Both the position numbers and the translations under genes were made by a program. Below, one piece after another: positions 1 to 64,000 of a stretch of DNA of 64,000 nucleotides. The stretch is from a virus (taxonomy: Duplodnaviria; Caudoviricetes): positions 29,036 through 93,035 of the IMG/VR virus record IMGVR_UViG_3300032269_000703; one strand, given 5' to 3'. Position 1 is the first letter of the stretch, and each line of letters begins with the position of its first letter. The notes under the pieces were generated by a model. The model did no database searches, had not been told where the DNA came from, and saw nothing but the letters and a program-made list of their open reading frames with translations.

Positions 1-1
1 A

Positions 2-226
2 AATAAGCCGTCTAAACTTTCAAGGCTGCATATACTCGTCCCAACTGGTAGCCGCGGGGTGAACCAAGGAGACATAGGATTTTTAGATCGTGAAGATGCT
101 GCACGAGAAGGAAGAGCTACTATGCCAGATGGTTTTAGACTAACAACTAGGAACCTACCTGCTAAATATCTGTTTACGACTGGCGATCTTAGCAGATGGA
201 CTTGGAACCCAGGAAAGACTGAATAA
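2..226 (+). CDS. C-terminal part of a degenerate ADP-ribosyltransferase-fold-like phage protein (5' truncated by window edge)
   Basis: Frame 2 open from window start: ...LHILVPTGSRGVNQGDIGFLDREDAAREG...RNLPAKYLFTTGDLSRWTWNPGKTE*. Resembles the phage ART-like pattern IYRAVP..INPGDWVT..VPAK.L.T.GD..EW.Y.P with catalytic positions altered; stop overlaps next ATG (TAATG). Confidence 0.45.
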   Translation, partial: NKPSKLSRLHILVPTGSRGVNQGDIGFLDREDAAREGRATMPDGFRLTTRNLPAKYLFTTGDLSRWTWNPGKTE

Positions 227-681
227 TGACTGAACAAGGATCCCAATTTACATGTCCACAATGTGGTACGCCGCAGTTTACTGCAGAGTTTGGTTTTGAA
301 CGCCATTATCATGAACCTAATGATGTAAAAGACCCATGTGTTTTTTGTGGTGAAAGTACTGCACCTGCTAAAGGAGCTAATTTAGGTAATTTAGACCTAG
401 GTGAACTTTTTAAAACAAATTCCTTAATAAATTCTAAGTTTGTAAATAGACTTCCGGGAACTTGGCAAGATCCAAATGACCCAAAGAAAACAATAGAAGG
501 TTATGCGTGTGCTGACTGTATGAGTTCTGATTGTAAAACATGTGGTAAGCCAGTTCGTTTAGATGAAGAAGTTGTAGATAAAAATGGAGAGTGGCACCAC
601 CATGGATGTTTAAACCCAAAAGACGCAGATGAATATTATCAAGACTGTGAATGCGATGATTGTGAAAAGTGGCGTAAATGA
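226..681 (+). CDS. Multi-Zn-finger hypothetical protein
   Basis: CPQC, CVFC, CADC, CKTC...HHHGC, CECDDC motifs; coupled start/stop. Confidence 0.75.
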   Translation: MTEQGSQFTCPQCGTPQFTAEFGFERHYHEPNDVKDPCVFCGESTAPAKGANLGNLDLGELFKTNSLINSKFVNRLPGTWQDPNDPKKTIEGYACADCMSSDCKTCGKPVRLDEEVVDKNGEWHHHGCLNPKDADEYYQDCECDDCEKWRK

Positions 682-1292
682 CAAGCTTAAGCCCAATGTT
701 TGATGATGATTATTTAAAGAATCCAGATGACTACGTAACACTCTACCGTGGTCGTGAGCACTATTGGAGCTGGGAGCTGCCTAAGACACAAGAAGACCTA
801 AAAGGTCTAGGAATGCATTGGACAACAGACCCACGTATTGCTGCTCATTTTGGTTCTGGTTGGAACGATATGGATAACGATGAGCCTAACTCTAAAGGAA
901 AAACAACAAGAACTGCTGGTGGTCACGTTGTTACAGCTAGAGTACACAAAAGCGGCATTATTGAGCGCGGAACTCCTGAATGGAATTCTTTTGCCAAACG
1001 TCACGCTATTGCAGGATTTGGAGATGAAGACCCTACAACTGAATCAAGTAATTTTGAAAAAGAAGTAACTATACGTCCAGGAACTCCACTTTATGTAACT
1101 AATGTTGTGCCTGTTAGAGAACTTGGATTAGAAGCTTCTCCTGCTTTAAGACAAGTAACTGGAGCAAAACGCAATACGCCTGTGTATGGTATTAAAGGTA
1201 AACTTAAAGGTAAAAAATGGGGACCAACATTAGTAGACAAGGCAGCTGTGGATAAAGGCGGATATGTCAAAAAAGGTAAGGGAACTGCATAA
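678..1292 (+). CDS. Putative ADP-ribosyltransferase (R-S/T-E type fold)
   Basis: VTLYRG (strand 1 Arg), HWTTDPRIAAHF (S/T-T-S-like motif), FEKEVTIRPG (ExE catalytic motif). Confidence 0.65.
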   Translation: MTSLSPMFDDDYLKNPDDYVTLYRGREHYWSWELPKTQEDLKGLGMHWTTDPRIAAHFGSGWNDMDNDEPNSKGKTTRTAGGHVVTARVHKSGIIERGTPEWNSFAKRHAIAGFGDEDPTTESSNFEKEVTIRPGTPLYVTNVVPVRELGLEASPALRQVTGAKRNTPVYGIKGKLKGKKWGPTLVDKAAVDKGGYVKKGKGTA

Positions 1293-1370
1293 TGCCAAAA
1301 TTAGGCGCAATTAGCAGCCGAAAACGATATTAGATAGATATAATAACCTTATTAAACAAAAGGATTGACT

Positions 1371-1592
1371 ATGAAGAATAAACCTGGAAATGGAAAGCAA
1401 GTACTTAAAACTGCTTTAACAGGAATGGGCACAGGTGCTATCATTGGAAGCACTATACACCCAGACAATCTTCTCTATGTAGCAGGTAGCTCTCTTCTTG
1501 GCGGTATGGCTGCTACTGGTGTTGCAGGTCTAAAAGGCGAAGGTAAGCGTAATAAGAGTTTCAATGAAGGCAAAGACAACTCTAGACGATAA
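1371..1592 (+). CDS. Small glycine-zipper membrane protein
   Basis: GMGTGAIIG / GSSLLGGMAATG hydrophobic Gly-rich helices; AAGGA SD before ATG 1371. Confidence 0.65.
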   Translation: MKNKPGNGKQVLKTALTGMGTGAIIGSTIHPDNLLYVAGSSLLGGMAATGVAGLKGEGKRNKSFNEGKDNSRR

Positions 1593-2116
1593 TGAGCCTA
1601 CACCACATTGAAGCATTAGCTACTTTAGCTAATATGCACTATATTGCTAGCCAAATACACGCGCGCACGCCTGTGAACGACGAAACAGGTAAAAGCATTG
1701 TTGATTACATGGATGATGCCACTAAGCACCTTAATCAGTCTCTACTTCATTCAAACACCGGTAATGCACAGAGTTCTTTATTTTCTTTAAGACAAACATA
1801 CCAGCACACACAGGGTGTTATGAATATGCTTTTGGAAGCAGGAGAGCACCAGATCAACGAAGCTGAAAACGGCAGAATGCTTGGAAGCGATCTTATTAAG
1901 AATATGACTGATATGAACGCATTTGTTGACCACCATGCCGCATTTTTAGACAAAGGCAAAGCGATTGTTGCTGATCAGCAAGAAAAAGGTTTAGCCCAAA
2001 AAGATTTACAAAACAACGCTAAAGATGTCATTGAGGGTATTGCAGATGACAACAACCTTTTTCTTCCAGGCAGCTGGGTAAACCGTGGCAATAACAAAGC
2101 CCCGAATGGAGAGTAA
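1592..2116 (+). CDS. Hypothetical helical His-rich protein (paralog of next gene)
   Basis: Coupled ORF; LATLANMHYIASQ matches LGHLANAHKIAVQ of 2116-2553. Confidence 0.7.
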   Translation: MSLHHIEALATLANMHYIASQIHARTPVNDETGKSIVDYMDDATKHLNQSLLHSNTGNAQSSLFSLRQTYQHTQGVMNMLLEAGEHQINEAENGRMLGSDLIKNMTDMNAFVDHHAAFLDKGKAIVADQQEKGLAQKDLQNNAKDVIEGIADDNNLFLPGSWVNRGNNKAPNGE

Positions 2117-2553
2117 TGTCACACAGTGATAATCCTTATGGCTGGGAGTCTAATGATGACTATAGCCAGCCACAGAATATAGAGCCTGTATATCAGCAAC
2201 TTTTGGGTCATCTAGCTAATGCACATAAAATTGCTGTTCAATATCCTAAATGGAGATCGCTTGGTAGACATATTCCTCGTATTGAAGCAGCTAGAGAACT
2301 TGTTAAAGAAGCGGCTATACACTCCGCATCTTTTTTGACAGGTAGAGCCGTAGGATCTTTACATGAAGCTATGGATGCAGTAACCCCTGTAATTAGCGAT
2401 TCTTATAAAGATACAATGCCTCATGACTATGACGGTGCTGTAGATCCTAGAGACCCTGCTATTAAATTCCATAATCACATGTCTGATTTCTTTTTTAAAG
2501 CACACAAAGAAACTGGTGGTTCATTACCTGGAGAAGAAGGTTGGGATAACTAA
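2116..2553 (+). CDS. Hypothetical helical His-rich protein
   Basis: Coupled ORF (TAATG both ends); similar to previous ORF. Confidence 0.7.
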   Translation: MSHSDNPYGWESNDDYSQPQNIEPVYQQLLGHLANAHKIAVQYPKWRSLGRHIPRIEAARELVKEAAIHSASFLTGRAVGSLHEAMDAVTPVISDSYKDTMPHDYDGAVDPRDPAIKFHNHMSDFFFKAHKETGGSLPGEEGWDN

Positions 2554-3266
2554 TGGCTTTTAAACCTATTAAGATTTGGGCTGGTAGAAACAGCGTTCCT
2601 ATGAGAGAAGATCTAGAAGCTTCTAATAGTGATGCCGTAGAAGCTATACGTTCCGATATTAAACAAAAGTATGGCGAAACATCTCTAAATTGGGGTTTAA
2701 AGATTCCTGAAGCTGATGCAGAGTTTCGTGCTCGTTATAATGAGCTTCCAAGTACTTATGACGCCGCTAACTTTAAACTGTTTCATAATTCTGAGCACAA
2801 GTTTGAGCCTGGTGATATTGTAAAGCCAACTATGTCAATATACCATGCTGCTGGTGAACAAGGTATGGATGATGAAGAACGCAAAGGTATGAGCAAAAAA
2901 TACCATGCTTGGGCTGCAGCAACTCCTGATTACCAAAAAACACGTGGTAGATACACTTATGAGGTAGAGCCTATTACAAAACACAGTTGGGTTCAAGAAG
3001 ATCCAGTAGGTTTTGAAAATGGCGAATTTGCTGCTCCAGAGGGTTACAGGGTCAAACAAGTAGTTTGGGATAAAGAAAAAGATTCTTGCCCTACTTGTGA
3101 AGGTAATGGAGTGCATCTTAGGGTATACCAAAACGCGTATCCATATCATCCAGAATGCACTGATTGTTTTGGAACAGGGTTGTCTACATCAAAAATTGTT
3201 GGATTACAAAAAGCCGGTCATAAGCTAGATGAAATAAAAGCATTTAAAGCTCCGATAGATTATTAA
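2553..3266 (+). CDS. Arr-like (rifampin ADP-ribosyltransferase fold) protein with C-terminal DnaJ-type Zn finger
   Basis: LFHNS..FEPGDIVKP, YTYEVEP..QEDP, GYRVKQVV parallel Arr motifs FYHGT..PGD, IYxVEP..EDDP, PLRVVGEV; CPTCEGNG...CTDCFGTG. Confidence 0.6.
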   Translation: MAFKPIKIWAGRNSVPMREDLEASNSDAVEAIRSDIKQKYGETSLNWGLKIPEADAEFRARYNELPSTYDAANFKLFHNSEHKFEPGDIVKPTMSIYHAAGEQGMDDEERKGMSKKYHAWAAATPDYQKTRGRYTYEVEPITKHSWVQEDPVGFENGEFAAPEGYRVKQVVWDKEKDSCPTCEGNGVHLRVYQNAYPYHPECTDCFGTGLSTSKIVGLQKAGHKLDEIKAFKAPIDY

Positions 3267-3269
3267 ATT

Positions 3270-3569
3270 ATGGGTAAAAGAAAAAAGCCAGTACAAAGTG
3301 AAGCAGCTGAATTAGCTGAACTACAAGAAGCTGCTAGCCAAGAGCACAATAGAAGATGTTCAGATATCTTTAATGAGTACCCTGAAGATGAACACGATAC
3401 TCTTCGCAATGATTTAATGGATCAAGCTGCTCATGATATTAATGAAGAATTTATTAAGCAGTATCCTGTATGGGCTAAAGCTTATGGACCTAAACCTCCT
3501 AAATCAATACAGTTTAAAAAAATCCAAGGAAATATTGGATTAGATATTGGAGCTAAAAAGTATGACTAA
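3270..3569 (+). CDS. Hypothetical protein
   Basis: ORF in dense operon. Confidence 0.65.
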   Translation: MGKRKKPVQSEAAELAELQEAASQEHNRRCSDIFNEYPEDEHDTLRNDLMDQAAHDINEEFIKQYPVWAKAYGPKPPKSIQFKKIQGNIGLDIGAKKYD

Positions 3570-3912
3570 TCCAGAAGAATTTGATTTTAGTCATATTAAT
3601 GAGACTAACGCTCCTAGAACAATGGGAGAGCTACACGAATTAACTGAAGGTAGACCTCTTAGTAGAGCACAATGGAATAACATTATGGAGTTAGGTCTTA
3701 AACGCACCGCTAATGAAGAAGCAAATCCACCTAAGCCTGTTCCTGAAGGAATGGCTAATCCTAATCTAGGTGATCTAGAGTCTGAAGTTGGTGCTCAAAA
3801 AGTTGGCTGCAATAACTGTGGCGAACTAATGTCTCGTGATCAGCATAAAGAAGAAGGCGGATTATGCTTTGATTGCTGGAAAACTCAACAGGAAGAGGAT
3901 AGACATGAGTAA
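3562..3912 (+). CDS. Hypothetical protein with C-terminal Zn finger
   Basis: CNNC...CFDC; ATG 3562 overlaps previous gene end. Confidence 0.65.
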   Translation: MTNPEEFDFSHINETNAPRTMGELHELTEGRPLSRAQWNNIMELGLKRTANEEANPPKPVPEGMANPNLGDLESEVGAQKVGCNNCGELMSRDQHKEEGGLCFDCWKTQQEEDRHE

Positions 3913-4210
3913 ATCACCTGCATGGCAAAGAGCAGAAGGAAAGAACCCTAAAGGCGGTCTTAATGCCAAGGGTAGAGCTTCTGCTAAAAAAGAGGGGCAT
4001 AACCTCAAAGCACCTGTAAAAAAGGGCGACAATCCTCGTAGAGCCTCTTTCTTGGCTAGAATGGCTGGCAACCCAGGTCCAGAGCGTAAACCCAATGGTG
4101 AGCCTACTAGACTGCTTTTAAGCCTAGAAGCATGGGGTGCCTCATCTAAAGCTGACGCTAGACAAAAAGCTGCTGCTATTCGTAAGCGTAATGAAGGAAA
4201 GAAGAAGTAA
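3905..4210 (+). CDS. Small basic phage protein (AWQRxEGKNPKGGLNAKGRAS family)
   Basis: GAGG SD before ATG 3905; motif recalled from aquatic phages; Lys/Arg-rich. Confidence 0.8.
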   Translation: MSKSPAWQRAEGKNPKGGLNAKGRASAKKEGHNLKAPVKKGDNPRRASFLARMAGNPGPERKPNGEPTRLLLSLEAWGASSKADARQKAAAIRKRNEGKKK

Positions 4211-4371
4211 TGGCTACTAAAAAAGTTTGGGAAAAACCAGATCCTACTAAAAAAGACAAGCCTCTAAGCAAAAAGCAAAAATCATCGGCTAAAGCTCGTG
4301 CCAAAGCTGCTGGTCGTCCATACCCTAACCTAGTAGATAACATGGCGGCTTCTAGAAAGAAAAAGAAGTAA
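4210..4371 (+). CDS. Small basic phage protein (AKARAKAAGRPYPNLVDNM family), 53 aa
   Basis: Not in ORF track; MATKKVWEKPDPTKKDKPLSKKQKSSAKARAKAAGRPYPNLVDNMAASRKKKK; TAATG coupling at both ends. Confidence 0.8.
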   Translation: MATKKVWEKPDPTKKDKPLSKKQKSSAKARAKAAGRPYPNLVDNMAASRKKKK

Positions 4372-4727
4372 TGGATGAACAAAATCTAAACGATCAGCAG
4401 TTTGGTCCTTGGAAAATGACTCCTACCATGAAGGCTGTTCATGAGTATATGAAAACTAGACATGTTGGTGTAGAAAACAGAGGCGGTATGTGGGACATTG
4501 CAGCAGCTACTGTTACAAACCATAAAAAACAGTATTTAACTAATGCTAAACATGAAGCCCACTTTGAGGCATTAAATCGTCTAATTGATAATGGAATTGT
4601 AAAAAAGAACTCTGGAGACTACCATAATGGAGATGATATCGATACTGCGTGGATTCCTGTAGAAGGTGAAAAAACTGTAAAAGAACTGTACATGGAAGAA
4701 CTTGAACATAAATTTGGCAGTCAGTAA
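4371..4727 (+). CDS. Hypothetical protein, possibly winged-helix
   Basis: WDIAAA...EALNRLIDNGIVKK pattern; N-terminal NLNDQQF motif. Confidence 0.6.
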   Translation: MDEQNLNDQQFGPWKMTPTMKAVHEYMKTRHVGVENRGGMWDIAAATVTNHKKQYLTNAKHEAHFEALNRLIDNGIVKKNSGDYHNGDDIDTAWIPVEGEKTVKELYMEELEHKFGSQ

Positions 4728-5137
4728 TGGGTAGAAATACTGCAGCATTTCAAGGTGGTCAAGGACTATCTATTGTTCATGATAAAGGACAAAAAGTATC
4801 TTTACACAAAGTTGGAGAAGGTGAGGTATCTAGTATAGATTACCATTTACCAGAACCAAATAGGGTATACATTTCTATGATGAATACTCCATGGGAGTAT
4901 GAAGGTAATGGGTATTCTTCTTACCTAGTAAACCATCTGTATAACTATTACCCAAACCACACAATAGATTTTGGCGATATTGTCCACCCAGCGGCAGAAC
5001 ACATTATGGAAAAGATGATGTCACAACATGGCAGAACAGTATACAGCACTTCGTCTAAAGACTGGACTTGCAAAGAGTGCGGAGAAGAAAATTTTTCTAG
5101 AGATATGTTACGTGAGCATGAAGAAGAGAATCACTAA
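4727..5137 (+). CDS. GNAT-like acetyltransferase with C-terminal C2H2 Zn finger
   Basis: ISMMNTPWEYEGNGYSSYLV (motif A variant); CKEC-x12-HEEENH. Confidence 0.65.
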   Translation: MGRNTAAFQGGQGLSIVHDKGQKVSLHKVGEGEVSSIDYHLPEPNRVYISMMNTPWEYEGNGYSSYLVNHLYNYYPNHTIDFGDIVHPAAEHIMEKMMSQHGRTVYSTSSKDWTCKECGEENFSRDMLREHEEENH

Positions 5138-5496
5138 TGGGTAGAAATAATGCAGACTTCCATGGTTACACTCTAGAGTTTGAGCACGCTGATACTTCTC
5201 CTGTAGAAGACTGTGATCACCACAGAGTAGATGCTTTTGATAAAGATGATGAGCATGTAGGCAGTTTAATATGGTTCACGCATGACGCGGGCGCGCGTAC
5301 CCCAGGCGCAATAGACGTAGATGTAGACCCTGAACACCAGCGTAAAGGTATAGCTACTGCTATGTACAAGTTTGCTTTACAAAAAGCTGCTGAACATAAC
5401 ATTATTAAGCCAGATCTACTTAGGTCTTCGTATGGACCTGAAGGGTATAGATGGGCTAGATCTTTAGGATTACCTAAGAAGTTTGGTGAAAGATAG
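5137..5496 (+). CDS. GNAT acetyltransferase
   Basis: VDVDPEHQRKGIATAMY (Q/RxxGxA acetyl-CoA motif). Confidence 0.8.
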   Translation: MGRNNADFHGYTLEFEHADTSPVEDCDHHRVDAFDKDDEHVGSLIWFTHDAGARTPGAIDVDVDPEHQRKGIATAMYKFALQKAAEHNIIKPDLLRSSYGPEGYRWARSLGLPKKFGER

Positions 5497-5505
5497 CATA
5501 ATCTG

Positions 5506-5514
5506 TGCTATAAT
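5506..5514 (+). promoter_or_regulatory. Extended -10 promoter (TGcTATAAT) for hsp20
   Basis: Exact TGnTATAAT in intergenic gap about 7 nt before a 5' hairpin. Confidence 0.65.
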
Positions 5515-5521
5515 CTATGTA

Positions 5522-5610
5522 GGCACGCCAATTGGGTGCCATAAACAATAGTCTGCCTTATGGGGACTTTGCCGTATGGCAGACGCTTATCTACGTCTAA
5601 GGAGTAGAAA
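5522..5610 (+). promoter_or_regulatory. Structured 5' leader of hsp20 (possible RNA thermometer or switch)
   Basis: GGCAC/GTGCC hairpin; GTCTGCC/GGCAGAC long hairpin; alternative AGACG/CGTCT versus TCTAC/GTAGA stems around the AAGGAG SD. Confidence 0.55.
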
Positions 5611-6132
5611 ATGCACATTAACGTACCAGATCCATGGGATAAACACAAAAACCCATATATTAACCCACATGATCCGTGGGATAAGAAAAAAGAGTGGGAA
5701 AAACCTGCTCCACCAAAGATTATTACAATTAATGATCTATTTCCTCGTTTAGACCGCCTTTCTATTGGTTGGTCTCCACTTCTTGATCAACTCAAGGAGA
5801 TTACTAACAACAAGCCAAGTTACCCTCCATATGACATTGTTCAGATGGATGAAGAGACAAACCTACTCAACGTAGCTGTTGCTGGGTTTACTAAGAAGGA
5901 AGTTACTGTTACTGTAAAAGATTCAGCAATTACCATCGAAGGTAAGCAGAAAGAAAAGCAACGTGGCGAAGTTGTTTACCAGGGCATTGCTACACGGGAC
6001 TTTAAGTTGTCGCTAGCAATTGCTGAATACTGGGAAGTTACTAATGCTCTAATGGAAAACGGTATGTTGACTATTCAATTCAACAAGATCCTTCCTGAAG
6101 AGCTGAAGCCAAAGGTAATTGACATTAACTAG
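5611..6132 (+). CDS. Small heat-shock protein Hsp20/IbpA family
   Basis: SYPPYDIV, VAVAGF, YQGIATRDF, A.MENGMLTI motifs; AAGGAG SD. Confidence 0.93.
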   Translation: MHINVPDPWDKHKNPYINPHDPWDKKKEWEKPAPPKIITINDLFPRLDRLSIGWSPLLDQLKEITNNKPSYPPYDIVQMDEETNLLNVAVAGFTKKEVTVTVKDSAITIEGKQKEKQRGEVVYQGIATRDFKLSLAIAEYWEVTNALMENGMLTIQFNKILPEELKPKVIDIN

Positions 6133-6147
6133 TTTTTAATGTAGACT
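6119..6147 (+). promoter_or_regulatory. Sigma70/SigA-type promoter for the ncRNA cassette
   Basis: TTGACA (6119-6124) - 17 nt - TAGACT (6142-6147); predicted start about 6154. Confidence 0.75.
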
Positions 6148-6154
6148 AGGTATA

Positions 6155-6184
6155 CCACCTGAGCACGTGGACGTAAAACTGCTC
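6155..6184 (+). ncRNA. H-type pseudoknot at 5' end of ncRNA cassette
   Basis: S1 CCAC 6155-58/GTGG 6167-70; S2 GAGCA 6161-65/TGCTC 6180-84; A-rich loop ACGTAAAAC. Confidence 0.6.
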
Positions 6185-6187
6185 TTA

Positions 6188-6267
6188 GGGCTAGAAATGG
6201 TGTCGATTGCAGAACAAAGCCGCATGTCGGAGTCTGTAAGACCGCAGTTCAATTCTGCGCTGGTCCA
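6188..6267 (+). ncRNA. ssrA: Minimal tmRNA: tRNA-like domain only, no mRNA-like domain
   Basis: Acceptor GGGCTAG/CTGGTCC with G3:U pair and discriminator A; stemless D-loop ending GTCGA; P2 TTGCAGA/TCTGTAA; GAC linker; T-arm CGCAG-TTCAATT-CTGCG; CCA not encoded. Confidence 0.8.
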
Positions 6268-6272
6268 CGCTT

Positions 6273-6324
6273 GTAGACAAAGGAGCGTTTTAGCGGTCTA
6301 CCCGTCCTAGGCAACGGAATCTCC
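6273..6324 (+). ncRNA. Nested pseudoknot-like RNA between the two tRNA-like elements
   Basis: GTAGAC/GTCTAC, GGAG/CTCC, CGT/GCG, CCGT/ACGG pairings. Confidence 0.4.
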
Positions 6325-6326
6325 AA

Positions 6327-6397
6327 GGACTGGCGTAGCCATGGGCTACGAGTCGATTCGGTAGGTAGTAGTCGGTAGTGCAAATCTACACAGTCCA
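6327..6397 (+). ncRNA. Non-canonical tRNA-like cloverleaf
   Basis: Acceptor GGACTG/CAGTCC+A; CGTAGCC/GGCTACG stem; CGATT/AGTCG stem with 11-nt loop; T-arm GTAG-TGCAAAT-CTAC. Confidence 0.55.
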
Positions 6398-6413
6398 CGC
6401 ATGGAAGGAAAAT

Positions 6414-6587
6414 ATGCCAACGTATCAATACACGTGTAAAGAGTGTGACTCTACAATTAGTCACCTCATACCTATTAATGAACCATTAATAACTCCTAAA
6501 TGCCTGTCCTGTCAACAGGAAATGGAAAGGATATTTGCCGTTCCTAGTATTACATTTCGTGGTGGTGGTTGGGGCAGTAGCCGTTGA
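6414..6587 (+). CDS. FmdB-family zinc-ribbon protein
   Basis: MPTYQYTCKEC...CLSC..MERIF..P.ITFRGGGW; GGAAGG SD. Confidence 0.88.
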   Translation: MPTYQYTCKECDSTISHLIPINEPLITPKCLSCQQEMERIFAVPSITFRGGGWGSSR

Positions 6588-7027
6588 AGACATGCACTTT
6601 ATGCGGTATTGAGAAATCTTACGATCAATACACTAAAAAAAGCCGTAATAGGGATGGGTACATGGCTATGTGCCGTGAATGCTCTCTACCTAGGCGTCGT
6701 AAACAATATGAAGAAAATCCGGACTATCAAAGGAACGCAGTGAAGGTTCGTAAAGAAAATAATCGTGATCGCATAACACAGTACAAGATAGATAACCCTT
6801 GTGCTGATTGTGGTAAATTTTATCCTTCTTATGTGATGGATCTAGATCACGTACGTGGAGATAAGTTTAAAGGAGTATCTCAGCTAGTTTCACATAGCTG
6901 GGACGTAATAGAAACAGAAATTGCTAAGTGTGACTTAGTATGCGCTAATTGCCATCGTGAACGTACTTTTAAACGTTTAGGCACAACACAACTCGACTAC
7001 TACCATGAGGACTACCAACTTGATTAA
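6584..7027 (+). CDS. HNH endonuclease
   Basis: N-terminal CTLC/CREC; PCADCG..MDLDH..KCDLVCANCHRERT. Confidence 0.85.
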   Translation: MKTCTLCGIEKSYDQYTKKSRNRDGYMAMCRECSLPRRRKQYEENPDYQRNAVKVRKENNRDRITQYKIDNPCADCGKFYPSYVMDLDHVRGDKFKGVSQLVSHSWDVIETEIAKCDLVCANCHRERTFKRLGTTQLDYYHEDYQLD

Positions 7028-7541
7028 GAACCCTATTGAAGTAACCCTAACTGAAGAAGAAGTAGCTGAAGGACTAGACTTTGTCCGTAAAGTACGTGAG
7101 AACAAAGAAAAGCATGGCGTACGTGACATGATGTTTGATCTTAAAAACACTTCTGAAGGAATCAACATTATTGGTCATTTAGGAGAAGTAGCTGCTTCTA
7201 ACTACCTTGGATTAAAAGTAAACCGTGATATTTACGTACATGGCGATGGTGGGCTAGATTTAGAGCTAGATGGCACCACAATCCAGGTAAAAACAAGTAA
7301 ACTACCTAAGATGATATTTAACCATCATCTAGGGTTTTCTACTGATATCGCAGTACTAGCCCAGTATATTGGTGAAGATAACCGTCATGCTGAAAAAGAT
7401 CCTAGGTTCCTTATTTGGGGTTGGATCAATAAAGAGCAGTTTATGGAAAAGTACTACCCTTATGATTTTGGCTACGGAACACGTCTTGTAGTTGAGTCTA
7501 TTCAATTAAACCCTATGGATAAGTTGGTCAAAGTAAAATGA
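7005..7541 (+). CDS. PD-(D/E)XK-like nuclease fold protein
   Basis: GHLGEVAA...GDGGLDL...IQVKT. Confidence 0.6.
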   Translation: MRTTNLIKNPIEVTLTEEEVAEGLDFVRKVRENKEKHGVRDMMFDLKNTSEGINIIGHLGEVAASNYLGLKVNRDIYVHGDGGLDLELDGTTIQVKTSKLPKMIFNHHLGFSTDIAVLAQYIGEDNRHAEKDPRFLIWGWINKEQFMEKYYPYDFGYGTRLVVESIQLNPMDKLVKVK

Positions 7542-7672
7542 TGTTTTTATGGTTAATACTGTCTGGAATAGGCATTACAAGTATTATTATTATAGGTTTG
7601 TTCTCTTTAATTATTTTTATTGAGGCACTTGCAAACCATTCTGATTTAGATTCGGATTTTTGGAAAGAGTAG
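7538..7672 (+). CDS. Single-pass membrane peptide (44 aa)
   Basis: MMFLWLILSGIGITSIIIIGLFSLIIFIEALANHSDLDSDFWKE; ATGA overlap. Confidence 0.6.
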   Translation: MMFLWLILSGIGITSIIIIGLFSLIIFIEALANHSDLDSDFWKE

Positions 7673-7674
7673 CT

Positions 7675-7860
7675 ATGGGTTACATTAATGAGCTTCGTAC
7701 TGGACTTGCTGGCGGTCGTGGCAATCTAAGCCTAAAAATCTCTACTCGCTATGATGGTCTTGGCATTAACGCGCAAAAGTTTGGCGGAAAGCAGTTTACT
7801 GTAGGTGAAACAAACTACGCTAGCAGTAACAAAGGAATTGCTAAACCAGGCAGCTTTTAA
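7675..7860 (+). CDS. Hypothetical Gly-rich peptide
   Basis: ATG 7675 just after previous stop; coupled to next. Confidence 0.6.
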   Translation: MGYINELRTGLAGGRGNLSLKISTRYDGLGINAQKFGGKQFTVGETNYASSNKGIAKPGSF

Positions 7861-7994
7861 TGCTTAGCACACAGTTTTCTAGAGCTACCGGCATGTATGG
7901 CGGTCCTAGAGGTACTTACGGTACTTATCTTGTAGGTCAAAATGTAGATCTAGCAAGTTTTAAAACCGATAGAGAAAGACAGTCAGGCGAATGA
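7860..7994 (+). CDS. Hypothetical 44-aa peptide starting MLSTQF
   Basis: Not in ORF track; TAATG and ATGA coupling. Confidence 0.6.
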   Translation: MLSTQFSRATGMYGGPRGTYGTYLVGQNVDLASFKTDRERQSGE

Positions 7995-8074
7995 TCCCAG
8001 AAGAAGAAGAATTTGATTTTGACTTTGTTATTTTTGATGAAGACGAAGAGGATGAGGATGAGGATGAACAATGA
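7991..8074 (+). CDS. 27-aa hyper-acidic peptide
   Basis: MIPEEEEFDFDFVIFDEDEEDEDEDEQ; ATGA overlaps at both ends. Confidence 0.55.
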   Translation: MIPEEEEFDFDFVIFDEDEEDEDEDEQ

Positions 8075-8325
8075 GTTCCTCTACTCTAGGTGTTCAATTT
8101 CAGGGCATTAGTGGTCTTTCTAATTACTGGACTAATATTCCATCTATGATTATGGGCATTAATGGCGGTGCTGCATTAAGCACTACAACTGGAGTTCCAC
8201 TTGGCACACCTTCTGAAGAAATTTTTGCTAAAGTAGGTGGAGGAGTTAAGAAAGCTGATGATGTCAGTGATCAACTACCAGCATCTACATCAGGTATGTT
8301 ACAGGGCGGCACAGCCGCTAGTTAG
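8071..8325 (+). CDS. Hypothetical Gly/Ser-rich protein
   Basis: Coupled ORF; N-terminal LGVQF. Confidence 0.65.
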   Translation: MSSSTLGVQFQGISGLSNYWTNIPSMIMGINGGAALSTTTGVPLGTPSEEIFAKVGGGVKKADDVSDQLPASTSGMLQGGTAAS

Positions 8326-8333
8326 GAAACACT

Positions 8334-8528
8334 ATGTTTGCAGCGTTACTTCCACTAGTTGCACGAGTTGGTGCAGGACTTGGTGCTAGAGCAGCAGTAG
8401 GTATGGGTGCCGCTGAAGGCGGTATTGGTGCTCGTGTTGGAGCAAACCTAGGTGAACGAGCCGCAGTATCTGCTGCTAGACACCTTAGCGGTCAATTTAA
8501 CAATGAACGCAATAATCAATATAATTAA
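8334..8528 (+). CDS. Gly/Ala-rich small protein
   Basis: AGGA SD; ARVGAGLG repeat-like; C-terminal HLSGQF. Confidence 0.65.
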   Translation: MFAALLPLVARVGAGLGARAAVGMGAAEGGIGARVGANLGERAAVSAARHLSGQFNNERNNQYN

Positions 8529-8589
8529 TTTTTATAATTCCGCACTTATCTAGACCACAATATGTACCCTTTTTTAGATAAGGTAAATA

Positions 8590-8856
8590 ATGAAACTTTT
8601 TGGAAATGTCCTTCTTAGAATTTTGGCGACATTCGTTGCGTCCGCTCTTGGCGTTATTGGTGCTGGGTCCCTTGGCGGTGTTGCTCCTGCTACTGCCGCC
8701 TTTGTTGGTGGTATCCTGGCTGTTGCAAAAGTTATAGAACGCCTATCTCTTGCCTTCCTAGAAGATGGCAAGTTGTCTAATGCTGAGATTAACGCAGCGT
8801 TCCAGCAGTCTGTTCAACTAAAGAATGTCAAAGAACCAAAGGCTCCTAAGAACTAA
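8590..8856 (+). CDS. Holin-like membrane protein
   Basis: Two hydrophobic helices then DGKLSNAEINAAF; near endolysin. Confidence 0.55.
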   Translation: MKLFGNVLLRILATFVASALGVIGAGSLGGVAPATAAFVGGILAVAKVIERLSLAFLEDGKLSNAEINAAFQQSVQLKNVKEPKAPKN

Positions 8857-10406
8857 TGAGATTGTTGCGTAAACTCGCAACGCTACTCGTCACACTACCT
8901 CTTGCTCTTACACCTTTACTACTTCCAGCAATAGCGTCTGCAGACACAGTATCCGGATTGAATGTCGAAGTTTATACTTATGACCCCTCAAGCACGCCTG
9001 ACCGTAAACCTTATCAACTTTGTGAAGGTGCTTGGACTCACGCTGACAACATTGACTCTGATTTTGATGCTTTAGGTTCTGTTGCGGGATGTAGACCTGA
9101 TTGGGTTTTAGTCCATTACACAGGCTTTGTAACTTTTCCAAAGTCTGGTACTTTTGCGTTTATGGCTCCTGCTGATGATGGGTTCTGGCTATCTCTTGAT
9201 GGAACTTCAATCATTACTAATGACTGGGTTCTTAAAGGTCGATGGGGGCAAGTTTATCCTGACGTGCAGATTGAGGGCGGGCATACTTACGCTCTAGATG
9301 CTTGGTTCTACGAGTATGGTGGCGGTGCTAGTGCTACTTTAATGTACTCTCCTGATAATGGAAATAACTGGAATGTTGTACCTTCTGAATACTATACAAC
9401 TGATGGTTCTGCACCGGTAATTGTTGCCCCGCCTTCTTTGAGCCAGCCAGTTGGTTTGAACGGCACTGCTGATGGAACTAACGTTGATCTAGTTTGGGGA
9501 GCAGTAGTCGAAGACACTCCTATTGAGCATTATGCAGTTATGTGGACTTATGCTGGAGCAGATGGCTGGGGCATAAGCGCTGCTGACCAAAGCATTACTA
9601 TTGGCGGTTTGCCGGAAGATACAGACGTGACATTCTGGGTCCGTTCTGATAATGACACACTTCACGTTTACTCCCAGTATTCTGACCCAATTATTGTACA
9701 TACTGGCTTTGACCCAATAGTTATTCCTGTACCACAGCCTACAGAGCCACCTGTTGTAGTACCTCCTGTAATTCCAGAGCCGCCAGTTGACCCTAAGCCA
9801 CCAGTTATTCCAGACCCACCTGTAGTGCCTGATCCTCCTATAGTTGTGCCTCCAGTTATTCCTGATCCACCAGTGGTTGTTCCGCCTGTGGTAGTCCCAG
9901 AACCTCCAGTTGTAGTGCCAGACCCACCAGTTGTTCCAGAGCCTAAGCCAGAACCACAGCCAAAGCCACAAGGTTCTCCAGAGATTCCTGCCGTTATTGA
10001 AAACCTAATGCAGGTAGACCTACAGGCAGTAGACCCAACTGAACTTACTCCAGAACAAGCTACCCAACTTGTAGAAGCGGCTTTGGTGGTATTTGAAACA
10101 GCCACAGAAGGCTCTCCAGAATACCAGCAAGCGTTGGACGCGCTTTACTTGGCAGCCGAGCAAGATGACATTGTGGTTGACCCAGGCATTGCTAATATTC
10201 CTGGTGTTGGTCAAGCCGCTGTTGCTATTGCTAATGTATTGAATGCCATTGGTAACGTAGGTGCGGACATCTCACCTAAAGCCCGTAAAAAGGCTCAGAC
10301 GCTTGTTGTAACCACTCTTGTTGTTGGGCAAATTGCTCAGACAGCAGCCCTAGCTACCGCATCTTCAGGCGGTTCATCTAACCGAACACTTAGGAGAAAA
10401 CAATGA
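8856..10406 (+). CDS. Exported PA14 + FN3 + Pro-rich protein with C-terminal hydrophobic segment
   Basis: Signal peptide (ASA-D); PA14 ADDGFWL..WFYEYGGGA; FN3 PVGL..VDLVW..VRSDN; PPVVVP repeats. Confidence 0.8.
   Translation: MRLLRKLATLLVTLPLALTPLLLPAIASADTVSGLNVEVYTYDPSSTPDRKPYQLCEGAWTHADNIDSDFDALGSVAGCRPDWVLVHYTGFVTFPKSGTFAFMAPADDGFWLSLDGTSIITNDWVLKGRWGQVYPDVQIEGGHTYALDAWFYEYGGGASATLMYSPDNGNNWNVVPSEYYTTDGSAPVIVAPPSLSQPVGLNGTADGTNVDLVWGAVVEDTPIEHYAVMWTYAGADGWGISAADQSITIGGLPEDTDVTFWVRSDNDTLHVYSQYSDPIIVHTGFDPIVIPVPQPTEPPVVVPPVIPEPPVDPKPPVIPDPPVVPDPPIVVPPVIPDPPVVVPPVVVPEPPVVVPDPPVVPEPKPEPQPKPQGSPEIPAVIENLMQVDLQAVDPTELTPEQATQLVEAALVVFETATEGSPEYQQALDALYLAAEQDDIVVDPGIANIPGVGQAAVAIANVLNAIGNVGADISPKARKKAQTLVVTTLVVGQIAQTAALATASSGGSSNRTLRRKQ
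9721..9970 (+). repeat. Coding degenerate tandem repeats (P[DE]PPVV(V)P)
   Basis: About a dozen Pro/Val units with synonymous variation. Confidence 0.85.
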
Positions 10407-10591
10407 AGAAAGTAAAGAAATTCCTAGTAGCCTTACTTAGAGACCTACTTGACCAGGCTTGGACCCTTTTAGGTCTTGCTCTTGGTTGGGTTCTGCTTGA
10501 AGGATCTGCTAGAGATATTGTAGGTAAGTTGATTGGTGTTACCCTACTTATTTGGATTCTTACGTTTCCACTGCGTAATCGTGACGAATAG
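10403..10591 (+). CDS. Small two-TM membrane protein
   Basis: AWTLLGLALGWVLL, LIGVTLLIWILTF; AGGAG SD. Confidence 0.75.
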   Translation: MKKVKKFLVALLRDLLDQAWTLLGLALGWVLLEGSARDIVGKLIGVTLLIWILTFPLRNRDE

Positions 10592-10625
10592 TAGATAATA
10601 GTAATATCAACCCGAAAGGACAATA

Positions 10626-11084
10626 ATGTCTGAAATTGTATACCATGAACCATTTGATAAAAAGCTTAGAGGCGATGAGCTTGGTAATCTAGCTCCATAC
10701 CGTAATGGTCGACCACACCGTGGACAAGACTGGCACCCAAAGGAAAAGTCACCAATTCACGCTATTTGTGATGGAACTGTTGGTCTAGTTGCTTGGACTG
10801 ATGTTTTAGGACACATTATTGTTCACTCTTCAAAAGATGCTAAGCACTGGGTTCTTTACGCTCACCTTGCTGAAAAACCTACCCTTAAAAAAGGCGACAA
10901 GGTTGAAGGTGGAAAGACTGTTCTAGGACTAGTTGGTGGCGGTAAGAACACACCATCAGGGTCTGCATCTACTGGTGCTCACCTACACATGACCGTTGCT
11001 ACTATGGGCAAAGACTTCTCAGGTGTAGAAGCACACATGCTTCCATTTGAGCGTCTAGTTGACCCACTAACTCTATTTAAGTAA
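10626..11084 (+). CDS. M23 family peptidase, probable endolysin
   Basis: HRGQD, YAHL, STGAHLH motifs. Confidence 0.88.
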   Translation: MSEIVYHEPFDKKLRGDELGNLAPYRNGRPHRGQDWHPKEKSPIHAICDGTVGLVAWTDVLGHIIVHSSKDAKHWVLYAHLAEKPTLKKGDKVEGGKTVLGLVGGGKNTPSGSASTGAHLHMTVATMGKDFSGVEAHMLPFERLVDPLTLFK

Positions 11085-11273
11085 ATGATACAGAGAAAAG
11101 CCCTAACTGTTAATAACGGTGCTGCTCTTAAGCGCACTAAGCTATTTAACCAGTCTAGGGCTTTATCTGTACCTAAGCAACAAAAACAAGAGACATCTGT
11201 GTTCGTACACGCGCGCGCAGGAAGACAAAACTCAGAGGGTTTTGGTGGCGGAAATAGAGTAGGAAAAAGGTAG
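11085..11273 (+). CDS. Small basic hypothetical protein
   Basis: ORF fills gap; GRQNSEGF near C-terminus. Confidence 0.55.
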   Translation: MIQRKALTVNNGAALKRTKLFNQSRALSVPKQQKQETSVFVHARAGRQNSEGFGGGNRVGKR

Positions 11274-11278
11274 TATAC

Positions 11279-11623
11279 ATGGATCAAGTTGTACTATATT
11301 GGGCTGCTGGTATAATTACAGTAGGAACTGCACTTAGTATGTTAGCTGTGGCTCTAAAACGCCTCTACAAGCGCGTACAGGGCTTTATGGAGAATTGGGA
11401 TCAATTTCACAGAGATTGGTCTGGAGAGCCTGCAATGCCCGGTAGAAGTGCTGTACCTGGTGTTATGGAGCGACTCAACCGGATTGATGGGGAATTAAAG
11501 CGTAATGGTGGTTCTTCTATGAAAGATGCAATAAATAGAGTTGAAAAGAAATTAGAGCAAATCGATGCTAGACTTGATCAAGGTAACCAACGATTTGACG
11601 AAATCGAAATGAGAATTAAATGA
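11279..11623 (+). CDS. Membrane protein with coiled coil (actinophage lysis-module type)
   Basis: N-terminal TM; GVMERL..ELKRNGGSSMKDAINR. Confidence 0.75.
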   Translation: MDQVVLYWAAGIITVGTALSMLAVALKRLYKRVQGFMENWDQFHRDWSGEPAMPGRSAVPGVMERLNRIDGELKRNGGSSMKDAINRVEKKLEQIDARLDQGNQRFDEIEMRIK

Positions 11624-12129
11624 CTATTATGCCAAATAAAAAAGGCGGTAGAGTACCACAGCCGGGTGTAAATAACCCTATTGGTAGTGCAGGTGACTTT
11701 AAAATTGCTGTAAATAGCGGTGCTACTGGTTCTATTTTAGGTGCACTAGGTACTAGACTAAATGCACGAGGAATGAGCTGGAATGCTGCTCGTGCTGCAT
11801 TAGAGGTTGCTAAAGTTGAAGCTCAAAGAGATATGACTGTAAGATCTATGGAGCTACAGGCAGCAGCTGAGGCTCAGCAAAGAAAACATGAAGCAGACAT
11901 TAAAACTACTCGTATGAACAATACACACGAGCTTAAAAAGATTACTCTTACAGCAGAACAAGCGCGTCTAAACCAGCTACAGTCTACAAATAATGTTCAT
12001 GGTGTTCTAGACAGACTAAGAGATGACTTCCCTGGTGCCAACCTTGAGTTTGAAACTGAACGTGGTGAAAGGGTTAACATAACTCGTCCAAAGGGGGCGT
12101 CCTCTGAAGATTCAGAGGATGGGAGTTAA
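11620..12129 (+). CDS. Hypothetical coiled-coil protein
   Basis: ATGA coupling; helical A/E/Q-rich core. Confidence 0.7.
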   Translation: MTIMPNKKGGRVPQPGVNNPIGSAGDFKIAVNSGATGSILGALGTRLNARGMSWNAARAALEVAKVEAQRDMTVRSMELQAAAEAQQRKHEADIKTTRMNNTHELKKITLTAEQARLNQLQSTNNVHGVLDRLRDDFPGANLEFETERGERVNITRPKGASSEDSEDGS

Positions 12130-13066
12130 ACCTAAATCTAGTAGAAATGCTGCGTTTAGTCAGGGTTCTGGTGGTGGAAGAACTACACGCGTAGTTGAAG
12201 CACCAAGTTATGATGAGCCTGAAGAAGATGCTGATGAGTATGAAGATGAAGATGAACATGAAGATGAACAAGAGTCATCAACACCTCAAACATCAACACC
12301 TACTGTAACTACTACACCTGCTACTACAGCTATCCCTACTTCTACTCGTACTGCAACACCTGTGTCTTCTGTAGAAAAGTCTGAGAAAGAAGCAAAGGAA
12401 GCTAAAGATCGAGATGACAGAGTAGCTCAATCTATTATTGAAAATGAACCAGATAAACTAGACTTCTTTAAAAATAGAATTGGAAGTTCTTGTAAATCTT
12501 GTGGAGAAAAAATCCAAAGTTTACATGACAGTTATAGAAAACATGATATTGAGTCTAATGGTCTTTGTAGCCATGCTTTTGATGCAATTGAAGCGTGGGA
12601 TGGTAGTGACGTCTCTTCTATTACTAAAAAAACACTAGGCATTTCTTTTGATAAAAATAGTGGTGGCAATGAACAAAACGTGAGTGCTGATGACCCTACT
12701 ACATGGACGCCTGAAATGAAAAAGGCTCACAAAGCCCATTACGAAGAGTTTGCACCACATTTTAAAGATTTAGATACAGAAAGAAACATTACTCATGGGT
12801 TTGCACCTAAAGACATAGAGAATTGGTCTTCTGCTGAAACTAAATGGGGGCAAGCTGAATTTAAAGGGGCTCCTCCTGGTGCTGATAAACTAAGGTATGC
12901 TAATACAGAAAAAGAAGTAAAGTATTCTTTAAATAGAGTTGGCAAACCATGCTCCTTCTGTGGAGAGGACATTCCTTCAGTAGAAGAGTTGGATGAACAT
13001 CTAATAAATAAAAATGGTTGGTGTGGCACCGCAAGCTCAGCTATGAGATTTGCAAGTGATAATTAG
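12119..13066 (+). CDS. Hypothetical protein with acidic/Thr-rich N-terminus and duplicated CxxC-H-C Zn module
   Basis: NRIGSSCKSCGE..H..NGLC and NRVGKPCSFCGE..H..NGWC. Confidence 0.75.
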   Translation: MGVKPKSSRNAAFSQGSGGGRTTRVVEAPSYDEPEEDADEYEDEDEHEDEQESSTPQTSTPTVTTTPATTAIPTSTRTATPVSSVEKSEKEAKEAKDRDDRVAQSIIENEPDKLDFFKNRIGSSCKSCGEKIQSLHDSYRKHDIESNGLCSHAFDAIEAWDGSDVSSITKKTLGISFDKNSGGNEQNVSADDPTTWTPEMKKAHKAHYEEFAPHFKDLDTERNITHGFAPKDIENWSSAETKWGQAEFKGAPPGADKLRYANTEKEVKYSLNRVGKPCSFCGEDIPSVEELDEHLINKNGWCGTASSAMRFASDN

Positions 13067-13078
13067 TATTGTAGGTAA

Positions 13079-15226
13079 GTGATGGCATCCTCTAAAAATA
13101 AACCTTCTCCTAGAGAAGAACAATTACAACGAGTAGCGGCAAGATTAAAGTTAAGCCGTTTTATGGATTCTAATAAGCCCGTAACTTGGAGCGATGAAGT
13201 TGTAGCTGGGCATTCTAAAGCTGTAAAAGAACTAAGAGATGCTATCCCAGAAGACTCAAGCATACTCAATGAGTTTACTCCAGAAGCTGTACAGAAAATA
13301 AGACAGGAAAAACAGGCTATTCCAGTTAGTCTTAAAACTGTTGGGGTAAAACCAGTAGAAAATCCAGAAAGACTGGTATCTTCTGAAATAACTTCTTCTA
13401 ATCCTGGTATTGATCCTTCTAAATACTTAGAAACAAATGAAGATGCTATTAGATCTAGATTTGTTTTATCTACGGATGCTAGAGGATTTACAACTGCATC
13501 CTATCAAGATCCAAACCCTATTTCTACAGCACAAGTATCTATTGGTCCTCGTATTGAATATAAAGAGGATGGTGTACCAGTATATCTGGGTCATAAAGGA
13601 ACCTTTTCAGTAAAAACTAATAACAGCAGTAGAACCGATATGAACCAAAGCCTGAATGGATGCGGTCCTAATTGTGATCAGACATACGAGTATAGAGTTG
13701 CTAATAGCACTGACTGGGGTCCCTCTCTTGTAGCTCATCAAGACCAAGAAGCCCACCTTTCTAGAGTTATAGACGATGCTGTTAAGCATATTGCTCTTTA
13801 TCACAGAGGACTACTTGGAGAAAAGAACACCTATGGGTTTGATTCTGGCGAGTACTATAGAGGAAGAGCTAAAAAAGCTCAAGAACAGCAAGCTAGCTCT
13901 GGAGCTACTGCAGAGTTTACTACTTTTCAAGATAAATATGAAAAAACAGTTGCTGGAATAGACTCATCTGGTAAACCTAATGGTATTGAAGATGAAGATT
14001 GGAAATCTTTAGATGCTAATCAAAAAGCAATTGTAGCTAAGTTTGCACAACATCACGATGATTACGTGGGTTCTACAGTAGATGATGCTGGTTTGGTACA
14101 TTTAACTCACGCTCAGTATGAGCTTAGTAATAAAATGGGTGAAAGACTCCATAAGCTTGAGCACTCATTTGGTTGGCAGGATAGTGGGTATGAATGGCAC
14201 CATGACGACCTAGAACCAAACGATCATGATACTAACCCTTATCATAGAGTTGTTTTGAAACAGAATTTGCCTATTATTAATAGAATGTCTACTTTATTAA
14301 AAAATTATAAGTTTGCAGATCTATTAAGTAAAGATAATTACAATCCTTCTTTAGAAAGCTCTCAATTACGAGAAGGAACTCCTTTATCTTTACCTAGTTC
14401 TTCTGAACAACCTCAATCTGCTCTTACTGTACAAGAACAAAATCAAGCAGAAACTGAAGCCGGAACTAACGTATCTGCTCAAATGACTGAAGCTGGGGTT
14501 GCTCCTGCATTACCTTCTCAACCAACAGCAACTTATCAAAGTGGTGGAAGTTTAAGTTGGAAAGATTCTCTTGATAAGTTTAACGAATGGCGTGCAGCTA
14601 AAAAAGTAACGTATAAAGACAACGGTCCTGCTATACGAAAAATAGCAAAAGAAATTCGTGCAAAATCTCCAGGGGTTGTAGGGCACTTACTTGATCTTGA
14701 TGATAAATTTTCTTCATTAACTAACAATCAAAGACTATCTGAAGATGACCCTAGAAAAGAACTTGTTAATAGTTTAAGATCAGCTGCGCAGTCTATCCAC
14801 AGCCATATATCAGACAAAGCATCAAACAGCCCTGATGAACTTGCCACTGAACTACCACAAAGCCTTAGAGCAGATCATTTATTAAATGAAACTCCTACTA
14901 TTGCTAAAGAAGCTGATGTTGGTCAGCCAGATAAAATAGACCCTAATTTATGGGTAACATTATCTCCAGATCAAAAAAATCATGTTAAAAACTATGTACG
15001 ACTTCATGATAAAGTTCAAAGTTTTCAGCTTCCTAATGGTCAAATTGCTGGTTCAGACGAAAGTTTAAGTGCCTATAATGAAATGCACAATTATAGAAGG
15101 AAACTAGAAACCTCATTTGGGGCTACTGGAGCTTCAAAAGTAGGTAACGAAAAGTATGACGTTGCGTCTAAAAAAGTGTTTGATTTACTAAAAGAGTACC
15201 CCCTTGGTATTGCACGGGTTTTTTAA
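13079..15226 (+). CDS. Large hypothetical protein with internal duplicated helical domain
   Basis: 715-aa ORF; repeat W..L...QK..V.....HD...KLE.SFG. Confidence 0.75.
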   Translation: MMASSKNKPSPREEQLQRVAARLKLSRFMDSNKPVTWSDEVVAGHSKAVKELRDAIPEDSSILNEFTPEAVQKIRQEKQAIPVSLKTVGVKPVENPERLVSSEITSSNPGIDPSKYLETNEDAIRSRFVLSTDARGFTTASYQDPNPISTAQVSIGPRIEYKEDGVPVYLGHKGTFSVKTNNSSRTDMNQSLNGCGPNCDQTYEYRVANSTDWGPSLVAHQDQEAHLSRVIDDAVKHIALYHRGLLGEKNTYGFDSGEYYRGRAKKAQEQQASSGATAEFTTFQDKYEKTVAGIDSSGKPNGIEDEDWKSLDANQKAIVAKFAQHHDDYVGSTVDDAGLVHLTHAQYELSNKMGERLHKLEHSFGWQDSGYEWHHDDLEPNDHDTNPYHRVVLKQNLPIINRMSTLLKNYKFADLLSKDNYNPSLESSQLREGTPLSLPSSSEQPQSALTVQEQNQAETEAGTNVSAQMTEAGVAPALPSQPTATYQSGGSLSWKDSLDKFNEWRAAKKVTYKDNGPAIRKIAKEIRAKSPGVVGHLLDLDDKFSSLTNNQRLSEDDPRKELVNSLRSAAQSIHSHISDKASNSPDELATELPQSLRADHLLNETPTIAKEADVGQPDKIDPNLWVTLSPDQKNHVKNYVRLHDKVQSFQLPNGQIAGSDESLSAYNEMHNYRRKLETSFGATGASKVGNEKYDVASKKVFDLLKEYPLGIARVF

Positions 15227-15291
15227 ATAAACCACTTTAAACAGTACAAACCTACTAAAATATGTAATCCTTATATTATTAAGGAGTAATC

Positions 15292-15543
15292 ATGGCTACT
15301 TGCGCTAACTGTTCTAATGACGCTTTTTTTGTTTATCAGGTAACTGATTCATATGGAATTGACTTTTGTTCTTCACACGTGCCTAATTTTCTGCGTCGTG
15401 AAAAATACGCATCAAGCCTTATTACACTAGATTTACCTGTTGTTGAAGAAACAGCTACGGCATCTAAGAAAAAGAAGTCTGTTGAAGAAGTAGTTGAGGA
15501 AACTCCTGCTGAAGATCCAGAATCAGAAGATGCCTCTAATTAG
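15292..15543 (+). CDS. Zn-finger protein with acidic tail
   Basis: CANC...FCSSH; AAGGAG SD. Confidence 0.75.
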   Translation: MATCANCSNDAFFVYQVTDSYGIDFCSSHVPNFLRREKYASSLITLDLPVVEETATASKKKKSVEEVVEETPAEDPESEDASN

Positions 15544-15766
15544 AAAATTTGCCATTCAAGGTCACCCTGTACCTAATGGCTACACTAGACCTCGTGGACC
15601 ATTTCCACCAGAAGTCCTAGCGCAGGCTGGGGTGGTTCATGAAGAATACGACACGGACTCTTTACACGAAGCCCTAGACAACGTTCGCATGTTCCGATGC
15701 AAGGAATGCGAAGATATACTCTACGAGGACGAACTTATCAATCATGATTGCGAAAGCGAGTATTAA
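15530..15766 (+). CDS. Hypothetical protein with C-terminal Zn finger
   Basis: PRGPFPPE; FRCKEC...HDC. Confidence 0.7.
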   Translation: MPLIRKFAIQGHPVPNGYTRPRGPFPPEVLAQAGVVHEEYDTDSLHEALDNVRMFRCKECEDILYEDELINHDCESEY

Positions 15767-15768
15767 AA

Positions 15769-16509
15769 ATGGCAACAAATAATAATGGAAACCTGCTAGA
15801 TTCAGCAGGTAACATCGTCGTTGACTTTGTATGGGGTAACTTCCCTCTACAGCCAAACGATGTACGTCCAGACACCGCAACAGGTCGCCTAGACTTTGCT
15901 CTAGACAACCACGTAATTGCACAGGTTGGCTGGAATGGCTACCCTCTTTATGTACCAAACACGGACGGTTCAGCCGTAGACAGCGACAGCCCAGCAGATG
16001 GTATTCAAGCAGATGAAATTTTCTTGAATATTGCCTTAAACTCCGCTGTAAGTGGAACTGTAGCACTAGTTGTTGGTCAGACAACTGCTTTAGCTGTTGA
16101 CTCCCTAAAGGATAACGGCTTCCTAGCAGCAAATATTACAACCGCATCTGGAGCAGCCAACGCTGCTAAGAGCATTACCCGTGTTAACGTAACTTCTACT
16201 ACTGCAGCCAACGTATACACCACCACTGCAAGCACTGCTTATCCAGTTGGAACTAAGGTAGTTATTGCTGCTGGAACCGGTATCCCTGCAGGTGTTGTAG
16301 GTACTTGGACCGTAACTAACGCTACTAGCACTTACATCACCATTGCTGGTACTGGATTTACTGTAGCGGATTCAGGTACAATTTCTCCTGCCGCTACATT
16401 AACGGGTCTTGCTGGAACAGTGAAGTCTATTGCGTTTGGTTCAGGTACAATTGCCAACCAGACAACTGCTTCAACTGTAACTGTAACCCCGTTTGCTACT
16501 GCTAGCTAA
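15769..16509 (+). CDS. Probable virion-associated protein (PASTA-like segment plus inserted beta module)
   Basis: VDFVWGNFPLQPND N-terminus; VVGQTTALAVDSLKDNGF; Thr/Ala/Gly-rich. Confidence 0.55.
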   Translation: MATNNNGNLLDSAGNIVVDFVWGNFPLQPNDVRPDTATGRLDFALDNHVIAQVGWNGYPLYVPNTDGSAVDSDSPADGIQADEIFLNIALNSAVSGTVALVVGQTTALAVDSLKDNGFLAANITTASGAANAAKSITRVNVTSTTAANVYTTTASTAYPVGTKVVIAAGTGIPAGVVGTWTVTNATSTYITIAGTGFTVADSGTISPAATLTGLAGTVKSIAFGSGTIANQTTASTVTVTPFATAS

Positions 16510-16524
16510 AACTAAATAACTAAT

Positions 16525-17400
16525 ATGGCTCGGTCCTGGGATCCTTCTAATCAACCTGATCAGCAACTTCGTTTAGAAGCTGCTCAAAGGTTGGATCCTA
16601 GGGCTGAGCTTTATCAAATAGACCCTGACGTTGCTGTTGAGCTTTTAAGACTCCAGCAAGGAACTGGTGGAAATTACACCAGCATTGAAAGTGCTTTTCA
16701 AGCATTGCCCACTGCATCATCTGTTGGTGAATTTGCTAAAACAGGTCAATTTGCAGAAGCTAGATCTCTTTATTTTGATGATGCCGTTCGTGCATCGCAA
16801 CTTGGGTATGACATAACTACAGGAAAGTACTACACCACCAGTACTGCTTATGATTCTAATACAAAAAGTAGGTTTACACGAGGCGGTATTGAATACGAAA
16901 ACTTGTCCTCAGATGCAAGAGATTACGAAGATGCTCCAGCACCTATTACCGTAAAACCTACTTCTACAATAAACCCTAGAAAGCCTAGAACTGTTGCTGC
17001 TGGTTATAGAGCAGGAACAAATGAAGATGGGTCTGCTGGTACTCTTACCGTAATTTTTAGAGACGGCAGTTACTACAACTACTATGAAGTAGAGCCTTAT
17101 CTATGGCAACAGTTTAAACAAGTAAAATCTAAAGGTAGATTTATTGCTAAATATTTAGATCAAAAGCCTAGAGGATACGCTAGCGTTGCGTACATCACTG
17201 CAATAGCTCAAAAAACAGAATACTATATTTCTCGTACTAACCAGGTTATGTCTAGAGGTAAGCAAGGACTGCGCTCCAAGAGACAGCCTAACTTGGAAAG
17301 AAGATTGCTGCAAGCCGAGCGCGCAACAAGAAGAGCTGCTAGAATTGCTAAAGCAGCAGGAACAAATCCTGCTAAAGGTAGAGGAAAAAGGCGCGCATAG
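16525..17400 (+). CDS. KTSC-domain protein
   Basis: TLTVIFRDGSYYNYYEVEPYLWQQFKQVKSKGRFI. Confidence 0.8.
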   Translation: MARSWDPSNQPDQQLRLEAAQRLDPRAELYQIDPDVAVELLRLQQGTGGNYTSIESAFQALPTASSVGEFAKTGQFAEARSLYFDDAVRASQLGYDITTGKYYTTSTAYDSNTKSRFTRGGIEYENLSSDARDYEDAPAPITVKPTSTINPRKPRTVAAGYRAGTNEDGSAGTLTVIFRDGSYYNYYEVEPYLWQQFKQVKSKGRFIAKYLDQKPRGYASVAYITAIAQKTEYYISRTNQVMSRGKQGLRSKRQPNLERRLLQAERATRRAARIAKAAGTNPAKGRGKRRA

Positions 17401-17404
17401 ATTA

Positions 17405-17722
17405 ATGCCAAAAATACACAATATCGGAAAACAACACTTTGTACAGTTTTTTAGGTTTCCTGTTAAATGGGGTGCTAGAATAGCTGTAATAGGTCATACA
17501 CAAGAGATCGAGCCACCTTACAGAACCTCTAAACCTCTTATGATTAGGCTGCCATTTTACCATGTTTTAGTCATTGGTAAATGGAGTGGAGAACTAGAAG
17601 AAGAAACAGCGCTAACAACTGCGCTAGAAATGCGAGTACTAACTGATGAAGATTTTCAAGAAGGATGGACCCCAGCAGCCTACGAAGTTGGAGAAGAGGG
17701 TAGCCTCTATATCGACTCCTGA
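17405..17722 (+). CDS. Hypothetical protein
   Basis: ATG 17405 after previous stop. Confidence 0.65.
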   Translation: MPKIHNIGKQHFVQFFRFPVKWGARIAVIGHTQEIEPPYRTSKPLMIRLPFYHVLVIGKWSGELEEETALTTALEMRVLTDEDFQEGWTPAAYEVGEEGSLYIDS

Positions 17723-17882
17723 GCTAGTAACTTGGGTAGAAACTCACCTTTACATTATTGGTAAAGAGACCACTGCTTGGTTAAAAACAAAAGAAGCCTT
17801 TTTTTTAGAAGACGCTGAATCAGCAGCTGAGGTGTTAGTTGTTATCATGAAAGAGCTAAAAAAGAGGTCAAATGAGCTTTGA
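17646..17882 (+). CDS. Hypothetical helical protein upstream of terminase
   Basis: Overlaps terL start. Confidence 0.65.
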   Translation: MKIFKKDGPQQPTKLEKRVASISTPELVTWVETHLYIIGKETTAWLKTKEAFFLEDAESAAEVLVVIMKELKKRSNEL

Positions 17883-19452
17883 GGAAGAAAAATTTGAGGA
17901 AATAAATCCCGATTTTTATAAAGAAGACCATGAGGCTGTAGAAGAAGATTTTGAAGAGCCAGAAGATGAACTATCTAAAGACTTTGTTAATAAACTTATA
18001 GACAAAATTATGGAGTTTATGGGTGTCCTTGTTGGGCATCAACTTCACCCCTATCAACAGCCGTTAGCTAAAAGAATTATTGAGTCAGTAATTATTGGTG
18101 ATGGTGAAGAGATTACCGCCCTTGCTGCTCGTCAGTCAGGTAAGTCCGAAACTATTGCAAATACTGTGTCTACGCTTATGCTATTGATGCCTAGACTTGC
18201 AAAGATCTATCCTGATCTTCTTGGCAAATTTAAGGACGGCATTTGGGTCGGTCTATTCGCTCCTACTGAATCTCAGGCAGAAACTTTGTTTAGCCGAACT
18301 GTAACTCGATTAAGCTCTGAGCGTGCGCAAGAAATTCTTAGTGACCCTGAAATTGACGATGTAGCTGCTAAAGCTGGTGGTGTTACTAAAATGATTCGAC
18401 TTAAGAAGTCTGGATCTACCTTAACAATGATGACTGCTAACCCTCGTGCAAAGATTGAATCTAAGTCGTTCCACCTTGTTGTTATTGATGAGTGTCAAGA
18501 AGCTGATGACTTTATTGTTACTAAGTCTATTTCTCCTATGATGGCGTATTATGCGGGTACTATGGTTAAGACCGGAACACCTACTACTCATAAAAACAAT
18601 TTCTATAAGTCTATCCAATTAAACAGACGTAGACAAACTGGTAGAAATGCTAGACAAAACCATTTTCAATGGGACTACAGGGATGTAGCAAAGATTAACC
18701 CAGATTATAATAAGTTTATAAAGAAAGAAATTATTCGTATTGGAGAGGAGTCAGATGAATTTCAGATGTCGTACAACTGCAAGTGGCTACTTGAACGCGG
18801 AATGTTTGTCTCTTCTACCCTCTTGGATGAGCTTGGTGACACTAGCCAAAAAATCGTCAAAACCTGGCATCAGACACCCGTTGTTGTCGGAGTCGATCCT
18901 GCTAGAAAAATGGACTCAACCGTTGTTACTGTTGTCTGGGTCGACTGGGATAGACCTGATGAGTTTGGGTATTACGATCATAGAATCCTCAACTGGTTGG
19001 AAATACAAGGCGATGACTGGGAAGAACAGTACTTCCAAATAGTAAACTTTTTAAGCAACTATGATGTATTGGCAATTGGTATCGATGCTAACGGTGTTGG
19101 TGACGCGGTAGCACAGCGTCTAAAAATTCTTATGCCTAGAGCTGAGGTCGTAGCCCTCACATCTAGCCAATCGGAGCAATCTAAACGGTTTAAACACTTA
19201 CAGGAGCTTCTACAAAGAAGATCTTTAGCTTACCCTTCTCATGCAGAATCTAGGCGTCTTCGTATATGGAAACGTTTTTACCAGCAGATGACAGATGTAG
19301 AAATTAAGTATAAAGGTCCTAACTTTACAGTAGCAGCGCCTGATGAGACATACGCGCACGATGACTATGTGGATAGTTTAGCTATGGCTTGCTCTCTTAC
19401 CAGAGAATTAGTAATGCCAGAGGTAAATGTGTCTTCTAGTCCTTTTTTCTAA
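17872..19452 (+). CDS. terL: Terminase large subunit
   Basis: Walker A ARQSGKS, Walker B VVIDECQ, coupling motif TGT, nuclease VGVDPA and HDDYVDS. Confidence 0.95.
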   Translation: MSFEEEKFEEINPDFYKEDHEAVEEDFEEPEDELSKDFVNKLIDKIMEFMGVLVGHQLHPYQQPLAKRIIESVIIGDGEEITALAARQSGKSETIANTVSTLMLLMPRLAKIYPDLLGKFKDGIWVGLFAPTESQAETLFSRTVTRLSSERAQEILSDPEIDDVAAKAGGVTKMIRLKKSGSTLTMMTANPRAKIESKSFHLVVIDECQEADDFIVTKSISPMMAYYAGTMVKTGTPTTHKNNFYKSIQLNRRRQTGRNARQNHFQWDYRDVAKINPDYNKFIKKEIIRIGEESDEFQMSYNCKWLLERGMFVSSTLLDELGDTSQKIVKTWHQTPVVVGVDPARKMDSTVVTVVWVDWDRPDEFGYYDHRILNWLEIQGDDWEEQYFQIVNFLSNYDVLAIGIDANGVGDAVAQRLKILMPRAEVVALTSSQSEQSKRFKHLQELLQRRSLAYPSHAESRRLRIWKRFYQQMTDVEIKYKGPNFTVAAPDETYAHDDYVDSLAMACSLTRELVMPEVNVSSSPFF

Positions 19453-19543
19453 AAATTATTAATTAAGCCTTTATTTATGTTGATTATAAGTCAAACTAAG
19501 TATTGGAATACTGCAGTTCCATTTCTAACTAAAAGGAGTTTCC

Positions 19544-19939
19544 ATGGGCATTTCTCCAAATCCTATGTTTCCAGAGCGTGCGCCGCAGGCGTACGAACTA
19601 AAAGCCGCAGGTAACGTCGAGCGTAGAGGTCCACTTCGTTTTGAAGAGGGTGTTGCTACTGACACTGACGTTCCTAACGACTTCCAGAAGGGTATCATGA
19701 GCGGCTTTGCTGCAGCTCCTGGTCGCCCAAACCGCAACGCACCAGTATGGCAGAAGCCAGCTGCTGAGACCCTAGCAGAACGTTCACACGTAGGTTCTGC
19801 TGCATGGATCGAAGCACCTACTTTCCTAGGTGAGTTTGCACACGGTTCATTCACTAACTATGCTGAGCAGACTGTTGAGACCAAGTTGGTTTCTGGTGGT
19901 AAAACAGCACGTTTGAACCCAACAGTAGTTCAAGACTAA
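19544..19939 (+). CDS. Conserved hypothetical head-module protein
   Basis: AAGGAG SD; strongly biased codons; GPLRFEEGVATDTDVP. Confidence 0.8.
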   Translation: MGISPNPMFPERAPQAYELKAAGNVERRGPLRFEEGVATDTDVPNDFQKGIMSGFAAAPGRPNRNAPVWQKPAAETLAERSHVGSAAWIEAPTFLGEFAHGSFTNYAEQTVETKLVSGGKTARLNPTVVQD

Positions 19940-19949
19940 TAACAAACAC

Positions 19950-19997
19950 CTTACTCTTGCCCCCGCCCCTTATAAGGGGGCGTGGGGGCGAGGTAAG
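19950..19997 (+). terminator. GC-rich intergenic hairpin (terminator or processing/stability element)
   Basis: CTTAC.CTTGCCCCCGCCCCTT-ATA-AGGGGGCG.GGGGGCGAG.GTAAG; no U-tract. Confidence 0.5.
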
Positions 19998-20021
19998 CTC
20001 TACGTTTGAGGAGACGGCATA

Positions 20022-20303
20022 ATGGCACAAGTACCTGCCAATGAAAAGCTTTGGACTTTGATTGTTACACAAGCAAAAGCCAAGTACACTAACTACCCTA
20101 ACCCAGGCGCTAGCCACTGGGTTCATCAGCAGTACCTGAAGCACGGTGGTCGGTTTATTGAGACTAGCGAAGAGACTCGTCGCAAGAAGATCGCACAAAA
20201 GATGCTAGAAGAAAAGTTGCGTAAGAAGGCTGCTCACAAAGGTCTTAAAAAAGACGAAAAGAATTCAAAGCCTGTTCCAAAGAAAAAGTCTAAGGATAAA
20301 TAA
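20022..20303 (+). CDS. Small basic phage protein
   Basis: PANEKLW..AKAKY..YP...SHWV..QY.KHGGRF then Lys-rich tail; GAGGAG SD. Confidence 0.8.
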   Translation: MAQVPANEKLWTLIVTQAKAKYTNYPNPGASHWVHQQYLKHGGRFIETSEETRRKKIAQKMLEEKLRKKAAHKGLKKDEKNSKPVPKKKSKDK

Positions 20304-20307
20304 ATAA

Positions 20308-22038
20308 ATGTCTTTTGCGGACTTTTCACCACCCAGTTATAGGGCGGCTTCTTCTGACCTAACAATCTCTATTTCTCCATTAGGTCTTGTAGAACTTGCT
20401 GACGAAGAGTTTGAGGTCCACGGTCCTCGTCTAAACCGTTACAGCCTTAACTGGGCTATGTACCTTGGTCACCACTGGGGCTATCGCCGTGAACAAGGCG
20501 AAATGCAAATTTCGATTAATTATTACCGTGCTTTTCTAGATTACATTTCTAGATTTACTTTTGGTAAGGGTGTCCACTTTAAATCCCCTAAAGCTACTGA
20601 GGCTATTATTCCTCAGCTTCTTGAGCGTGTATGGGAAGTAGACAACAACAAGATGCAGATCTTGTTTGAAATGGCTCAAACTGGTGCTGTATCAGGTGAC
20701 TGTTTTGTTAAGATTGCTTATGAAGAAGCATGGGAAGATAGCGTAGGTCGCTTTCACCCAGGACGTGTTCGTATTCTTCCTCTAAACCCTGCGTTTTGTT
20801 TTCCAGAGTTCCACCCACACGATAGAACTCGTTTACTTAGATTTAAGCAGAAGTACCGTTTCTGGGGCACAAGCCTAGAAGGTACTCGTCAGGTATTTAC
20901 TTACACTGAAATCCTTACCGATGACATTATCGAAGAATACATCAATGACGAGTTGATTGACTCAAGACCAAACCCACTAGGTCAGATCCCAGTTGTTCAC
21001 ATTCCTAATATTCCGGTTTCTGGTTCTCCATGGGGTCTAGCAGACGCTCATGACATCATCACTATTAACCGTTCATATAACGAAATCTCTACAGATATTG
21101 CAGACATCATCAACTACCACGCTGCGCCTGTAACAGTTATTGTTGGTGCTAAAGCTTCTAACCTTGAAAAGGGTGCAAAGAAAGTTTGGGGTGGTCTTCC
21201 TAAAGACTCTCAGGTATTTAATCTTGAAGGTGGAGGCGCTGGTCTTGCTGGTGCAATGGAGTACCTGTCTTCACTAAAGACTGCTATGCACGAAATGATG
21301 AACGTACCAGAGACTGCTCTTGGTCAAGTTCAACCTATTTCAAACACCTCTGGTGTTGCTCTGTCTATTCAGTACCAGCCTTTGATGAACCGCTGGGCAC
21401 AAAAGACCGCTCAATACGGTAAGGGTCTTGAACGTATTAACGAGATTGTTATTTTAAATCTTGTTGTTAAAGAACCACAGGTTCTTACCTATGACCCAAG
21501 CACTAATGCGCCATTAAAAGAAGGTCAGTTAGATGTCTTAGACCCTAATGATCCTCTTACTTATAGATCATTTGCACATTTTCCTCAACCTCTTCCTTTA
21601 GACAAGCTAATCTTGATGAGCGAACTTCAGCAAAAGATGGCACTAGGACTAGAGTCTAAAGAAGGTGCTTTGCGTGCTCTTGGTGAAGAATTCCCAGATG
21701 AGAAGCTTGAAGAAATTCGTAAGGAAATGATTGAAGATGCTAAGGCTGATGGTGCCTTGACACTCATTAAGGTACAGATCCAGAAAGAAATTATGGATAT
21801 GACCGGTATGATGCCAGGACCTGAAGGTAGCTCCGCAACTCCTATTGACCCTATGATGATGGGTGATGGAGATGTTATGGGTGATGGTATTGAAGGTCCA
21901 CCTGAAGAGGGTGCTGACAATCCTGAGCTAAACTCTAACATGGAAGAAGAGCAGGGCGAAGCTAGCATGAGAGAAACTTTGGTACAACAGGCATACGGTG
22001 CCAACATACCAACAAGAGATCCTATAGATAGACAATAA
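20308..22038 (+). CDS. Portal protein
   Basis: Position after terL; NPLGQIPVVHIPN, SGVALSIQY motifs of SPP1 gp6-like portals. Confidence 0.9.
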   Translation: MSFADFSPPSYRAASSDLTISISPLGLVELADEEFEVHGPRLNRYSLNWAMYLGHHWGYRREQGEMQISINYYRAFLDYISRFTFGKGVHFKSPKATEAIIPQLLERVWEVDNNKMQILFEMAQTGAVSGDCFVKIAYEEAWEDSVGRFHPGRVRILPLNPAFCFPEFHPHDRTRLLRFKQKYRFWGTSLEGTRQVFTYTEILTDDIIEEYINDELIDSRPNPLGQIPVVHIPNIPVSGSPWGLADAHDIITINRSYNEISTDIADIINYHAAPVTVIVGAKASNLEKGAKKVWGGLPKDSQVFNLEGGGAGLAGAMEYLSSLKTAMHEMMNVPETALGQVQPISNTSGVALSIQYQPLMNRWAQKTAQYGKGLERINEIVILNLVVKEPQVLTYDPSTNAPLKEGQLDVLDPNDPLTYRSFAHFPQPLPLDKLILMSELQQKMALGLESKEGALRALGEEFPDEKLEEIRKEMIEDAKADGALTLIKVQIQKEIMDMTGMMPGPEGSSATPIDPMMMGDGDVMGDGIEGPPEEGADNPELNSNMEEEQGEASMRETLVQQAYGANIPTRDPIDRQ

Positions 22039-22157
22039 ATAATTTTAGTTTGCTAAGAAACTAATTACTAATTTCCTTATTCTTATAGTATACCCACTGA
22101 CAAGGTCACGTGCTCACACATCGGAAAACGACCCACGAGAATGAAAAGAGATAAATA

Positions 22158-22919
22158 ATGGATGAAAACCTAGAGGTAGAAAGTACTACCGAACAAGTTG
22201 CACCTGAAGCTGTTGTTGAGGAGACACTCTTGCCAAACACTGACAAGGTTGCTGAAGCAATTCAGAAAGCCCGTGCTCAGGAAAAGGCAAAGCTTTACCC
22301 TCAAGTAGAAAAGCTACAGGAAGAACTAGCTATGCTTCGTAAGGAGCGTGAAGAGCGTCAAGCTCTAGAGGCTGAGCGTGCAGCAAAGCGTCAGGCTCGT
22401 GAGTCTGAGCGTCAAGCTGAACGTAAGAAGCAGGAAGAATCAGAACTTGAGGTTCGCGATCTTCTTGCTAAAAAAGAACAGGAATGGGCAAGTAAATTTG
22501 AAGCTGAGCGTGTAGAACGCGAAAAAGCTTTTGCTCTTCTTGATCGGGAGCGTGAATTCCAGGAGCTGCAGCAATATCGTTCGCAGCGTCTAGAACAAGA
22601 GCGCGAAAACATTATTCCAGAACTAGTAGACCTAATTTCTGGAAATTCTAAGGATGAAATTGAGCAGAGCATCCTTGGTCTTAAAGAACGTTCTGCAAAA
22701 ATCTTCGATTCTGTTACGCAAGTCGCACAGCAGAGCCGCAAGGAGATGACTGGTACACGCATCACCGTACCAGCAAACGGACCCCTCGACAATGATTCGG
22801 ACTCAGCTACGTTAACCCCCGACAGTATTTCAAATATGTCAATGGCAGAATATGCAAAGAATCGCTCAAAGCTTTTGGGCGGTAATAACAACCGTGGACA
22901 GGGATTGTTCGGTAATTAA
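22158..22919 (+). CDS. Capsid scaffolding protein
   Basis: E/K/R coiled coil, ISNMSMAEYAKNR C-terminus, directly before capsid. Confidence 0.85.
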   Translation: MDENLEVESTTEQVAPEAVVEETLLPNTDKVAEAIQKARAQEKAKLYPQVEKLQEELAMLRKEREERQALEAERAAKRQARESERQAERKKQEESELEVRDLLAKKEQEWASKFEAERVEREKAFALLDREREFQELQQYRSQRLEQERENIIPELVDLISGNSKDEIEQSILGLKERSAKIFDSVTQVAQQSRKEMTGTRITVPANGPLDNDSDSATLTPDSISNMSMAEYAKNRSKLLGGNNNRGQGLFGN

Positions 22920-22955
22920 CCACCTAACTAACAACCGCTTCTGAAAGGAGCAAAA

Positions 22956-24086
22956 ATGGCAGGTTCTGCTATTACAGGTTCGTCCCAGCTCGCTGGTGCA
23001 CCTACCGCTTATTCAGGCTCAAACTCACAGTTGAGCCAATCTATCCAAACCATTTGGTCGAAGGAAATCCTATTCCAGGCTATGCCAATTCTACGCTTTG
23101 AGCAGTTCGCTGTTAAGAAGACTGAACTAGGTGTTGCTCCTGGTCTACGTGTTAACTTCCTACGTTACAAGAACTTCGCAGTGGACCCAACTCCACTATC
23201 AGAAGGTGTACGTATGACCACCAACGCTCTAACCGCAGAGCAGATTGCTATCACCGTTGCCGAGCACGGATACGCAGTTGCAGTCTCAGAGCTGTTGCTA
23301 AACGCATCTTTCGACGACATCATGGCTTCTGCTTCACGTTTGCTTGGTCGCCACATGGCTCAGTACCTAGACGTACAGGCTCGTAACACTCTATCAGCAG
23401 CTACTTCAGCTGTTTATGGTTACGACCGTTCAGGTTTCTCATCTTCAACTACTTTCAACACATATGCTGAAGGTACCGTTGGAACTAAGCTATCTGATCT
23501 AACTGGTAACTTCAAGCTAACAACCGGTGCTATCAAGGACGCTGCGCTAACTCTTGCGTCTAAGAACATCCCAAGGCTTGGAGAGACCTACGTACAGTTC
23601 ATTCACCCTAAGCAGTCTCGTGACCTTCGCTCAAACCCAGAGTTTATCGAAGTAACCAAGTACGCTGCTCCAGGTAACTTCATGCTAGGTGAAATCGGTC
23701 GTCTATACGACGTCGTATTCATCGAGACCACCCAGATTAAGCTTCTTGCTTCTGGTACTGCAGTTGACTACACTTCACTTGTTGGCGCACCTGCTGACCA
23801 GGTTGTAGTTCCTGTAAAGGCTAACACTAACCCAGGTTCTGGTGGTAACCCTAACGGTTCTACTTCACCAAACCCTGCTGGTGGTGCAGATGGTACTCCA
23901 GGTGCTTCTGTTTACGAATCAGTAATGATTGGTGACAATGCATTTGGTCACGCTATCTCTCTTCCAGTTGAGCTTCGTGATGGTGGTGTTCTAGACTTCG
24001 GTCGTGAGCACGCACTAGCATGGTACGCTATCTGGGGTCTAGGTGTTATTACTGACCAGGCTATCGTTAAGGTTTACACCAACTAA
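22956..24086 (+). CDS. Major capsid protein (N4 gp56-like HK97 fold)
   Basis: TIWSKEIL, PLSEG, YVQFIHP, GEIGRLYDVVFIET, DFGR..AWY; highly biased codons. Confidence 0.93.
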   Translation: MAGSAITGSSQLAGAPTAYSGSNSQLSQSIQTIWSKEILFQAMPILRFEQFAVKKTELGVAPGLRVNFLRYKNFAVDPTPLSEGVRMTTNALTAEQIAITVAEHGYAVAVSELLLNASFDDIMASASRLLGRHMAQYLDVQARNTLSAATSAVYGYDRSGFSSSTTFNTYAEGTVGTKLSDLTGNFKLTTGAIKDAALTLASKNIPRLGETYVQFIHPKQSRDLRSNPEFIEVTKYAAPGNFMLGEIGRLYDVVFIETTQIKLLASGTAVDYTSLVGAPADQVVVPVKANTNPGSGGNPNGSTSPNPAGGADGTPGASVYESVMIGDNAFGHAISLPVELRDGGVLDFGREHALAWYAIWGLGVITDQAIVKVYTN

Positions 24087-24110
24087 TAGCCAAACCCTCT
24101 CGTGAGGTAC

Positions 24111-24139
24111 GGGGGGCTGGTTCGCCAGCCCCCCACTTT
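24111..24139 (+). terminator. Hairpin after capsid gene
   Basis: GGGGGGCTGG-TTCG-CCAGCCCCCC then ACTTT. Confidence 0.7.
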
Positions 24140-24171
24140 AAATAAACAAACAAACATAGGAGAAAAATATC

Positions 24172-24543
24172 GTGGCAAACACACCAACAAGTCCATTGGA
24201 CGCAACCGGCAAAGCTGCTGAAGACGCCGCAAAAAAGAACGCAGCAGAAATTAAGAAGCGCCAAGAAGAGATTGCTATCTCTCGTGCTGCTGAGGAAGAG
24301 CTACTAGAAACCGCTGTCTTTGATCCAAAGAAGCCAGACGCTCCAATCCTAATTGATGAAATCGAAGAAGTTGGTGTATCGATTAACAACGAAAAGGTTG
24401 TTATCCGTACTATCACTGATATCGAAGACATGACTTACGGAGTAGGAAACAGTTACACTTTTAAGCAGGGTGTTAGGTATTCAGTGCCAAAGGATTTGGC
24501 AGATTACCTTGAAAGCCTTGGCTACATTTGGCGTGCTAACTAA
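24172..24543 (+). CDS. Hypothetical head-associated protein
   Basis: AGGAG SD, GTG start. Confidence 0.8.
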   Translation: MANTPTSPLDATGKAAEDAAKKNAAEIKKRQEEIAISRAAEEELLETAVFDPKKPDAPILIDEIEEVGVSINNEKVVIRTITDIEDMTYGVGNSYTFKQGVRYSVPKDLADYLESLGYIWRAN

Positions 24544-24559
24544 GCACGTCTAATAAGCT

Positions 24560-24605
24560 GCCCACCCTGTTAGTACCGCCTTCCTCCTAACAGGGTGGGC
24601 TTTTT
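24560..24605 (+). terminator. Rho-independent terminator
   Basis: 14-bp stem GCCCACCCTGTTAG/CTAACAGGGTGGGC, then TTTTT. Confidence 0.85.
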
Positions 24606-24668
24606 ATGTTTGGGCAGATTTTATTACCAAAATGCGAGAACATAAGTATATAGACTTACGGAGGATCT

Positions 24669-25967
24669 GTGGCAACACTATCTAATCTTGCTGAAAGAGT
24701 TCGTGTAGAACTTGGTGACCTTGGCAAATCTTTTGTAACTAACTTTGTTGCTGATGGTACTACCAACCGATTTAGACTTCACTACGCCCCACTAGACGGA
24801 AATGGCGTAAAAGTCTTTAAAAATGGGGTAGACATCTCGAATTTAGCATCTGTTGAAGAACAAACAGGCGTTCTAGTTACTGACACTGTTCCTGCTGATG
24901 GCGACGAACTGCTCGTCAGTGGTACCTATTATCGTTATTTTACTGCTACTGAAGTTAACCACATTGTTGAAGAAGCCCTACTAACTCACACCCATGGACA
25001 CACTGATGTTGTTGGGCGACAAATTACTATGGATAATTTGCCTCTTATTGAAGAGTATCCTGTAATCATTCACGCTGTTACTCTAGCTTTATACACTTTA
25101 GCTACAGATGCATCTTTTGATATTGACATTCAAGCACCAGATGGTGTAAGTATCCCTAGATCTGAACGATACCGTCAGTTGATGGATATGGTTCAGGCAA
25201 GACAGAGTCAGTACCGTGAACTTTGTACTTTACTTGGTGTTGGTCTATACAAGATTGATGTATTTAATCTTAATAGGATTTCTAAGTCTACAGGAAGACT
25301 TGTCCCTATGTACTTGCCGCAAGAAGTTGACGATCGTTCATACCCAGAAAGAACACACATTGCTACACCTACTTTGGGTGCAATTGCTCAACCTTGGGAA
25401 ACTGAAGCTGGCGAAATAACCGCTTACCAGGGTCGTTCATTCAGCACTTCACTTGATGTTACAGCTAACCTTGCTGGAAAGTCATTTACTGTAAAAATTC
25501 TTAACCAACGTAATTCTCCACTTGCCGTACGAAACTTTGCTCTTTCTGTAGATGCTCCTGGTATTGATACTATTACTGGGGTTTCTAGAACTTCAGGAAG
25601 TACAACTATTACAATTACTACTAGTGCTGCTCATGGATTAAGCACAGGAAACTCTGTAGTTATTACAAATGTTAATAGTACTGTAAATGGTGTTTACACA
25701 ATTTTGAGTGGTAACCCATCAAACACGACCTTTACAGTTACTGGTACAGCTACTGCTGCTTTATCTCTTACAGGGTTATCTGGTCAAGTTGAGACTAATG
25801 TTTCCAAAGATTACACCTTTACATTCTCATTAACTAAAGAAGAGACACAAATGCTAGCTGAAAGAACTTACTGGTCACTTTCTGCTATTGATGATTTTAC
25901 TGGTGATATTACAGAGATTAAGGGCGGCAAGTTCTTTACTGTTAGAGGAACTACGATCGTAATATGA
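24669..25967 (+). CDS. Head-tail adaptor/neck protein with inserted beta module
   Basis: Position; L..RVRVELGD, DGVSIPRSERY; TTSAAHGLSTG module. Confidence 0.65.
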   Translation: MATLSNLAERVRVELGDLGKSFVTNFVADGTTNRFRLHYAPLDGNGVKVFKNGVDISNLASVEEQTGVLVTDTVPADGDELLVSGTYYRYFTATEVNHIVEEALLTHTHGHTDVVGRQITMDNLPLIEEYPVIIHAVTLALYTLATDASFDIDIQAPDGVSIPRSERYRQLMDMVQARQSQYRELCTLLGVGLYKIDVFNLNRISKSTGRLVPMYLPQEVDDRSYPERTHIATPTLGAIAQPWETEAGEITAYQGRSFSTSLDVTANLAGKSFTVKILNQRNSPLAVRNFALSVDAPGIDTITGVSRTSGSTTITITTSAAHGLSTGNSVVITNVNSTVNGVYTILSGNPSNTTFTVTGTATAALSLTGLSGQVETNVSKDYTFTFSLTKEETQMLAERTYWSLSAIDDFTGDITEIKGGKFFTVRGTTIVI

Positions 25968-26389
25968 GTCCTATAAACCCAAACGCACCAATTTTTCCAG
26001 AGCAAGATGTTGCTCTAATTCCGGTATATGATGAACCATACAACCCAAATGACTATCCAACTGCTGGTACCCCACCACAAGAAGTAGATTCTGATATTGA
26101 CTGGCAAGAAGTTGATATCAATCTTCTTCCTGGTGTTCCAGCACAACGTGGGGCTACTGGTCCACAAGGACCTGCTGGACCTCAAGGTGCTTCAGGCGGC
26201 TTTTTAACTTTTACGCAAAATGCGGTTTCTACTACATGGACTATAACTCACGCTCTTGGGTATTACCCATCAATTACAACAACCGATTCAGCAGGAACAG
26301 TAATAGAAGGAACAATCTCTTACCCATCCATCACTTCGGTAGTAGTTACTTTTGGAATTGCTACCAGCGGATTTGCTTATCTATCTTAG
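25964..26389 (+). CDS. Short collagen-like fibre/collar protein
   Basis: GATGPQGPAGPQGA; WTITHALG...SGFAYLS. Confidence 0.7.
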   Translation: MSPINPNAPIFPEQDVALIPVYDEPYNPNDYPTAGTPPQEVDSDIDWQEVDINLLPGVPAQRGATGPQGPAGPQGASGGFLTFTQNAVSTTWTITHALGYYPSITTTDSAGTVIEGTISYPSITSVVVTFGIATSGFAYLS

Positions 26390-26397
26390 GAAAATAA

Positions 26398-27816
26398 ATG
26401 GCTAGAAAATTTTTAACCCCAATTGATCTCAATAAACTTGAGCTTCAAAATGTGGCTTTGCAAAACCTTAGCTCAGACCCAGGTACGCCAGCTACTGGTC
26501 AAATCTACTTTAACACCGGTGGAACCGTTAAGGTATACAACGGCAGCGCTTGGCTATCTCTTAGCACTACAAGCGGAACTGTAACCTCTGTAACGGGTAC
26601 TTCTCCAGTTGTTTCTAGCGGTGGAACTACTCCAGCTATTTCTTTAGCTTCTGGCTACGGTGATACCCTAAACCCATATGCCACTAAAACTAATAACTAT
26701 GTTTTGGCTGGTGCCGCTTCTGGTGGCTCAACTGCGCCTACATTCCGTGCGTTAGATAAAGCCGATATCCCTAGCACTCTTAATGCCACTACTTTTGGTG
26801 GAAATATCTCTTTGGGAAGCACTACCGGAAGCAACGGTTATAACATTACTGGGCTTAATAACCCAATCAACGCTTATGATGCGGTAAATAAATCTTATGT
26901 AGACCAAGTTGCTACCGGTATCAATGCTCACGAAGCAGTGGCTTACGCATCAACTACTAATATTTCTGGAACTTACAACAACGGCACCGCCGGTGTAGGA
27001 GCAACTCTTACAGGTACTGGCTCAATCGTAATTGACGGATATACCGTTGTTTCGGGTGATGCCGGTACAAACGTTTCTATAAGCAACTCTACTGGATTAC
27101 GCCTTCTGTTGAAGGACCAGACTCTTACTGATCAAAACGGTATTTATGCTGTAACTGCTTGCGTATCTGGAACTAGCTGGACACTTACCCGTGCGTATGA
27201 CTATGACGCTTTGGGAGAGGTAGCTGCTGGTGACTTTACTTATATCCTTAATGGAAATGCTAACGGTAAGTTTACTTGGATTCAAGTTAGTAAGCCTGCT
27301 GCTATTAGCGGTGTTGGTACTTTAGCTAACGCTATTAGCTTCTCAATTCTTTCTAACGGTAACATTAGCGGTACTGTAGCAGTTAACCAAGGTGGTACTG
27401 GAGCAACAACTCTTACTGGGGTTCTTAAAGGTAATGGTACTTCTGCATTTACTGCGGCTGTTGCTGGAACTGACTATATTGCTCCATACGGCAGCACTAC
27501 TGCAAATACTTTCCTTGCTGCTCCAAATGGTACGGCTGGAACACCTACATTCCGTGCGGTTGTTTATGCTGACCTACCTACTAACGTAGGCGTTGTTGCA
27601 CGTAAAGTATCTCTTGTGGGTACCGGTACAGGACAGACTATCGCTTTGACTCACGGTCTTGGAACTAACCTAGTTACTGCTCAGGTTTACGATACTTCAA
27701 CATCAACTGCTACTTTAGTAGATACAGACATCACTGTAACTAGCACAGTCGCTACTGCTACTTTTGCATCTGCCTCAACTACACTAAGCAACTATACACT
27801 CGTTGTAATTGGATAA
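26398..27816 (+). CDS. Fibre protein
   Basis: DAVNKSYVD, LLKDQT...NGIY, VNQGGTGAT, PTFRA repeats. Confidence 0.75.
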   Translation: MARKFLTPIDLNKLELQNVALQNLSSDPGTPATGQIYFNTGGTVKVYNGSAWLSLSTTSGTVTSVTGTSPVVSSGGTTPAISLASGYGDTLNPYATKTNNYVLAGAASGGSTAPTFRALDKADIPSTLNATTFGGNISLGSTTGSNGYNITGLNNPINAYDAVNKSYVDQVATGINAHEAVAYASTTNISGTYNNGTAGVGATLTGTGSIVIDGYTVVSGDAGTNVSISNSTGLRLLLKDQTLTDQNGIYAVTACVSGTSWTLTRAYDYDALGEVAAGDFTYILNGNANGKFTWIQVSKPAAISGVGTLANAISFSILSNGNISGTVAVNQGGTGATTLTGVLKGNGTSAFTAAVAGTDYIAPYGSTTANTFLAAPNGTAGTPTFRAVVYADLPTNVGVVARKVSLVGTGTGQTIALTHGLGTNLVTAQVYDTSTSTATLVDTDITVTSTVATATFASASTTLSNYTLVVIG

Positions 27817-27819
27817 TAA

Positions 27820-29607
27820 ATGACTAAAAAAATATTAACTGACCTAGATGCTACTGGTCGTACAATAACTGCTGGTATTTTTTCTGGAGTTGCTAATAAT
27901 GACACAATAAATACTATTACCGGTGCAACATCAACAGCATCATTTTGGTCAGATGTTACTACTGGAACAATCGGCGTTGGAACAGGCGTAACTACTGGAA
28001 CAATTAGCATTGGAACTGGGCTTACAACTGGAAGAGTAGACATTGCAGTAGGTTCTGGTTCTACGCCAACTAGCACTGTAAATATTAATACTGGTAAATC
28101 TGGTAGTCAAAATGTAATTACAAATATTGGCAGTGGTACTTTGGGTGGGACAATAAATCTTTATACAGGTGCTTCTGGAGTTATTTTAAATGGAACCGCC
28201 TTAATTAAAACCCCAACTGCTATTACTTCTGGTTCCTCAATAGGGTTATCTATTACAACTGGTTCAGGTGCTTTAGGTGCTAACAGCGGGTCTGTAACTA
28301 TTGACGCTGGTCAGATACCAACAGGTGCTGGAACTGCTGGAACTGTTCTTATTGGGAATAACTATGCAACAAGTTTAACAATTGGTAGAAGTAATATTAC
28401 TACTACAATAAATGGAACATTGGCAACTACTAGCCCATCAATTACTACTTCTTTAACAACCCCCTCAACCTCGTTTGATTTATTAAATACTACTGCAACG
28501 ACAATAAACGCTTTTGGTGCCGCAACAACACTTACTATTGGTGCAGCAACCGCAAGTACTGTATCAATAGGTTCAGCGGCTACCTCTGTTACTTTAGGGC
28601 AAGGTTCAAGTAACTTAAATGCTAATAAATCTGTAAATATTGCTGGGTCAACAGGATCAAACGCAGTATCAACAGGAGTTACTTCAAGTCTTACTTTAAA
28701 CAATTATTATTCAATTATTGGTACTTCTACTACGTATATTGGTGGAGGGTATTCACTCACTGGAACATCAACAATTAACATTGGTACTTTTTCTGGTTCT
28801 GTTAGTGGTACAAACAATATTACTATTGGGTCTTCACCAGGAACTACTACAATAAATGGAACTCTTGTAGCGTCTGCTCCTGCTGGTTCTCTCACAGGTA
28901 CGTCTTTACCCGCTGCAATTACGTCTGCTTCTGGGTTAGCAACCGTTGGAACTATTACTTCGGGTACTTGGAATGGTACTGCTATTACCTCTCAATATGG
29001 AGGTACTGGTCAATCTGGCTCAAGCCCATTTACGCAGTATGGTGTTACTTACGCTTCTACTGCAACCGCTTTAGCACAAACTGCTGCTGGTACTGCTGGT
29101 CAAGTATTAACTTCTAACGCTACTTCTGCACCTACTTGGTCAGACAAAGGGTATACCCTAATTTCAGCTGTTGCATTTTCTGGTTCTGCACCATCTTTTA
29201 CATCGATACCGCAAACATATAAAAAACTTGTAGTACAAATTAAATTTGATTCAATAGGTACTTTTTCTGCAAGTTGTTATCTTACTGTAAATAATAATGC
29301 AGTTATTTATGCCACACTTTATTCAGTAGGTTCAACAACAGCAACTACCTCTGCCACTGGTACCGATACAGTTATTAGGTTAACTGCTCAATCTGTAACA
29401 CCAATTGCAGGTGATTTAATGACAGTTGAAATACCAAATTATACAGGGTCAAGACCAACTATATGGATATCTGGTGGATATAGTGCTTCTTCACAAACAA
29501 GATGGGGTGTTGCTTCTACCGCAGCAGCAATTACTCAAGTTAGTTTTGGAGCATCTGCTTCTTGGGGTACTGGTGCTGGAACTGCTTATTTATACGGGGT
29601 GAACTAA
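27820..29607 (+). CDS. Fibre/receptor-binding protein
   Basis: Thr/Gly beta repeats, GTITSGTWNG, GQVLTSN; C-terminal FTSIPQTYK..LYG domain. Confidence 0.75.
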   Translation: MTKKILTDLDATGRTITAGIFSGVANNDTINTITGATSTASFWSDVTTGTIGVGTGVTTGTISIGTGLTTGRVDIAVGSGSTPTSTVNINTGKSGSQNVITNIGSGTLGGTINLYTGASGVILNGTALIKTPTAITSGSSIGLSITTGSGALGANSGSVTIDAGQIPTGAGTAGTVLIGNNYATSLTIGRSNITTTINGTLATTSPSITTSLTTPSTSFDLLNTTATTINAFGAATTLTIGAATASTVSIGSAATSVTLGQGSSNLNANKSVNIAGSTGSNAVSTGVTSSLTLNNYYSIIGTSTTYIGGGYSLTGTSTINIGTFSGSVSGTNNITIGSSPGTTTINGTLVASAPAGSLTGTSLPAAITSASGLATVGTITSGTWNGTAITSQYGGTGQSGSSPFTQYGVTYASTATALAQTAAGTAGQVLTSNATSAPTWSDKGYTLISAVAFSGSAPSFTSIPQTYKKLVVQIKFDSIGTFSASCYLTVNNNAVIYATLYSVGSTTATTSATGTDTVIRLTAQSVTPIAGDLMTVEIPNYTGSRPTIWISGGYSASSQTRWGVASTAAAITQVSFGASASWGTGAGTAYLYGVN

Positions 29608-29798
29608 TGAATAAAGTTATAGAAGTAAATTGCGAAACTGGAGAAGTAACGGAAAGAGATGAAACTCCAGAAGAAATTGCGGCAAGAGAGCAAGCCGCTC
29701 AACAAGAAGCAAAGGCATTAGCCACTAAAGAGTCTGCTCTAGCAAAACTTCAAGCCCTAGGACTAACAGAAGAAGAAGTTAAGGTTCTACTGGGCTAA
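29607..29798 (+). CDS. Small fibre-associated chaperone-like protein
   Basis: IEVNCETGEVTERDET...KLQALGLTEEE directly after fibre gene. Confidence 0.7.
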   Translation: MNKVIEVNCETGEVTERDETPEEIAAREQAAQQEAKALATKESALAKLQALGLTEEEVKVLLG

Positions 29799-29838
29799 AT
29801 AAACCTTTACAATAAAAAAGAATACTTTAGGAGAAGCA

Positions 29839-30441
29839 ATGAGAAGCTCAGACATTCAAGGTCGATTTAGTATGGACTATGAAGCTAAGTCTTTATATGA
29901 AGGTATTGCCGAAGATCTTGGCGGCACTGTAGGTACTGAAGTAAGCTGGTATAGATGGCAAGACTACTACCTAGAAGAAAACTACAACGACATTGTGGAT
30001 GACATCTATGATGTTTCTAGCTCTGTTCCTACTAAAGGTCGTAGATGGATGCTTCCTTTTAATTTTCCGGTAGTTATGGCTCAGCTCATTAGATCAACTA
30101 ACGTAATGAATGAGCGCGGTTTCTATGTTACTGATACCCTTAGACTAGTCATAAATGTGGGAGATGTACAAAGACTATTGCCTAGTATTTTAAGCAGCCC
30201 TAGCACCCACATTAAAGATAGAATTATATATAGAGACGAAGTTTTTACTCCTTCTCGTGTATTGCCTAGAGGTGCTTTTGGTTCTCGCTATTCTGTAGTG
30301 ACTATTGATTGTAACCAGGTAAACAGCGAAGAGCTAGTAAACGACCCACAGTTTCAAAAGTATGCGTCTGCTACTAAAGCAGATCTTCGAACAATTGGCT
30401 ATGGTAGCGGTAACTATGGCTCTGATCCTTATGGAGAGTAA
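29839..30441 (+). CDS. Probable head-closure/neck protein
   Basis: AGGAG SD; [10 protein letters not shown] beta pattern; position. Confidence 0.55.
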
Positions 30442-30443
30442 AT

Positions 30444-31460
30444 ATGCCACTAGTTAAACCTACAATTGGACAAACGTCCTGGGGTACTACCCTAAACGCT
30501 GCCCTAGATTACCTAGACACTAAAAACCAGTCAGGTTTCTACGGCTTTGATTATGAAATTCACGTTAGCCAAGTAGACGGAAATGACACTACGGGTAATG
30601 GTGACATTCTAAACCCAGTTGCTTCTATTACTAAAGCGTTGACTTTAGTAGGTTCACAACGTAAAACAATTATTGTTCATCCAGGAACTTACGCTGAAAA
30701 CCCATCAATAACAGTTCAGTACACAACCATAACTGGTCCTGGGCTTATTGGTGGAAACATCGTAATCTCTGGAACTGTAAGCACAAACAAGGGTTGCACT
30801 ATTGCAGGTATAAAGATGACCAACCTGACTGTGACCGCACCTAGCGGGACAGGAAATGTAAACATCCTTAACTGTGAAGTTTCTGGAACTTTTACAAAAA
30901 GTAACAATGCTGACTACACCGTTCTTCGTTTGTGTGACCTTGCTGCCGCAAGCATCACTGGGTCTGGTCTAGTTGCCATCTTTGGTGGTAATCCAAACTT
31001 CATAACCGTCAACAACGCTAGTGCCAATGTAATTGTAAAAAGTGCTGTCACCGTTGCCCCTGTTCTAACTGCTGGAACTCTAAGCCTTGTAGATTCTGTA
31101 GTCGTTGCTGCTGTGACCAATGCCGTGACATCTGCTACCTCAAGCATTATCACATTAGCGAACTGTCAGTTTTTGACGTCAGCACTAAATGGTGTTGCCC
31201 CAGTTGTACTAAATGGTTTTTACTCAATATTTAACTGCGTGTTCGATAAGCCAAACTCAACTCTAGTAGCACTATCAGGAACTGGTGGTTCTACAGGGTC
31301 TGTTGACTACTTCCAATATGTAAACGCAGATAGACTTCTCATGCAAAATGGAACAGCACCTTCTGCCAACCTAACAGGCGGAGGCATTTTGTATGTAGAG
31401 GCTGGTGCTCTCAAGTACAGAGGCTCATCTGGAACTGTAACCACGCTAGGAGTGGCATAA
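30444..31460 (+). CDS. Virion fibre/beta-helix protein
   Basis: [13 protein letters not shown]; [23 protein letters not shown]; [15 protein letters not shown]. Confidence 0.7.
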
Positions 31461-31648
31461 TGAATAAAGTAAAAACTCATAAAGTAAAAAAGACCGTGAA
31501 TGGTAAAGGAAGTAAGCCAGTCAAAGATTACCACAAAGGCACTCTTTCTAAAGGCGAGCACGATGTAGCTTCTAAAAACGTTCACAAAAAGTACGGCATT
31601 ACTGGTGATGGTCCTAAAAAACAGACAAGAGTCAGAGTAAAACACTAA
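31460..31648 (+). CDS. Lys-rich mini-protein
   Basis: AGGAG SD; coupled. Confidence 0.7.
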   Translation: MNKVKTHKVKKTVNGKGSKPVKDYHKGTLSKGEHDVASKNVHKKYGITGDGPKKQTRVRVKH

Positions 31649-31794
31649 TGCCTTTTAAGTCTAAAGCTCAGCGTAGGTGGATGTATGCTAACGATCCTAA
31701 GATGGCTCAGGAATGGTCCAAAGAGACGCCAGGAGGCTCAAGGCTGCCCGAAAAGGTTAAGAGCCATAAAAAGACCCATAGGAAGAAGAAGTAG
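31648..31794 (+). CDS. Basic mini-protein (MPFKSKAQRRWMYA family), 48 aa
   Basis: Not in ORF track; motif recalled from other phages; TAATG coupling. Confidence 0.8.
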   Translation: MPFKSKAQRRWMYANDPKMAQEWSKETPGGSRLPEKVKSHKKTHRKKK

Positions 31795-31799
31795 CTTCT

Positions 31800-32042
31800 A
31801 TGCCCCATTTAACAAAGATTAACCCTAGATTGCCAGAGTTCCTAGAAACTGGTGGAGGAGTACAAAAGATTATGAGTCATCTAGACGAATTACACGGAAA
31901 AGAAATAGCTGCAATGGCAGCCAGGCATGAGTATGAACTGCACTCTTTAAAGAAAAAGCACGCTGATCAAAAGTCTGCTTCAATGGCTAAGCTTGCAAAA
32001 CCTACCAAAGCTAAAGTAAGGACTAGTAAAAGTGCGCGTTAG
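31800..32042 (+). CDS. Basic hypothetical protein
   Basis: ORF in basic cluster. Confidence 0.65.
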   Translation: MPHLTKINPRLPEFLETGGGVQKIMSHLDELHGKEIAAMAARHEYELHSLKKKHADQKSASMAKLAKPTKAKVRTSKSAR

Positions 32043-32253
32043 AACTAAAGATGGCGAAGGTCATGTTATTACTAAGAAAAAGTCTGATAAAGGTATTGGT
32101 AAAAAAGGCGATGTTATAGTTGACCATACTGCTAAGAAAACAGGCAAGTATGATAAAATGAACCTAACTAAAGTTGCTGGATCTAAAACTGTAAAAGAGG
32201 GTGCCAAAGCAACTCGTAAATGGCATAAAGAAAACCCTAGAAAGAAGAAGTAA
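32032..32253 (+). CDS. Lys-rich mini-protein
   Basis: AAGGA SD, GTG start; GDVIVDH..YDKMNLT..WH. Confidence 0.7.
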   Translation: MRVRTKDGEGHVITKKKSDKGIGKKGDVIVDHTAKKTGKYDKMNLTKVAGSKTVKEGAKATRKWHKENPRKKK

Positions 32254-32672
32254 TGGCATCTGGAAATGAAAAACTAGAAGCGTTTTTTGCTGCTACTGAG
32301 GCAAAAAGTAATGCTGCTCGTGATAAGAGTGTAGCAAGACACCAGAAGAAACTAGACAGAAAGTTTGCTGGAAGAATCAGAAGAACTGCTCTTCCTGTGG
32401 CTGCAGGTACTGAAGGTATTGCTAAAGGAGCTGCTAAGGTATTTGAAGGCACTAGAAAAGAAGCAGTTATCCACAAGAGCCAGGGTGATGCAGCTAAGGC
32501 TGCCATTAATACTAAGTCAGTACAGGCTAAGTCTGCTAATGGTCCTGTAGGTCGTATGCTTGCTAGAAGAGTTGTTAAAAAGAACGTTAAGCGTGGAATG
32601 AAAGAAGGCGGTGAAGTTGCAAGACAAATGCTTGGAGCTGCCGCTAAGGATAATGCAAGGAGAAATAGATAA
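32253..32672 (+). CDS. Lys/Arg/Ala-rich protein
   Basis: Coupled ORF. Confidence 0.7.
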   Translation: MASGNEKLEAFFAATEAKSNAARDKSVARHQKKLDRKFAGRIRRTALPVAAGTEGIAKGAAKVFEGTRKEAVIHKSQGDAAKAAINTKSVQAKSANGPVGRMLARRVVKKNVKRGMKEGGEVARQMLGAAAKDNARRNR

Positions 32673-32731
32673 TGCCAGAATGTAAGTGCGAAAACTGTAA
32701 GTGTGGAAAGAAAGACGAAAATGGCGAGTAA
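32672..32731 (+). CDS. 19-aa Cys-rich (metallothionein-like) peptide
   Basis: MPECKCENCKCGKKDENGE; AAGGAG SD 9 nt upstream; TAATG coupling. Confidence 0.6.
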   Translation: MPECKCENCKCGKKDENGE

Positions 32732-32912
32732 GAAGCCTGCCCCAAAAAAGTCAACTAAAAAGGTATCAGATCCAACACCGATCTATACCCAGGTAGTTAA
32801 AGCTAGGGGATTTGATCCTCTAAAAAACAAGCCGGAAAATACGGCTATGAAATCAATCCCCGCAAATATGACGCGTAAATCAAACGCATCTAGACAGAAA
32901 AAAGGTAAGTAA
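32721..32912 (+). CDS. Lys-rich mini-protein
   Basis: MASKKPAPKK... Confidence 0.7.
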   Translation: MASKKPAPKKSTKKVSDPTPIYTQVVKARGFDPLKNKPENTAMKSIPANMTRKSNASRQKKGK

Positions 32913-33142
32913 TGGCAACAACAAAGAAGTGCAGCTGTGGCAAGTGTGCTAGTTGTAAGAAGTCTTGGACAGACTCAAAGGCTGACAAGAAGCAAGACAA
33001 GAAGCTCGAAAAGGGCATGACAGCTGCTCAGAAGAAGAAGTTTGAAGCTGCTGACAAGAAGATGGACGCTAAAAAGCCTTCTAAAAAGGCAGATGAGCGT
33101 ATGGACAAGGCTTTAGCCAAGAAGATTAAAGGTAAGAAGTAA
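32912..33142 (+). CDS. Lys-rich mini-protein with N-terminal CxCxxCxxC
   Basis: CSCGKCASC; DKKQDKK repeats. Confidence 0.75.
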   Translation: MATTKKCSCGKCASCKKSWTDSKADKKQDKKLEKGMTAAQKKKFEAADKKMDAKKPSKKADERMDKALAKKIKGKK

Positions 33143-33357
33143 TGGCAAATAGAGCAGGTAAAAAGCTAATTAAAAACGTTGCTAAGACAATGTCTACTCA
33201 GGCAACTTCAAAAGGTACTTATACTGGAGATCAGCTAAAAAGTGTTGTAAAGACTGGAACTAGCATGGGTGTCTCTAAGAAGTCTATGCAAAAAGCAGTC
33301 ACAAAAGGCTCTAAGCAAAGCATCAAGGATTTCAATAAAAAAATAAAATCCAAGTAA
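33142..33357 (+). CDS. Lys-rich mini-protein
   Basis: Coupled ORF. Confidence 0.7.
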   Translation: MANRAGKKLIKNVAKTMSTQATSKGTYTGDQLKSVVKTGTSMGVSKKSMQKAVTKGSKQSIKDFNKKIKSK

Positions 33358-33375
33358 CAAACACAAATAAAGTTT

Positions 33376-33402
33376 AGCCTGCCAAGTGCAGGCTTTTCTT
33401 TT
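33376..33402 (+). terminator. Rho-independent terminator
   Basis: AGCCTGC-CAAGT-GCAGGCT then TTTCTTTT. Confidence 0.75.
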
Positions 33403-33477
33403 ATCCTTAAATAGTAGTAATTCGTGCGAACTACTACCTATTAATTTAGAGCCTGCGCCTCGATTGGGGATTTGCAA

Positions 33478-33672
33478 ATGTCTGCGAAAAACGTTAAACC
33501 TTGGTGGGATAGAGTCAATGACTACTACCTATTTGATGAGCGTAAACAGTTCATCCGAGGTGCTGTTGGGTTTAAACCTAACAACCGTCAAGATGCTATG
33601 ATGGCTCAAATAATTGCCGGGTACGTTAATTCAGAGTTTGCACAACCTAAATCGCTAGGCAAAAAGAGATGA
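33478..33672 (+). CDS. Hypothetical protein, first gene of tail operon
   Basis: GGGGA SD; coupled to next. Confidence 0.65.
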   Translation: MSAKNVKPWWDRVNDYYLFDERKQFIRGAVGFKPNNRQDAMMAQIIAGYVNSEFAQPKSLGKKR

Positions 33673-33980
33673 AGCACGTTCTAAAACACTTCCCACAGGC
33701 TGCAGCAGAGGCTGCTCGCTCTATGACGTATGATCTACGTAATAGCGCTATTGAGCACGGCTGGCACCCTGATATTGCTAATAGCATTCACATTACTCAC
33801 AATGGGTCTGAGTTTAAAGTACACGTTCCTAAAAAGCACAAACAAACTGTCCATGAATTAGAATATGGTACAGAAACCCAAAGACCAACTGCAGTTTTGC
33901 GAAAGTTCAATAATAGACCTGAGTACATGGAAAAGGCTTTTTTAAAAAGCCTATCTAGGTTAACGAAAGGTAAACTATGA
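33669..33980 (+). CDS. Tail completion protein (HK97 gp10-like)
   Basis: LEYGT...P..VLR motif; position. Confidence 0.6.
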   Translation: MKHVLKHFPQAAAEAARSMTYDLRNSAIEHGWHPDIANSIHITHNGSEFKVHVPKKHKQTVHELEYGTETQRPTAVLRKFNNRPEYMEKAFLKSLSRLTKGKL

Positions 33981-34681
33981 CTTTTTTACTTTCTGAAGAT
34001 AAAGCACTTAGAGAATTGCTACAAGGAATTGTTGTTCATGACCAAAAAGCAGATGGTGCTGATACACCTCGTCAAGTAGGTGTTTGGTTTGGACAACCAG
34101 ACCAGGAATTACGTTCACAGGTTTATCCTTACATCACTATTGATATGATTGACGTTGTTAGAGAAACAGATCGTGAACAACGTGGATTATCTTCTCCAGA
34201 ATACCTAACACCTGTTGGATTTGATGAAGAGACTATGAGCTATGTAATCCCTAAACCTATTCCGGTAAGCATCGATTACCAGATAACTACTTATGCTCGT
34301 CATCCTCGTCATGACAGAGAACTTATGACTCAACTTTTGTTTAGTAAATTACCACTTAGATTTGGCTGGCTAGAAATCACAGAGAAGACAGAAACTGTTG
34401 GAGATGTAACTACCAACACCAACACTCTGAGACGTCTAGACGTCATTAACGTTTCTAAAAGAGACGTGACCGAACAAGCAAAACGCTTGTTTGTAAATGC
34501 AATAACTGTGCGTGTTTCAAGTGAAATCGCTCAGGAAACCGCTTCCACACTGTATAAAGTTAACTCAGGAGTTAACGTCTATGGTCCTACCACAACTACT
34601 GGTAGATCTGATAATCCTGATTACCTGTCATTTGGCTCGATCACCATTACGCCCCCAAACAATATCACAAATAACAATTAA
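33977..34681 (+). CDS. Tail terminator / sheath-binding neck protein
   Basis: YPYITID, PVSIDYQITTYAR; immediately before sheath. Confidence 0.65.
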   Translation: MTFLLSEDKALRELLQGIVVHDQKADGADTPRQVGVWFGQPDQELRSQVYPYITIDMIDVVRETDREQRGLSSPEYLTPVGFDEETMSYVIPKPIPVSIDYQITTYARHPRHDRELMTQLLFSKLPLRFGWLEITEKTETVGDVTTNTNTLRRLDVINVSKRDVTEQAKRLFVNAITVRVSSEIAQETASTLYKVNSGVNVYGPTTTTGRSDNPDYLSFGSITITPPNNITNNN

Positions 34682-34697
34682 TCTATAGGAGATAATT

Positions 34698-36698
34698 ATG
34701 GCGTTTTCACGTCCTGGCGTTTACGTAAGTGAGCGCGATCTACCAACACCAGTAACCAGTGTTGGAACCGCAAATGCTGCGGGTGCATGTATTGGCTACT
34801 TTTCAAAGGGTCCAGAGCTTATTACTAGAGTTGCATCATACTATGAGTTTGCTAGTATTTTTGGAGATCTTAATCCTCTTTATCCAGCTACTTATGGTGT
34901 AAGTCAGTTTTTCCAAAATGGTGGAGGCGAACTCTATGTTCGTCGTGTAACTAATGGTGCTGCTCTTTCATCAGCAAATGTTACTTCACGGTCAGAGTTG
35001 GCGGCTAACATTACAGGTCTTACTGGTACTGCAGCTTCAGGAGCTACTGCTCTAACACTAAGTGCAGAGAACAAACAAATTACTGTAGGTATGAAAGTGT
35101 CTGGAACAGGCATCGATTCAACTGGTGATGGAACGTTTGTTGCTGCATACTCTGGTACTGGAACAGCAGTTACTTTATCTAAGGTAACCTCTGGAGCAGT
35201 AAATGCTGGAACAGCACTTACTTTTGCTGCTGGTAACACTACTAAGTTTGTTTCAAAGTACAAGGGTACTGACGCAAACTTACTTCGTGTTCAGCTTACT
35301 CCTACTATAACAACTTCTTTAACAACAGCAACTAACGTTTCTTATGCTGCAGGTGTTGTAACTGTTACTGTAGCAAATAGCCTTACAGTAGGTCAATTAG
35401 TTACTATTACTGGTGCTGCTGGATTTACTAGCGTTGTAGAATTTCCAATTGCTACAGCCTCTGCTACTGGGTTTACCATTAACACTTTACTTACTGGTTC
35501 TCCTAGTGCTGTAACTACTGGCATTACACTTAATGTTTACAGTGATTACTGGACAGTAATTGTTGCTAAAGAAACTGTTAACAATGAATCTCCTGACACA
35601 TTTAGTAATGACTTGGTACTTGAAACTTACAATAACGTTGTATTTAACAACAAGCAGTCTAGCGATTATATTGGAACAATTCTTGCGTTGCGTTCAGAGT
35701 ACATTAAAGTAGATGAGTCTACCATTACTGCTGCTACAGCCCTTCGTCCGGCATATACTAATCCTCTTATTTTTACAAGCGGTACAGATGGTTCTGCTCC
35801 TGCAGCTGCTGATTACACAGGTGCAAGCAACGCTGTTCTAAAAGAGTTTGATGTACTAGAGCGTCCTCTAGTAGTGTTTGCTCCGGAACTTGGTAACCAA
35901 ATTACCTCTTCATTTACTGAAGCTAACGTTCAAACAGTACAAAATGCTATGACTACCTGGGCTGCAGATAATGGTAAAGCATTTGTAGTTCTTGATTCTC
36001 AATCAGGAAAGACACCTGCAACTATTATTACGTACAGTAATGCCCTAACTGCCTCTAGTAATGCGGGAATGTACTACCCTAACTTCTATGTAACAGACTC
36101 AAAGGCTCAGAGTGCAAACGCTCTTCGTTTGGTAGGTCCTGCAAGTGCTGTTGCTGGGTTAATGCTAGCTACAGATCGTGCTTTTGGTCCGCACAAATCT
36201 ACTGCTGGTATTAGTGCTAAACTTGCTGGTGCTATTGCTCTTGAGTACGCGTTTACTTCAACAGAACTAGATAACTTGAATACCGCGACTAACCCAGTAA
36301 ATGCAATTCGTAACCTTCCAGGTGCGGGTATTGTTGTAATGGGTGGTCGTACTCTTAAGGCAAGCAGCTCAATTACTAAGTATATTAGCACCCGTCGTTC
36401 ATTGTTTTATATTAAGCGTCAGATGGAAGTTCTTACTCAGTTTGCGTTATTTGAAAACAATAGCGAAGTTCTATGGTCACGTATTCGTACTTCCCTTACT
36501 GCATTCTTAAATGAATATCGTAACCAAGGCGGTCTTCGTGGTGCATCTGTAGAACAATCTTTCTACATTAAAGTTGATGCAGAAAATAACGACGCTACTA
36601 GCATTGCTGCGGGTATCGTTAATGTCGAAGTTGGTGTGGCTTTAGAACGCCCTGCTGAATTCGTTGTAATCACCCTCAGTCAAATGACTACTATTTAA
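34698..36698 (+). CDS. Tail sheath protein
   Basis: RPGVYVSE, FFQNGG, VNAIR..PG.GIVVMGGRTL, FENN, PAEFVVI. Confidence 0.95.
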   Translation: MAFSRPGVYVSERDLPTPVTSVGTANAAGACIGYFSKGPELITRVASYYEFASIFGDLNPLYPATYGVSQFFQNGGGELYVRRVTNGAALSSANVTSRSELAANITGLTGTAASGATALTLSAENKQITVGMKVSGTGIDSTGDGTFVAAYSGTGTAVTLSKVTSGAVNAGTALTFAAGNTTKFVSKYKGTDANLLRVQLTPTITTSLTTATNVSYAAGVVTVTVANSLTVGQLVTITGAAGFTSVVEFPIATASATGFTINTLLTGSPSAVTTGITLNVYSDYWTVIVAKETVNNESPDTFSNDLVLETYNNVVFNNKQSSDYIGTILALRSEYIKVDESTITAATALRPAYTNPLIFTSGTDGSAPAAADYTGASNAVLKEFDVLERPLVVFAPELGNQITSSFTEANVQTVQNAMTTWAADNGKAFVVLDSQSGKTPATIITYSNALTASSNAGMYYPNFYVTDSKAQSANALRLVGPASAVAGLMLATDRAFGPHKSTAGISAKLAGAIALEYAFTSTELDNLNTATNPVNAIRNLPGAGIVVMGGRTLKASSSITKYISTRRSLFYIKRQMEVLTQFALFENNSEVLWSRIRTSLTAFLNEYRNQGGLRGASVEQSFYIKVDAENNDATSIAAGIVNVEVGVALERPAEFVVITLSQMTTI

Positions 36699-36712
36699 TC
36701 TAAGGAGTTAAA

Positions 36713-37348
36713 TTGCCAACAATTATTAACAACCGTTCTACATTAGAAACAGATCCAATCAGAAACTTTAGGTTTTTGGTTACATTTAAACCTTTAGTTA
36801 CAGGTGATGCTACTTGGTTGCCAGGAGGCACACCAAAAGTAACTGTAGGATTTACTTCAGTATCAGGTCTGTCCGTAACCACTGACAGCATTCCTTACCG
36901 TGAAGGTGGGTACAATACTACTGTTCACCAAATTCCTGGTCAAAGTTCTTTTAGCCCACTAACGCTTCAGCGTGGTGTAGTTTTAGGGACTAGACAGCAT
37001 TGGGATTGGATGAGGCAGCTATTTGCTACTGTTCAAGGTGGATCAGGAAAGTCAGGTCAAGCAACTAATTTCCGTTGTGACATTGAAATTGCTGTACTAT
37101 CACACCCTATTGCAGGTTCTGGTGGCGGTAACTCAACATCTACTACTGGTAGCAGTACTAGTTATGATGACCACATTGCTATGAGATTCCAAGTGTACAA
37201 TGCTTGGCCAACCTCAGTTGCTTACTCAGATCTAAATGCTGGTGACAACGCTATTCTTGTAGAACAGATTAGCCTTGTACATGAAGGTTTTGATGTGAAC
37301 TGGGCAACAGATCTAAAAACTAAAGCCCCTATTTTTGACGCAAAATAA
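36713..37348 (+). CDS. Tail tube protein (T4 gp19-like)
   Basis: DPIRNFRF, GFTSVSGL, YREGG, LTLQRG, NAWP, VEQISLVHEG; TTG start with AAGGAG. Confidence 0.92.
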   Translation: MPTIINNRSTLETDPIRNFRFLVTFKPLVTGDATWLPGGTPKVTVGFTSVSGLSVTTDSIPYREGGYNTTVHQIPGQSSFSPLTLQRGVVLGTRQHWDWMRQLFATVQGGSGKSGQATNFRCDIEIAVLSHPIAGSGGGNSTSTTGSSTSYDDHIAMRFQVYNAWPTSVAYSDLNAGDNAILVEQISLVHEGFDVNWATDLKTKAPIFDAK

Positions 37349-37386
37349 TTAACAATAACCCATAAACAATAAAAGGAATATGAATA

Positions 37387-38205
37387 GTGACTGAATCAAA
37401 AACAATACATGCAGGAGAAAACCCTGATCTAGCTAATTCGCTTGTTGACCAAGCACTAGCAGTAAATGAAACTCCTGTAGAACCGGCAAAAGTAGTTCCG
37501 CCTTTTAATAATGTTGTAGTTCTTCCATCTGGTTATATTGGATCAGATGGAAAACTACACACATTAGTTGAAGTGCGAGAGTTAAATGGAATAGACGAAG
37601 AGGCGCTTTCTAAACTAGACACTCTGATTAAGATGTGGTCTGGGGTATTAAGTCGTGGAGTTGTAAAAATTGGAGATGAAGCTGTTACTGAGCAGATGTT
37701 AGATAACCTACTCATTGGTGATAGAGAAGCAATTGTTTTAGGTGTTTACAAAGCTACTTTTGGTAGTACAGCAAATTTAGACGCTTACTGTAAAGGGTGT
37801 AAAGAGTTTAAAACTGTTCTTTATGATCTAGATCAAGATTTAAAAACTAAAGTTCTTGTAGATCCCCGTGCTGATCGTACATTTGAGGTGTATGGTCGTA
37901 AAAACAAATACCTTGTAACTTTGCCTACAGGGTCTGCACAAAAAGAAATGGGAGCAGATCCTAATAGAACTGATGCAGAATTAAAAACACTTCTTTTAGA
38001 AAGCTGTGTTTTAGAAATAAATGATCAACCAGTAGTTAGTAAACTCCAAGTAAAAGCTATGGGGATTGCTGATAGAACTACTGTAGTTGATGAAATTGCT
38101 AAACGTACTCCTGGACCACAACTTGATAACTTTGAAATAGACTGCCCTAATTGTGGTGGGAAGGTGGTAGTTCCGATTACTCTCGGAGCTATCTTTCGAC
38201 TTTAA
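37387..38205 (+). CDS. Tail assembly chaperone / T4 gp26-like baseplate assembly protein
   Basis: LPSG, VRELNG.DEE, LLIGDR, CxxC pairs; between tube and tape measure. Confidence 0.75.
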   Translation: MTESKTIHAGENPDLANSLVDQALAVNETPVEPAKVVPPFNNVVVLPSGYIGSDGKLHTLVEVRELNGIDEEALSKLDTLIKMWSGVLSRGVVKIGDEAVTEQMLDNLLIGDREAIVLGVYKATFGSTANLDAYCKGCKEFKTVLYDLDQDLKTKVLVDPRADRTFEVYGRKNKYLVTLPTGSAQKEMGADPNRTDAELKTLLLESCVLEINDQPVVSKLQVKAMGIADRTTVVDEIAKRTPGPQLDNFEIDCPNCGGKVVVPITLGAIFRL

Positions 38206-38230
38206 AAAAGTATTTAATTATTTAGCGTTA

Positions 38231-38368
38231 ATGAACCAATGGAAAACATTGGTGGATGCATTCCAAGGATGGTCTTTAAGTGAAGTTAAATCCTTATCTC
38301 CTAGAGAAAGATTTAACTGGCTTGAAATTGGAAGAGAATACGGAAAGGTAGTGAAGAATGTCCAATGA
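38231..38368 (+). CDS. Chaperone C-terminal extension ORF (possibly reached by +1 frameshift)
   Basis: GWSLSEVKSLSPRERFNWL resembles gpT/gpE'-type extensions; no SD; frame open back across the upstream stop. Confidence 0.65.
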   Translation: MNQWKTLVDAFQGWSLSEVKSLSPRERFNWLEIGREYGKVVKNVQ

Positions 38369-40619
38369 ACCTGGATTAGGTGAAAGTTTAAAAGGTGCAG
38401 TTAGCTCTACTGATAAACTGCTCTCAAATTTTAAGCAGTTAGATAAACTAGTCGGCTCTTTAGGTAAAAAACTTAACTCTCTTGGAAAAGCAGCTTCTGG
38501 TACGGGTAATACTGGGGCTGCAGGTGGGTTTAACCTTGGTGGAAACGACGCCAGTTTCAGTAATTTAGCTAGTGCTGTGGGAGACAATTTTGGTGGCATG
38601 GGTGGTAAAATAGGAACCTTTGGTTTAGTTATGCAGGGGATTGGCAAAGGTCTTAAAGTAGCCGGTGGTATTAGCAATATGATGCCGGACGTTAATGCAA
38701 CAATGAACCGCATGTCTCAGGGTTATAATGCTGCTGTAATGAATGGATTCAGCGGAGCTAACAATGAGGCTCGTGCTGGATTACAGCGCGGAACTCTTGC
38801 TATGATGGGCAATGGACTTACATCTGCTGGCTCAGATATGCAAGTTGCAAATATTATGGCTGCAAGTGGTATCTCTTATAACGCAGATCCTAACAGTACT
38901 TATGCAACAAATGTTCGTACAACCGCTAATGTTTCAAAGTATTTAAATATTGATAACGCTACTGCAGCACAATCAATGGCAAATCTTACAAGTGGCGCAA
39001 CCTCTTCTAATTTAATGCGCAACTTTGGTATCTCTACTTATAACGCAAGAACAGGCAAAGAACGTTCATTTGGAGAAATTGCTGGTGAATTTGAAAGTAT
39101 GATTTCCAAAGGAGGCAAGTTTACTGCTGAACAAGTCATGTCCTCATATCATCAAGGTGGTTTAGGAGTAAGCTTGGCTGGCTCAGGGTTGGATGATACT
39201 CAGCAACAAATGATTTTGCAAGATTTAATGAGTAAAGCCAATACTGGTAAGGGCATTGACTTTGGTAATACAGAAGAAATGGATAAGTTAGCTAAAGATA
39301 ACCCTATGCTTTCTCAATATAGACTTGCTTCTTCTGATACTAAACAAATGCAAAAAGCCGAAGGCTCTTATAAAACAGGTGTTGATGCGGCAGTAGATGG
39401 TCTTACAACTCTTAATGATATGGCTGGAGATCTTGCTGCTTCATTTGGCTTTTTAAAATCAAGTATTGATACGTTTACTGGGCATCGAGCCGGTTCTGGA
39501 TTTATACAAGCAGTTTCAGCTCTATTTGGCGGTGGCAGTCAAACTATGGGCACTGCTTTTGCATCAGGTGGTATGGGAGGAATGGGCAGTTTAAATGGGA
39601 ATTACACCAGTAGTTCACGGGGTGGTGGCGACACTTCTACTGTTGTTGCTGGCGATGCTGGAGCTGGTGGTGGTAGTGGAGGATCAGGAGCTAGCTCTGT
39701 TTCAACAGGTGGCAGCAGTGCTACAAATGGAAAAAAACAAGTTTCTAATAAACGATTTACCTGTATCAAACCTGTTAAAGGTGGAAGAGTTATTACAGAG
39801 TACGGTGTCAAAGGTGACCGTTGGAATGGTGGAGTTCACAAAGCATTGGACTGGGATGTTGGTGAAGGAACTCAAGTAGTTGCAGCACATGATGGAATTG
39901 TTCATACTTTTCCTAACCATTCAGGTTCTGAAGTAGGTAACTACATTAGACTTTGGTATACAGGAAATGGTCAAGATAGAACTTTTTCTACGGGGTATGC
40001 CCATTTAAGTTCCTTTGATGTTGCTGATGGAACAAGTGTAAAGCAAGGTGACCCTATTGGCAAGAGTGGTAGAACTGGAACTAACTGTGATGGTCCACAC
40101 CTTCACTTTGAAGTTTGGCGCAATGGTCAACGTGTAAATCCTCATGATTATATAAATGGAGAAGCTTCAGGAAACACTACTTCTTCATCAAATGATTCTG
40201 GTGGAAGCACAGGAGGAGATGCTGGATCAGATAGCTCAGTTCAACCTAGACCTATTGCTCTAACTGCTTCAAATGCAGTTAGTTCTTCAAATGGAGTTGT
40301 TTCAGGCAGTACAGGTGCTGATTACTATAGTTCAGGAGGTACTGGTGGCGGTGGAACATCTTCTAGTATTGGTGTAGACTCTCTTTCAGGAGGAGCATAC
40401 GCTTCTAGTCGTTCCGCAACAAACTATTTAACTGTGGGTGGTTCATCTGGTCAATCTCATCCTTTATTAGGTGGGGCACAAACTGGGTCATCAAAACCAA
40501 ATGTAGTAATAAACTTAACTATTGGAAAAGCAACAGATGCTGAGGCTAAGTTTTTTGCAGGAAAAGTTAAGGCATATCTTGAAGAAGAAACGCTACTTTC
40601 AAATATGGGTAGGGTATAA
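38358..40619 (+). CDS. Tape measure protein with M23 peptidase domain
   Basis: Ala/Gly helical N-half; HKALD, YAHL, GPHLHFEV. Confidence 0.85.
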   Translation: MSNEPGLGESLKGAVSSTDKLLSNFKQLDKLVGSLGKKLNSLGKAASGTGNTGAAGGFNLGGNDASFSNLASAVGDNFGGMGGKIGTFGLVMQGIGKGLKVAGGISNMMPDVNATMNRMSQGYNAAVMNGFSGANNEARAGLQRGTLAMMGNGLTSAGSDMQVANIMAASGISYNADPNSTYATNVRTTANVSKYLNIDNATAAQSMANLTSGATSSNLMRNFGISTYNARTGKERSFGEIAGEFESMISKGGKFTAEQVMSSYHQGGLGVSLAGSGLDDTQQQMILQDLMSKANTGKGIDFGNTEEMDKLAKDNPMLSQYRLASSDTKQMQKAEGSYKTGVDAAVDGLTTLNDMAGDLAASFGFLKSSIDTFTGHRAGSGFIQAVSALFGGGSQTMGTAFASGGMGGMGSLNGNYTSSSRGGGDTSTVVAGDAGAGGGSGGSGASSVSTGGSSATNGKKQVSNKRFTCIKPVKGGRVITEYGVKGDRWNGGVHKALDWDVGEGTQVVAAHDGIVHTFPNHSGSEVGNYIRLWYTGNGQDRTFSTGYAHLSSFDVADGTSVKQGDPIGKSGRTGTNCDGPHLHFEVWRNGQRVNPHDYINGEASGNTTSSSNDSGGSTGGDAGSDSSVQPRPIALTASNAVSSSNGVVSGSTGADYYSSGGTGGGGTSSSIGVDSLSGGAYASSRSATNYLTVGGSSGQSHPLLGGAQTGSSKPNVVINLTIGKATDAEAKFFAGKVKAYLEEETLLSNMGRV

Positions 40620-42097
40620 TGGTTGACAACAGCGTAATTACCGCCGAAGATGTATTTGAAGCTCAAGAAAATGTAATTCAATTAGAAGCTGAGATTGCTA
40701 CTCTAGTTGCAGGAAATAAAACAGATGCTGCGGTACTAACAAAATATAAATCTCTTTTTAGCCTCTATGTTGATGCAAGATGGGATCTTGTTTTAATAGA
40801 TTGGAAAACCAACATAACAAGTAGAAATCAAAATACTGTACCTCATCCTGTAAGAAAAGACTTTGTTAAAACTTCAAAAGAGTTTAAAGATTATTGTGGA
40901 TTTGTAAACAGTAACATAGGGCAAACACCCACAACTGTATATGTACAAAAATGGTTACCAAAATATGGATCTGGATTAAATCCTGCAAATTCACAAACTA
41001 TGGGGACATCTCCATATAATAGAGCAACTGGGGATAAAGTAAACTTTCCTATAACAGATTTAAGAGAGCCTGGTTTTGAACTAAGTTGGCTGGCTCAGCA
41101 AAGAATTCTCAATAGAAATAAAACATTATCAGGTAAAAGAAGGCTGCTGGCACAAAACAATGCTATTATTAATGATCCAAAAGCGCCAAAGATTAATCTT
41201 GTTCAAAACTCTGATGGAACACTGAACACAAATGCAGTTGCTAACTTTAAATATAATGTAGGAAGTGTTAAAGAATCTTACTTATCAACTAAGTCAAACT
41301 TTTTAAAAGAATTAACTGCTTATAGTAACAGTAATGCACCTAGTGCAGTAACTAATGCTTCTCAATTATGGATAAATGGAACTTCAAATAAAGGCATGAT
41401 TCAACCTTGGTTAGAAAAAACGTACCAAGAAGCAATTGCTGCGAAGGGGGATTCAGGAGATCTTCCAGGTGGCAATATATCGCTTACACAGCTTATGAAT
41501 AATGTTTACGCTTTTCAATTTTTATACAATCCAGCGTCTATAGATATGGTTTATCAAGGTCAACTTGGAGCAAGCATAGATTATCTAGCAAGCGGTAATG
41601 ACCCGTTTAATGCGCTAGGTGGGCAGAATGTTAACTCTACTATAAGTTTTAACATTCTTATTAATAGAATGCATGATTTTAAATATTATGATAAGGATAC
41701 TGGTAAAATTGCTAAAGAATATAAAAATTCAAATCTGTATTCTCCAAGACAACCTGAAGAAGATGAACAACTAGAAATATATAGAAAAGGAACAATGTAT
41801 GATTTAGAGTTTTTATTTAGGGCTGTTTTAAAACACGGAATGCCCTCTTATTTTCATGAAAGAAACTCAAGTGATGGTATAACTGCAGACGTAGGATTTA
41901 TTATGAGCGGTCCAGTAGAACTTCATTTAGGAACTAGTTTAAGGTATATGGGAACTGTTAATCAGATTAACGTTTCTCATGTACTATTTGATGAAAGAAT
42001 GGTTCCTATATTTACAAATGTTACATTTGCCTTTGGAAGGTACATTGATTCAGCTAAACTTACCATGGATAGTAAAGTAAATCCTAATGGGCGTTAA
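40619..42097 (+). CDS. Baseplate/tube-initiator-like protein
   Basis: FQFLYNPASI, GTMYDLEFL, HVLFDERMVP; after tape measure. Confidence 0.6.
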   Translation: MVDNSVITAEDVFEAQENVIQLEAEIATLVAGNKTDAAVLTKYKSLFSLYVDARWDLVLIDWKTNITSRNQNTVPHPVRKDFVKTSKEFKDYCGFVNSNIGQTPTTVYVQKWLPKYGSGLNPANSQTMGTSPYNRATGDKVNFPITDLREPGFELSWLAQQRILNRNKTLSGKRRLLAQNNAIINDPKAPKINLVQNSDGTLNTNAVANFKYNVGSVKESYLSTKSNFLKELTAYSNSNAPSAVTNASQLWINGTSNKGMIQPWLEKTYQEAIAAKGDSGDLPGGNISLTQLMNNVYAFQFLYNPASIDMVYQGQLGASIDYLASGNDPFNALGGQNVNSTISFNILINRMHDFKYYDKDTGKIAKEYKNSNLYSPRQPEEDEQLEIYRKGTMYDLEFLFRAVLKHGMPSYFHERNSSDGITADVGFIMSGPVELHLGTSLRYMGTVNQINVSHVLFDERMVPIFTNVTFAFGRYIDSAKLTMDSKVNPNGR

Positions 42098-42118
42098 TAT
42101 AAAAAGGAAAAGTAGTAA

Positions 42119-42394
42119 ATGATTTATACAGATAGTAGATATGCAACTGGTCTTATTTCTTACGGAAATGATTCTAGATTAAACCAGTCTAACATTTCTG
42201 TTTATAGGAAGTTTCCTTCTGCAAGTCACTCCTTCTTTGCGTATGTATGGACTGATTATGACCGTGCTGATCTAGTTGCTTATAAACTTCTTGGGTCTTC
42301 TACCCTATGGTGGAAAATTATGGATATAAATCCTGAAATTCTAAATCCACAAAGCATTGCTCCTGGAACAATAATTAGGGTGCCTAATGCGTAG
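42119..42394 (+). CDS. LysM-like baseplate protein (P2 gpX-like)
   Basis: DRADLVAYKLLG...WWKIMDINP...PGTIIRVP. Confidence 0.85.
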   Translation: MIYTDSRYATGLISYGNDSRLNQSNISVYRKFPSASHSFFAYVWTDYDRADLVAYKLLGSSTLWWKIMDINPEILNPQSIAPGTIIRVPNA

Positions 42395-43661
42395 CCCTAC
42401 TCCTTTAAAGCTTAACAAAAGCGCACGTTATTATGTTGAGTTCCCTACTATTCCTTCTATAAAAAAAATTCCAAAAGATGTTAAATTAATACAAAAACAA
42501 AACAATCATGATATTTTAATTCTTAAATTTTTTAGTTCAAATTCTTTTTGGTTTGAAAATTTAAAAACAGGTGTTCCTGTAAAATTTTCTTATTCTCAAG
42601 GTCACCTATCAAAAGTTTGGTATGGGTATGTTTCGTTTGTTTCTAACGTACCTACTACGCCAAAAATAAGACCTATAGAAGTTTACTGCATAGGAAGTTC
42701 TTTTGTACTAAAAGAAGGAACAGTAAGAATTTTTACAAATGTAACTATTACAGATGTAGTGTCTCAGTTAGCTAAGGAATTTGGGCTGAACTTTATTGGT
42801 GAATCGCACTCACGAAAATTTGATCAGTTAATAATAGCCGGGCATTCTTATTGGGAATGGATAAACGAACATGCCAATAAAATTGGGTATGGGGTATACG
42901 TAGAAGGTACTAACTTAATTTTTAGACCTATAGATAGTTTAATAAACCAGCTAGTTTCAGAAGCTCCTATTTTAAATTGGTCAAACCCAACTATTTCAGG
43001 TTTTACAGATGATCCAAGTAAAACATTAGATTATTTTAAAGTACTAAATGGCGAACTTATTGAGGGATCTACAAACTACCGATCTATTAAACACATGGGT
43101 GGAGTAGACCCTATAACAGGGTCTACTACAGGCTTTGATAGTAACCCTAAAGATCTAGGTGAAAAATTACGGTCTAATGTTAGCGATGTTTATTTTTCAG
43201 AATTTAGAAGTGATCAGGTAGTTCATAATGATTTAGATTCTAAAACGGCAGCTGAGGGAGCGGCTCACTTAGCAAGGTTTAACTTACCTGCACATGCAAC
43301 TGCAAAAGGTGATCCAAGGCTTAAACCTTATAGTATTGTATACATTGAAAATACAGGCAAATTAACAGATGGGTATTGGGTTGTAAAAGAAATAACCCAT
43401 GAGTTTAGTCTTACTGGATTTTACAAAGTAAAGCTAAGTCTTTTAACAGACGGTACTGGGACCAATCAAGAGTACTCTTTTAGACAGGCAAAACCTACAG
43501 TTACTGGTATTGTTAATTCAGGACATGTTTTAGAGATTGATGCGCAAATATTACAAACAGAGACTACTAAATTACAACAGTCGGAACTTATTATAAGCGA
43601 AGCTAATCAGGGATTTAATAGAACCCCTGCTAGGTGGACGACTACACTTGGAGGAAATTAG
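42387..43661 (+). CDS. Baseplate hub (gpD/gp27-like)
   Basis: SYWEWI..ANKIGY, GDPRLKP, DGYWVVKEITH. Confidence 0.8.
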   Translation: MRSPTPLKLNKSARYYVEFPTIPSIKKIPKDVKLIQKQNNHDILILKFFSSNSFWFENLKTGVPVKFSYSQGHLSKVWYGYVSFVSNVPTTPKIRPIEVYCIGSSFVLKEGTVRIFTNVTITDVVSQLAKEFGLNFIGESHSRKFDQLIIAGHSYWEWINEHANKIGYGVYVEGTNLIFRPIDSLINQLVSEAPILNWSNPTISGFTDDPSKTLDYFKVLNGELIEGSTNYRSIKHMGGVDPITGSTTGFDSNPKDLGEKLRSNVSDVYFSEFRSDQVVHNDLDSKTAAEGAAHLARFNLPAHATAKGDPRLKPYSIVYIENTGKLTDGYWVVKEITHEFSLTGFYKVKLSLLTDGTGTNQEYSFRQAKPTVTGIVNSGHVLEIDAQILQTETTKLQQSELIISEANQGFNRTPARWTTTLGGN

Positions 43662-43662
43662 C

Positions 43663-44082
43663 ATGATTTTACCAGTTACTTTTACTGAAACTAGCTTATC
43701 TTTTCCATTTAAAGTTTCTGCAAATGGAACAATAGCCACCACTGCTGACCACAAAAATATTTGGGCAAATAAAGTGCGTTCAGTGCTTAGTACTTCTTTT
43801 CAAGAAAGAGTCATGTTTCCACAATTTGGTAATGAATTAACTGAGGTTTTTTGGAATACTGAGACATTTGCAAAAAGCAGTGTAAATGCATACGTAGCAA
43901 GAGCGTTCTCTAATTGGTTACCTACTTTACGTTTAAATGAGGTAATTGTTTCTGACATAGACACCACAGGACAGCTTACAATTTCAATTTCTTATTTTCT
44001 ACCAAATGATGAACAAGTTGAGACCTCTATAGGATTTGTAAAAATTTCAGGAAACCTACCAATTATTCAGGAGACAGCATGA
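43663..44082 (+). CDS. Baseplate wedge protein (gp25/gpW-like)
   Basis: LSFPF, ERVMFPQFG, WLP. Confidence 0.85.
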   Translation: MILPVTFTETSLSFPFKVSANGTIATTADHKNIWANKVRSVLSTSFQERVMFPQFGNELTEVFWNTETFAKSSVNAYVARAFSNWLPTLRLNEVIVSDIDTTGQLTISISYFLPNDEQVETSIGFVKISGNLPIIQETA

Positions 44083-46262
44083 CAGAGGCATCTAGTAATC
44101 TACCAATTGCTATTGATTACACTAGTAGAGATTTTTACGCTTTACGTACAGACCTTATAGCTAGAGTAAAAGCAAACCTTCCTTCTTGGTCGGGCAATGA
44201 CCCAGCTGACATTGGAGTTGCTATTATTGAAGCTGTTGCATACATGGGAGATATTGCAAACTATTATATAGATAGAGTTGCTAATGAATCTTTTTTACAA
44301 ACCGCTACCCAACGATCAACCTTACTAGGATATGCTAAGAGTAAAGGGTATTCTGTTTCAGGCTATAAAGCCGCTACAACTACTTTGGTTTTTGGAAATT
44401 CAAAAACAAGCAGCCTAACTCTTCCAGCACAAACAGTAGTCTATGTAGATCTTTCCGTAAATGGAGGAATAAAGAGAGTAAAATTTACTACAGATGAAGC
44501 AGTGACTATTCCTGCAAGCACTGCTCTTGGAGATGCAACTGCTGGGTATAGTACTTATTCAGTTGCTGCAACAGAAGGAATGCCGATTGGTAATGCAGGT
44601 GCTGGGTTAACTTTAGCTGAAACAGTAGATGGCATTTCTTATTACCCTATACTAGTGTCTGCTACATCAGGACAACTTGATCAAACCTATAAACTGGCTG
44701 ACAATAATGTAATTGACTCTTCTTTACGTGTGTATATAAAATCAGGGTCAACTTATGTAAAATGGACTAAAGTATCAGATTTAACGCTGTATGGAAAATC
44801 AGATAAAGTCTACACAACATTTATTGATGAAAACAACTATATTAATATCTTTTTTGGCGATGGTGTATCTGGATTAATTCCTTCATCGTCTAGTACTTTA
44901 TGGGCGGCTTATAGTGTTGGAGACGGTATTTATGGAAATATGGCAGCAGGAACAATTCTTTCTACAGGTAGCCCTATTCAATACATTCCTAGTGGAACTG
45001 TTTCTGACTACACCCCTTACATAAGTTTAACTAATTCATTTGATTCTTTAGGCGGAGCTGATCCTGAAAGCAATGATTCTATTAGATACGCTGCTTCGGC
45101 TGTTGCTAAGACTTCTTTAAGAGCAGTTACTTTACAGGACTATGAAAGCATTGCACTAAGAACTTCAAATATTGGTAAAGTAAAAGCGTACTCTTCATCT
45201 TCATATTCTTCTGTGACACTTTATGTAGCTCCTAGAAGGCTCTCTACTTTACCTAGTGACTACTCTTTTGTAGGATCTGATATATACCCTGGGTATGATC
45301 TTTTAAATGCATCAATAACAAATGAGATGACTGCTCTTAAATCTGATGTAGAAAAGTCATTAGTTGGATTTACTCAAATAGGTGTTACTACAACTGTAAC
45401 TGAAGTGTATTATACTCCCGTAAATTTAGCCTATTCGTATATTTTAGTAGATGGATATACAGAGTCTGAAGTTTCAACTAGAATTAAAACCCAATTACTA
45501 GAAACTTATTCTTATAATAATTCTAAAATATCAGACTCTATATATTATGATGCTATTGTAAAAACAATCGTTTCTGTAGAAGGCGTTGCTTCTGCTAGCG
45601 TTACTATTCTTGATAGAGCAGGAAACACTAGACTACTTAATTTAACTGGGTATCCTGGAGAAATATTTGTGTTTACTTCTAATAAAATTTCAGGAACAGT
45701 GGCTACTAGCTTTAGTCAGAGTGTTCTTGAAGGACTATGGCTCTTATACCACACTACTAATATAACTTCTACTAGCTACAGTTTTGCTTCTGGTTCAGGT
45801 GGCGTAACTACACTTACAACTGCTACTAATCATGGTTTATCCACAGGTCAAATTGTTAGGCTTACTGGATTTGGAAACAATGCGTACAATGCTACCTGGA
45901 CGGTTGCTTCAGGTTCTGCCACAACGACATTAAAGCTAACTACTACTGTTGATCTTGGAGCAACTGGCACGTTAACTGCTGCTGCTGTTCGTCAGGTAGC
46001 CACAGCAACTCCTGTTACTGAGCCTTTTGATTCTGCAGTACGCAGTTATCTATTTGCCACCAGTGGAGCCTATAGCGTTCTAGCACTACCTGTTTGTAAT
46101 GATGGTGTAAGTACCATTACATTTGCTGGTGGAACTGTTGCAACAGGTACGCTATCTGCTCTTAAATCTGTTAATGTTGGTTATAACTATTTCTCATTAG
46201 TAGTTACAAATACTAATAGCAATATTAGAACAAACTACGACATAGTTGTAATAAGGTCGTAG
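44079..46262 (+). CDS. Baseplate J / T4 gp6-like wedge protein
   Basis: IDYTSRDF, NESFLQTA, FGDGVSG, GGADPES, RAVTLQDY. Confidence 0.9.
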   Translation: MTEASSNLPIAIDYTSRDFYALRTDLIARVKANLPSWSGNDPADIGVAIIEAVAYMGDIANYYIDRVANESFLQTATQRSTLLGYAKSKGYSVSGYKAATTTLVFGNSKTSSLTLPAQTVVYVDLSVNGGIKRVKFTTDEAVTIPASTALGDATAGYSTYSVAATEGMPIGNAGAGLTLAETVDGISYYPILVSATSGQLDQTYKLADNNVIDSSLRVYIKSGSTYVKWTKVSDLTLYGKSDKVYTTFIDENNYINIFFGDGVSGLIPSSSSTLWAAYSVGDGIYGNMAAGTILSTGSPIQYIPSGTVSDYTPYISLTNSFDSLGGADPESNDSIRYAASAVAKTSLRAVTLQDYESIALRTSNIGKVKAYSSSSYSSVTLYVAPRRLSTLPSDYSFVGSDIYPGYDLLNASITNEMTALKSDVEKSLVGFTQIGVTTTVTEVYYTPVNLAYSYILVDGYTESEVSTRIKTQLLETYSYNNSKISDSIYYDAIVKTIVSVEGVASASVTILDRAGNTRLLNLTGYPGEIFVFTSNKISGTVATSFSQSVLEGLWLLYHTTNITSTSYSFASGSGGVTTLTTATNHGLSTGQIVRLTGFGNNAYNATWTVASGSATTTLKLTTTVDLGATGTLTAAAVRQVATATPVTEPFDSAVRSYLFATSGAYSVLALPVCNDGVSTITFAGGTVATGTLSALKSVNVGYNYFSLVVTNTNSNIRTNYDIVVIRS

Positions 46263-46265
46263 TAA

Positions 46266-46793
46266 ATGATCCATGATGATTATGGTAATCGTAGGTTTTA
46301 CGGCATATACAGGGGCACTGTTGTAGACAATAATGATCCTTTAAATCAAGTAAGATTGAAAGTAAAAGTTCCACAAATCTTGTTTGATCAAGTAACCGAT
46401 TGGGCATGGTCGGTTCAGCAACCTGGTGTAGCCAGAACCATTCCTCAAATTGGCGATGGGGTATGGGTTTCTTTTGAAGGAGGAGATCCCTCGTATCCTG
46501 TTTGGACCGGCTCATTTAAGGCTGCTCCTTATAACATGCAAGCAGGAACTACAACGGGTGGATCGGTAACAGTTACTTTTGATATACCATTTTCTTCTGG
46601 CACTACTCCTATAGTCACTGCTTCAGTACTTTCTACTAATGATAAACCAGAAATATTTGTATTAAATAGCGTTACTAATACTGGGTTTACTGGACAAGTT
46701 TGGTCATCAAGCGGAACAGTTTCTCCTTATAATAACTTTGTTACAGCTGTAGCAAGAACTGTGCATTGGGTAGCTATTCAATTAACCCCATAA
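46266..46793 (+). CDS. Baseplate spike gp5/gpV OB-fold protein with C-terminal lectin-like domain
   Basis: YGIYRGTVVDNNDP..RLKVKVP, P.IGDGVWVSFEGGDPSYPVW; VTFDIPF..P.VTAS..WVAI. Confidence 0.85.
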   Translation: MIHDDYGNRRFYGIYRGTVVDNNDPLNQVRLKVKVPQILFDQVTDWAWSVQQPGVARTIPQIGDGVWVSFEGGDPSYPVWTGSFKAAPYNMQAGTTTGGSVTVTFDIPFSSGTTPIVTASVLSTNDKPEIFVLNSVTNTGFTGQVWSSSGTVSPYNNFVTAVARTVHWVAIQLTP

Positions 46794-46842
46794 TTATTTA
46801 AAAATTTAACTGTACCTTTTCTATACCCTTTAAGGACTAACA

Positions 46843-49800
46843 ATGGCATCTGTATCTAAATACAAAAATTCTGTGTTACCAATGACTGGATTAGCTCTGT
46901 CTAACTCAACTATTCAGGTTAAGTGGAGTACTCCTTCTACTTATCCTGAAAAAACAGTCACTTTAACTAGTGCATCAGGGTCTGCAACTACAATAACCGT
47001 GTCTAGTACAACAGACCTTCTAGTAAACCAAAGAGTGGAAGTAACTAGCGGTACGGGTACTTTTGTTTTTGGAACTATTGTTACCTCAATTACTAGTTCA
47101 ACAACATTTACAGTAAGTCAGCCTCCTAGCGTATCTTTAAGTGGAGCTACTATTTATGCGTATACTGAACCATACAAGGTTTTACGATTAGTTCGTAATC
47201 AGTATGCGTATTCTGAAACTCAGGAAGATGGTCAAATACTTTATGAATTTAATAACTCAGCTAATACAGGGTTAGAACCAATAGAAGTTTTTACTGATGG
47301 GGTTACTTCTAGTTTAAGTTCTATATCTTTAGTTTCTGGTCAGTATGCGTACTATAGTGTATGGCTTCTTGTTACTAACACATGGGTTTTGGCAGGAACT
47401 TGCACAGTTCTTTTGCCCAAAGATCATGGGTCTTATAATACTGATGGAGACCTTTTAAAATCTAATCATACTAAAATTATGGAATCTCTTCCTAGATTTT
47501 TAACTTCAACATCAAATACTGCTTTTGATGAAATAGACGCTTCATCTGATATTTACAAATTTTTTAAAGGAATTTCATTAACTTATGATGAGATTCTTAC
47601 TTATGCAGATCTTACTATACGTTCATTGCCAGGTAAGTACATGTCAAATAATATGGTTTTAAATGCTTTTAATGATTTAGGAATAAGGGTAACTTCAACA
47701 TCGCCTACTTTTTATAAAAAAGCTTTAATAGGAAAAATAGAAAGTTTAAAACTTACAAAAGGAACTGCAAGTACTTTGGCTAATTTTGTAGAGACTTTTA
47801 CAGGTTACAATACATCTGTAAGCGATAGTACGCAGCCCTCTAATCCTATAGGGTTAACTAACCTTTTACTTACAGCACAAGATAGCAGCTTTCATAAAGG
47901 TGGGATTGGTGGCTGGAAGAACGTAAGCTATTCTACTCTTGCTGTAGAAGGTGGTAACGTTACTTTAACAGGTGTGTATGGATCAGGAACTACACTTAGA
48001 GCGGATGATACAACTGGGTTAGTTGCTGGTCAAACATTATTTATTGCTAGCGGTACAGGTGCTTTTTCCTCTACTACTGCTACTACTATTTCTAGTATTA
48101 CTGATACTAACCAATTTGTAGTTAGCCTTGCGCCCACAACTACACTAGTAAATGCTACTGTAAGAGCATTATTTTTAGACATTCCAACAGCTGAAGATTA
48201 CTCTATAAAATCACCTTATAGACTAAAAGTTACTACTAACACTACTTCTAGTATAAACTACAGACTGGGTCCTACAAGTCAAACTACTTCTGTTTATGAT
48301 TTTCCTAAATATGGAATTCCTATTAGTCCGGGTACTCAATATACTTTTAGTTTTTATTGTAAAGGCGGATCTTATAACCCTAGTATTCAACCGTATATAG
48401 TGTGGGGGGATAAATATGGTAACCAAACTGGTACAGATACTGCTACAGCAATATCTACTTCATCTTCTTGGGCTAAGTATAGCTACTCTGTTACTTCTTC
48501 TGGGTATTACGTAACAGCCACAGACTACACTTTAGGGTCTTCTTCTACGGTAATAACTTTACCTGTTGGTCATGGCTTTAATACAACAGCAGGTACAAAT
48601 AAAATTTGGTTAGAAAGTTTTGCTCTTCCTTTTGTTGGGGGGTACACTATTTCTGCGTTTACTTCTACAAGTATAACAATACCATTTGGAATAGCCCCTG
48701 TTACGTTATCTACTGTAAGTAGCTCAGGAAATATATTTACGATTACTAGCGGTACTTTAAACGGCGTAACAATTGGTCAAACAATAGCTATTTCTTCTGG
48801 AACTGGAACTTTAAACGGTACTACAACAGTAACAGGGATTACGGGTGCTAGTACATTTACAGTAAGCGCTATTCCTACTGTTGCTTTAAGTGGGGCTACT
48901 ATAACCTTTAGTTACGATAAAAAAATTACAGACTTTACTGTGTTTAAAGCTACTACTGGAGGAGTTAAAGAAGGTGTTGCTCAGTATGCTTTGCTTGGAT
49001 TTAAGCAGACTAGCGCTACTAATGGAGGGACATACTACCTTGATGCAATCCAGTTTAATGCCGGAGCAGTTAGTAACTTTATTGAGGCTAGAAGCGTGGA
49101 TATCTATGTAAATCCTAATAAGTATAACTATTTAATTGATCCTACTTTTAACGCTTCTTCTTCTGGATGGTCTGCTCCTGGCAATCCAGGTGGATGGACT
49201 CAAGCAGAGTATACAACTCTTACAGGAATACCTTATACAAGTACCAGTAAAATGGGTAAGGTAATTACTAGCGCCTCTACTACAGACTCTTCTAATCCAG
49301 ATTTAAAAACTGCAGTTCCTACTCCTATTACAATTAACAATACTTACTATACTTTTTCTATATACATTAAAGGTGATGCAGAGTATACTTTAAATCTTGC
49401 ATTGACAGATGGAGTAAACACAAGCACACCTACTGTTATGGCTGTAACTACAGATTGGAAACGGTTTTCAACTACTCTTTATGTAACTTCTACTGCCACT
49501 GGACTAACCCCATATATCTACGGAACTCGCACTTCTGCTGCCGCTACTTTTAGAGTAGACGATGCCCAACTAGAAGAAGGGCAGTCTCCATCAGATTATT
49601 TTGATGGTGGATTCTATACTCAAGGGGCAAGATGGACAGGAGCTGCGGATGCGTCTAGCTCATACTTATACATAAATAAAGAACAAAAACTTTCTGAACT
49701 ATCAGTTCATCTTGATGATTGGGTTCCTATAAACACTGTTTGGATGCTTCGGAGCCTTACAGGAATTGAAGCTATTGGAGTTCCTTCAGCAACTAGTACA

Positions 49801-49869
49801 GACTCCACTGCCCCATACACTAGTAGTGGCGGCGGTGGCGGGTCTAGAAGCACTACAGTGTTTGCATAG
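46843..49869 (+). CDS. Large baseplate/tail protein (P2 gpI-like core plus carbohydrate-binding-like domains)
   Basis: KGT...FTGY, NLLLTAQDSSF, YTFSFY/YTFSIY, DDAQLEEG..YFDG. Confidence 0.75.
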   Translation: MASVSKYKNSVLPMTGLALSNSTIQVKWSTPSTYPEKTVTLTSASGSATTITVSSTTDLLVNQRVEVTSGTGTFVFGTIVTSITSSTTFTVSQPPSVSLSGATIYAYTEPYKVLRLVRNQYAYSETQEDGQILYEFNNSANTGLEPIEVFTDGVTSSLSSISLVSGQYAYYSVWLLVTNTWVLAGTCTVLLPKDHGSYNTDGDLLKSNHTKIMESLPRFLTSTSNTAFDEIDASSDIYKFFKGISLTYDEILTYADLTIRSLPGKYMSNNMVLNAFNDLGIRVTSTSPTFYKKALIGKIESLKLTKGTASTLANFVETFTGYNTSVSDSTQPSNPIGLTNLLLTAQDSSFHKGGIGGWKNVSYSTLAVEGGNVTLTGVYGSGTTLRADDTTGLVAGQTLFIASGTGAFSSTTATTISSITDTNQFVVSLAPTTTLVNATVRALFLDIPTAEDYSIKSPYRLKVTTNTTSSINYRLGPTSQTTSVYDFPKYGIPISPGTQYTFSFYCKGGSYNPSIQPYIVWGDKYGNQTGTDTATAISTSSSWAKYSYSVTSSGYYVTATDYTLGSSSTVITLPVGHGFNTTAGTNKIWLESFALPFVGGYTISAFTSTSITIPFGIAPVTLSTVSSSGNIFTITSGTLNGVTIGQTIAISSGTGTLNGTTTVTGITGASTFTVSAIPTVALSGATITFSYDKKITDFTVFKATTGGVKEGVAQYALLGFKQTSATNGGTYYLDAIQFNAGAVSNFIEARSVDIYVNPNKYNYLIDPTFNASSSGWSAPGNPGGWTQAEYTTLTGIPYTSTSKMGKVITSASTTDSSNPDLKTAVPTPITINNTYYTFSIYIKGDAEYTLNLALTDGVNTSTPTVMAVTTDWKRFSTTLYVTSTATGLTPYIYGTRTSAAATFRVDDAQLEEGQSPSDYFDGGFYTQGARWTGAADASSSYLYINKEQKLSELSVHLDDWVPINTVWMLRSLTGIEAIGVPSATSTDSTAPYTSSGGGGGSRSTTVFA

Positions 49870-49878
49870 TGCTATACT
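49870..49878 (+). promoter_or_regulatory. Extended -10 promoter (TGcTATACT), likely leaderless transcript
   Basis: -10 ends 7 nt before ATG 49886, which has no SD. Confidence 0.6.
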
Positions 49879-49885
49879 ATTATTT

Positions 49886-50152
49886 ATGGATACTTTAATT
49901 TATATACTTATTTCAGGAATGGCAGTAGCTTATCTTGTTGAACTAATCACAGCACTTACAGATCGGTTTATTTCGTCTTGGATTTTAAAAGCAATTTTGC
50001 CTTTTCCACTTAGTGTGCTAAGCTTATATGTTCTAGGTCTATTTGGATTACCAATAATAATTTATGGGTTAGCAGCGTCATGCATAGCCCTCGTTGTGGT
50101 ATTCTTTGTAAACCGCCCAGTAACAAATCAGGTGATACCTGTACGTCGCTAA
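49886..50152 (+). CDS. Small multi-TM membrane protein
   Basis: Three hydrophobic segments. Confidence 0.75.
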   Translation: MDTLIYILISGMAVAYLVELITALTDRFISSWILKAILPFPLSVLSLYVLGLFGLPIIIYGLAASCIALVVVFFVNRPVTNQVIPVRR

Positions 50153-50165
50153 AATATGGAGCATA

Positions 50166-51101
50166 ATGAACAAGGAAGAGCAGTTTCGTCGTCTGTCTTT
50201 AGGACCTTCGGAACTTAAAATACTATTAACCCTAGAATACTTTGCAGACAGCAAAGGGGTCGCTGACCCTACAATGAGCATCTTAGAAGAAGTTACCGGC
50301 TATAGCCGTATGCAGATATCACGCTCGGTCAAAACTTTGATCCAAGAAAACTACATCGAAGTTAAGCGCTTAAAGCGCCTTGATGGTTTTAACCATCGTA
50401 ATGTATATCAACTGCTTAGTAACACTAATGTTACAGTCACTTCCGCGTCGCAAAGCCACAGTAACGCCGATGTTACATCAATTACTAATAAAGCTTTAGT
50501 TATTAAGATAGATAAAGCATTAGATACTACGTATCTAATGGAAGGAGAGAAAAAAGTGGTTAATCGTTGGAAAGATGACGATGATGATCTCGCAGGTGTG
50601 GGATTGATTGAAGAAAAGACTGTGCAGACCAAGAAGGCGTCTAAGCGTGAACCTAAAACCAGGCATAGCCGCCCTATCGAAGACTGGACTCCAGCAGACG
50701 TGGCTACAGAGTTTTCCTACAGGGTTTATCAAGCCTTGCCTGGCATACCTGGGGTTGTCAACACCCGTAGTCTGTGGGGCGCACTAGCTAAAAACCGCAA
50801 GCAGTTTGGCGTAACCGCCGTCCTTGAGTACGAGCTTTTGGAAAAATATTTTGCTGATTCTCGCAACATCAACTCGCTAAAGCAAGCACCGGCTTATGCT
50901 CACGCTAAGTTCCTAACCTACATTACCAACAACATCCAAGCAGTAGCCTCTGATCTTGGGGTAGAAGATCAGCCAGAAGATATTCCGGTTATTGAGCCAG
51001 TCAACAAATACGTTTACTCTTCTGATGGTCGTAGGTTTGACAATTCGATGCCAGGTAGGTTAGCATTGAAGGAGCACGAAAAAAGGAAGGCAGCAAATTG
51101 A
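50166..51101 (+). CDS. HTH replication initiator-like protein
   Basis: PTMSILEEVTGYSRMQISRSVKTLIQENYI..NVYQL; upstream of DnaC-like ATPase. Confidence 0.75.
   Translation: MNKEEQFRRLSLGPSELKILLTLEYFADSKGVADPTMSILEEVTGYSRMQISRSVKTLIQENYIEVKRLKRLDGFNHRNVYQLLSNTNVTVTSASQSHSNADVTSITNKALVIKIDKALDTTYLMEGEKKVVNRWKDDDDDLAGVGLIEEKTVQTKKASKREPKTRHSRPIEDWTPADVATEFSYRVYQALPGIPGVVNTRSLWGALAKNRKQFGVTAVLEYELLEKYFADSRNINSLKQAPAYAHAKFLTYITNNIQAVASDLGVEDQPEDIPVIEPVNKYVYSSDGRRFDNSMPGRLALKEHEKRKAAN
50418..50540. repeat. Candidate replication origin: two palindromic iterons plus AT-rich inverted repeats
   Basis: AGTAAC-N6-GTTACA at 50418 and 50460; TAATAA..TTATTA; CATTAGATAC-TAC-GTATCTAATG. Confidence 0.6.
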
Positions 51102-51823
51102 GTTACGACGTATCTAAAATCGGTGGCGACAAACGCCACGTTATTGCACTAGGGTCTAACATTCCACGTAGGTTTATTGGTATGGAGCCAGCAGACATCG
51201 CAGAAATGTCAGGGTCTTTTCCACAAGAAATTGAAGATTGGATTGAAAATGTTCTTAAAGGTAAAGTCATTAAGCAACTCGGTGGCATCGGTGTTACTGG
51301 AGTGGGTCTGCTATTTGATGGCGGTCCTGGTCTAGGAAAGACCACTCACGCTGTAGTTACTCTTATGGAGTTAATCCGTAGGTTACCAGAAGACCCTCAA
51401 GAAGTTTCTAGGATCTTTGGAACAGGTAACCAAACAGTCAGCCGTAACTTTAGGTCTATCTATTACCTAACCTTCCCTGAGTTTGTTGTTCGCAAAAAAG
51501 CGATTATGGAAGCTGACTCTGACACTAGGCGTGAACTATACGAAGAGATGGAAGGCTTTCACGGTCGTGCTAAAGATGACAACCTAAACGTACGTGTTCT
51601 TGTTCTTGACGATCTAGGCAAAGAGTACGGTAGCAAATATAACGACGCTACATTTGACGAAGTTTTGCGCTCACGCTATGACAAGGGCTTGCCTACAATT
51701 GTTACGACAAATGTACTCCGTGAAAAGTGGGCAGCTCAATACGGTGAAGCAATGGGGTCATTTGCTTATGAAGCGTTTGTTCGCATCCAGCTAGGTGCAA
51801 AAGACTTAAGGAAAAACGGCTAA
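51098..51823 (+). CDS. DnaC/IstB-like AAA+ helicase loader
   Basis: GGPGLGKT, LVLDDLGKE, RYDKGLPTIVTTN. Confidence 0.88.
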   Translation: MSYDVSKIGGDKRHVIALGSNIPRRFIGMEPADIAEMSGSFPQEIEDWIENVLKGKVIKQLGGIGVTGVGLLFDGGPGLGKTTHAVVTLMELIRRLPEDPQEVSRIFGTGNQTVSRNFRSIYYLTFPEFVVRKKAIMEADSDTRRELYEEMEGFHGRAKDDNLNVRVLVLDDLGKEYGSKYNDATFDEVLRSRYDKGLPTIVTTNVLREKWAAQYGEAMGSFAYEAFVRIQLGAKDLRKNG

Positions 51824-52113
51824 TGGACATTGAGTGGAGGACAATTCAATTTTTTATTTCTTCCAGCGGTGTGTGTGAAGTTCAGTCAGATGATGCTTCT
51901 ACAAAAAAACTCCGTTGCACTTGTAGGGATTTTGCAGTTCTTGCTCGTTGCAAACACGTCAAGTTTGTCAAAGATCGTATTGGACAGACAGGCACTTACA
52001 CAGTTAAACTAGCCGAAGACACAGATGATGAAAACGTAGTAGCTGCTATGTACAACACAGAGATGTTCCGTAGCTTTCTAATACATCACGCAAAGATAGA
52101 GGTACTTGAATGA
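51823..52113 (+). CDS. SWIM Zn-finger protein
   Basis: CTC..F....CKH. Confidence 0.8.
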   Translation: MDIEWRTIQFFISSSGVCEVQSDDASTKKLRCTCRDFAVLARCKHVKFVKDRIGQTGTYTVKLAEDTDDENVVAAMYNTEMFRSFLIHHAKIEVLE

Positions 52114-52535
52114 AGGGTGGAGACATCAGCAATGACACACCTCCAAAAATTGTAGTTCTTGTTGACGTAGTTGCTACTTTAAAACAAGAAGAGGTGACTT
52201 CAGGATCTGGTCTATTTAAAAAGAAATCTACAAAATCAAGTGTAGATATTAACCTAAAAGAAGTAGCACATCTATGGACTCTTGGAAATAAGTACGGTCT
52301 TTCAATAGAGCTAGCTGGTTATGAAGACCAAGGTTGGACAGTAGAAGACCTTGAAAAAGTAATGGACACACTGGAACGTAAAGTTTCTAACCCGTTTAAC
52401 TATGCAGAAGTGTACGCAAATGTAGAACAAATGGTTTCTTTACTTCCATATAGGACTAGTTTAAAAGGAATTGTTGACCTGCCGGGTCGTGTTGCAAGGT
52501 ACGGCTCTTATGGTGTAGAATTATCTAATCTCTAA
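52110..52535 (+). CDS. Hypothetical protein
   Basis: MKGGDISN..P; coupled. Confidence 0.75.
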   Translation: MKGGDISNDTPPKIVVLVDVVATLKQEEVTSGSGLFKKKSTKSSVDINLKEVAHLWTLGNKYGLSIELAGYEDQGWTVEDLEKVMDTLERKVSNPFNYAEVYANVEQMVSLLPYRTSLKGIVDLPGRVARYGSYGVELSNL

Positions 52536-52548
52536 GAAGGAATAAGAA

Positions 52549-53799
52549 ATGGCATACGATAACGAATATCGCTTAGTAAGTAAGGTCATACGCGACCGCA
52601 ACATCATACCAGTAATTGAAATCGGTATTAAAGACGATTGGATTGTTGATGATGACCTTCGTCGTATCTGGAAGTTTGTACGTGAGCACTATGTAAAATA
52701 TCGTGAAGTCCCTACAGCTACAACTGTACAAGATAACTTTCCAGCGTTTAAAGCATTAGATGTACAAGACAGTATTGACTACCTCATTGACCAGATGGTT
52801 GCTTTCCGTCGTCGTACTTTGACTAAGAATGGTATTGAAGACTCTTTAGCCAAGATGGTCGTAAACGATCACGAAGGCGCTCTAAATGAGATGAGCAAGA
52901 CAGTTACTCTTGTTAACGAACAGGGTAACGTAGGAACTACTCACGTAGATCTTACAAAAGATCCTACTGCTCGTTTCCTAGAGTACGAGAACCTACAGAA
53001 CTCTGTTCTGCTTGGCATACCAACTGGGTTTGGAAAGATTGACGAAGCAACAGCTGGTCTACAGGGCGGGCAGCTAATTACTGTTATTGCTCCGCCTAAG
53101 ACCGGTAAGTCACAGATTGCTTTACAGATGGCAGTTAATGTGCACAAGTCTGGCAAAGTTCCTATGTTCCAGTCTTTTGAAATGAACAACCACGAGCAGT
53201 CACAGCGTCACGATGCTATGCGCGCACACCTGTCTGCTAAGAATCTACGTCTTGGAAAACTAAACAGCCAAGAAGAAGAGCGCTATATTGATATGCTAGA
53301 AGAAATGAAGACCTCTCATCCTTTCCATCTAGTAGACGCAGTTAACGGATTGACTATTGACTCTCTAGTTGCTAAAGCTGAGCAGTTAAAGCCAGACATT
53401 CTATTTGTAGATGGTGTGTATCTTATGCTTGACCAAGTAACTGGTGACGCAAACACGCCACAGGCATTGACGAACATTACTCGTGGTCTAAAGCGTGTTG
53501 CCCAGGTTCTTGATATCCCTGTAGTTATTACTACTCAGACATTACTTTGGAAGATGAAAGGCGGTAAAGTCTCTGCTGACTCTATCGGTTATTCGTCCTC
53601 ATTCTTCCAAGACTCTGACGTCATTCTAGGTCTAGAACAAGTTGATAACGATGATAAACGCCGTACTCTTAAGGTTGTACAAGCACGTAACTGCGGACCG
53701 TCTGACGAGACCATTACTTGGGACTGGGACACTGGTTGCTTCCATGATGAATCAAAGGCTGACAACTGCGACTACTGCACCCCTTGGAGCGCTGTTTAA
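52549..53799 (+). CDS. dnaB: Replicative DNA helicase (DnaB-like)
   Basis: GIPTGF..ID..T.GLQ, APPKTGKS, SFEM, FVDGVYLM, QDSD. Confidence 0.92.
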   Translation: MAYDNEYRLVSKVIRDRNIIPVIEIGIKDDWIVDDDLRRIWKFVREHYVKYREVPTATTVQDNFPAFKALDVQDSIDYLIDQMVAFRRRTLTKNGIEDSLAKMVVNDHEGALNEMSKTVTLVNEQGNVGTTHVDLTKDPTARFLEYENLQNSVLLGIPTGFGKIDEATAGLQGGQLITVIAPPKTGKSQIALQMAVNVHKSGKVPMFQSFEMNNHEQSQRHDAMRAHLSAKNLRLGKLNSQEEERYIDMLEEMKTSHPFHLVDAVNGLTIDSLVAKAEQLKPDILFVDGVYLMLDQVTGDANTPQALTNITRGLKRVAQVLDIPVVITTQTLLWKMKGGKVSADSIGYSSSFFQDSDVILGLEQVDNDDKRRTLKVVQARNCGPSDETITWDWDTGCFHDESKADNCDYCTPWSAV

Positions 53800-54806
53800 T
53801 GTTTGACGTAGAAGAAACCTTACTTGCTTTAAACATTGACTACACTACTCGTAACGTAGAGGCTAACGCTTTGTGCCCTATGCACGAGCGTATGACAGGT
53901 CGTCCAGATGGCAATCCTTCCTGGTGGATCAACCTTGAAACAGGTGCTCACATCTGCTTTTCTTGCCACTACAAAGGCAACCTTTTACAGCTAGTTTGTG
54001 ATGTCCACGAGTTTTACATAAAACTGCCAGACGGCTCGTACGGGTACGATTATGCTGCAGGTAAGTCCTGGTTGGCAAATGCCTCTGATACCCCCGTAGA
54101 GAGGCTCCTAGAGCATTTAAAGGCTATTCCACGGTTCATCCAACCTATACCAAAACCAGTTCCAATGTCAGAAGCTAGGTTAGCCGTATTTGTTGACCCA
54201 CCTCAAGAAGAACTAGACAAACGCGGTATTTTACTGCCTAAAGCTCAGGACTTAGGTATCCTATGGGATGCCAAGAAAAAGACCTGGATTTTACCATTGC
54301 GTCATCCTGGAACTAACTCCTTGATGGGCTGGCAGGAAAAAGGAACTGTTTCTCGTACTTTTATGAACCGTCCAGCAGGTATTGCTAAGTCCACTACCTT
54401 ATTTGGCGTACAAACTCTCCAAGATAACGAGCCGGTGGTTGTTGTAGAATCTCCACTAGACGTAGCACACATATTGTCAACAGGTTGGAAAGCACCAGTT
54501 GTTGCAGTTTGCGGGTCCTCAATGAGCGAAGATCAGGTAAAATTATTAAGGAACTCAAGTACATTAATTGCTGCATTTGACAATCCAAACATTGATAAAG
54601 CAGGTAAGAAAGCGTGTGACGAGCTTCAAGTCTTAGCTCGTAAATACGGTCTTATGGTTTACTACTTTAATTATGGAGACAGTAACGCAAAAGATCCAGG
54701 CGATCTAAATGCCGAACAAATACGCTGGGGCATAGAGAACGCTAAAGCAGGAATATACGGAGAATCAGCATATGTTTATAGGGACACTGAAGCCATACCA
54801 GGTTGA
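53799..54806 (+). CDS. DNA primase (CHC2 Zn + TOPRIM)
   Basis: CPMH...CFSC; VVESPLD; FDN.D.AG; KDPGD. Confidence 0.9.
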   Translation: MFDVEETLLALNIDYTTRNVEANALCPMHERMTGRPDGNPSWWINLETGAHICFSCHYKGNLLQLVCDVHEFYIKLPDGSYGYDYAAGKSWLANASDTPVERLLEHLKAIPRFIQPIPKPVPMSEARLAVFVDPPQEELDKRGILLPKAQDLGILWDAKKKTWILPLRHPGTNSLMGWQEKGTVSRTFMNRPAGIAKSTTLFGVQTLQDNEPVVVVESPLDVAHILSTGWKAPVVAVCGSSMSEDQVKLLRNSSTLIAAFDNPNIDKAGKKACDELQVLARKYGLMVYYFNYGDSNAKDPGDLNAEQIRWGIENAKAGIYGESAYVYRDTEAIPG

Positions 54807-56322
54807 AGCAGTAACTAAGATGGTAGCTAGTAAAAAAATACTAGTAGCCTATGAAATGGGTCTTGGTAAAACCCCTATGACTATTGCAGCAATAGAAAAG
54901 CTTAGTTCTAAGTTAACCCTAGTAGTTTGTTTAGCTAGCTTAAAGTACCAATGGCAAAAAGAAATCTCAAAGTTTTCCGACAAAAAAGCTATTGTAATCG
55001 ACGGTACTGTCTCTCAAAGAGCCGCTCAATACAGTGAAATGCATAAGTATGATTATGTAATCATGAACTATGAACAGGTTGTAAATGATTGGGACTGCAT
55101 TAAGAATGTTCCTTTTACTGCAATAGTTTGTGATGAAGCAACAGCCATCAAAGGGTTCAGGGCTAAACGCTCTAAAAAAGTTAAAGATCTTTCTAAAAAC
55201 ATTCCAATTAGGTTTGCTTTAACAGGAACTCCTATTGAAAATGGTAGACCTGAAGAGATGTACTCTATTATGCAGTTTGTCAATAAAGATATTCTAGGAC
55301 GGTTTGATATCTTTGACAAAACGTTTATTGTAAGAAATAGGTTTGGTGGGGTAGAGCGGTACCGTAATTTGTCACTGCTTCATGATACAGTTAAAAAAGC
55401 CACAGTTCGTAAGTCTCAAAAAGATGAAGATGTAAAGCCGTTCCTACCAGATGCAGTATATCGTGAGCCTTTAATTGTAAGGCTTGACAGGTCTGCTCAA
55501 AAGCTGTATGATTATATATCCAAAGACACAATCAACCTTTTAATAGAAGCTAGTGAAATATTCGGATCAAATTTCAATGTTGCTGCACATTACGGTCAAT
55601 TATACGACCCAGGTGACCCAGCAAATGAAATGCGTGGGCAAATAATGTCTAGAATTTCAGCTTTAAGAATGCTGTGTTCAAACCCTCAAAGCTTAATAAC
55701 AAGTGCTGTAAACTTTGACCAACATACTGGTAAAGGAAGCGCCTACATCCATTCTTTAATGGACAAACTAGAAGGTCTTACAAAGAACAACAAATTAGAT
55801 GCCACACTAGCTTACATAAAAGAACACCTAGATATTGATCCTTCTTATAAGATCGTTATCTTTTCTTCTTACCTAGATTCAGTTAATATCTTATCTACGA
55901 AACTTGCACAAAGTAATATAGAAGCCGTAAAATACACAGGAGAAATGAATGCCAAAGAAAAAGAAAAAGCGAAAGAAACCTTTCAATCACAATCCAATAC
56001 TAGAGTTCTTATTAGTTCTGATGCTGGGGGTTATGGTGTTGATTTACCTCAAGCCAACCTTCTAATCAACTATGACCAACCCTGGTCAGCTGGACTAGCT
56101 GTTCAAAGGAATGGGCGGATTCAACGTACATCCTCCAATTGGACAACTATCACAATTCAAGATATACTAGTACAAGATTCCATCGAAGAACGTCAATACG
56201 ACATGTTAAAACAAAAGTCGAGTGTCGCTAATGCGGTTTTGGATGGAGTCGGTATAAACTCTAAAGGTGGAGTTGACTTAACCGTAGGTAGTCTGATAAC
56301 ATTTTTAACGAACAATCTATAA
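54772..56322 (+). CDS. SNF2-family helicase
   Basis: EMGLGKT, CDEA, LTGTPIEN, SSDAGGYGVDL, QRNGRIQR. Confidence 0.92.
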   Translation: MFIGTLKPYQVEAVTKMVASKKILVAYEMGLGKTPMTIAAIEKLSSKLTLVVCLASLKYQWQKEISKFSDKKAIVIDGTVSQRAAQYSEMHKYDYVIMNYEQVVNDWDCIKNVPFTAIVCDEATAIKGFRAKRSKKVKDLSKNIPIRFALTGTPIENGRPEEMYSIMQFVNKDILGRFDIFDKTFIVRNRFGGVERYRNLSLLHDTVKKATVRKSQKDEDVKPFLPDAVYREPLIVRLDRSAQKLYDYISKDTINLLIEASEIFGSNFNVAAHYGQLYDPGDPANEMRGQIMSRISALRMLCSNPQSLITSAVNFDQHTGKGSAYIHSLMDKLEGLTKNNKLDATLAYIKEHLDIDPSYKIVIFSSYLDSVNILSTKLAQSNIEAVKYTGEMNAKEKEKAKETFQSQSNTRVLISSDAGGYGVDLPQANLLINYDQPWSAGLAVQRNGRIQRTSSNWTTITIQDILVQDSIEERQYDMLKQKSSVANAVLDGVGINSKGGVDLTVGSLITFLTNNL

Positions 56323-56332
56323 GGAAAAAGAA

Positions 56333-56776
56333 ATGGCAAAAATAATCGAAGAAGAATCTCGTCTTCCACAAGATCCGGAAGACTTTCAAGCACAAGCACG
56401 TGAGTACGTACTGCTAAAGAAAAGCCTAGATGCACTTGAAGCTCGTCAAAAAGAACTACGTGAAAAGCTTTTCGCAAAGCTAGATGTAGAAGGTCAGGAA
56501 GACTCTTCTGGTAACGTATTTCTAGAGTTGACCAACGAAATCGAAGGCATACGCGTTATTGAAAAACAGCGTCGTACTTCTCGTAAGCTAGATGAAACTA
56601 TTGCAGAAGCAATCATTACCGAAAAAGGTCTAGAGGAAACTCTATATAAAACCATTCGTGTTATTGATGAAGACGCGATTATGGCTGCCCACTACAACGA
56701 CCAGCTAAGTGAAGACGAGATCGATCAGATGTTCCCTTCTAAAATTACCTGGGCTTTGATGACAAAGAAGAAGTAG
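56333..56776 (+). CDS. Hypothetical coiled-coil protein of replication module
   Basis: AAGGA SD; biased codons. Confidence 0.75.
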   Translation: MAKIIEEESRLPQDPEDFQAQAREYVLLKKSLDALEARQKELREKLFAKLDVEGQEDSSGNVFLELTNEIEGIRVIEKQRRTSRKLDETIAEAIITEKGLEETLYKTIRVIDEDAIMAAHYNDQLSEDEIDQMFPSKITWALMTKKK

Positions 56777-56780
56777 GGGC

Positions 56781-57254
56781 ATGTCAGGTATACGTAGTGA
56801 AGAAGAACTCTTAAAAGGATTTGAGGGTCTTGATCTCGTACCTGGATCCAAACAAACACGCCGTCCAGCTTCAACTGAAACCGGTAAAAAGCGTGGTAAG
56901 CTTTCTAAAGATTCTAATGGTTGGGATGAAAACCCAACCATTAAATCTTTGAAAGGAGTAGAGACAGAAGTGTTTCCTATCAGTGCGCTAGCAAAAGCGC
57001 TTGATAAGCAAATTGTCACTATTCGCCTATGGGAAAAGAAGGGTTACATTCCTATTGCCCCATATCGTTTACGCTCTAAAAGTCTTAAAGGGAATAAAGT
57101 AATGGGTAATCGGGTTTATACTCGTGCGCTTATTGAAATTACCATTGAGGAGTTTGCAAAGCGTGGACTACTAGGTTCTGCTCGTGTAGAGTGGAGCTTG
57201 CATCCAGACCTGACTGACGTACTTGTCAAAAGGTGGAAAGATGTGCTACAATAA
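56781..57254 (+). CDS. MerR-like HTH DNA-binding protein
   Basis: FPISALAKALDKQIVTIRLWEKKGYIP...RVYT. Confidence 0.8.
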   Translation: MSGIRSEEELLKGFEGLDLVPGSKQTRRPASTETGKKRGKLSKDSNGWDENPTIKSLKGVETEVFPISALAKALDKQIVTIRLWEKKGYIPIAPYRLRSKSLKGNKVMGNRVYTRALIEITIEEFAKRGLLGSARVEWSLHPDLTDVLVKRWKDVLQ

Positions 57255-57259
57255 TAATT

Positions 57260-57309
57260 GAGAGTCAGTTGACCTCATTACCAACCGAGACCGCAAGGCT
57301 CATTACCAA
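57260..57309 (+). promoter_or_regulatory. Tandem bulged hairpin + ATTACCAA repeats in SSB leader
   Basis: GAG-A-GTC(AGTT)GAC-CTC-ATTACCAA and GAG-A-CC(GCAA)GG-CTC-ATTACCAA abutting AAGGAG SD. Confidence 0.7.
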
Positions 57310-57324
57310 TAAGGAGATAGTCTT

Positions 57325-57978
57325 ATGACTATTGAAAACCCACAAGTCGATGCAAACTTCTATCTAGAAGATTCAGAAGACGCATCTGCAAAGCATGGCA
57401 CTACCGTCCAGTCAGGATGGGCAGCTGCTGAAGGATTGCTAAAGCCAAAGCGTGCTAACGGCAATTACCCAACCGAGTTCCGTTTTAGTGAGGAACTACA
57501 GCTTGTTCGTTTCTTGGACAACGAGCCATACATGGTGTACCAGCTCCACTGGATTGATCGTTCTGAAGGCAAGAAGTCTTTTGTTTGTCTAGGTGACGAG
57601 TGTCCACTGTGTACAATGCTTGGTGACAAGCCAAAGCCAAAGTTTGCATTTAACATTCTTGTCTTGAGTGACGAGCAGCCTAACGTGCAAATCCTAACTG
57701 CTACAACTCCTCTAGCTCGCCAGTTGCAAGCTGCTAACAGCCACCCAGTTCGTGGTCCACTTAGCAAGTACTACTGGACCCTTGGACGTCAGGGCACCGG
57801 AGCTTCTACACAGTACTCCCTAGAACGTGTAAAAGCTGCTGACCTTGCTGAAGAGTGGGATCTAGATCCTGAGAACGTTGAGGCAATTGCTTCATCAGCA
57901 ACAATGTACGGTCAAGAGGCTGTCTACATTACACCACGCGCTGAACTTATTCAGATCGCTCGTTCTCTATTGAACTAA
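57325..57978 (+). CDS. Single-stranded DNA-binding protein (T4 gp32-like)
   Basis: VRFLD, HW, CLGDECPLC Zn site, FAFNIL; between helicase and polymerase. Confidence 0.75.
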   Translation: MTIENPQVDANFYLEDSEDASAKHGTTVQSGWAAAEGLLKPKRANGNYPTEFRFSEELQLVRFLDNEPYMVYQLHWIDRSEGKKSFVCLGDECPLCTMLGDKPKPKFAFNILVLSDEQPNVQILTATTPLARQLQAANSHPVRGPLSKYYWTLGRQGTGASTQYSLERVKAADLAEEWDLDPENVEAIASSATMYGQEAVYITPRAELIQIARSLLN

Positions 57979-58036
57979 CCCAAAAAAACCCAGTAGTTTA
58001 AGGATTCTTCCTTTCTTGCTTTAAACTGCTACCTCC

Positions 58037-58080
58037 GATGGGGGCTAAAGTGTTTGGTCCTTTAGCCCCCATCATTTCTT
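58037..58080 (+). terminator. Hairpin/terminator between SSB and polymerase
   Basis: GATGGGGGCTAAAG/CTTTAGCCCCCATC 14-bp stem then ATTTCTT. Confidence 0.75.
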
Positions 58081-58091
58081 CCTAGGGACTT

Positions 58092-60089
58092 ATGAACATT
58101 ATTACTACTAAAGAACAACTCCAAGAGTTTGTTGACGCGTATATGCGTGTAGACGCCTTTGCGTTCGATATAGAGACCATTGGCGAGAATAGGCTACACA
58201 CAGTCATTAACGACGTTTGCTGGCTCTCATTTGCCACTGAAGGACGCGTTGACGTGATTCCTATGGGTCACCCTAATGGTGATCTAATTGACTATACAAA
58301 ACCACTTCTGCTATCAGGAGAAAAGCGCCTAGCTGCCGGTAAGCCACTCCTTGAGTCTAGTTACTCATCAGATGAGCGTAAGTGGATTCCTAATTTTACT
58401 GAGCCACCTGTTCAATTGACTCGTGCAGAAGTATTTGCTGCAATTAAGCCACTAATGTTTAGTGACAAACTAAAGATCGGTCACAACATTAAGTTTGATC
58501 TAAAGTCTGTTGCTAAATACTTTGGCGGAAAAGTTCCTTCAAAGCCGTACTTTGATACATTGATGGCTACATTTGTTATTGATAGCCAGGAAAAAGATCT
58601 TGGTCTAGCTGCCTGTGTTAAGCGTGAAGTCGGCATTGAGGTTACTAAAGGTGTAGGTGCTAATATTGCTCTACATTCTTTTGCTGATGTTGCAAAGTAC
58701 TCAGGTATCGACGCTGACGTAACCTGGAAACTATACAAAGTGCTAAACGCAAAACTAGATAACAAGTTGCAAAAGGTATGGCGTCTAGAAATGGATGTGC
58801 TGTCTGCTTTGTGTGACATGGAGCTAACTGGTGCTTACATTGACCAGGAAGCATTAGCATTACTTGCTGAAGAAATTGAAAAAGGAAAGCAAGAAGCAGA
58901 GGCACTTTGCTACAAACTAGCAGGAAAAGCATTTCCTATTAACTCTGTGCAAGCAAAGCAGAAGCTGTTGTTTGGTTCTGTTGACGGTGCAAAGCCTCGT
59001 CTAAAGCCAAACAAAGCCTTTAAAGCGGGCTTGACACCAAAAGGTCATGAGGCAAACAAAGCCGGTCTAGAACTAACTGAGGCGCACTATTCAGTAAGCG
59101 CAGAAGCTCTAGAAAACCTACGTGGTAAAGATGAGCTAGTAGATGCATTGCTTCAATACCAGGATCTAAACAAACTAATGACTACTTACGTAACCCCTTA
59201 CACTGGTGGTGAAGTCAAGCGCGTTACTAACGGTAAAGAAAAGATTACAGAACGTGAAAGCCTTCTGGTAAATGGGCGTGTGCACACTAACTTCAAGTCA
59301 CACGGAGCAGAAACAGGGCGCTTCTCATCTAGCGAACCTAATCTACAAAACATCCCATCATCAGGCGAGTATGGAAAGATGATCCGTAATTTGTTTGTAG
59401 CCCCACCAGGACACAAGTTAGTTGTTGCTGACTACTCTCAGATTGAACCACGTATTATCGCTGCATTTAGTCAAGACCCTATTCTTATGCAGAACTACCT
59501 TGATGGTGGAGACATATACACAACTATTGGTGACACAATGGGAGTAGACCGTAAAGCTGGTAAAGTTCTTGTTCTTGCTATTTCATACGGTGTAGGACCT
59601 GATAAGATTGCTGCTTCTATTGGTTGTGGAGTTAACGAGGCTAAAAAACTTCTACGTGACTTTGAAGCTAAGTTCTCTAGTATTCCAAGGTACAAAGGTC
59701 GTGTTGTTCGTAAAGCAAAAGAAGTAGAGCCAGTACCTTACGTAGAGACCCTATTTGGTCGCCGTCGTTATCTACCAGACCTTAATCACCAGGACTTTGG
59801 ATTAAAGTCTCGTGCAGAACGTCAGGCATTTAACACTAAGATCCAGGGTAGTGCTGCCGACGTTATGAAGCTAGCTCTTATTCGTGCACACTCTTGTTTT
59901 GTTAACGCACCAGAAACCAACGTTATTCTGACAGTACACGACGAACTTGTTACAATTACACCAGAAGAACTTGCGGATGAAACAGCAGAAGCAATTCGCA
60001 TTTCTATGGAAGGCATCAAAGTAAAAGAGATAACAGTTCCACTTATTGCCGATGTAAAGATCGTAGACAAGTGGGGAGAGGCTAAATAA
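58092..60089 (+). CDS. polA: Family A DNA polymerase with 3'-5' exonuclease
   Basis: FDIET, HNIKFD, TGRFSSSEPNLQN, ADYSQIEPR, YG, QGSAAD, VHDE. Confidence 0.95.
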   Translation: MNIITTKEQLQEFVDAYMRVDAFAFDIETIGENRLHTVINDVCWLSFATEGRVDVIPMGHPNGDLIDYTKPLLLSGEKRLAAGKPLLESSYSSDERKWIPNFTEPPVQLTRAEVFAAIKPLMFSDKLKIGHNIKFDLKSVAKYFGGKVPSKPYFDTLMATFVIDSQEKDLGLAACVKREVGIEVTKGVGANIALHSFADVAKYSGIDADVTWKLYKVLNAKLDNKLQKVWRLEMDVLSALCDMELTGAYIDQEALALLAEEIEKGKQEAEALCYKLAGKAFPINSVQAKQKLLFGSVDGAKPRLKPNKAFKAGLTPKGHEANKAGLELTEAHYSVSAEALENLRGKDELVDALLQYQDLNKLMTTYVTPYTGGEVKRVTNGKEKITERESLLVNGRVHTNFKSHGAETGRFSSSEPNLQNIPSSGEYGKMIRNLFVAPPGHKLVVADYSQIEPRIIAAFSQDPILMQNYLDGGDIYTTIGDTMGVDRKAGKVLVLAISYGVGPDKIAASIGCGVNEAKKLLRDFEAKFSSIPRYKGRVVRKAKEVEPVPYVETLFGRRRYLPDLNHQDFGLKSRAERQAFNTKIQGSAADVMKLALIRAHSCFVNAPETNVILTVHDELVTITPEELADETAEAIRISMEGIKVKEITVPLIADVKIVDKWGEAK

Positions 60090-60223
60090 TGAACGAAATA
60101 TTTATCTGCACTGGATGCTACAGCACAGAAGGATCAGATGATGGAGGAGACTACTGCGATATTTGCGAGTCTTACAAGTATTTTGCTTGGGTAGAAGCAG
60201 GCAATGACGATGAAGATTTTTAA
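60089..60223 (+). CDS. 44-aa Zn-ribbon peptide
   Basis: CTGC...CDIC; TAATG coupling; not in ORF track. Confidence 0.65.
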   Translation: MNEIFICTGCYSTEGSDDGGDYCDICESYKYFAWVEAGNDDEDF

Positions 60224-60626
60224 AAAGAAACCTAAAGACCGTGTTCCTCCAATGGCTGAAATAAACAATCGTATTCGTGGATTTATCATGGATTCACAAA
60301 TACAGAATAGTCATGAAATTTCATACATTCTTGGTCTTCCTGCACTTAGTGATGAAATTGCTGAAAAAGAAGAGCAGGTTAGTGATGATCGTATAGAACG
60401 TATTGAATACCTAATTCCTATTCTTTATGCACACGCTCACACACTAGCTGAGGCATCTATTGAGTACCAAAAGTCAAACATTGAAAATTCCGATGCACTT
60501 CCACAAGAGATGTGGATCTTTGGACGTAAACTACTAGAACAAGTAGCTTTGTCTGCACTAATGGGGTCAACCTCACAGCTTATTGATATGGGACTATTAA
60601 CAATACCAAAAAGGATAAAAAAATGA
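60204..60626 (+). CDS. Hypothetical protein
   Basis: ORF in operon. Confidence 0.7.
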   Translation: MTMKIFKKKPKDRVPPMAEINNRIRGFIMDSQIQNSHEISYILGLPALSDEIAEKEEQVSDDRIERIEYLIPILYAHAHTLAEASIEYQKSNIENSDALPQEMWIFGRKLLEQVALSALMGSTSQLIDMGLLTIPKRIKK

Positions 60627-60700
60627 GTTTTGTAGAATTTTGGTTTATAGCTATAATGGCACTAGCAATTGCTGCACTAATTCAAGGAGAAGAAAAATGA
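60623..60700 (+). CDS. 25-aa membrane peptide
   Basis: MSFVEFWFIAIMALAIAALIQGEEK; AAGGA SD; ATGA overlaps both ends. Confidence 0.55.
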   Translation: MSFVEFWFIAIMALAIAALIQGEEK

Positions 60701-60897
60701 GTATGGTAGAAAAAGCAAAACTTCACGTAGTTAAAAACCACTGGACACAAGCAGGTGAAGATAATGAACGGACTCGTATTATTAATCTGCTTCTAGATCA
60801 GAATATTATCAGGCGTTGTGCCGCTACAGACAAACTTGTAGCGTTCAATACTCACGGAACTGAAGTTGTTTATATTAAAGACTTGGAGACCAAATGA
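60697..60897 (+). CDS. Hypothetical protein
   Basis: AAGGAG SD before ATG 60697; ERTRIINLL. Confidence 0.7.
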   Translation: MSMVEKAKLHVVKNHWTQAGEDNERTRIINLLLDQNIIRRCAATDKLVAFNTHGTEVVYIKDLETK

Positions 60898-61277
60898 GTA
60901 ACGCAGATTGGTGGGCTAAAAAGCTGGGAAATCAACCACAGGTACAACAAGGTCGCCCAGATCCAACTCCACCTATGCCACCTAGCCAACAACCAATGGC
61001 TACGATGCCTTCCTTTCAACCACAGCAATCGGACATCTCTCGCCTTGCTCCCTCATCTAAAAGCACTGCTACGTGTCCTGACTGCGGGTCGGGCAACTTT
61101 ATGGCTCCTACGGCGCAAATCGCGCCACGCTGCTATGACTGTGGGTATCCCGTACAGCAATCAGGTTCACGGTTTGGTGGCTTGGCTGGTGCACACGTGG
61201 AAGGTGCGGTACAGCAAGCGACAGGAAATGATTCAACAAATAACTGGAACCCACAAGGAATTATAGGAAGCGTTTAA
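60894..61277 (+). CDS. Zn-ribbon protein
   Basis: WWAKKL; CPDCGS..RCYDCGYP. Confidence 0.8.
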   Translation: MSNADWWAKKLGNQPQVQQGRPDPTPPMPPSQQPMATMPSFQPQQSDISRLAPSSKSTATCPDCGSGNFMAPTAQIAPRCYDCGYPVQQSGSRFGGLAGAHVEGAVQQATGNDSTNNWNPQGIIGSV

Positions 61278-61447
61278 TGGAGATTCAACAAATACGCGAT
61301 TTGGTGTTTTTAGAAATTCGTGCTAAACTAGGTCAAGAACTATTAAAACAAAACGTTATCGAAACATCTGATGGAACACTTGGTTGGTGGAAAGATGACT
61401 TTAACTTTGTTTCTTTCTACGACGTAATGGAGTCTATTCGTGATTAA
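61277..61447 (+). CDS. Hypothetical 56-aa protein
   Basis: TAATG coupling; fills gap before recA. Confidence 0.6.
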   Translation: MEIQQIRDLVFLEIRAKLGQELLKQNVIETSDGTLGWWKDDFNFVSFYDVMESIRD

Positions 61448-62489
61448 TGCTGATGTATTAAAGATCATAACTGCACTAAATAAAAAGTATGGAGAAAACA
61501 CAATTGTAGTAGGAAACAGCATAAAGAATGATCTTATTCAGCGTATTACTACTGGTTCAACTACTTTTGATTACGTCCTGGGTGGTGGGTTTCCTGCTAA
61601 CCAGTGGAACGAGCTTATTGGTGAACCGTCGCACGGTAAGACAGCAATTGCTCTAAAAACCATTGCAGCAAACCAAGCTCTAAATCCTGACCACCTGACA
61701 GTATGGGTAGCTGCTGAGCAGTGGGTACCAGAGTATGCTAAAATGTGTGGTGTTGATTCTAGTCGCGTTATTGTTATTGAGACAAACGTTATGGAAGAGG
61801 CTTACCAGGCAGTAATTGAGTTTGCTGAAACTAAAGGCGTAGACGCGATTGTTATTGACTCTTTACCAGCTCTTAGCCCTATGCCAGAACTAGAAAAAAA
61901 CATGGATGAGTTAACCGTTGGTAAGGGTGCTCTTTTAACCAATAAGTTCTTTCGTGTAGTTGGTCAGGCAATGAAGCGCAGTCTCGTAGAAGACGAGCGT
62001 CCTATTTTAGGACTGATTATTAACCAGTATCGCATGAAGATCGGTGTTATGCATGGAGACCCTCGTACAACTCCTGGTGGTGAAGGTAAGAACTATGCGT
62101 TTTTTACTCGCTCAGAAGTTCGCCGTGATGAATGGATTGAAGCTGGTTCTGGCACAAATAAAGTACGTGTAGGACAACGCATCAAGATCCGTGTAATTAA
62201 GAATAAGACTGCTCCCCCACAGCGCATTGCCTACATTGACTACTACTTTGCCCCACACTCTATCTATCAAGCCGGTGATTATGACACAGCTAAAGAAGTA
62301 GCTGCTATGTCTATTGTCATGGAAATTGTAGACCGTAAAGGTGGATGGATCTACTTTGGAGAACGCAAGTGGCAAGGACAAGAAGCATTTTCTAATTCTA
62401 TTCGTGAAGAAGTAGAGTTGTACGAAGAGCTTCGTTCTAAAGTACTCTCTGCAACTGATAGCTTTACAGGAGAATCTGATGATGAGTAA
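61440..62489 (+). CDS. recA: RecA-like recombinase
   Basis: TGS..D..LGGG, GEPSHGKT, VIDS, INQ.R.KIGVMHGDP.TTPGG, KNKTAPP. Confidence 0.93.
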   Translation: MINADVLKIITALNKKYGENTIVVGNSIKNDLIQRITTGSTTFDYVLGGGFPANQWNELIGEPSHGKTAIALKTIAANQALNPDHLTVWVAAEQWVPEYAKMCGVDSSRVIVIETNVMEEAYQAVIEFAETKGVDAIVIDSLPALSPMPELEKNMDELTVGKGALLTNKFFRVVGQAMKRSLVEDERPILGLIINQYRMKIGVMHGDPRTTPGGEGKNYAFFTRSEVRRDEWIEAGSGTNKVRVGQRIKIRVIKNKTAPPQRIAYIDYYFAPHSIYQAGDYDTAKEVAAMSIVMEIVDRKGGWIYFGERKWQGQEAFSNSIREEVELYEELRSKVLSATDSFTGESDDE

Positions 62490-62673
62490 TCCATGGGATA
62501 ACGAATATTGGCTAGACAATTACGATTTAATGATTGAAGAACAAGAGCGTAATAGGATTATTACTTTTATTAACTCTATTATCGTAGACTTAGAAAAGTT
62601 TAATGACGGTGCAGAAGACCTAAAAGCTATTGTTAACATTCTTGAATCAGAGGACTGGGCACTTGGATATTAA
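62479..62673 (+). CDS. Hypothetical acidic protein
   Basis: AGGAG SD; ERNRII. Confidence 0.65.
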   Translation: MMSNPWDNEYWLDNYDLMIEEQERNRIITFINSIIVDLEKFNDGAEDLKAIVNILESEDWALGY

Positions 62674-62938
62674 CAACTTTAGTATTATAGACTTTCATTG
62701 GTCACAAGAGCTAGAGAATGAGTACACCGAGTACATGTCAAAGTGTGAAGCTCAAATTGATCGTGACTTTTATGAAGAAACCGATTTAGAAGTAGAAGAT
62801 GAGTTTGAAACATTGTCTGGTCAGCCATTCTGTGGTTGTGAAACCTGTTATGTTCGTGAAGAGCTGTTCTTTTTAGTCCCTCGTATAATTGAAGCCTATA
62901 AAAAAGGGCAGATAGTAGTTCCAGAAAATGAAGAGTGA
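62630..62938 (+). CDS. Hypothetical protein (start uncertain)
   Basis: SGQPFCGCETCYVRE motif. Confidence 0.7.
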   Translation: MLTFLNQRTGHLDINNFSIIDFHWSQELENEYTEYMSKCEAQIDRDFYEETDLEVEDEFETLSGQPFCGCETCYVREELFFLVPRIIEAYKKGQIVVPENEE

Positions 62939-63236
62939 AGGTCAAAAGCAGTCTCAAAAGCATGAAAAGCGTTTAGCTAAAGCTATTGGAGGAGCTACTA
63001 CAGCTGCTTCAGGTGCCTTTTGGTCACGTAAAGGTGACGTACGCAATGATGACCTGTTGATTGAGCACAAATGGACAGGTAAAAAGTCTAAGACACTCCA
63101 GTCAGCAGAGTTGAAAAAGATTGTAAATGAAGCTATAATGGACGGACGGTTTCCAGTATTTGGAATCCATCTAGATGGTCAAGACTATGTAATCGTTTTA
63201 GAAACAGATTTCTTAGAGCTATGGAACTCAAAATAA
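62928..63236 (+). CDS. Holliday-junction resolvase-like PD-(D/E)XK nuclease
   Basis: HEKRLA..SGA...KGDV....IEHK. Confidence 0.8.
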   Translation: MKSEGQKQSQKHEKRLAKAIGGATTAASGAFWSRKGDVRNDDLLIEHKWTGKKSKTLQSAELKKIVNEAIMDGRFPVFGIHLDGQDYVIVLETDFLELWNSK

Positions 63237-63598
63237 TGGATGGTTATTTAGAACCAACTCATCGTCTAGACTGGATGGATAAAGCTAGGTGTAAAGATAA
63301 AGATCCTACAACAGAGATTTTTTTTCCTCCTAGAGACAAAGCCAAGTACTCTAAACTAGCTACACAAGCTAAAGCAATGTGCTTAGGACCTAATAACACA
63401 AGTCCTTGCCCAGTTCGTAAAGAATGTCTGTGGTTTGCTGTAGAATCAGATGAGCAGCATGGTATTTGGGGTGGCATGAGCCACCGTGAACGCAATGCTT
63501 TAGTCAGGAAATGGCAACGTAAGTTCAAGGATCAGATGACCTTGAAGGAATATATATTTCAAATAGATAAGAAGGAATACAATAATGGCAGTAAGTAA
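63236..63598 (+). CDS. whiB: WhiB-family transcription factor
   Basis: W...A.C, FFP, AKAMC..CPVRKECL, GIWGG.S..ER. Confidence 0.93.
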   Translation: MDGYLEPTHRLDWMDKARCKDKDPTTEIFFPPRDKAKYSKLATQAKAMCLGPNNTSPCPVRKECLWFAVESDEQHGIWGGMSHRERNALVRKWQRKFKDQMTLKEYIFQIDKKEYNNGSK

Positions 63599-64000
63599 AT
63601 CAGAACTACAGAAGTTCCTAGACGCTAAGAAAGCACCTACACGCCTTATTGGAGATATTGAACGTCACCTAATGCAGCGTCCGGTAGGTGACCGTAGTAC
63701 TACCGTGCTTCACCCATCTGAAATCATTAAGCGTGACTGGTGTAAGCGTGCATCCTATTTCCTATTAAATGGTCACACCAAGATTGCTGAAAAGCCTAAC
63801 CTACGTCTACAAAGCATTTTTGATGAAGGTCACGCCATCCACGCTAAGTGGCAACGCTGGTTCCAGGAAATGGGTGTGCTATACGGAAGGTTTGTTTGTA
63901 CCGCTTGTGACTTTTCCCTATTTGATCTAGGACCTATTGAATGTCCTGCATGTGGTAAGCCGACTATGGAGTATCGTGAAGTAACTCTTGTGGATAATGA
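63585..64000 (+). CDS. Cas4-like/PD-(D/E)XK exonuclease (3' truncated)
   Basis: LHPSE...WCKRASY, IFDEGHAIH, CTAC..CPAC..YREV; AAGGA SD. Confidence 0.75.
   Translation, partial: MAVSKSELQKFLDAKKAPTRLIGDIERHLMQRPVGDRSTTVLHPSEIIKRDWCKRASYFLLNGHTKIAEKPNLRLQSIFDEGHAIHAKWQRWFQEMGVLYGRFVCTACDFSLFDLGPIECPACGKPTMEYREVTLVDN

Follow-up and report, generated by a model that had tools for sequence, protein, structure and literature searches.

Two classes of short N-terminal peptide recur on the proteins of this phage and on those of about 100 related IMG/VR contigs, and we conclude with high confidence that they are real tags, selected at the level of the peptide, portable between protein folds and interchangeable as classes. 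Class 1 has the consensus ..(D/E)(N/H)(L/I/V)(G/S)x(x)QF.. and class 2 the consensus M(G/T/P)(R/A)NN(A)DF(H/Q/N)G. The tags are 8-10 residues long, and the small proteins that carry them are unrelated in other respects and for the most part predicted to be host-modifying enzymes. Across the 93-kb phage and the related contigs, 38 of 773 BLAST families are tagged, approximately 15-fold more than in composition-matched shuffles, even when the focal genome is left out. Table 1 lists the features concerned in the window, that is, the whole 64,000-nucleotide stretch analysed; positions below are those of the window unless given as genome positions.

Table 1. Tag carriers, rejected candidates and associated genes in the window
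Protein	Length (aa)	Position	Strand	Peptide	Remark
Zinc-ribbon protein	151	226..681	+	N-terminal MTEQGSQF, nt 226-249	Class-1-like
204-aa protein	204	678..1292	+	N-terminal MTSLSPMF, then ..LYRG..	Variant class 1
75-aa protein	75	1365..1592	+	C-terminal GKRNKSFNEG, nt 1542-1571	Unsupported as tag
ORFan	118	4371..4727	+	MDEQNLNDQQF, nt 4371-4403	Class 1 tag
Diverged GNAT-like protein	136	4727..5137	+	MGRNTAAFQG, nt 4727-4756	Class 2 tag
GNAT acetyltransferase	119	5137..5496	+	MGRNNADFHG, nt 5137-5166	Canonical class 2 tag
Hsp20 small heat-shock protein		5611..6132	+		Pfam PF00011; directly 3' of the tagged-enzyme array
44-aa protein	44	7860..7994	+	MLSTQF	Class 1 tag
Gly-rich protein	84	8071..8325	+	..TLGVQFQG, nt 8071-8106	Class 1 tag
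64-aa protein	64	8334..8528	+	C-terminal ..HLSGQFN.., nt 8481-8498	Class 1 copy; hydrophobic N-terminus
62-aa protein	62	11085..11273	+	Conserved C-terminal GRQNSEGFGGG	Family feature
315-aa protein	315	12119..13066	+	SSRNAAFSQG, residues 7-16, nt 12137-12166	Class-2-like
Scaffolding protein		22158..22919	+	Conserved C-terminal tail ..NRGQGLFG	Between portal and MCP

A sequence-only reading of this DNA had proposed the tags, and all the peptides that it cited were found at the genes it named. Its strict class 1 pattern matches the whole proteome seven times, against 1.06 times in shuffles, with five of the seven matches within the first 12 residues. Two strict matches, MELGRQF (genome 27616) and MYMTELGGQF (genome 28383), lie beyond the stretch which that reading had covered and thus serve as an out-of-sample test of the pattern. 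At the family level, counted over 98 related loci and the genome, class 1 occurs in the first 15 residues of 17 of 783 families versus 14 of 2265 internal family-windows (Fisher p = 6e-4), and class 2 in 9 of 783 versus 4 of 2265 (p = 1e-3). A second null model, in which only the N-terminal 20 residues were shuffled, gave 0.89 expected against 14.0 observed for class 1 and 0.31 against 6.8 for class 2; with the focal genome left out, the observed and expected values were 9.7 and 0.85 for class 1 and 5.2 and 0.22 for class 2. Scrambled control patterns matched 0-5 families only. A de novo EM run on the N-termini ranked class-2-like seeds first, the top seed being the type of peptide found in the 315-aa protein at 12119. 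Overall, the proteome and family counts, the shuffles, the scrambled controls and the de novo EM all place N-terminal tags far above chance.

The proposed extension to C-termini did not hold in general, as C-terminal matches in 5 of 783 families equal the background rate. The only well-supported C-terminal copy is HLSGQF of the 64-aa protein at 8334, whose matrix score of 11.1 is the top of 306 C-termini (next best 3.5) and which is kept in homologues in L081 and L084. Of the other suggested copies, GKRNKSFNEG (gene at 1365) has a matrix score of -1.0 and no homologues were found for its protein, and GRQNSEGFGG (gene at 11085) is unranked on the tag matrices and is kept across 13 homologues as a family trait. 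AGRNSVPM (gene at 2553), KSIQF, GGKQF and PLSRAQW likewise gained no support as tags.

Several carriers in the window can be followed into relatives. Homologues of the zinc-ribbon protein at 226 in L081 and L084 retain MTEQGSQF, and its paralogue at genome 28383 is the protein that begins MYMTELGGQF. The 204-aa protein at 678 has a homologue in G001, with a common ..HWTTD.. segment, that begins ..NEHLVGQQF..VYRG. It has no Pfam match and no PDB sequence match, and the ESM Atlas points only weakly to PARP, Arr and Tox-ART (0.83-0.85). The labels "ART" for this protein and "Arr-like" for the one at 2553 were not confirmed by sequence searches. The ORFan at 4371 has no homologue in the fetched loci. 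A 307-aa protein, L001_1858, lies at the position corresponding to the gene at 12119 and has RRRNDAFNTG; the two are presumed orthologues, with no BLAST link between them. The proteins at 7860 and 8071 correspond to the N-terminal and C-terminal parts of a single gene of ~105 aa in relatives (MSAPLSGQF...GGTAAY), and together with the gene at 8334 they lie in an apparent lysis cassette. Some tag carriers are not enzymes.

What is conserved in the tags is the peptide. Their codons differ at nearly all synonymous sites, as in the GNAT gene at 5137, and the DNA upstream of them shows no conservation; since synonymous sites are free to vary, selection acts on the peptide. Most class 2 genes begin at a TAATG stop-start overlap without an obvious ribosome-binding site, which would suit a nascent-chain effect, in which translationally coupled genes without a Shine-Dalgarno site gain yield from their first residues. 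We regard this as very improbable, because conservation reaches residues 8-10, codons vary, the position of class 1 is variable and most other coupled genes of the genome have no tags. Moreover, the tag peptides are more conserved than the catalytic motifs of their enzymes, and in this respect they resemble address labels read by one partner.

The position of the tags is also maintained. Class 2 is fixed at residues 2-3, and its small second residue permits Met removal; class 1 starts at a variable distance from the N-terminus, and the N-terminal position is kept despite a spacer of 20-35 residues before the domain. No conserved acidic cleavage site was found downstream of the tags, and the sequence after them is polar or is the first strand of the enzyme, which does not fit a Sec, Tat or prepilin signal peptide. 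The anchoring of class 2 and its possible Met removal could instead point to a degron or timer that marks potentially toxic enzymes for fast turnover by host proteases and thereby limits their action in time; the carrier enzymes could harm later phage functions, and the ART model described below shows a flexible tag. Nevertheless, neither class resembles any known bacterial degron, class 1 lies at variable distances from the N-terminus, and degrons seldom require as many as 8-10 almost invariant residues or come in two alternative forms, which makes this explanation improbable.

The same decapeptide tag occurs on two unrelated folds, GNAT according to Pfam and ART according to predicted structure. 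The protein at 5137 matches Pfam PF00583 with E 5e-8 (33.5 bits versus a cut-off of 20.7), and motif A, ..RRKGIAT.., is conserved in its family; the protein at 4727 is 17% identical to the GNAT family with motif A in register. Identity within the GNAT family is 84% in the tag columns versus 37% elsewhere, the next best window reaching 0.66. The ART-fold family, represented by the genes at genome 26349 and 26752, was modelled by AF2 with pLDDT 88 and pTM 0.80. Its 50 best Foldseek matches are mostly ARTs (Tpt1/KptA, the Rhs toxins TreX and TreTu, pertussis S1 and PARPs), with E only 2e-3 and TM-scores of 0.4-0.5, and the family is accordingly predicted to have a Tpt1/KptA-like ART fold. In a 9-member alignment H20, R27, D70, R104, H107, H125, H127 and E130 are invariant; across 90 sequences only D70 remains so, with H20 and R27 at least 90% conserved.

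Thus the modular tag of the sequence-only reading stands as N-terminal, selected as a peptide and common to different folds. Its statement that the carriers share no fold was right in that GNAT and ART are distinct and went too far in that several carriers are paralogous (226 with genome 28383; genome 26349 with genome 26752) and many are diverged ART-like enzymes.

The two classes also replace each other within families. Two GNATs, P0167 with class 2 and P0196 with class 1, are 71% identical from the first post-tag residue onward, which indicates a cassette swap; class swaps were also found inside fam34, fam45, fam151 and the G001 GNAT. On the ART-domain tree the class switched at least 2 times, with a best estimate of 12, versus 21.8 in shuffles. 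This clustering of tag class on the tree would be expected if the tag acted in cis, as a strand, lid or auto-inhibitory segment of the enzyme itself inherited with the domain. Only 0-10 residues separate the tag from the first strand, which bears the conserved His, in many of the carriers, and in the AF2 model of the GNAT, which is of lower confidence, residues 5-8 form a short strand beside strand 1. Against a cis function, two unrelated folds share one decapeptide, non-enzymes also bear tags, the swaps are clean, the N-terminal placement survives the long spacers, and in the better model, that of the ART, the tag (residues 1-10, pLDDT 51) is disordered. We therefore consider it hardly probable.

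The ART domain itself provides a further comparison, since it occurs both alone and in giant proteins. In a library of 1.84 billion proteins, 67 of 90 stand-alone ART-domain representatives (~75%) are tagged. The 53 matches in long proteins span 400-3700 residues, with up to six copies of the small domain in proteins of 900-3700 residues. Of 105 embedded copies none has class 1 and one, likely by chance, has class 2, which also speaks against a cis function; 52 of 54 giant-protein N-termini are without a tag. A ..K(T/L)A..TT junction precedes each ART-domain copy in the giants, and one of them, P0017, joins NUDIX, GNAT and several ART-domain copies in one chain. The stand-alone domain is thus the same as that found in long proteins joining disparate enzymatic domains. 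Polyvalent proteins of NUDIX/GNAT/ART architecture, known from phages and conjugative elements, have been argued, by inference, to be injected with the DNA, and solo versions of their domains have been mentioned as well (Iyer et al. 2017, PMC5512222). The presence of the ART domain in giants with NUDIX and GNAT links the tagged enzymes to this class of proteins. The enzyme repertoire of ART, GNAT and NUDIX is alike; polyvalent proteins hold their domains in one tagless chain, whereas here separate genes each bring their own tag.

These observations suggest how the tags may work. One common partner would read both classes, each separately translated small protein would present one copy at its extreme N-terminus, and the carriers are chiefly stand-alone enzymes of ART-like or GNAT type, joined by small zinc-ribbon or Gly-rich proteins. 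The partner may be a procapsid component, the tags loading enzymes into the head for co-injection, a proposal we make tentatively. The loaded enzymes would then enter the next cell together with the DNA, and the tagged array would correspond, in "split" form, to the giant polyvalent proteins with the same domains in one chain. More tentatively still, a two-letter N-terminal "ticket" code may load a changeable, separately encoded ART/GNAT arsenal into the virion unprocessed.

There are precedents for N-terminal capsid targeting (PMC3012670, PMC9024508), and T4 Alt is packaged and injected (PMC5512222). The T4 CTS (IPI-III, Alt) is, like the tags, a short N-terminal peptide and the sole feature common to diverse, unrelated small anti-host proteins, and in both systems the carriers include an ADP-ribosyltransferase. 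We know of no sequence similarity between the T4 CTS and the tags. Two interchangeable classes exist only here, where packaging is a prediction from sequence; in T4, loading proceeds via a scaffolding core and the prohead protease removes the CTS. No prohead protease of the S78, S77 or ClpP families was found in the complete genome (for S77, the search lacked a positive control); together with the lack of a cleavage site after the tag, this means that T4-style cleavage after loading does not apply. In P1, fewer than 30 N-terminal residues of DarB suffice as a signal to bring a reporter into the head, and the Dar proteins have no common consensus (PMC9024508). DarB is thus alike in bearing an N-terminal signal on an anti-host protein, whereas the tags have a near-invariant consensus in dozens of families. 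Effectors of T3SS, T4SS and T7SS follow the same logic of one short terminal signal on many unrelated proteins. By inspection, however, the tags have no h-region, twin-arginine, WXG or YxxxD/E, and their carriers are phage-encoded cytoplasmic proteins.

The head module has the SPP1-type order portal, scaffold and MCP, with the scaffold as the only gene between portal and MCP. The scaffold tail was considered as a model that the tag mimics and was rejected: on the tag matrices the scaffold tail comes only 7th and 26th among 306, and both scores are negative. LuckySocke gp77, annotated as a scaffolding protein, ends in ..SNRGLFG. The dissimilarity of tag and scaffold tail counts against head loading, as do the failure to find a prohead protease, the non-enzyme carriers and the short strand at residues 5-8 of the lower-confidence GNAT model. 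The tagged array stands at the start of a long rightward gene set, and early expression would make packaging unnecessary.

The distribution of the tags bears on the same question. Tag-bearing phages form a lineage of uncultured freshwater actinobacterial phages, to which the tags are confined in IMG/VR. No tags were found in cultured relatives or in Streptomyces phages whose head module is the same (60% identity in the MCP, same tail on the scaffold), a further point against head loading, and neither the fam34 ART domain nor canonical class 2 tags occur in three close relatives that are near-complete. Such a restricted distribution suits a tag adapted to a partner that is accessory or specific to the host, and hence a docking motif that gathers effectors at one hub. 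This hub could belong to the host, as a machine that the effectors modify or require (RNA polymerase, the ribosome, a Clp unfoldase, the membrane), or to the phage, as a chaperone or holdase, for which the neighbouring Hsp20 would be an example. Terminal peptides common to unrelated proteins are a classic signature of hub docking, as exemplified by the gp45-binding C-terminal tails of T4, and class 1 also occurs on the membrane-anchored protein at 8334, in its tail, and on a conserved small protein of the lysis-like cassette. Hsp20 is syntenic with the arrays, adjoining them in L081, L083, L084, L087, L089, L118 and L120, and co-occurs with the ART array: both are present in G001 and both absent in G002-G004 and LuckySocke. 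As a candidate tag partner, Hsp20 is a lead only. Its link may reflect joint gain and loss of one accessory block, and L028 and L149 have tags without Hsp20 in the fetched stretch. Furthermore, no known hub motif fits by inspection (clamp QL[SD]LF, sHSP IxI), and one hub would need to accept two dissimilar classes as equivalents. We consider docking without packaging, whether at a host hub or on a phage chaperone, rather unlikely in itself but nearly as likely as capsid loading.

To our knowledge, T4 is the only phage in which the choice of virion-borne proteins is understood, with a partial picture for P1. A consensus tag common to dozens of families would amount to a code that can be read, allowing injected effectors to be predicted from metagenomes and flagging which uncharacterised ORFs belong to the anti-host arsenal. 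If the loading code exists, a 10-residue cassette alone would make a new effector injectable, and it would supply a handle of that length to load cargo into actinophage capsids. Even with a host hub or chaperone as partner, the tags mark out as functionally linked about 15 genes, otherwise ORFans, among the ~140 per genome, and synthetic tag peptides would offer a direct biochemical entry to the phages of the most abundant freshwater bacteria.

All the short terminal peptides that a sequence-only reading had quoted as shared between unrelated small proteins of this phage were present. Those that behave as tags fall into two classes, and we refer to small proteins starting with either as carriers. 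Overall, the strict class 1 pattern, L-[SGN]-x(1,2)-Q-F, occurred 7 times in the whole proteome versus 1.06 in shuffles, and five of the seven matches lay within residues 1-12. Of these five, two (MELGRQF and MYMTELGGQF) served as an out-of-sample test, being encoded in the 29 kb outside the window; the same 29 kb also held looser forms at N-termini, namely MSDENIGKQFKGIAG, ..NIGKQF.., MDIPRQF, MGRTNGEFQNG (one start corrected) and MSFMSKNANFKHG.

We quantified the enrichment in related phages. More than 598 related IMG/VR contigs were reached via the terminase and 18 via Hsp20, and ORFs called in 98 loci plus the genome were clustered into 783 BLAST families. Within the first 15 residues, class 1 was found in 17 families versus 14 of 2265 internal family-windows (Fisher p = 6e-4), and class 2 in 9 families versus 4 of 2265 (Fisher p = 1e-3), while scrambled control motifs hit 0-5 families. 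Shuffling was also limited to the first 20 residues, which preserves any N-terminal composition bias. The expected number of families was then 0.89 for class 1 (14.0 observed) and 0.31 for class 2 (6.8 observed); with the focal genome excluded, the observed values were 9.7 against 0.85 and 5.2 against 0.22, respectively. These shuffles and the scrambled motifs rule out chance and N-terminal composition bias. Simple paralogy of the carriers is ruled out as well, as self-BLAST joins two pairs only. After the addition of extra loci, 38 of 773 families bore a strict tag (24 class 1, 17 class 2, 3 both). Run de novo on 306 family representatives, an EM search of N-termini ranked class-2-like words first among its seeds; this run over-fitted at convergence, and we took from it the seed ranking and the top sites alone. 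On its own, an unbiased scan of dipeptides did not reach significance once corrected (QF 11 versus 3.2, rank 5 of 1077). The enrichment proposed for protein termini thus held for N-termini but not for C-termini, and among the C-terminal and internal examples put forward, only ..HLSGQFN.. in the 64-aa protein w8334 (numbers after w are gene starts in the window) was tag-like.

Synonymous codons differed between tag copies at nearly all positions (Gly GGT/GGC/GGA/GGG, Arg AGA/AGG/CGC/CGT, Asn AAT/AAC, Gln CAA/CAG, Leu CTA/TTA/CTT), and the DNA upstream of tagged genes was unrelated save for a frequent TAATG stop-start overlap. Therefore, selection acts on the peptide, and a DNA or RNA signal at the gene starts is ruled out. 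The class 2 consensus, M-(G/T/P)-(R/A)-N-N-(A)-D-F-(H/Q/N)-G, occupies essentially residues 1-10. The class 1 consensus, (D/E)-(N/H)-(L/I/V)-(G/S)-x(0-2)-Q-F, begins 2-10 residues after Met and is often followed by x-G-(I/V). We consider it highly improbable that peptides of this kind act through the nascent chain.

The carriers are diverse. The assignment of w5137 as a GNAT was borne out (Pfam E 5e-8), and w4727 is its diverged relative. Searches for related loci with w4727 and with protein P0095 returned none. For the small family encoded at genome 26349 and 26752 (fam34), the predicted fold is a small ART-like domain (pLDDT 88), whose Foldseek neighbours were all ARTs (Tpt1/KptA, Rhs ART toxins, pertussis S1, PARPs), at weak E-values and TM-scores of 0.4-0.5. 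Many other carriers have (F/Y)-H-G-(T/S) or Y-R-G directly after the tag and, judged by this motif, are probably further ART-like enzymes. For the 204-aa protein w678 an ART-like identity is only a lead; PDB sequence searches with w678, w2553 and the protein at genome 27616 gave no match. Other carriers are zinc-ribbon proteins (w226) and a Gly-rich protein, conserved and some 105 residues long, beside a holin-like gene. In this phage the latter gene (MSAPLSGQF...GGTAAY in relatives) is replaced by w7860 (44 aa), an acidic 27-aa ORF and w8071 (84 aa). Both w7860 and w8071, the two halves of the family, start with a class 1 peptide. A lysis-like cassette encodes a holin-like protein with two TM segments; a secreted PA14/proline-rich protein of 516 aa, anchored at its C-terminus; a small TM protein; an M23 peptidase; a protein of 62 aa whose tail, GRQNSEGFGGG, is conserved; and a protein that combines TM and coiled-coil segments.

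The tags behaved as modules separate from the domains behind them. In the GNAT family, pairwise identity was 84% in the tag columns, 37% in the remainder and 66% in the best other 9-column window. Two GNATs that are 71% identical from the first post-tag residue start with MGRNNSDFHG and MSNLNPQQF, respectively. Homologues in the ART family likewise differ in class (MDIPRQF, ..DHLGPQF and ..ENVGQQF versus MGRTNGEF, MTRNNADFQGG and MSRNEEFDYG), and two other families show class exchange too, as does the GNAT of the complete relative G001 (..PENIGQQF). Searching 1.84 billion representatives with the ART-family profile returned 337 proteins. We aligned 90 stand-alone ART sequences (81 library representatives of at most 170 residues and 9 from this phage and its relatives), among which 35 bore class 2 and 32 class 1, as scored by eye. 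On the tree of this domain, which is ill-resolved, the class label required 12 changes versus 21.8 in shuffles, and well-supported branches force at least 2 class changes. With fewer changes than in shuffles, yet repeated switches, the tags are inherited but replaced again and again. ART carriers with a 20-35-residue spacer keep the tag at the N-terminus, away from the domain, and in the ART model the tag is disordered (pLDDT 51), with no secondary structure ahead of residue 15. The GNAT model is weaker (pLDDT 74); there, residues 5-8 make up a short strand alongside strand 1, which is the chief argument for a role in cis within each enzyme, a reading that we regard as unlikely.

Also among the matches of this profile search were 53 proteins, 400-3700 residues long, that contain as many as 6 ART-domain copies along with NUDIX and GNAT domains. 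In these giants, class 1 was found at 0 of 105 embedded ART-domain copies and a class 2 match, likely by chance, at 1 of 105; 52 of 54 giant N-termini were untagged, and an arrangement of one tag per giant polypeptide was not seen. In place of the tag, a ..K(T/L)A..TT junction precedes each embedded copy, which rules out the tags as polyprotein cleavage junctions. In P0017, P0018, P0023, P0040 and other metagenomic giants of 900-3700 residues, the junction reads ..(W)K(L/T)A(R)TT followed by MYH..; it may be a processing or linker motif.

Coordinates in the window are listed in the table below. The phage genome is complete (93,035 bp with direct terminal repeats; the window is bases 29036-93035), and the genes in the window are on the + strand. 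Its major capsid protein (MCP) is about 60% identical to those of LuckySocke and BRock, two Streptomyces myophages; in their records the terminase, portal, scaffold and MCP are annotated in the same order. Because of this head kinship and a whiB gene, an actinobacterial host is well supported from the genes; sample names and 40% G+C suggest a freshwater low-GC lineage. The scaffold C-terminus is strongly conserved (..LLG.AASNRGQGLFG(N), retained in LuckySocke gp77 as ..SNRGLFG) and is probably a coat-binding tail. The terminase is conserved at both ends (N-terminal ..(D/E)KFEEI(N/T)PEFY, C-terminal ..SSNPFF), and a PNPxFPE-like N-terminal motif is common to the w19544 family and w25964. After the MCP gene, and again after the next gene, lies a strong GC-rich hairpin terminator. 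A series of very basic small proteins (48-80 aa, with K/R-rich tails at their ends) sits between tail-fibre-like genes and the tail sheath gene.

Coordinates of features in the window
Feature	Position	Strand	Remark
Hsp20	5611-6132	+	
Replacement of the ~105-aa gene	7860-8325	+	
Lysis-like cassette	8590-11623	+	
Large terminase	17872-19452	+	
w19544 family	19544-19939	+	
Portal	20308-22038	+	
Scaffold	22158-22919	+	253 residues
MCP	22956-24086	+	
Hairpin terminator	24087-24171		
Hairpin terminator	24544-24668		
w25964	25964-26389	+	
Basic small proteins	31460-33672	+	
whiB-family gene	63272-63502	+	E 1e-20

In short, the tag is an N-terminal peptide that is portable and under strong selection, comes in two interchangeable forms, occurs as a single copy per stand-alone polypeptide and is missing where a giant contains the same domain. 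From this portability, the single copy per chain and the absence in giants, the tag behaves as an address, which a common partner would read on each separate chain. We tentatively place first the possibility that the partner is a capsid component, so that tagged enzymes would be loaded into the head and co-injected with the DNA. This is because the carriers match enzyme types that phages inject or are argued to inject, as in T4 Alt and the polyvalent proteins (PMC5512222). N-terminal capsid targeting has precedents (PMC3012670, PMC9024508), and tagged solo proteins versus untagged giants are what is expected if each separate chain requires its own ticket. Several observations speak against capsid loading: the genome has no detectable prohead protease of families S78, S77 or ClpP; the tags show no resemblance to the scaffold tail, and mimicry of it is ruled out; phages with the same head module lack tags; the tagged array opens the rightward gene set; and the lysis-like cassette also has class 1.

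It is doubtful, too, that the tags dock the carriers to a hub in the host or to a chaperone of the phage, Hsp20 for example, but this is nearly as likely as capsid loading. Arrays in relatives comprise 3-8 consecutive tagged-enzyme genes (four in G001), usually just upstream of Hsp20, and in every case where array and Hsp20 were both observed, Hsp20 followed the array directly. Among four near-complete relatives (G001-G004), the fam34 ART domain and Hsp20 were each found in G001 only; Hsp20 and the ART array occur together in G000 and G001, and G002-G004 and LuckySocke lack both. That the tags are degrons seems improbable. Two IMG/VR-wide degenerate DNA scans for the tags returned roughly a chance number of matches, and genuine tagged gene starts came only from contigs sharing genes with this phage. 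Neither the tagged ART nor the tagged GNAT had a homologue among GenBank phages, and LuckySocke has no tagged start among its annotated genes despite the same scaffold tail.

The nearest known systems are the T4 capsid targeting sequence and the P1 DarB signal. The T4 type removes its tag by proteolysis, and on this point the present tags do not belong to it. No description of these motifs was found in the searched literature. Should the tags prove to be packaging signals, they would be a new variant that has two classes, involves no processing and shows an unusually explicit consensus. Otherwise, what they define is still a linked arsenal in uncultured phages of high abundance.

Follow-up and report, generated by a model that had tools for sequence, protein, structure and literature searches.

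In phage T4, the species 1 and species 2 RNAs are structured molecules other than tRNAs, which are co-transcribed with tRNAs and cut from the same precursor. The G3·U70 wobble pair serves as the main AlaRS identity element in tRNA-Ala, in minihelices and in tmRNA. A phage tmRNA that consists of the tRNA-like domain alone (TLD-only tmRNA) has been reported for mycobacteriophage DS6A (PMC4131195; PMC11915505), and in the literature searched, including under other names, DS6A was the single isolate for which such a phage RNA was found. The statement on inhibition in PMC4131195 holds that a molecule similar to that of DS6A, whether chargeable or not, strongly inhibits the tmRNA of E. coli, perhaps by titrating SmpB. 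A database paper of 2025 repeats this statement (PMC11915505), and at that point both papers trace it to Mao et al. 2009.

The DNA analyzed here, referred to as the window, is a stretch of 64,000 nucleotides that corresponds to bases 29036-93035 of a virus record; this record is 93,035 bp long and has direct terminal repeats. Between its hsp20 gene and a gene for an FmdB-type Zn ribbon, a series of non-coding RNA modules is predicted, with the following layout:

5611..6132, plus strand: hsp20 gene (Pfam HSP20, E 5e-15), the last codons of which carry the -35 box
6119..6147, plus strand: putative sigma-70-type promoter (TTGACA at 6119-6124, 17-nt spacer, TAGACT at 6142-6147; 10/12 matches)
6154..6187, plus strand: predicted 5' leader with a weak hairpin (module 1), by folding; start predicted near 6154
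6188..6267, plus strand: very probable TLD-only tmRNA of 80 nt (module 2), by covariance model R1, family covariation and the DS6A link
6268..6326, plus strand: conserved pseudoknotted spacer RNA (module 3), by compensatory pairing across 12 unique variants
6327..6397, plus strand: cloverleaf, tRNA-shaped RNA of 71 nt (module 4), by RNAalifold consensus and model R2 (94.8 bits)
6403..6587, plus strand: ribosome-binding site (6403-6409) and FmdB-type Zn-ribbon gene with ATG at 6414 (Pfam Zn_ribbon_8, E 7e-10)

The first-pass annotation had predicted that such a cassette would escape standard annotation, and both ARAGORN and Rfam were indeed blank on the window. At default settings, neither the window nor the complete 93-kb genome received a tRNA or tmRNA call from ARAGORN; its relaxed calls were discarded as noise, consisting of 186 "genes" with huge introns and including no tmRNA at 6188-6267. 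Rfam gave no match over the window at gathering thresholds. Nucleotide BLAST against isolate phages returned no match for 5600-7100 and just fragments of tRNA T arms for module 2 alone. Folding of the 256-nt region as a whole showed no advantage over shuffled sequence (z = -0.09), and the support for the modules is therefore comparative, not thermodynamic.

Module 2 possesses a 7-bp acceptor stem (6188-6194 with 6260-6266), which starts with G1-C72, contains the G3·U70 wobble and is followed by the discriminator A6267, without an encoded CCA. The 12-nt D-loop carries GG and UCGA and has no D stem. A 7-bp helix 2a is capped by an internal loop and a 3-bp hairpin, and a GAC linker then leads into a 5-bp T arm with a standard T-loop. 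Merely 18 nt (6215-6232) lie between the strands of helix 2, and these hold no resume codon, tag frame or stop; PK1-PK4 are absent, helix 2 being closed by the 3-bp hairpin. When five bacterial and ten phage tmRNAs were compared with module 2, all shared its GGG start, the stemless D-loop motif (GG, UCGA), the GAC linker and the 3' end, and a helix replaces the anticodon arm in module 2 as it does in these tmRNAs.

Exact-pattern scans detected the module 2 pattern in 29 viral and 106 metagenome stretches, and a slightly degenerate pattern extended it to more than 118 viral contigs. Filtering on acceptor pairing left at least 123 copies, with at least 82 unique sequences, all 77-81 nt long; the family comes from lake, human-gut and other samples. 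At least 83 distinct sequences from phage and metagenome contigs belong to the family, and these 83 were aligned to its covariance model, R1. The model gives a single match on the window, which is module 2 (93.1 bits), and scores the members of both family subgroups at 56-102 bits. Across the 83 sequences, 97.6% of the cells pair, compensatory changes are found at 19 of the 22 pairs, slid controls pair at 32-50%, and none of 500 shuffles reached the covariation of the family. Likewise, among 38 sequences, 97.2% of the cells pair (32-49% for slid partners) and both sides have changed at 16 of the 21 pairs. The G3·U70 wobble is kept in 80 of the 83 sequences and is never replaced by G-C, although the surrounding pairs change freely, and A73 is present in every one of the 82 unique copies tallied; a retained G3·U70 together with A73 is the signature expected of an RNA selected for alanine charging. 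CCA is encoded in 20 of 82 family members, which do not include the window copy. A conserved protein partner encoded downstream of the TLD was looked for and rejected, as about 60 different first ORFs occur across the family.

The tmRNA model of Rfam, RF00023, was passed by 16 of the 17 relatives tested, all of them from the subgroup in which the D-loop is canonical (56-79.5 bits; threshold, 47). Their matches of about 80 nt span model positions 1-374, and in the alignment of one of them (L215) the middle of about 300 positions is deleted. In the tRNA/tmRNA clan of Rfam, where the best overlapping match alone was kept, tmRNA was preferred over tRNA for these relatives, and for module 2 Rfam reported no tRNA. 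The window copy stayed below threshold in every Rfam tmRNA model, including the permuted ones (best score, 12.2 bits). Its subgroup differs from the usual D-loop motif by two changes and has an A for G before the linker, and this altered D-loop and linker account for the scores below the threshold. Since Rfam and ARAGORN both miss module 2, the window copy is tied to the family through R1 and transitive links. The link to an isolate phage is provided by R1, which matches DS6A (JN698994 28478-28557) with 60.7 bits and an E-value of 9e-16 over model positions 1-79; the match is an unannotated 80-nt stretch between gp33 and gp34. Judged by this match, module 2 and the DS6A TLD-only tmRNA belong to one RNA family. 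The scores of R1 on the 3' ends of real tmRNAs (15-23 bits) were dropped as evidence, because ordinary tRNAs score alike (13-30 bits). The covariation, the Rfam-passing relatives and the DS6A match bear out the earlier description of module 2 as the tRNA-like domain of a tmRNA, and we are highly confident that it is a TLD-only tmRNA, hereafter also referred to as the mini-tmRNA.

Loci of relatives were found via the Hsp20 protein, and their layouts were read downstream of hsp20. One relative (L003) has the same order as the window, with the leader followed by modules 2, 3 and 4, the leader being in a strong-hairpin form and the next gene a different one. Two others (L001, L002) carry modules 2 and 3 and then a genuine tRNA-Trp at the place of module 4, and in another (L004) the leader and module 2 are followed at once by the Zn-ribbon gene. 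In the copies from gut phages the TLD stands by itself, and in more distant relatives hsp20 is followed by tRNAs or by plain terminators. In larger related phages (records of 113-137 kb), a full-length tmRNA is located just upstream of module 3, which is then followed by module 4. Thirteen of these full-length tmRNAs were called by ARAGORN, with tags ending in ALAA, and seven were scored by Rfam, at 109-155 bits; they carry internal pseudoknots of their own. Since modules 3 and 4 follow a full-length tmRNA in the larger relatives, the mini-tmRNA occupies the slot of a full tmRNA. As far as can be told from sequence comparison, the window mini-tmRNA is not a recent deletion derivative of those full-length genes.

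Module 3 consists of a 6-bp outer stem and a four-base loop strand, whose pairing partner lies downstream, beyond an inserted 4-bp hairpin. In each of its 12 unique variants, module 3 adjoins the discriminator of a tmRNA or mini-tmRNA on its 5' side and module 4 or tRNA-Trp on its 3' side. The outer stem shows a change from U-A to C-G in two lineages, and the pseudoknot helix occurs in the states GGAG/CUCC, AGAG/CUCU, GGAAG/CUUCC and GAGAG/CUCUC, with a G·U intermediate; one state was reached via a compensating insertion on both sides. For module 4, RNAalifold on 15 sequences gave a 6-bp acceptor-like stem plus an A, a 6-bp arm, a 4-5-bp arm and a 4-bp arm, the last being a T-like arm with a 7-nt loop. 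Double changes were found at four pairs in these 15 sequences, the diversity of which is limited because the search fixed the 3' third of the sequence. A scan with the T-like arm detected 21 viral stretches, all but one of which, on about 20 contigs, contain the full module 4. The loop at the position of the anticodon arm varies from 5 to 13 nt, so that module 4 cannot decode, and position 3:70 is A-U in 14 of the 15 sequences, so that it is not an alanine acceptor. No Rfam family matched module 4 at E-values up to 10, and ARAGORN gave no match. Among the 83 distinct TLD loci searched, R2 finds module 4 in three; module 4 was therefore rejected as a general partner of the TLD and is regarded as lineage-specific. 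A tag frame hidden in modules 3 and 4 was also rejected, because the frames, as read from the sequences, are not conserved: the frame through module 4 meets a stop after 3 codons in one subtype and is 12 codons long in the other. Modules 3 and 4 are new conserved phage RNAs without a family assignment.

Four folded modules had been claimed in the first-pass annotation. Modules 2, 3 and 4 each stand on comparative evidence, the pseudoknot of module 3 on its compensatory states in the 12 unique variants and the tRNA shape of module 4 on the cloverleaf consensus of the 15 sequences. The comparison with relatives thus extends structural conservation from the TLD to modules 3 and 4. The pseudoknot proposed for module 1 was rejected, as it is not conserved among relatives. 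The module 1 fold in the window (-8.1 kcal/mol) has a z of -1.07, and relatives have a different, strong and simple hairpin at this place, with z from -4 to -6.

The promoter claimed earlier (TTGACA-N17-TAGACT) is also present, with its 10 matches in 12. The same scan finds 6 promoter-like sites in 3 kb against 6.8 expected, and the match alone is therefore weak evidence; the -35 box is part of the codons that specify the conserved Hsp20 C-terminus, and its conservation is therefore not independent evidence. The -10 box, however, recurs at a constant distance in the non-coding DNA of relatives downstream of hsp20. Transcription from the promoter at 6119-6147 is inferred. No terminator-like site was predicted in 5000-8000, and a ribosome-binding site and the Zn-ribbon gene follow within 6-17 nt of the end of module 4, which speaks against the description of the cassette as a "dedicated" non-coding RNA operon; the Zn-ribbon gene is probably on the same transcript as the RNA modules. 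As for the neighboring genes named earlier, Pfam confirms Hsp20, GNAT and the FmdB-type Zn ribbon, but neither the HNH label nor the ART domain, the latter in the single candidate tested (4727-5134). Both tRNA-like modules do end in the common GTCCA-CGC that had been pointed out, since GTCCACGC is located at 6263-6270 and again at 6393-6400, with 3 copies in 64 kb against 0.46 expected. Both A6267 and A6397 are thus followed by CGC, not by CCA.

According to the processing scheme proposed here, the promoter that overlaps the end of hsp20 would produce a transcript which starts with the non-coding RNAs and probably reaches the Zn-ribbon gene. Host RNase P would cut 5' of G6188 and G6327, removing module 1 as a 5' leader, and an RNase Z-type 3' endonuclease would cut after A6267 and A6397. 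Because CGC rather than CCA follows both tRNA-like ends, the ends of modules 2 and 4 would be completed by the host CCA-adding enzyme; a CCA-adding enzyme was not found in this phage. The module borders and the putative RNase P sites at 6188 and 6327 given in the first-pass annotation agree with the 5' ends derived here, and its suggestion of a polycistronic precursor cut at the tRNA-like ends fits the layout as well as the surroundings of the family, in which a tRNA is located within 500 nt of 41 of the 123 copies and within 100 nt of 26, often at a distance of 1-6 nt and, with few exceptions, on the same strand. We consider processing of the tRNA type to be likely.

Once released, the mini-tmRNA may, to judge from its conserved features, be charged with alanine through G3·U70 and A73 and bind SmpB. 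A search of this phage and of five related records yielded no SmpB gene, and the SmpB of the host is proposed as the partner because the phage encodes none. The mini-tmRNA would then compete with the host tmRNA both for SmpB and EF-Tu and for access to stalled ribosomes, at their empty A site. It cannot add a degradation tag because it has no resume codon or tag frame, and the net effect would be that host trans-translation is blocked or diverted during infection. Modules 3 and 4 may be co-processed accessory RNAs, or a structured processing spacer and a second tRNA mimic. The mini-tmRNA probably interferes with the ribosome-rescue system of the host, and an action on trans-translation that runs through SmpB seems reasonably probable. 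The complete explanation, in which a processed TLD-only tmRNA is alanylated, bound by SmpB and competes with the host tmRNA, falls just on the probable side.

The direction of this effect can be read in another way, in which alanyl-mini-tmRNA and host SmpB accept the nascent chain in stalled ribosomes, the ribosome is freed by another rescue factor or by repeated rounds of alanine addition, and proteins are released without a proteolysis tag. The near-absolute G3·U70 and A73 imply selection for charging, of which SmpB titration, as PMC4131195 describes it, has no need. Since the reported inhibition is independent of chargeability, the strict G3·U70 suggests a natural role beyond the titration of SmpB. 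It is reported that tmRNAs lacking a coding part have been kept in jakobid mitochondria, where SmpB accompanies them, and occur in some plastids; for the mitochondrial form, the authors suggest a continuing role in dealing with incomplete mRNAs (PMC11915505). In related phages this slot is occupied by a full tmRNA, and a full-length, tag-encoding tmRNA there fits the supply of rescue at least as well as its blocking. However, no known mechanism frees a peptidyl-TLD without a stop codon, and the sole experiment on such a molecule that these accounts report is the inhibition of tmRNA, which favours a block. That the mini-tmRNA is a net inhibitor rather than a tag-less rescuer could fall either way. 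The strict alanine identity pair and the full tmRNAs of the sister phages keep tag-less rescue alive, and in the form described it is unlikely, though far from negligible. A further-reaching version, which we rate as distinctly doubtful, holds that the cassette rewrites ribosome rescue, with the charged mini-tmRNA adding untemplated alanine without a tag and modules 3 and 4 acting as functional partners. In that version, modules 3 and 4 might control 3' maturation or constitute a second mimic directed at the ribosome or at SmpB. In this lineage the two modules always follow a phage tmRNA or mini-tmRNA, and if the version is true they would represent two new RNA families tied to trans-translation.

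The remaining explanations look away from ribosome rescue, from the separate identity of the modules or from function altogether. The mini-tmRNA could be a decoy or substrate for other host factors that recognize the shape of tRNA or tmRNA, such as defence nucleases, sensors with SmpB-like domains or tRNA-modifying toxins, with module 4 as a second decoy, or it could donate alanine outside translation. Defence systems with SmpB-like domains have been described (PMC11090510), and two different tRNA-shaped RNAs, neither of which has an anticodon loop and neither of which thus decodes, are located beside putative host-modifying enzymes, among which GNAT is confirmed. Yet family members differ widely in the genes that follow the TLD, module 4 is present in just 3 of the 83 TLD loci searched, and the tmRNA-specific features point to SmpB itself, so that such a role appears improbable. 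The first-pass annotation also offered a single composite RNA in which the parts of a tmRNA are rearranged, with the pseudoknots outside the TLD; a message part hidden in modules 3 and 4 was considered here as a variant of this idea. The order of a pseudoknot followed by a tRNA-like module recalls the parts of a tmRNA, and the 5' strand of the module 2 acceptor could form 5 bp with the 3' end of module 4; but module 2 is closed on itself by covarying stems and, in most relatives, is not accompanied by modules 3 and 4. These two are found behind complete tmRNAs, the reading frames that cross module 4 lack conservation, and module 4 has a covarying cloverleaf of its own. With the modules occurring independently of each other in relatives, this idea was abandoned as very improbable. 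An equally small chance is given to non-functional relics, either decayed tRNA or tmRNA genes or an attachment-site fragment of the host ssrA. It is true that phages often carry ssrA 3' ends as attP and that ARAGORN and Rfam make no gene call here. Nevertheless, the TLD is present with both its halves, each of its stems is upheld by compensatory changes in the 83 sequences, the length is fixed at 77-81 nt, the genome carries terminal repeats, and a search of this phage yielded no integrase; an attP remnant was rejected on the covariation and the missing integrase.

The TLD-only phage tmRNA is a little-documented kind of RNA, which in the literature searched is represented by DS6A and is found here on well over 100 phage contigs. 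The retained G3·U70 is a selective signature, which argues that alanine charging matters. It can now be tested whether phages switch off or re-route trans-translation, and why a complete tmRNA is present in some of them but just the head in others. The subgroup of the window escapes both ARAGORN and Rfam, and phage annotation therefore misses such RNAs. In addition, two further conserved phage RNAs, a pseudoknot and a cloverleaf, have been defined.

Compared with tRNA-Ala and alanine minihelices, module 2 has the same G3·U70 and A73 and the same 7-bp acceptor stacked on a T arm. Unlike tRNA-Ala, the module 2 family has no D stem and no anticodon arm or loop, its cap loop being mostly 4-5 nt long and variable in sequence. 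With full-length tmRNA (RF00023) it shares the acceptor, the D-loop motif, helix 2a, the GAC linker, the T arm and the discriminator A, and it differs in that a small hairpin replaces about 300 nt, as shown for a relative. The tmRNAs of jakobid mitochondria and Mallomonadaceae plastids likewise contain little beyond the tRNA-like domain and have been retained in evolution; they are likened here by description, and they are organellar, the mitochondrial form being accompanied by a nucleus-encoded SmpB and the plastid form measuring about 65 bp (PMC11915505). As a working analogy, by description alone, modules 3 and 4 can be likened to the species 1 and 2 RNAs of T4; unlike the T4 tRNA cluster, this phage has no canonical tRNAs (ARAGORN, whole genome). 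The closest resemblance is to the DS6A TLD-only tmRNA (tmID 11587, tmRNA Website), which is also phage-encoded and about 80 nt long, with G3·U70, A73, a stemless D-loop, a short capped helix 2, a T arm and no tag frame. DS6A is a GC-rich temperate actinophage with an integrase, unlike the phage studied here. The window copy represents a diverged subgroup and is flanked by two further conserved RNAs.

Full-length tmRNAs are present in large freshwater phages (records of 113-137 kb), at the following positions in related phage or metagenome loci:

L267:4925-5225, full-length tmRNA
L269:1986-2282, full-length tmRNA
L273:4844-5191, full-length tmRNA
L276:4187-4526, full-length tmRNA
L277:8184-8527, full-length tmRNA
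L279:718-1063, full-length tmRNA

In most of these phages, modules 3 and 4, the conserved pseudoknot RNA and the cloverleaf RNA, lie immediately 3' of the full-length tmRNA, while a different spacer separates the tmRNA from modules 3/4 in L268, L284, and L285. The encoded tag peptides include AERTSAFALAA, ANTSAYALAA, and AESRSAFALAA. None of the full-length tmRNAs of the large freshwater phages encodes CCA, and no SmpB gene was found in the two tmRNA-bearing records examined. The non-coding RNA region of L279 groups the tmRNA, module 3, and module 4 with a tRNA-Gly and a manA RNA motif (L279:1645-1822; Rfam RF01745, 59.1 bits).

Two further elements were observed near the tRNA-like domain (TLD), tmRNA, or module 4. 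A conserved and apparently structured element of ~100 nt occurs in the relatives L030, L034, L279, L280, and L285, about 100 nt 3' of either the TLD or module 4, and is missing from the window. A second type of structured spacer, ~65 nt long with two hairpins, lies immediately 3' of the discriminator of the TLD, tmRNA, or module 4 in L033, L206, L268, L273, and L285. In some phages it replaces module 3 ahead of module 4 or tRNA-Trp; its sequence is unrelated to that of module 3.

An FmdB-type Zn-ribbon gene was detected within ~300 nt 3' of the mini-tmRNA, the tmRNA reduced to its TLD, in several distinct lineages, including some with a diverged TLD:

Window 6414-6587, FmdB-type Zn-ribbon gene; further copies in L001, L004, L033, L173, L241, and L222

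This gene is far from universal at that position, where ~60 different downstream ORFs were found. Among the neighboring window genes, Pfam supported the Hsp20 and GNAT (5137-5493) labels of the first-pass annotation and confirmed DUF6321 at 3836-4207. The proposed ART and HNH labels found no support in Pfam: ORF 4727-5134, the one ART candidate tested, has neither an ART nor a GNAT domain, only a weak Zn-ribbon match, and 6584-7024 has no HNH match.

The mini-tmRNAs of a human-gut phage subgroup (L028, L036, L051, and ~20 similar contigs) encode CCA. They are flanked on one side by a terminator-like hairpin and on the other by a conserved gene with its ribosome-binding site; the protein encoded by this gene begins MDEFHLDMGVRF.

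The published TLD-only tmRNA of mycobacteriophage DS6A, which also encodes an RtcB-like RNA ligase (gp76), is not annotated in GenBank record JN698994 and is located as follows:

L286:28478-28557 (JN698994), TLD-only tmRNA of DS6A, between gp33 and gp34

Follow-up and report, generated by a model that had tools for sequence, protein, structure and literature searches.

A lone tmRNA-type tRNA-like domain encoded by a myovirus belongs to a large, covarying family of phage RNAs

We analysed a 64,000-nt stretch of phage DNA (the window; bases 29036–93035 of a 93,035-bp IMG/VR virus record) and found at positions 6188–6267 (+) an 80-nt gene with the fold of the tRNA-like domain (TLD) of tmRNA. Judged from its sequence and those of its relatives, this mini-tmRNA is a conserved structured RNA gene with the architecture and signature of the tmRNA TLD, and is part of a large phage family. 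We consider it probable (about 0.6) that it is a TLD-only tmRNA gene of the type found in phage DS6A, whose product would be charged with alanine, bind SmpB and block or divert trans-translation in the host; this function, which we infer, has published precedent.

The gene lies in a 281-nt gap, with hsp20 (5611–6132) on one side and a small zinc-ribbon ORF (6414–6587) on the other. Its parts, all on the plus strand, follow the order acceptor 5′ strand, stemless D region, helix P2a, apical module, GAC linker, T arm, acceptor 3′ strand and discriminator. The acceptor stem has 7 bp, GGGCTAG (6188–6194) pairing with CTGGTCC (6260–6266), including G3:U70 and U5:G68 wobbles. The D-loop analogue AAATGGTGTCGA (6195–6206; as RNA AAAUGGUGUCGA) has no stem; the family consensus of this region is a-a-AUGGU-nUCGA, and the RF00023 consensus, aligned to relatives, is GAucuGGaUUCGAC. 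P2a is a 7-bp helix of TTGCAGA (6207–6213) and TCTGTAA (6233–6239), all seven pairs of which covary, and together with the apical module that it encloses spans 6207–6239. The GAC linker (6240–6242), with no variable loop, leads into the T arm (6243–6259; stem CGCAG/CTGCG, loop TTCAATT), where four of the five stem pairs covary and the family loop is UUCRAUU. Discriminator A (6267) is followed by a 3′ trailer CGC (6268–6270) rather than an encoded CCA. A first-pass annotation, made from the sequence alone, had placed the acceptor with its G3:U wobble, the stemless D region, the 7-bp helix, GAC, the T arm and discriminator A exactly here, and had correctly stated that CCA is not encoded. It had also described a 19-nt loop in place of the pseudoknots and tag ORF. 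Indeed, only 33 nt separate the D region from the GAC linker, and the window element has no mRNA-like domain, resume codon, tag reading frame or pseudoknots; the 'loop', however, is a conserved internal loop (ACAAAG/AG) closed by a 3-bp hairpin, CCG-CATGT-CGG.

The minimum free energy structure given by RNAfold for the window element is the TLD fold (−25 kcal/mol). The single-sequence z-score is only −1.33, so that thermodynamics by itself is not significant and the support comes from comparison instead. We built a covariance model, R1, from the window element and four near relatives only, ran three IUPAC pattern scans of viral contigs, and then built a second model, R2; the window element scores 115 and 106 bits on R1 and R2, respectively. 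R2 gave 80 full-length matches at E<1e-7 in viral contigs, representing 63 distinct sequences of ~80 nt with a GC content of 0.45–0.70. The weakest members counted have 38 bits on R2 and most have at least 45; ordinary tRNAs and full-length tmRNAs at the same loci reach at most about 33 bits, full-length tmRNAs scoring 21–30. Two contigs that matched the first scan pattern (L030 and L032) were discarded as chance matches, as R1 found nothing in them at E≤1 and they have no T arm or acceptor strand.

Among eight diverse homologs, 99.4% of the cells at paired positions are paired and 14 of 22 pairs are doubly changed, and none of 500 shuffles did as well. For the 63 distinct homologs the paired fraction was 99.1%, against 68% in shuffles, and the covariation score 0.786, against 0.176 in shuffles and at most 0.114 in slid controls. 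Covariation thus backs the structure, and on this comparative basis the TLD fold at 6188–6267 is confirmed; the annotation's proposal that homologs downstream of hsp20 should be collected and should covary is borne out, both by the four near relatives and by the wider family (8 and 63 sequences). The 3′-anchored scan pattern forced CGG, AC, GTTCRATTC and TCCAC, and the 5′-anchored patterns forced AATGGT, GTCGA and AAANCC. As the patterns fix parts of each half, invariance is partly forced, notably in the 3′ half, and each half was therefore checked where it was unforced; the conservation of each half persists in the scan set in which that half was left free.

The top of the acceptor stem does not vary at all. 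G1:C72, G2:C71 and G3:U70 are present in 64 of 64 distinct members (distinctness here including a 3-nt tail), while pairs 4–6 vary with compensation among four or five pair types. The invariance of these three pairs beside covarying neighbours argues that alanine charging, and not just folding, is under selection. CCA is encoded in only 14 of the 64.

Standard tools do not see the window copy. ARAGORN called no tRNA or tmRNA, either in the window or in the whole 93-kb genome, and Rfam at gathering thresholds gave no match in the window. At E≤10, RF00023 (bacterial tmRNA), RF00005 (tRNA) and RF02544 (jakobid mitochondrial tmRNA) all failed to match the element; the sole RF00023 match in the whole genome was an unrelated 15-nt stretch. 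By blastn against a phage collection, the element gave only short T-arm matches to tRNAs. As a tRNA the mini-tmRNA would lack a D stem and a 7-nt anticodon loop, and ARAGORN makes no call on it even with relaxed settings, as long as these stay short of noise. At such a setting (-ps80) ARAGORN produced 59 noise calls, among them a 'permuted tmRNA' at about 6174–6703 of the window with the tag VEDMHFMRY, which we rejected as it overruns coding ORFs. In the E-value mode of Rfam, a 7.8-bit beta_tmRNA alignment (E 3.3) hinted at a two-piece RNA with a second GGGCTAC at 6343; this reading is out, since the relative L005 keeps a complete TLD yet lacks 6268–6392 entirely.

The window copy, unseen by RF00023 and ARAGORN, is thus linked to tmRNA transitively, through DS6A and through the higher-GC members of the family. 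DS6A is listed as 'Mycobacterium phage DS6A (TLD only)' by Hudson, Lau and Williams 2014 (PMC4131195), so that the precedent which the first-pass annotation named is real; its TLD-only tmRNA is tmID 11587 of the tmRNA Website. R1 has one match in the 61.6 kb of DS6A searched (L025:28475–28557, 54.2 bits, E 6e-16), and this is the published TLD-only site; RF00023 finds the same site (L025:28478–28560, 43.2 bits), skipping 312 model positions. Viral members of ~80 nt score higher still on RF00023, whose gathering threshold is 47 bits: L087 has 70.0, L077 and L068 65.7, L093 62.7, L065 57.8 and L062 51.2, and several bacterial copies have 49–69. The threshold is passed by the higher-GC branch (51–70 bits) and not by the low-GC branch nearest the window; passing members align to positions 1–374 of the model with about 306 positions skipped. 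Running Rfam tmRNA models and ARAGORN, which the annotation had proposed as a check, therefore failed on the window element itself, whose score stays below the threshold that homologs found with our own model reach, but succeeded, for RF00023, on DS6A and on these members. The identification as a tmRNA TLD without mRNA-like domain, similar to that of DS6A, accordingly stands.

The DS6A RNA and the window RNA share a length of about 80 nt, the order of elements, G3:U70, a 7-bp P2a, an xAC linker, a D region of the form AAUGGU(G)GUCGA, the T loop UUCRAUU and a discriminator A followed by C. The apical module is also shared (AAAA-CCG-CACG-CGG in DS6A, AAAG-CCG-CAUGU-CGG in the window). In contrast, the sequences of all three main stems differ by compensatory changes, the GC content is 0.67 in DS6A and 0.51 in the window RNA, and the 3′ trailers are CUA and CGC, respectively. 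On RF00023 the DS6A RNA falls just short of the threshold (43 bits), and the window RNA has no match at all. The phages differ too: DS6A, with a genome of 60 kb, is temperate and has an integrase, while the window phage is a 93-kb myovirus with terminal repeats in which no integrase was found. With the TLD of bacterial tmRNA (RF00023) the window RNA has in common the acceptor with G3:U70, the stemless D loop with GG and UCGA, P2a, GAC ahead of a 5-bp T stem, the 7-nt T loop, the lack of a variable loop and discriminator A; it differs in having no pseudoknots, resume codon or tag frame, and is too diverged for RF00023.

The apical module is conserved across the family. The form AAA-n-CCG-loop-CGG-A is kept also in members where the search pattern left it free, the hairpin sequence is conserved family-wide, and the innermost hairpin pair covaries (G:C, U:A, A:U). 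In E. coli ssrA we found AAAC-CC just after P2a, and GCAUGCCGAGG; the segment GCATGCCGAG, which the first-pass annotation had described as preceding PK1, is indeed present just before PK1 (L172). Four actinobacterial full-length tmRNAs inspected have no clear counterpart of the module. We draw no conclusion from these comparisons, and the module, strongly conserved as it is, has no role in our preferred model. Its conservation is one of the points in favour of an SmpB-independent, tRNA-like RNA, which might act as a decoy for a host nuclease or sensor directed at tRNA or tmRNA, donate alanine to a non-ribosomal transferase, or bind a factor that recognizes the apical module: the module equals the TLD core in conservation, has no obvious equivalent in actinobacterial full-length tmRNAs, and may be a separate binding site. 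In addition, members of the family often lie beside tRNA and RNA ligase genes, a setting associated with the damage and repair of tRNA. We nevertheless regard this reading as improbable. The RNA has no anticodon loop for anticodon nucleases to act on, the signature of the D region and linker is specifically that of tmRNA (its SmpB-binding surface) and not of tRNA, and we saw no protein gene conserved next to the element from one context to another.

The surroundings of the gene were compared among close relatives. The Hsp20 gene (Pfam HSP20 5e-15, PHROG Hsp20 4e-33) has relatives encoded in 18 viral contigs, four of which have the element. Across the window and these four near relatives the 80 nt are invariant save for five changes (in L003 and L005), all of them in the apical module, and two of the five are a compensatory pair that turns CCG..CGG into CCU..AGG; the flanks of the element diverge. 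L005 has no counterpart of window positions 6268–6392, which makes the mini-tmRNA a self-contained module. In remoter Hsp20 phages, ordinary tRNAs occupy the slot after hsp20.

These data bear on the possibility that the phage carries a leftover piece of host ssrA as an attP, or that the element is a functionless tRNA or tmRNA pseudogene in decay. ssrA is a frequent site of phage integration, its 3′ end being carried by the phage (mentioned in PMC9004378), and the ordinary tRNAs in the slot of the relatives could be taken in the same direction. However, the TLD has its 5′ half as well as its 3′ half, joined by a conserved hairpin; the 80 nt are nearly invariant among close relatives with diverging flanks; covariation extends family-wide, and the element recurs in unrelated contexts. 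The 93-kb genome has direct terminal repeats and no match to a tyrosine integrase (PF00589), and in DS6A, which has an integrase gene, the element is about 10 kb from it. The attP that the first-pass annotation had itself raised as a caveat thus fails on the complete 5′ half and on the integrase, and we consider a remnant of either kind highly improbable.

Upstream of the element there is a sigma-70-type promoter-like site, TTGACA-17 nt-TAGACT (6119–6147, +; 10 of 12 matches), with its −35 hexamer inside the last hsp20 codons. The hsp20-linked relatives keep the −10 hexamer TAnACT between variable flanks; the −35 is also under coding constraint, which confounds its conservation. Between this site and G1 lies a 5′ leader (6150–6187) containing a hairpin (6162–6184, +; core GAGCA/TGCTC), the position of which is kept in relatives with a different sequence, for example CCTGGG...CCCAGG. 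Presumably the leader hairpin is lost when RNase P cuts at G1. No terminator was predicted, the leader hairpin itself having no T-run, and the mini-tmRNA is therefore probably cut out of a longer transcript.

Beside the mini-tmRNA, and not part of it, is a second non-canonical tRNA-like RNA, TLS2 (6327–6397, +). In its cloverleaf-like fold the acceptor stem has 6 bp (GGACUG/CAGUCC), a 7-bp hairpin takes the D position, and an 11-nt loop caps a 5-bp stem; the T arm reads GUAG-UGCAAAU-CUAC, and CGC comes after discriminator A. Neither ARAGORN nor Rfam calls TLS2. It has homologs with compensatory changes in L004, L066 and L041 and is absent from L005; in L002 and L003 its slot, downstream of the mini-tmRNA, holds a genuine tRNA-Trp(CCA). 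By eye, the alignment shows that the tRNA-Trp of the sister contig L002 has the same CGC trailer as the mini-tmRNA. A direct repeat, GTCCACGC, at window positions 6264–6271 and 6393–6400, flanks the 125-bp segment missing from L005, which suggests that recombination between the two tRNA-like genes, whose 3′ ends are alike, adds or removes the downstream RNA modules. Further out, a GNAT acetyltransferase ORF (5137–5496, +) lies upstream of hsp20 in a run of short same-strand ORFs, and an HNH/endonuclease VII-like ORF (6584–7027, +) lies two genes downstream of the RNA cassette.

The phage genome (41% GC, direct terminal repeats) has a myovirus gene set that includes tail sheath, baseplate wedge, portal, large terminase, major head protein and DNA polymerase. 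Its capsid protein is ~60% identical to those of Streptomyces phages BRock, LuckySocke and relatives. WhiB is a marker of actinobacteria and their phages, and the genome has a gene of the WhiB family at about 63272–63502 (+) of the window (record 92307–92537; 70.6 bits), from which we infer a likely actinobacterial host. Given the 41% GC, the host could, at a guess, be a low-GC freshwater actinobacterium. We found no match to SmpB, an RF-1 domain or a CCA-adding enzyme in the 93-kb genome, so that the RNA would need host factors.

The cultured phages LuckySocke and BRock each have one member of the family (59 and 54 bits, respectively), in both cases in an unannotated gap of a tRNA array, at OR725497.1:17974–18054 (+; L148) and KX925554.1:97143–97223 (−; L149). 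RNA ligase and thioredoxin genes are close to both. WhiB is encoded by 21 of the 39 viral records that bear the family, against 1 of 11 records with the same pattern and no strong match. A tRNA on the same strand lies within 500 nt at 26 of the 80 viral loci, only 4 nt downstream in L028; the presence of members inside phage tRNA arrays makes tRNA-type processing plausible. In L065, sub-threshold YrlA (Y RNA-like) matches (2042–2169, +; 38–40 bits, threshold 69) lie between tRNAs, about 140 nt upstream of the mini-tmRNA of that contig.

Scanning a genome collection with a family-specific pattern revealed 12 further members of ~80 nt (R2 49–82 bits); 9 of the 22 bacterial pattern matches were ordinary full-length tmRNAs and were set aside. 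The actinobacterial copies are from Pseudonocardia (two), Streptomyces, Actinomadura and MAGs of Acidimicrobiales, Actinomycetes and Actinomycetota; the others are from three Saccharibacteria/Patescibacteria MAGs, a Fluviibacter MAG and a Poriferisphaera chromosome. Each of the five mini-tmRNA-bearing bacterial genomes tested also has a normal full-length tmRNA. The mini form is thus an additional gene there, and probably a phage-borne one. In a contig of Streptomyces sp. NPDC056835 (L165), the copy at 5551–5632 is embedded in an array of more than 20 tRNA genes (4220–6175), which is probably a prophage or a co-assembled phage.

DS6A is the only phage TLD-only example named in the literature that we searched. 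The 2025 tmRNA database paper repeats DS6A and adds plastid and jakobid mitochondrial forms that have no tag coding sequence; one step of its search pipeline rejects truncated hits (PMC11915505). In these CDS-less organellar tmRNAs (RF02544 in jakobid mitochondria; about 65 bp in Mallomonadaceae plastids; PMC11915505) the TLD is likewise kept and the tag coding region lost. They replace the full form, however, whereas the phage mini-tmRNA is added to the host's normal tmRNA, and the two kinds are likely of independent origin. Phages can also carry ssrA at full length, often near tRNAs, as in Bxz1-like mycobacteriophages, Bacillus phage G, Melnitz and pelagiphages (PMC4131195, PMC9004378); those genes keep the tag frame and are found by ARAGORN, while the mini-tmRNA has no tag frame and is missed. 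The novelty is therefore lower than the first-pass annotation had claimed: a TLD-only kind is already known from DS6A, and the window RNA is a further member of it. How large the family is, that standard annotation overlooks it and that its apical module is conserved all appear to be undescribed in the literature searched.

According to summaries of Mao et al. 2009, a molecule similar to that of DS6A strongly inhibited tmRNA in E. coli, whether or not it could be charged (PMC4131195, PMC11915505), perhaps by titrating SmpB (PMC4131195). In our preferred reading, that of an inhibitory DS6A-type RNA, the window gene would be transcribed early in infection from the sigma-70-like promoter at 6119–6147, and the transcript would be cut by RNase P at G1, trimmed and given its CCA by host enzymes. 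G3:U70 would then let AlaRS attach alanine to the mini-tmRNA, which host SmpB, as well as EF-Tu, would bind. Having no resume codon or tag frame, it would compete with host tmRNA for SmpB and stalled ribosomes, and SsrA tagging with the degradation linked to it would be suppressed during infection. Since a non-chargeable TLD was also inhibitory in the cited work, the invariant G3:U70 is not accounted for in this scheme, and pure titration of SmpB may be an incomplete description. The invariance suggests that charging matters, which would favour an action on the ribosome, as a competitor or in tag-less rescue, over simple SmpB titration.

It is also possible that the RNA rescues ribosomes without tagging. 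Alanyl-mini-tmRNA with SmpB would enter the stalled ribosome and take over the nascent chain, and host factors would release or hydrolyse the peptidyl-RNA, freeing ribosomes for phage translation and leaving proteins unmarked; a comparable proposal exists for the jakobid mitochondrial and plastid tmRNAs without a tag CDS. The charging implied by invariant G3:U70 and discriminator A fits an action on the ribosome better than an SmpB sponge, organelles retain CDS-less tmRNAs together with SmpB (PMC11915505), and the gene lies in an early host-takeover region of a lytic-looking phage. On the other hand, the genome encodes no release route of its own, an RF-1/ArfB-type domain not being found in it, and the only experimental report cited, as summarised by later authors, describes inhibition and not rescue. 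Every upstream step is shared with the inhibitory reading, and sequence cannot separate the two. We regard tag-less rescue as the less probable of the two.

Almost all bacteria have trans-translation, which is also a drug target. If the inhibitory or the tag-less reading is true, a compact natural RNA that shuts down trans-translation or bypasses tagging would be a strategy of phage takeover and a research tool. The family has been missed by ARAGORN, and its low-GC branch also by Rfam. With at least 63 distinct viral variants, most of them from WhiB-encoding actinophages, and further copies in Saccharibacteria, Planctomycetota and Betaproteobacteria assemblies, we tentatively suggest, at less than even confidence, that mini-tmRNAs are no peculiarity of DS6A but a class of phage RNA that is widespread and has gone unrecognised. 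On this reading the invariant alanine identity pair and the conserved apical module, the latter not obvious in the full tmRNAs inspected, would both be under selection and hint at a separate mechanism, in which an alanylated RNA may act on the stalled ribosome, or on a factor bound by the apical module, and not as a passive SmpB sponge. The family raises the questions of why G3:U70 is invariant if titration of SmpB is enough, and of what the apical hairpin binds. The members in cultured Streptomyces phages BRock and LuckySocke, which have laboratory strains as hosts, make the function directly testable.

What the first reader, a model, noticed from the sequence alone, without database searches (positions are those of the whole stretch)
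6327..6397. Second, non-canonical tRNA mimic
Seen: a 6-bp acceptor GGACTG/CAGTCC with discriminator A; a perfect 7-bp hairpin CGTAGCC-ATG-GGCTACG in the D position; a 5-bp CGATT/AGTCG stem with an 11-nt loop in the anticodon position; no variable loop; T-arm GTAG-TGCAAAT-CTAC. Like the mini-tmRNA it has GTCGA after the D region. The geometry is not compatible with normal decoding. Inference: a decoy for tRNA-targeting host toxins/nucleases or synthetases, or a diverged duplicate of the TLD.
Basis: partly seen in the sequence, partly recalled or inferred. Interest (0 to 1): 0.72.

Follow-up and report, generated by a model that had tools for sequence, protein, structure and literature searches.

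The report
Anticodon-less tRNA-shaped phage RNA gene
A 71-base gene in a phage of freshwater actinobacteria encodes a folded RNA that resembles a tRNA at its top end but cannot read codons; dozens of related phages keep it more faithfully than the ribosome-rescue RNA next to it, so it is a real, uncatalogued RNA whose function is unknown.

Summary

It is not a decayed tRNA. The same non-canonical element occurs in 31 IMG/VR contigs and in further lake metagenome contigs. There are at least five sub-types (64-83 nt).
- Shared by all: the acceptor GGRCUG/CAGUCC-A-C and a 7-nt T-like loop UGCRAWU, with G where tRNAs have U55.
- Variable: the two inner arms differ in sequence and length but stay paired through compensatory changes.
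- The arm in the anticodon position has loops of 4-13 nt, so the RNA cannot decode.

ARAGORN and all 4227 Rfam models miss it.

The element occupies a tRNA slot. Closest relatives carry tRNA-Trp or tRNA-Asn at the same place. It usually lies about 58 nt downstream of a phage tmRNA, which in this genome is reduced to a tRNA-like-domain-only stub.

The genome is a complete 93-kb WhiB-encoding myovirus with no canonical tRNA.

Function is unproven. My best guess is a mimic processed like a tRNA that engages a host factor reading tRNA acceptor ends (a decoy or competitor). Rivals are transcript punctuation and a role alongside tmRNA.

First readers of this scan had already noted the same element in another genome.

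The parts
6119..6147 (+). Promoter-like site (TTGACA, 17 nt, TAGACT) at the end of the Hsp20 gene; the likely start of the RNA operon
   Evidence: Consensus scan, 10 of 12 matches. Both hexamers are conserved in all six aligned relatives (A1). Activity was not tested.
6188..6267 (+). Neighbouring tRNA-like-domain-only 'mini-tmRNA' (context only, not the finding): acceptor with G3-U70, discriminator A, canonical TTCAATT T-loop, no tag reading frame
   Evidence: Read; fold; conserved in six loci with compensatory changes (A1). Relatives carry full tmRNAs at the equivalent place.
6271..6326 (+). Spacer: two hairpins (6273-6278/6296-6301 and 6302-6305/6314-6317) plus a pseudoknot pairing GGAG 6282-6285 with CTCC 6321-6324
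   Evidence: Consensus fold with compensatory changes (A4). The pseudoknot pair changes GGAG/CUCC to AGAG/CUCU in L046 and L029. The same spacer precedes tRNA-Asn in L272 and follows tRNA-Trp in L273, so it is a generic inter-tRNA spacer.
6327..6332 (+). Acceptor-like stem, 5' strand (GGACUG)
   Evidence: Invariant except A3 to G3 in five distinct sequences.
6334..6350 (+). Arm I (D position): 7-bp stem with a 3-nt loop
   Evidence: Compensatory changes C-G to U-A and G-C to A-U in A2. Replaced by unrelated stems of 5-9 bp in other sub-types.
6354..6374 (+). Arm II (anticodon position): 5-bp stem with an 11-nt loop; not an anticodon loop
   Evidence: G-C to A-U in 5 sequences and U-G/C-G/U-A alternation. 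Loop length is 4-13 nt across the family.
6375..6389 (+). T-like arm: 4-bp stem with 7-nt loop UGCAAAU (G at the tRNA position 55)
   Evidence: The stem covaries GUAG/CUAC to GAGG/CCUC, GGAG/CUCC and GUGGG/CCCAU in other sub-types. The loop is constant.
6391..6397 (+). Acceptor-like stem, 3' strand (CAGUCC) plus unpaired A; always followed by C, and CCA is not encoded

Best explanation
Window 6327-6397 (+) is a gene for a 71-nt, non-decoding, tRNA-shaped small RNA. It belongs to a family absent from Rfam that freshwater actinophages carry as a tRNA-type cassette in their tmRNA/tRNA islands.

Shown: the family exists; the four-helix fold is maintained by compensatory changes; the top half is sequence-invariant (acceptor GGRCUG/CAGUCC-A-C plus loop UGCRAWU) while the two lower arms are free to change; and the element occupies slots that relatives fill with ordinary tRNAs.

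Inferred: it is transcribed from the promoter-like site at 6119-6147 together with the mini-tmRNA. Host tRNA-processing enzymes then cut it out (RNase P at the 5' end, trimming and CCA addition at the 3' end).

Most likely mechanism (inference; about 0.3 on its own): the mature RNA acts through its constant top half as a mimic. It would engage, and so titrate or divert, a host factor that reads tRNA acceptor ends and elbows, such as a defence toxin or a tRNA/tmRNA-handling enzyme. It would not act as a decoder.

The confidence of 0.4 is for the whole statement. That it is a real, conserved, non-decoding RNA gene I hold at about 0.9.
For: - Family size: an exact 23-mer of the 3' half occurs in 20 IMG/VR contigs. 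A looser pattern gives 31 contigs with about 29 distinct sequences in five or more sub-types. A lake-metagenome scan found 17 contigs.
- Structure: A2 has 98.4% of cells paired versus 23-41% for slid partners. In A3, 19 of 21 pairs change on both sides. All sub-types fold on their own as four-way junctions.
- The constant top half is not a search artefact. All 14 hits of a pattern anchored on the 5' half, and all 13 element-bearing hits of a pattern anchored on the spacer, carry the same 3' half.
- Element identity between contigs averages 88%, against 73% for the adjacent tmRNA.
- tRNA-slot behaviour: L001 and L002 have tRNA-Trp at exactly this place, L272 has tRNA-Asn after the same spacer, and the 3' trailer CGC is shared.
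- Not a decoder and not a known family.
- Accessory distribution: one copy in the complete 135-kb genomes, up to three in one contig, none in three 85-95-kb relatives of this phage. It is lost in L004 by a deletion between the two GTCCAC repeats.
- The genome is complete, with no tRNA genes. It encodes no SmpB, Ro60, CCA enzyme or RNA ligase, so any partners are host-encoded.
Against:
- No host tRNA with this acceptor stem was found in 401 Actinomycetota genomes, where matches sat at control level. So there is no identified molecule that it copies.
- No neighbouring gene hints at a partner.
- The junction linkers (1, 3, 0 and 1 nt) differ from those of a tRNA (2, 1, 4-5 and 0), so an L-shape is not assured.
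- High sequence constancy could partly reflect recent horizontal spread of a cassette rather than selection.
- A3-U70 and G3-U70 both occur, so no single aminoacylation state is implied.
Confidence: 0.4

Rival explanations
1. Transcript punctuation. The element is kept only as a tRNA-like handle that recruits RNase P and the 3' tRNA-processing enzymes. These cut the polycistronic RNA, freeing the tmRNA or mini-tmRNA and creating the short 5' leader of the downstream mRNA. The excised RNA itself has no role.
For: - It lies between the mini-tmRNA and the Zn-ribbon gene, whose ATG is 16 nt after the element.
- Relatives have tRNA-Trp, or the mini-tmRNA end itself, directly before the same ribosome-binding site (A1).
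- In L045 and L046 a small ORF is flanked by two family members.
- The conserved parts are those that RNase P and CCA enzymes contact (established knowledge).
Against: - Processing enzymes need an acceptor/T minihelix, not a fixed acceptor sequence or a fixed non-canonical loop. Yet both are invariant across sub-types whose T stems covary.
- Arms I and II are maintained by compensatory change although they are dispensable for RNase P.
- A phage could use any tRNA for this purpose.
Confidence: 0.2
2. Partner in taking over ribosome rescue. The element works together with the phage tmRNA or TLD-only stub, for example by occupying alanyl-tRNA synthetase, SmpB or EF-Tu with a non-productive look-alike.
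For: - Most copies lie about 58 nt after a phage tmRNA.
- In this genome, and apparently in Streptomyces phage BRock, a TLD-only element is followed directly by an RNA with the UGCAAAU loop.
- The top of the acceptor (GGACU.../...GUCC-A) differs from the neighbouring mini-tmRNA mainly at the 3:70 pair, and five distinct sequences do have G3-U70.
- TLD-only RNAs are reported to inhibit tmRNA, perhaps by titrating SmpB (PMC4131195).
Against: - Some copies have no tmRNA nearby: L036 follows Hsp20 directly, and sub-type C follows an ORF.
- The spacer is generic, and RNA genes cluster anyway.
- No tmRNA model matches.
- The GAC linker and canonical T-loop that mark the SmpB-binding TLD are absent.
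- The family was not found in the tmRNA or TLD-bearing mycobacteriophages Bxz1, DS6A and Wildcat.
Confidence: 0.15
3. Aminoacyl or other group carrier outside translation. The shared acceptor is an identity set for one enzyme that loads these RNAs, and the variable arms direct them to different uses.
For: - The acceptor and discriminator are invariant across sub-types with unrelated lower arms, as in tRNA isoacceptor identity.
- A G at position 55 also occurs in tRNAs that bypass the ribosome, the staphylococcal cell-wall tRNA-Gly. This is from memory and was not checked here.
Against: - No candidate enzyme is encoded by the phage.
- The A3-U70 / G3-U70 polymorphism argues against one fixed synthetase identity.
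- There are no data on charging.
Confidence: 0.07
4. A DNA-level element: a recombination or homing target that moves cassettes within tRNA islands, with the RNA fold incidental.
For: - Cassette swaps occur at exact boundaries, and L004 shows a deletion between the two GTCCAC repeats.
- The 3' half is identical in contigs whose flanks differ.
- A Cys-rich ORF that may be a nuclease lies 190 nt downstream (not confirmed).
Against: Compensatory changes, G-U pairs that fit only the + strand, and length changes that preserve helices all point to selection on an RNA.
Confidence: 0.05
5. A decaying tRNA pseudogene.
For: A tRNA-Trp sits at the same slot in the nearest relatives. The genome has lost all tRNAs.
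Against: - The flanks are 96-98% identical to those relatives, while the element shares almost nothing with tRNA-Trp. That indicates a swap, not decay.
- The same non-canonical form is conserved in 31 contigs, better than the tmRNA, and with covariation.
Confidence: 0.03

Closest known systems
TLD-only tmRNA (e.g. Mycobacterium phage DS6A; Hudson, Lau and Williams 2014, PMC4131195)
   Same: A phage-encoded RNA of tRNA size, with acceptor and T arms but no anticodon. In this genome it sits beside just such a stub.
   Different: The 3:70 pair is A-U in most copies. The D position is a long stem. There is no GAC linker, the T-like loop has G55, and no tmRNA model matches. The family was not found in DS6A itself.
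Canonical tRNA (Rfam RF00005)
   Same: A four-helix cloverleaf outline, 64-83 nt. It occupies tRNA slots in phage tRNA arrays, has the same kind of 3' trailer, and CCA is not encoded.
   Different: It has a 6-bp acceptor plus a 4-bp T stem, a 7-bp D-position stem with a 3-nt loop, an 11-nt loop with no U33 or anticodon, no variable loop, and G55. ARAGORN and the Rfam tRNA model both miss it.
YrlA / bacterial Y RNA (Rfam RF02553) with Ro60
   Same: A non-decoding RNA that mimics part of a tRNA and is also found in actinophages.
   Different: In YrlA the RNA ends form the Ro-binding helix, while here they form the acceptor. There is no model match and no TROVE/Ro60 gene in this genome.
Phage T4 stable RNAs 'species 1 and 2' encoded in the tRNA cluster (from memory; not checked here)
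   Same: Small stable RNAs of unknown function, co-transcribed and co-processed with phage tRNAs.
   Different: They are longer, with no sequence relation tested. T4 infects enterobacteria.
Plant-virus tRNA-like structures with an upstream pseudoknot; mascRNA at the MALAT1 3' end (from memory)
   Same: A tRNA look-alike placed after a pseudoknot or used as an RNase P handle.
   Different: Those are cis parts of long RNAs in eukaryotic systems. Here it is a free-standing cassette in a DNA phage, and the pseudoknot spacer is generic.

Membership tests
tRNA (RF00005) | 7-bp acceptor stacked on a 5-bp T stem | tested here: not met
   6 Watson-Crick pairs plus a G-A apposition, then a 4-bp stem separated by one A.
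tRNA (RF00005) | 7-nt anticodon loop with U33 and a triplet | tested here: not met
   11-nt loop here; 4-13 nt across the family, with no conserved triplet.
tRNA (RF00005) | D arm of 3-4 bp with a G18 G19 loop, and a T-loop with U54 U55 C56 | tested here: not met
   7-bp stem with a 3-nt loop; T-like loop UGCAAAU has G at position 55.
tRNA (RF00005) | Recognised by tRNA detectors | tested here: not met
   ARAGORN at default and relaxed thresholds; Rfam at E <= 10 on 81 nt.
tmRNA tRNA-like domain (RF00023 clan; TLD-only forms) | G3-U70 with discriminator A (alanine identity) | tested here: not met
   A3-U70 in this copy and in most others; G3-U70 in five distinct sequences.
tmRNA tRNA-like domain (RF00023 clan; TLD-only forms) | Stemless D-loop analogue, GAC linker before a canonical T arm, and a model match | tested here: not met
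   Stem in the D position, no GAC, non-canonical loop. The only tmRNA-clan hit is 7.8 bits against an 84-bit cut-off, and it spans the neighbouring element.
YrlA / Y RNA | Ro60 (TROVE) partner gene, and a Ro-binding helix formed by the RNA ends | tested here: not met
   No TROVE match in the complete genome; no model match.
The family defined here (models R1 and R2) | Acceptor GGRCUG/CAGUCC-A-C, four-way junction, 4-5-bp stem closing loop UGCRAWU, two variable lower arms | tested here: met
   94.7 bits, E about 1e-22 with R1. Ordinary tRNAs in the same 375 kb do not score at E <= 10.
The family defined here (models R1 and R2) | The RNA is expressed, end-processed and CCA-tailed | not testable with these tools

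The most novel reading that the evidence does not exclude
These RNAs are a set of anticodon-less adaptors. One shared acceptor/T-loop identity is read by a single host or phage factor, and the interchangeable lower arms give different specificities. Together with the phage tmRNA or its TLD-only stub, they would reprogram ribosome rescue or tRNA surveillance during infection.
Probability: 0.1. Interest if true: 0.85.

Novelty: new variant of a known kind. Interest (0 to 1): 0.6.

Why it matters
Phage tRNA islands are usually read as codon-usage aids or as spare parts against anticodon nucleases. This family shows such an island keeping a tRNA-shaped RNA that cannot decode.
- It is conserved more tightly than the tmRNA beside it.
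- Apart from a tmRNA stub, it is the only RNA gene left in a complete 93-kb genome that has lost every tRNA.

That points to a use of the tRNA top half that is independent of translation. The use is probably in phage-host conflict or in control of ribosome rescue, in the most abundant bacteria of lakes.

The family is small, well defined and easy to synthesise. A possible analogue exists in a cultured Streptomyces phage, so the question can be tested directly. It also fills a gap in Rfam and explains why tRNA finders miss these genes.

Tried and rejected
- ARAGORN at default, relaxed, mitochondrial and intron settings: nothing at this site.
- Rfam at gathering and at E <= 10: nothing.
- BLASTN of the gap and its flanks against 50,697 phage records: no match.
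- Decay from the tRNA-Trp of L001/L002: rejected; it is a cassette swap.
- Copy of a host tRNA acceptor: a pattern scan of 401 Actinomycetota genomes stayed at control level with no tRNA-like hit. The scan of 185,579 species' genomes gave only chance matches among the 120 rows returned.
- Descent from tRNA-Gln. Three phage tRNA-Gln(UUG) genes share the acceptor, the loop and a UAGCCAAG stretch. However, the first two features were imposed by my pattern, and BRock's own tRNA-Gln genes are ordinary. I keep this as a lead only.
- The loop as a copy of the tmRNA resume region: no exact match in 11 phage tmRNAs.
- Cis-regulator of the downstream gene: rejected, because downstream genes differ between contigs.
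- Protein-coding reading (minus-strand ORF 6249-6464): rejected. Lengths of 64-83 nt are not in steps of three, and the covariation is RNA-like.
- Phage-encoded partners: no Ro60, SmpB, CCA enzyme or RNA ligase. Neighbouring genes are uninformative.
- Family members in Bxz1, DS6A, Wildcat and LuckySocke: only ordinary tRNAs scored.
- One search used a badly formed pattern and is uninformative.
- tRNAscan-SE is not available here.

Full report
**What is there**

Window 6327-6397 lies in a 281-nt gene-free gap (6133-6413). The gap sits between an Hsp20 gene (5611-6132) and a small Zn-ribbon gene that starts at 6414. The minimum-energy fold is that cloverleaf: -26.6 kcal/mol, z = -3.06.

ARAGORN finds no tRNA or tmRNA anywhere in the genome, and none at this site even at relaxed thresholds. 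None of the 4227 Rfam models matches, even at E <= 10 on the 81-nt stretch alone.

**The genome**

The window is part of a complete 93,035-bp virus record with direct terminal repeats.
- It encodes a terminase, portal, major head protein, tail sheath and baseplate, so it is a myovirus.
- It encodes WhiB, the marker used to assign freshwater phages to Actinobacteria (PMC6802176).
- Its head protein is about 60% identical to that of Streptomyces phages BRock and LuckySocke.
- It encodes no Ro60, SmpB, CCA-adding enzyme or RNA ligase.

**Not a decayed tRNA**

I fetched relatives through the Hsp20 gene and aligned them (A1).
- L003 carries the same element with two substitutions.
- L001 and L002 have flanks 91-96% identical to the window. 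At exactly this place they carry an ordinary tRNA-Trp(CCA) that shares almost nothing with the element.
- L004 has neither. Its sequence runs from the GTCCAC at the end of the mini-tmRNA straight into the ribosome-binding site, as expected from a deletion between the two GTCCAC repeats that flank the spacer and element.

The slot is therefore a cassette site, and the element is one of its alternative fillings.

**A family**

- The exact 23-nt 3' part occurs in 20 IMG/VR contigs.
- A looser pattern, filtered for the 5' strand, gives 31 contigs and about 29 distinct sequences.
- A lake-metagenome scan gives 17 contigs and two further variants.

Sub-types differ in the two lower arms:

| Sub-type | Length | Distinguishing feature |
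|---|---|---|
| A (this copy) | 70-72 nt | Arm II loop of 11-13 nt |
| B | 64-67 nt | Arm II loop of 5 nt |
| C | 83 nt | Long arm I; T stem GAGG/CCUC |
| Single forms in L050, L098, L074 | varies | The L074 form has a 7-bp acceptor and a 5-bp T stem |

All sub-types fold on their own into a four-way junction.

Evidence that the structure is under selection:
- On the strict alignment A2, 98.4% of cells are paired, against 23-41% when partners are slid. Four pairs change on both sides.
- On the wider alignment A3, 19 of 21 pairs change on both sides. Caveat: A3 was fitted to the model, and one of its rows is a true BRock tRNA-Met.
- G-U pairs fix the + strand as the functional one.

**What is constant**

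Three features are constant:
- the acceptor GGRCUG/CAGUCC;
- the unpaired A followed by C;
- the loop UGCRAWU, with G where tRNAs have U55.

This is not only an effect of how I searched. A pattern anchored on the 5' half returned 14 contigs, and all 14 carry the same 3' half. A pattern anchored on the upstream spacer returned 15 contigs. Thirteen have the element with the same 3' half; the other two have a tRNA-Asn or nothing at that place.

Between contigs the element averages 88% identity, while the tmRNA next to it averages 73%.

**Context**

- Most copies lie about 58 nt downstream of a real phage tmRNA. The tags are AESRSAFALAA, ANTSAYALAA, AERTSAFALAA and ANSRSAFALAA.
- In this genome the tmRNA is reduced to an 80-nt tRNA-like domain with G3-U70 and no reading frame (6188-6267). 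That is the kind of molecule known from mycobacteriophage DS6A and reported to inhibit tmRNA (PMC4131195).
- The spacer between the two RNAs folds into two hairpins and a pseudoknot with compensatory changes. It is a generic inter-tRNA spacer.
- A conserved promoter-like site precedes the whole RNA block.
- Complete 135-kb genomes carry one copy. One contig carries three, of different sub-types. Three 85-95-kb relatives of this phage carry none.
- Streptomyces phage BRock has an unannotated TLD-like element followed directly by a 97-nt RNA with acceptor and GAGG-UGCAAAU-CCUC arms. This is a possible distant analogue; its interior fold is weak (z = -0.8).
- Bxz1, DS6A, Wildcat and LuckySocke gave only ordinary tRNAs.

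**How it most likely works**

Shown:
- It is a conserved RNA fold in a tRNA slot.
- The top half is sequence-fixed and the lower half is free to vary.
- There is no anticodon loop.

Inferred:
- It is co-transcribed with the mini-tmRNA.
- RNase P cuts the 5' end; the 3' end is trimmed and CCA is added by host enzymes. The phage encodes none of these.

Invariance of sequence, not just of pairing, in the acceptor and loop points to recognition by a specific factor. The sub-types' T stems covary and their lower arms are unrelated, so the invariance is not simply shared ancestry of whole molecules.

The patchy, cassette-like distribution fits an accessory function. I therefore favour a mimic that titrates or diverts a host factor reading tRNA acceptor ends or elbows, at about 0.3.

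Rival explanations:
- Transcript punctuation (0.2). It explains the position but not the fixed sequence or the maintained lower arms.
- A role alongside tmRNA (0.15). It explains the linkage, which may however only reflect clustering of RNA genes.
- A carrier RNA that some enzyme loads at its 3' end (0.07).
- A DNA-level recombination site (0.05).
- A tRNA pseudogene (0.03).

A3-U70 and G3-U70 both occur, so alanine charging is neither required nor forbidden.

**What weakens the decoy reading**

- No host tRNA with this acceptor was found in 401 Actinomycetota genomes.
- There are no expression data.
- The junction linkers differ from those of a tRNA, so an L-shape is not guaranteed.

**Novelty**

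Non-decoding tRNA look-alikes are a known kind; examples are tmRNA and its TLD-only forms, YrlA, and the T4 stable RNAs. This element fails the defining tests of each of these. It forms a family of its own that is not in Rfam 15.

First readers of this scan had noted the same element in another genome (e1-5788155, e1-5788168).

Noticed in passing
window 6188-6267: TLD-only 'mini-tmRNA': acceptor with G3-U70, discriminator A, canonical T-loop, an internal hairpin that covaries in relatives, and no tag frame. Relatives of the 135-kb class carry full tmRNAs at the equivalent place.
   Followed up: partly
window 6271-6326; L272:7160-7225; L273:3045-3110 (-): A conserved spacer of two hairpins plus a pseudoknot, with compensatory changes. 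It recurs after tmRNA or tRNA 3' ends and before the element, before a tRNA-Asn, or before nothing. It appears to be a generic inter-tRNA module.
   Followed up: partly
L004:3140-3170 versus window 6262-6410: L004 lacks the spacer and the element exactly between the two GTCCAC repeats (the 3' ends of the mini-tmRNA and of the element). This suggests cassette gain or loss through these short repeats.
   Followed up: no
L246:3043-3232 (-) = KX925554.1 about 97042-97231: Streptomyces phage BRock has an unannotated TLD-like element (G3-U70, GGAC linker, canonical T arm) followed directly by a 97-nt RNA with a UGCAAAU loop. The tRNA-Cys annotated on the opposite strand beside them may deserve a second look.
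   Followed up: partly
L058:10598-10671 (-), L062:3794-3868, L071:10010-10084: Three phage-borne tRNA-Gln(UUG) genes called by ARAGORN have a UGCAAUU T-loop (G55) and the acceptor U-GGACUG/CAGUCC-A. This is an unusual T-loop for a true tRNA and a possible ancestor of the family.
   Followed up: partly
L045:9413-9697 (-), L046:6160-6420 (-): A small predicted membrane-protein ORF (about 80 aa) is flanked by two family members. In L046 the upstream one looks replaced by a fragment that keeps only the first 12 nt.
   Followed up: no
L046:5915-5947 (-); also L040 and L041 downstream of the element: A short hairpin ending in GAGUCC-A-C follows the element in several contigs. It repeats the end of the acceptor like a minihelix.
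   Followed up: no
L040:1645-1822: A manA RNA motif (RF01745, 59.1 bits) lies between the element and a tRNA-Gly in a 135-kb actinophage genome.
   Followed up: no
window 6584-7027: A Cys-rich 147-aa ORF just downstream contains a DLDH...G motif that looks nuclease-like by eye. Pfam gives only a weak DUF7160 hit, so this is unconfirmed.
   Followed up: no
window 63272-63502: A WhiB-family gene (70.6 bits) marks this phage as an actinophage.
   Followed up: yes
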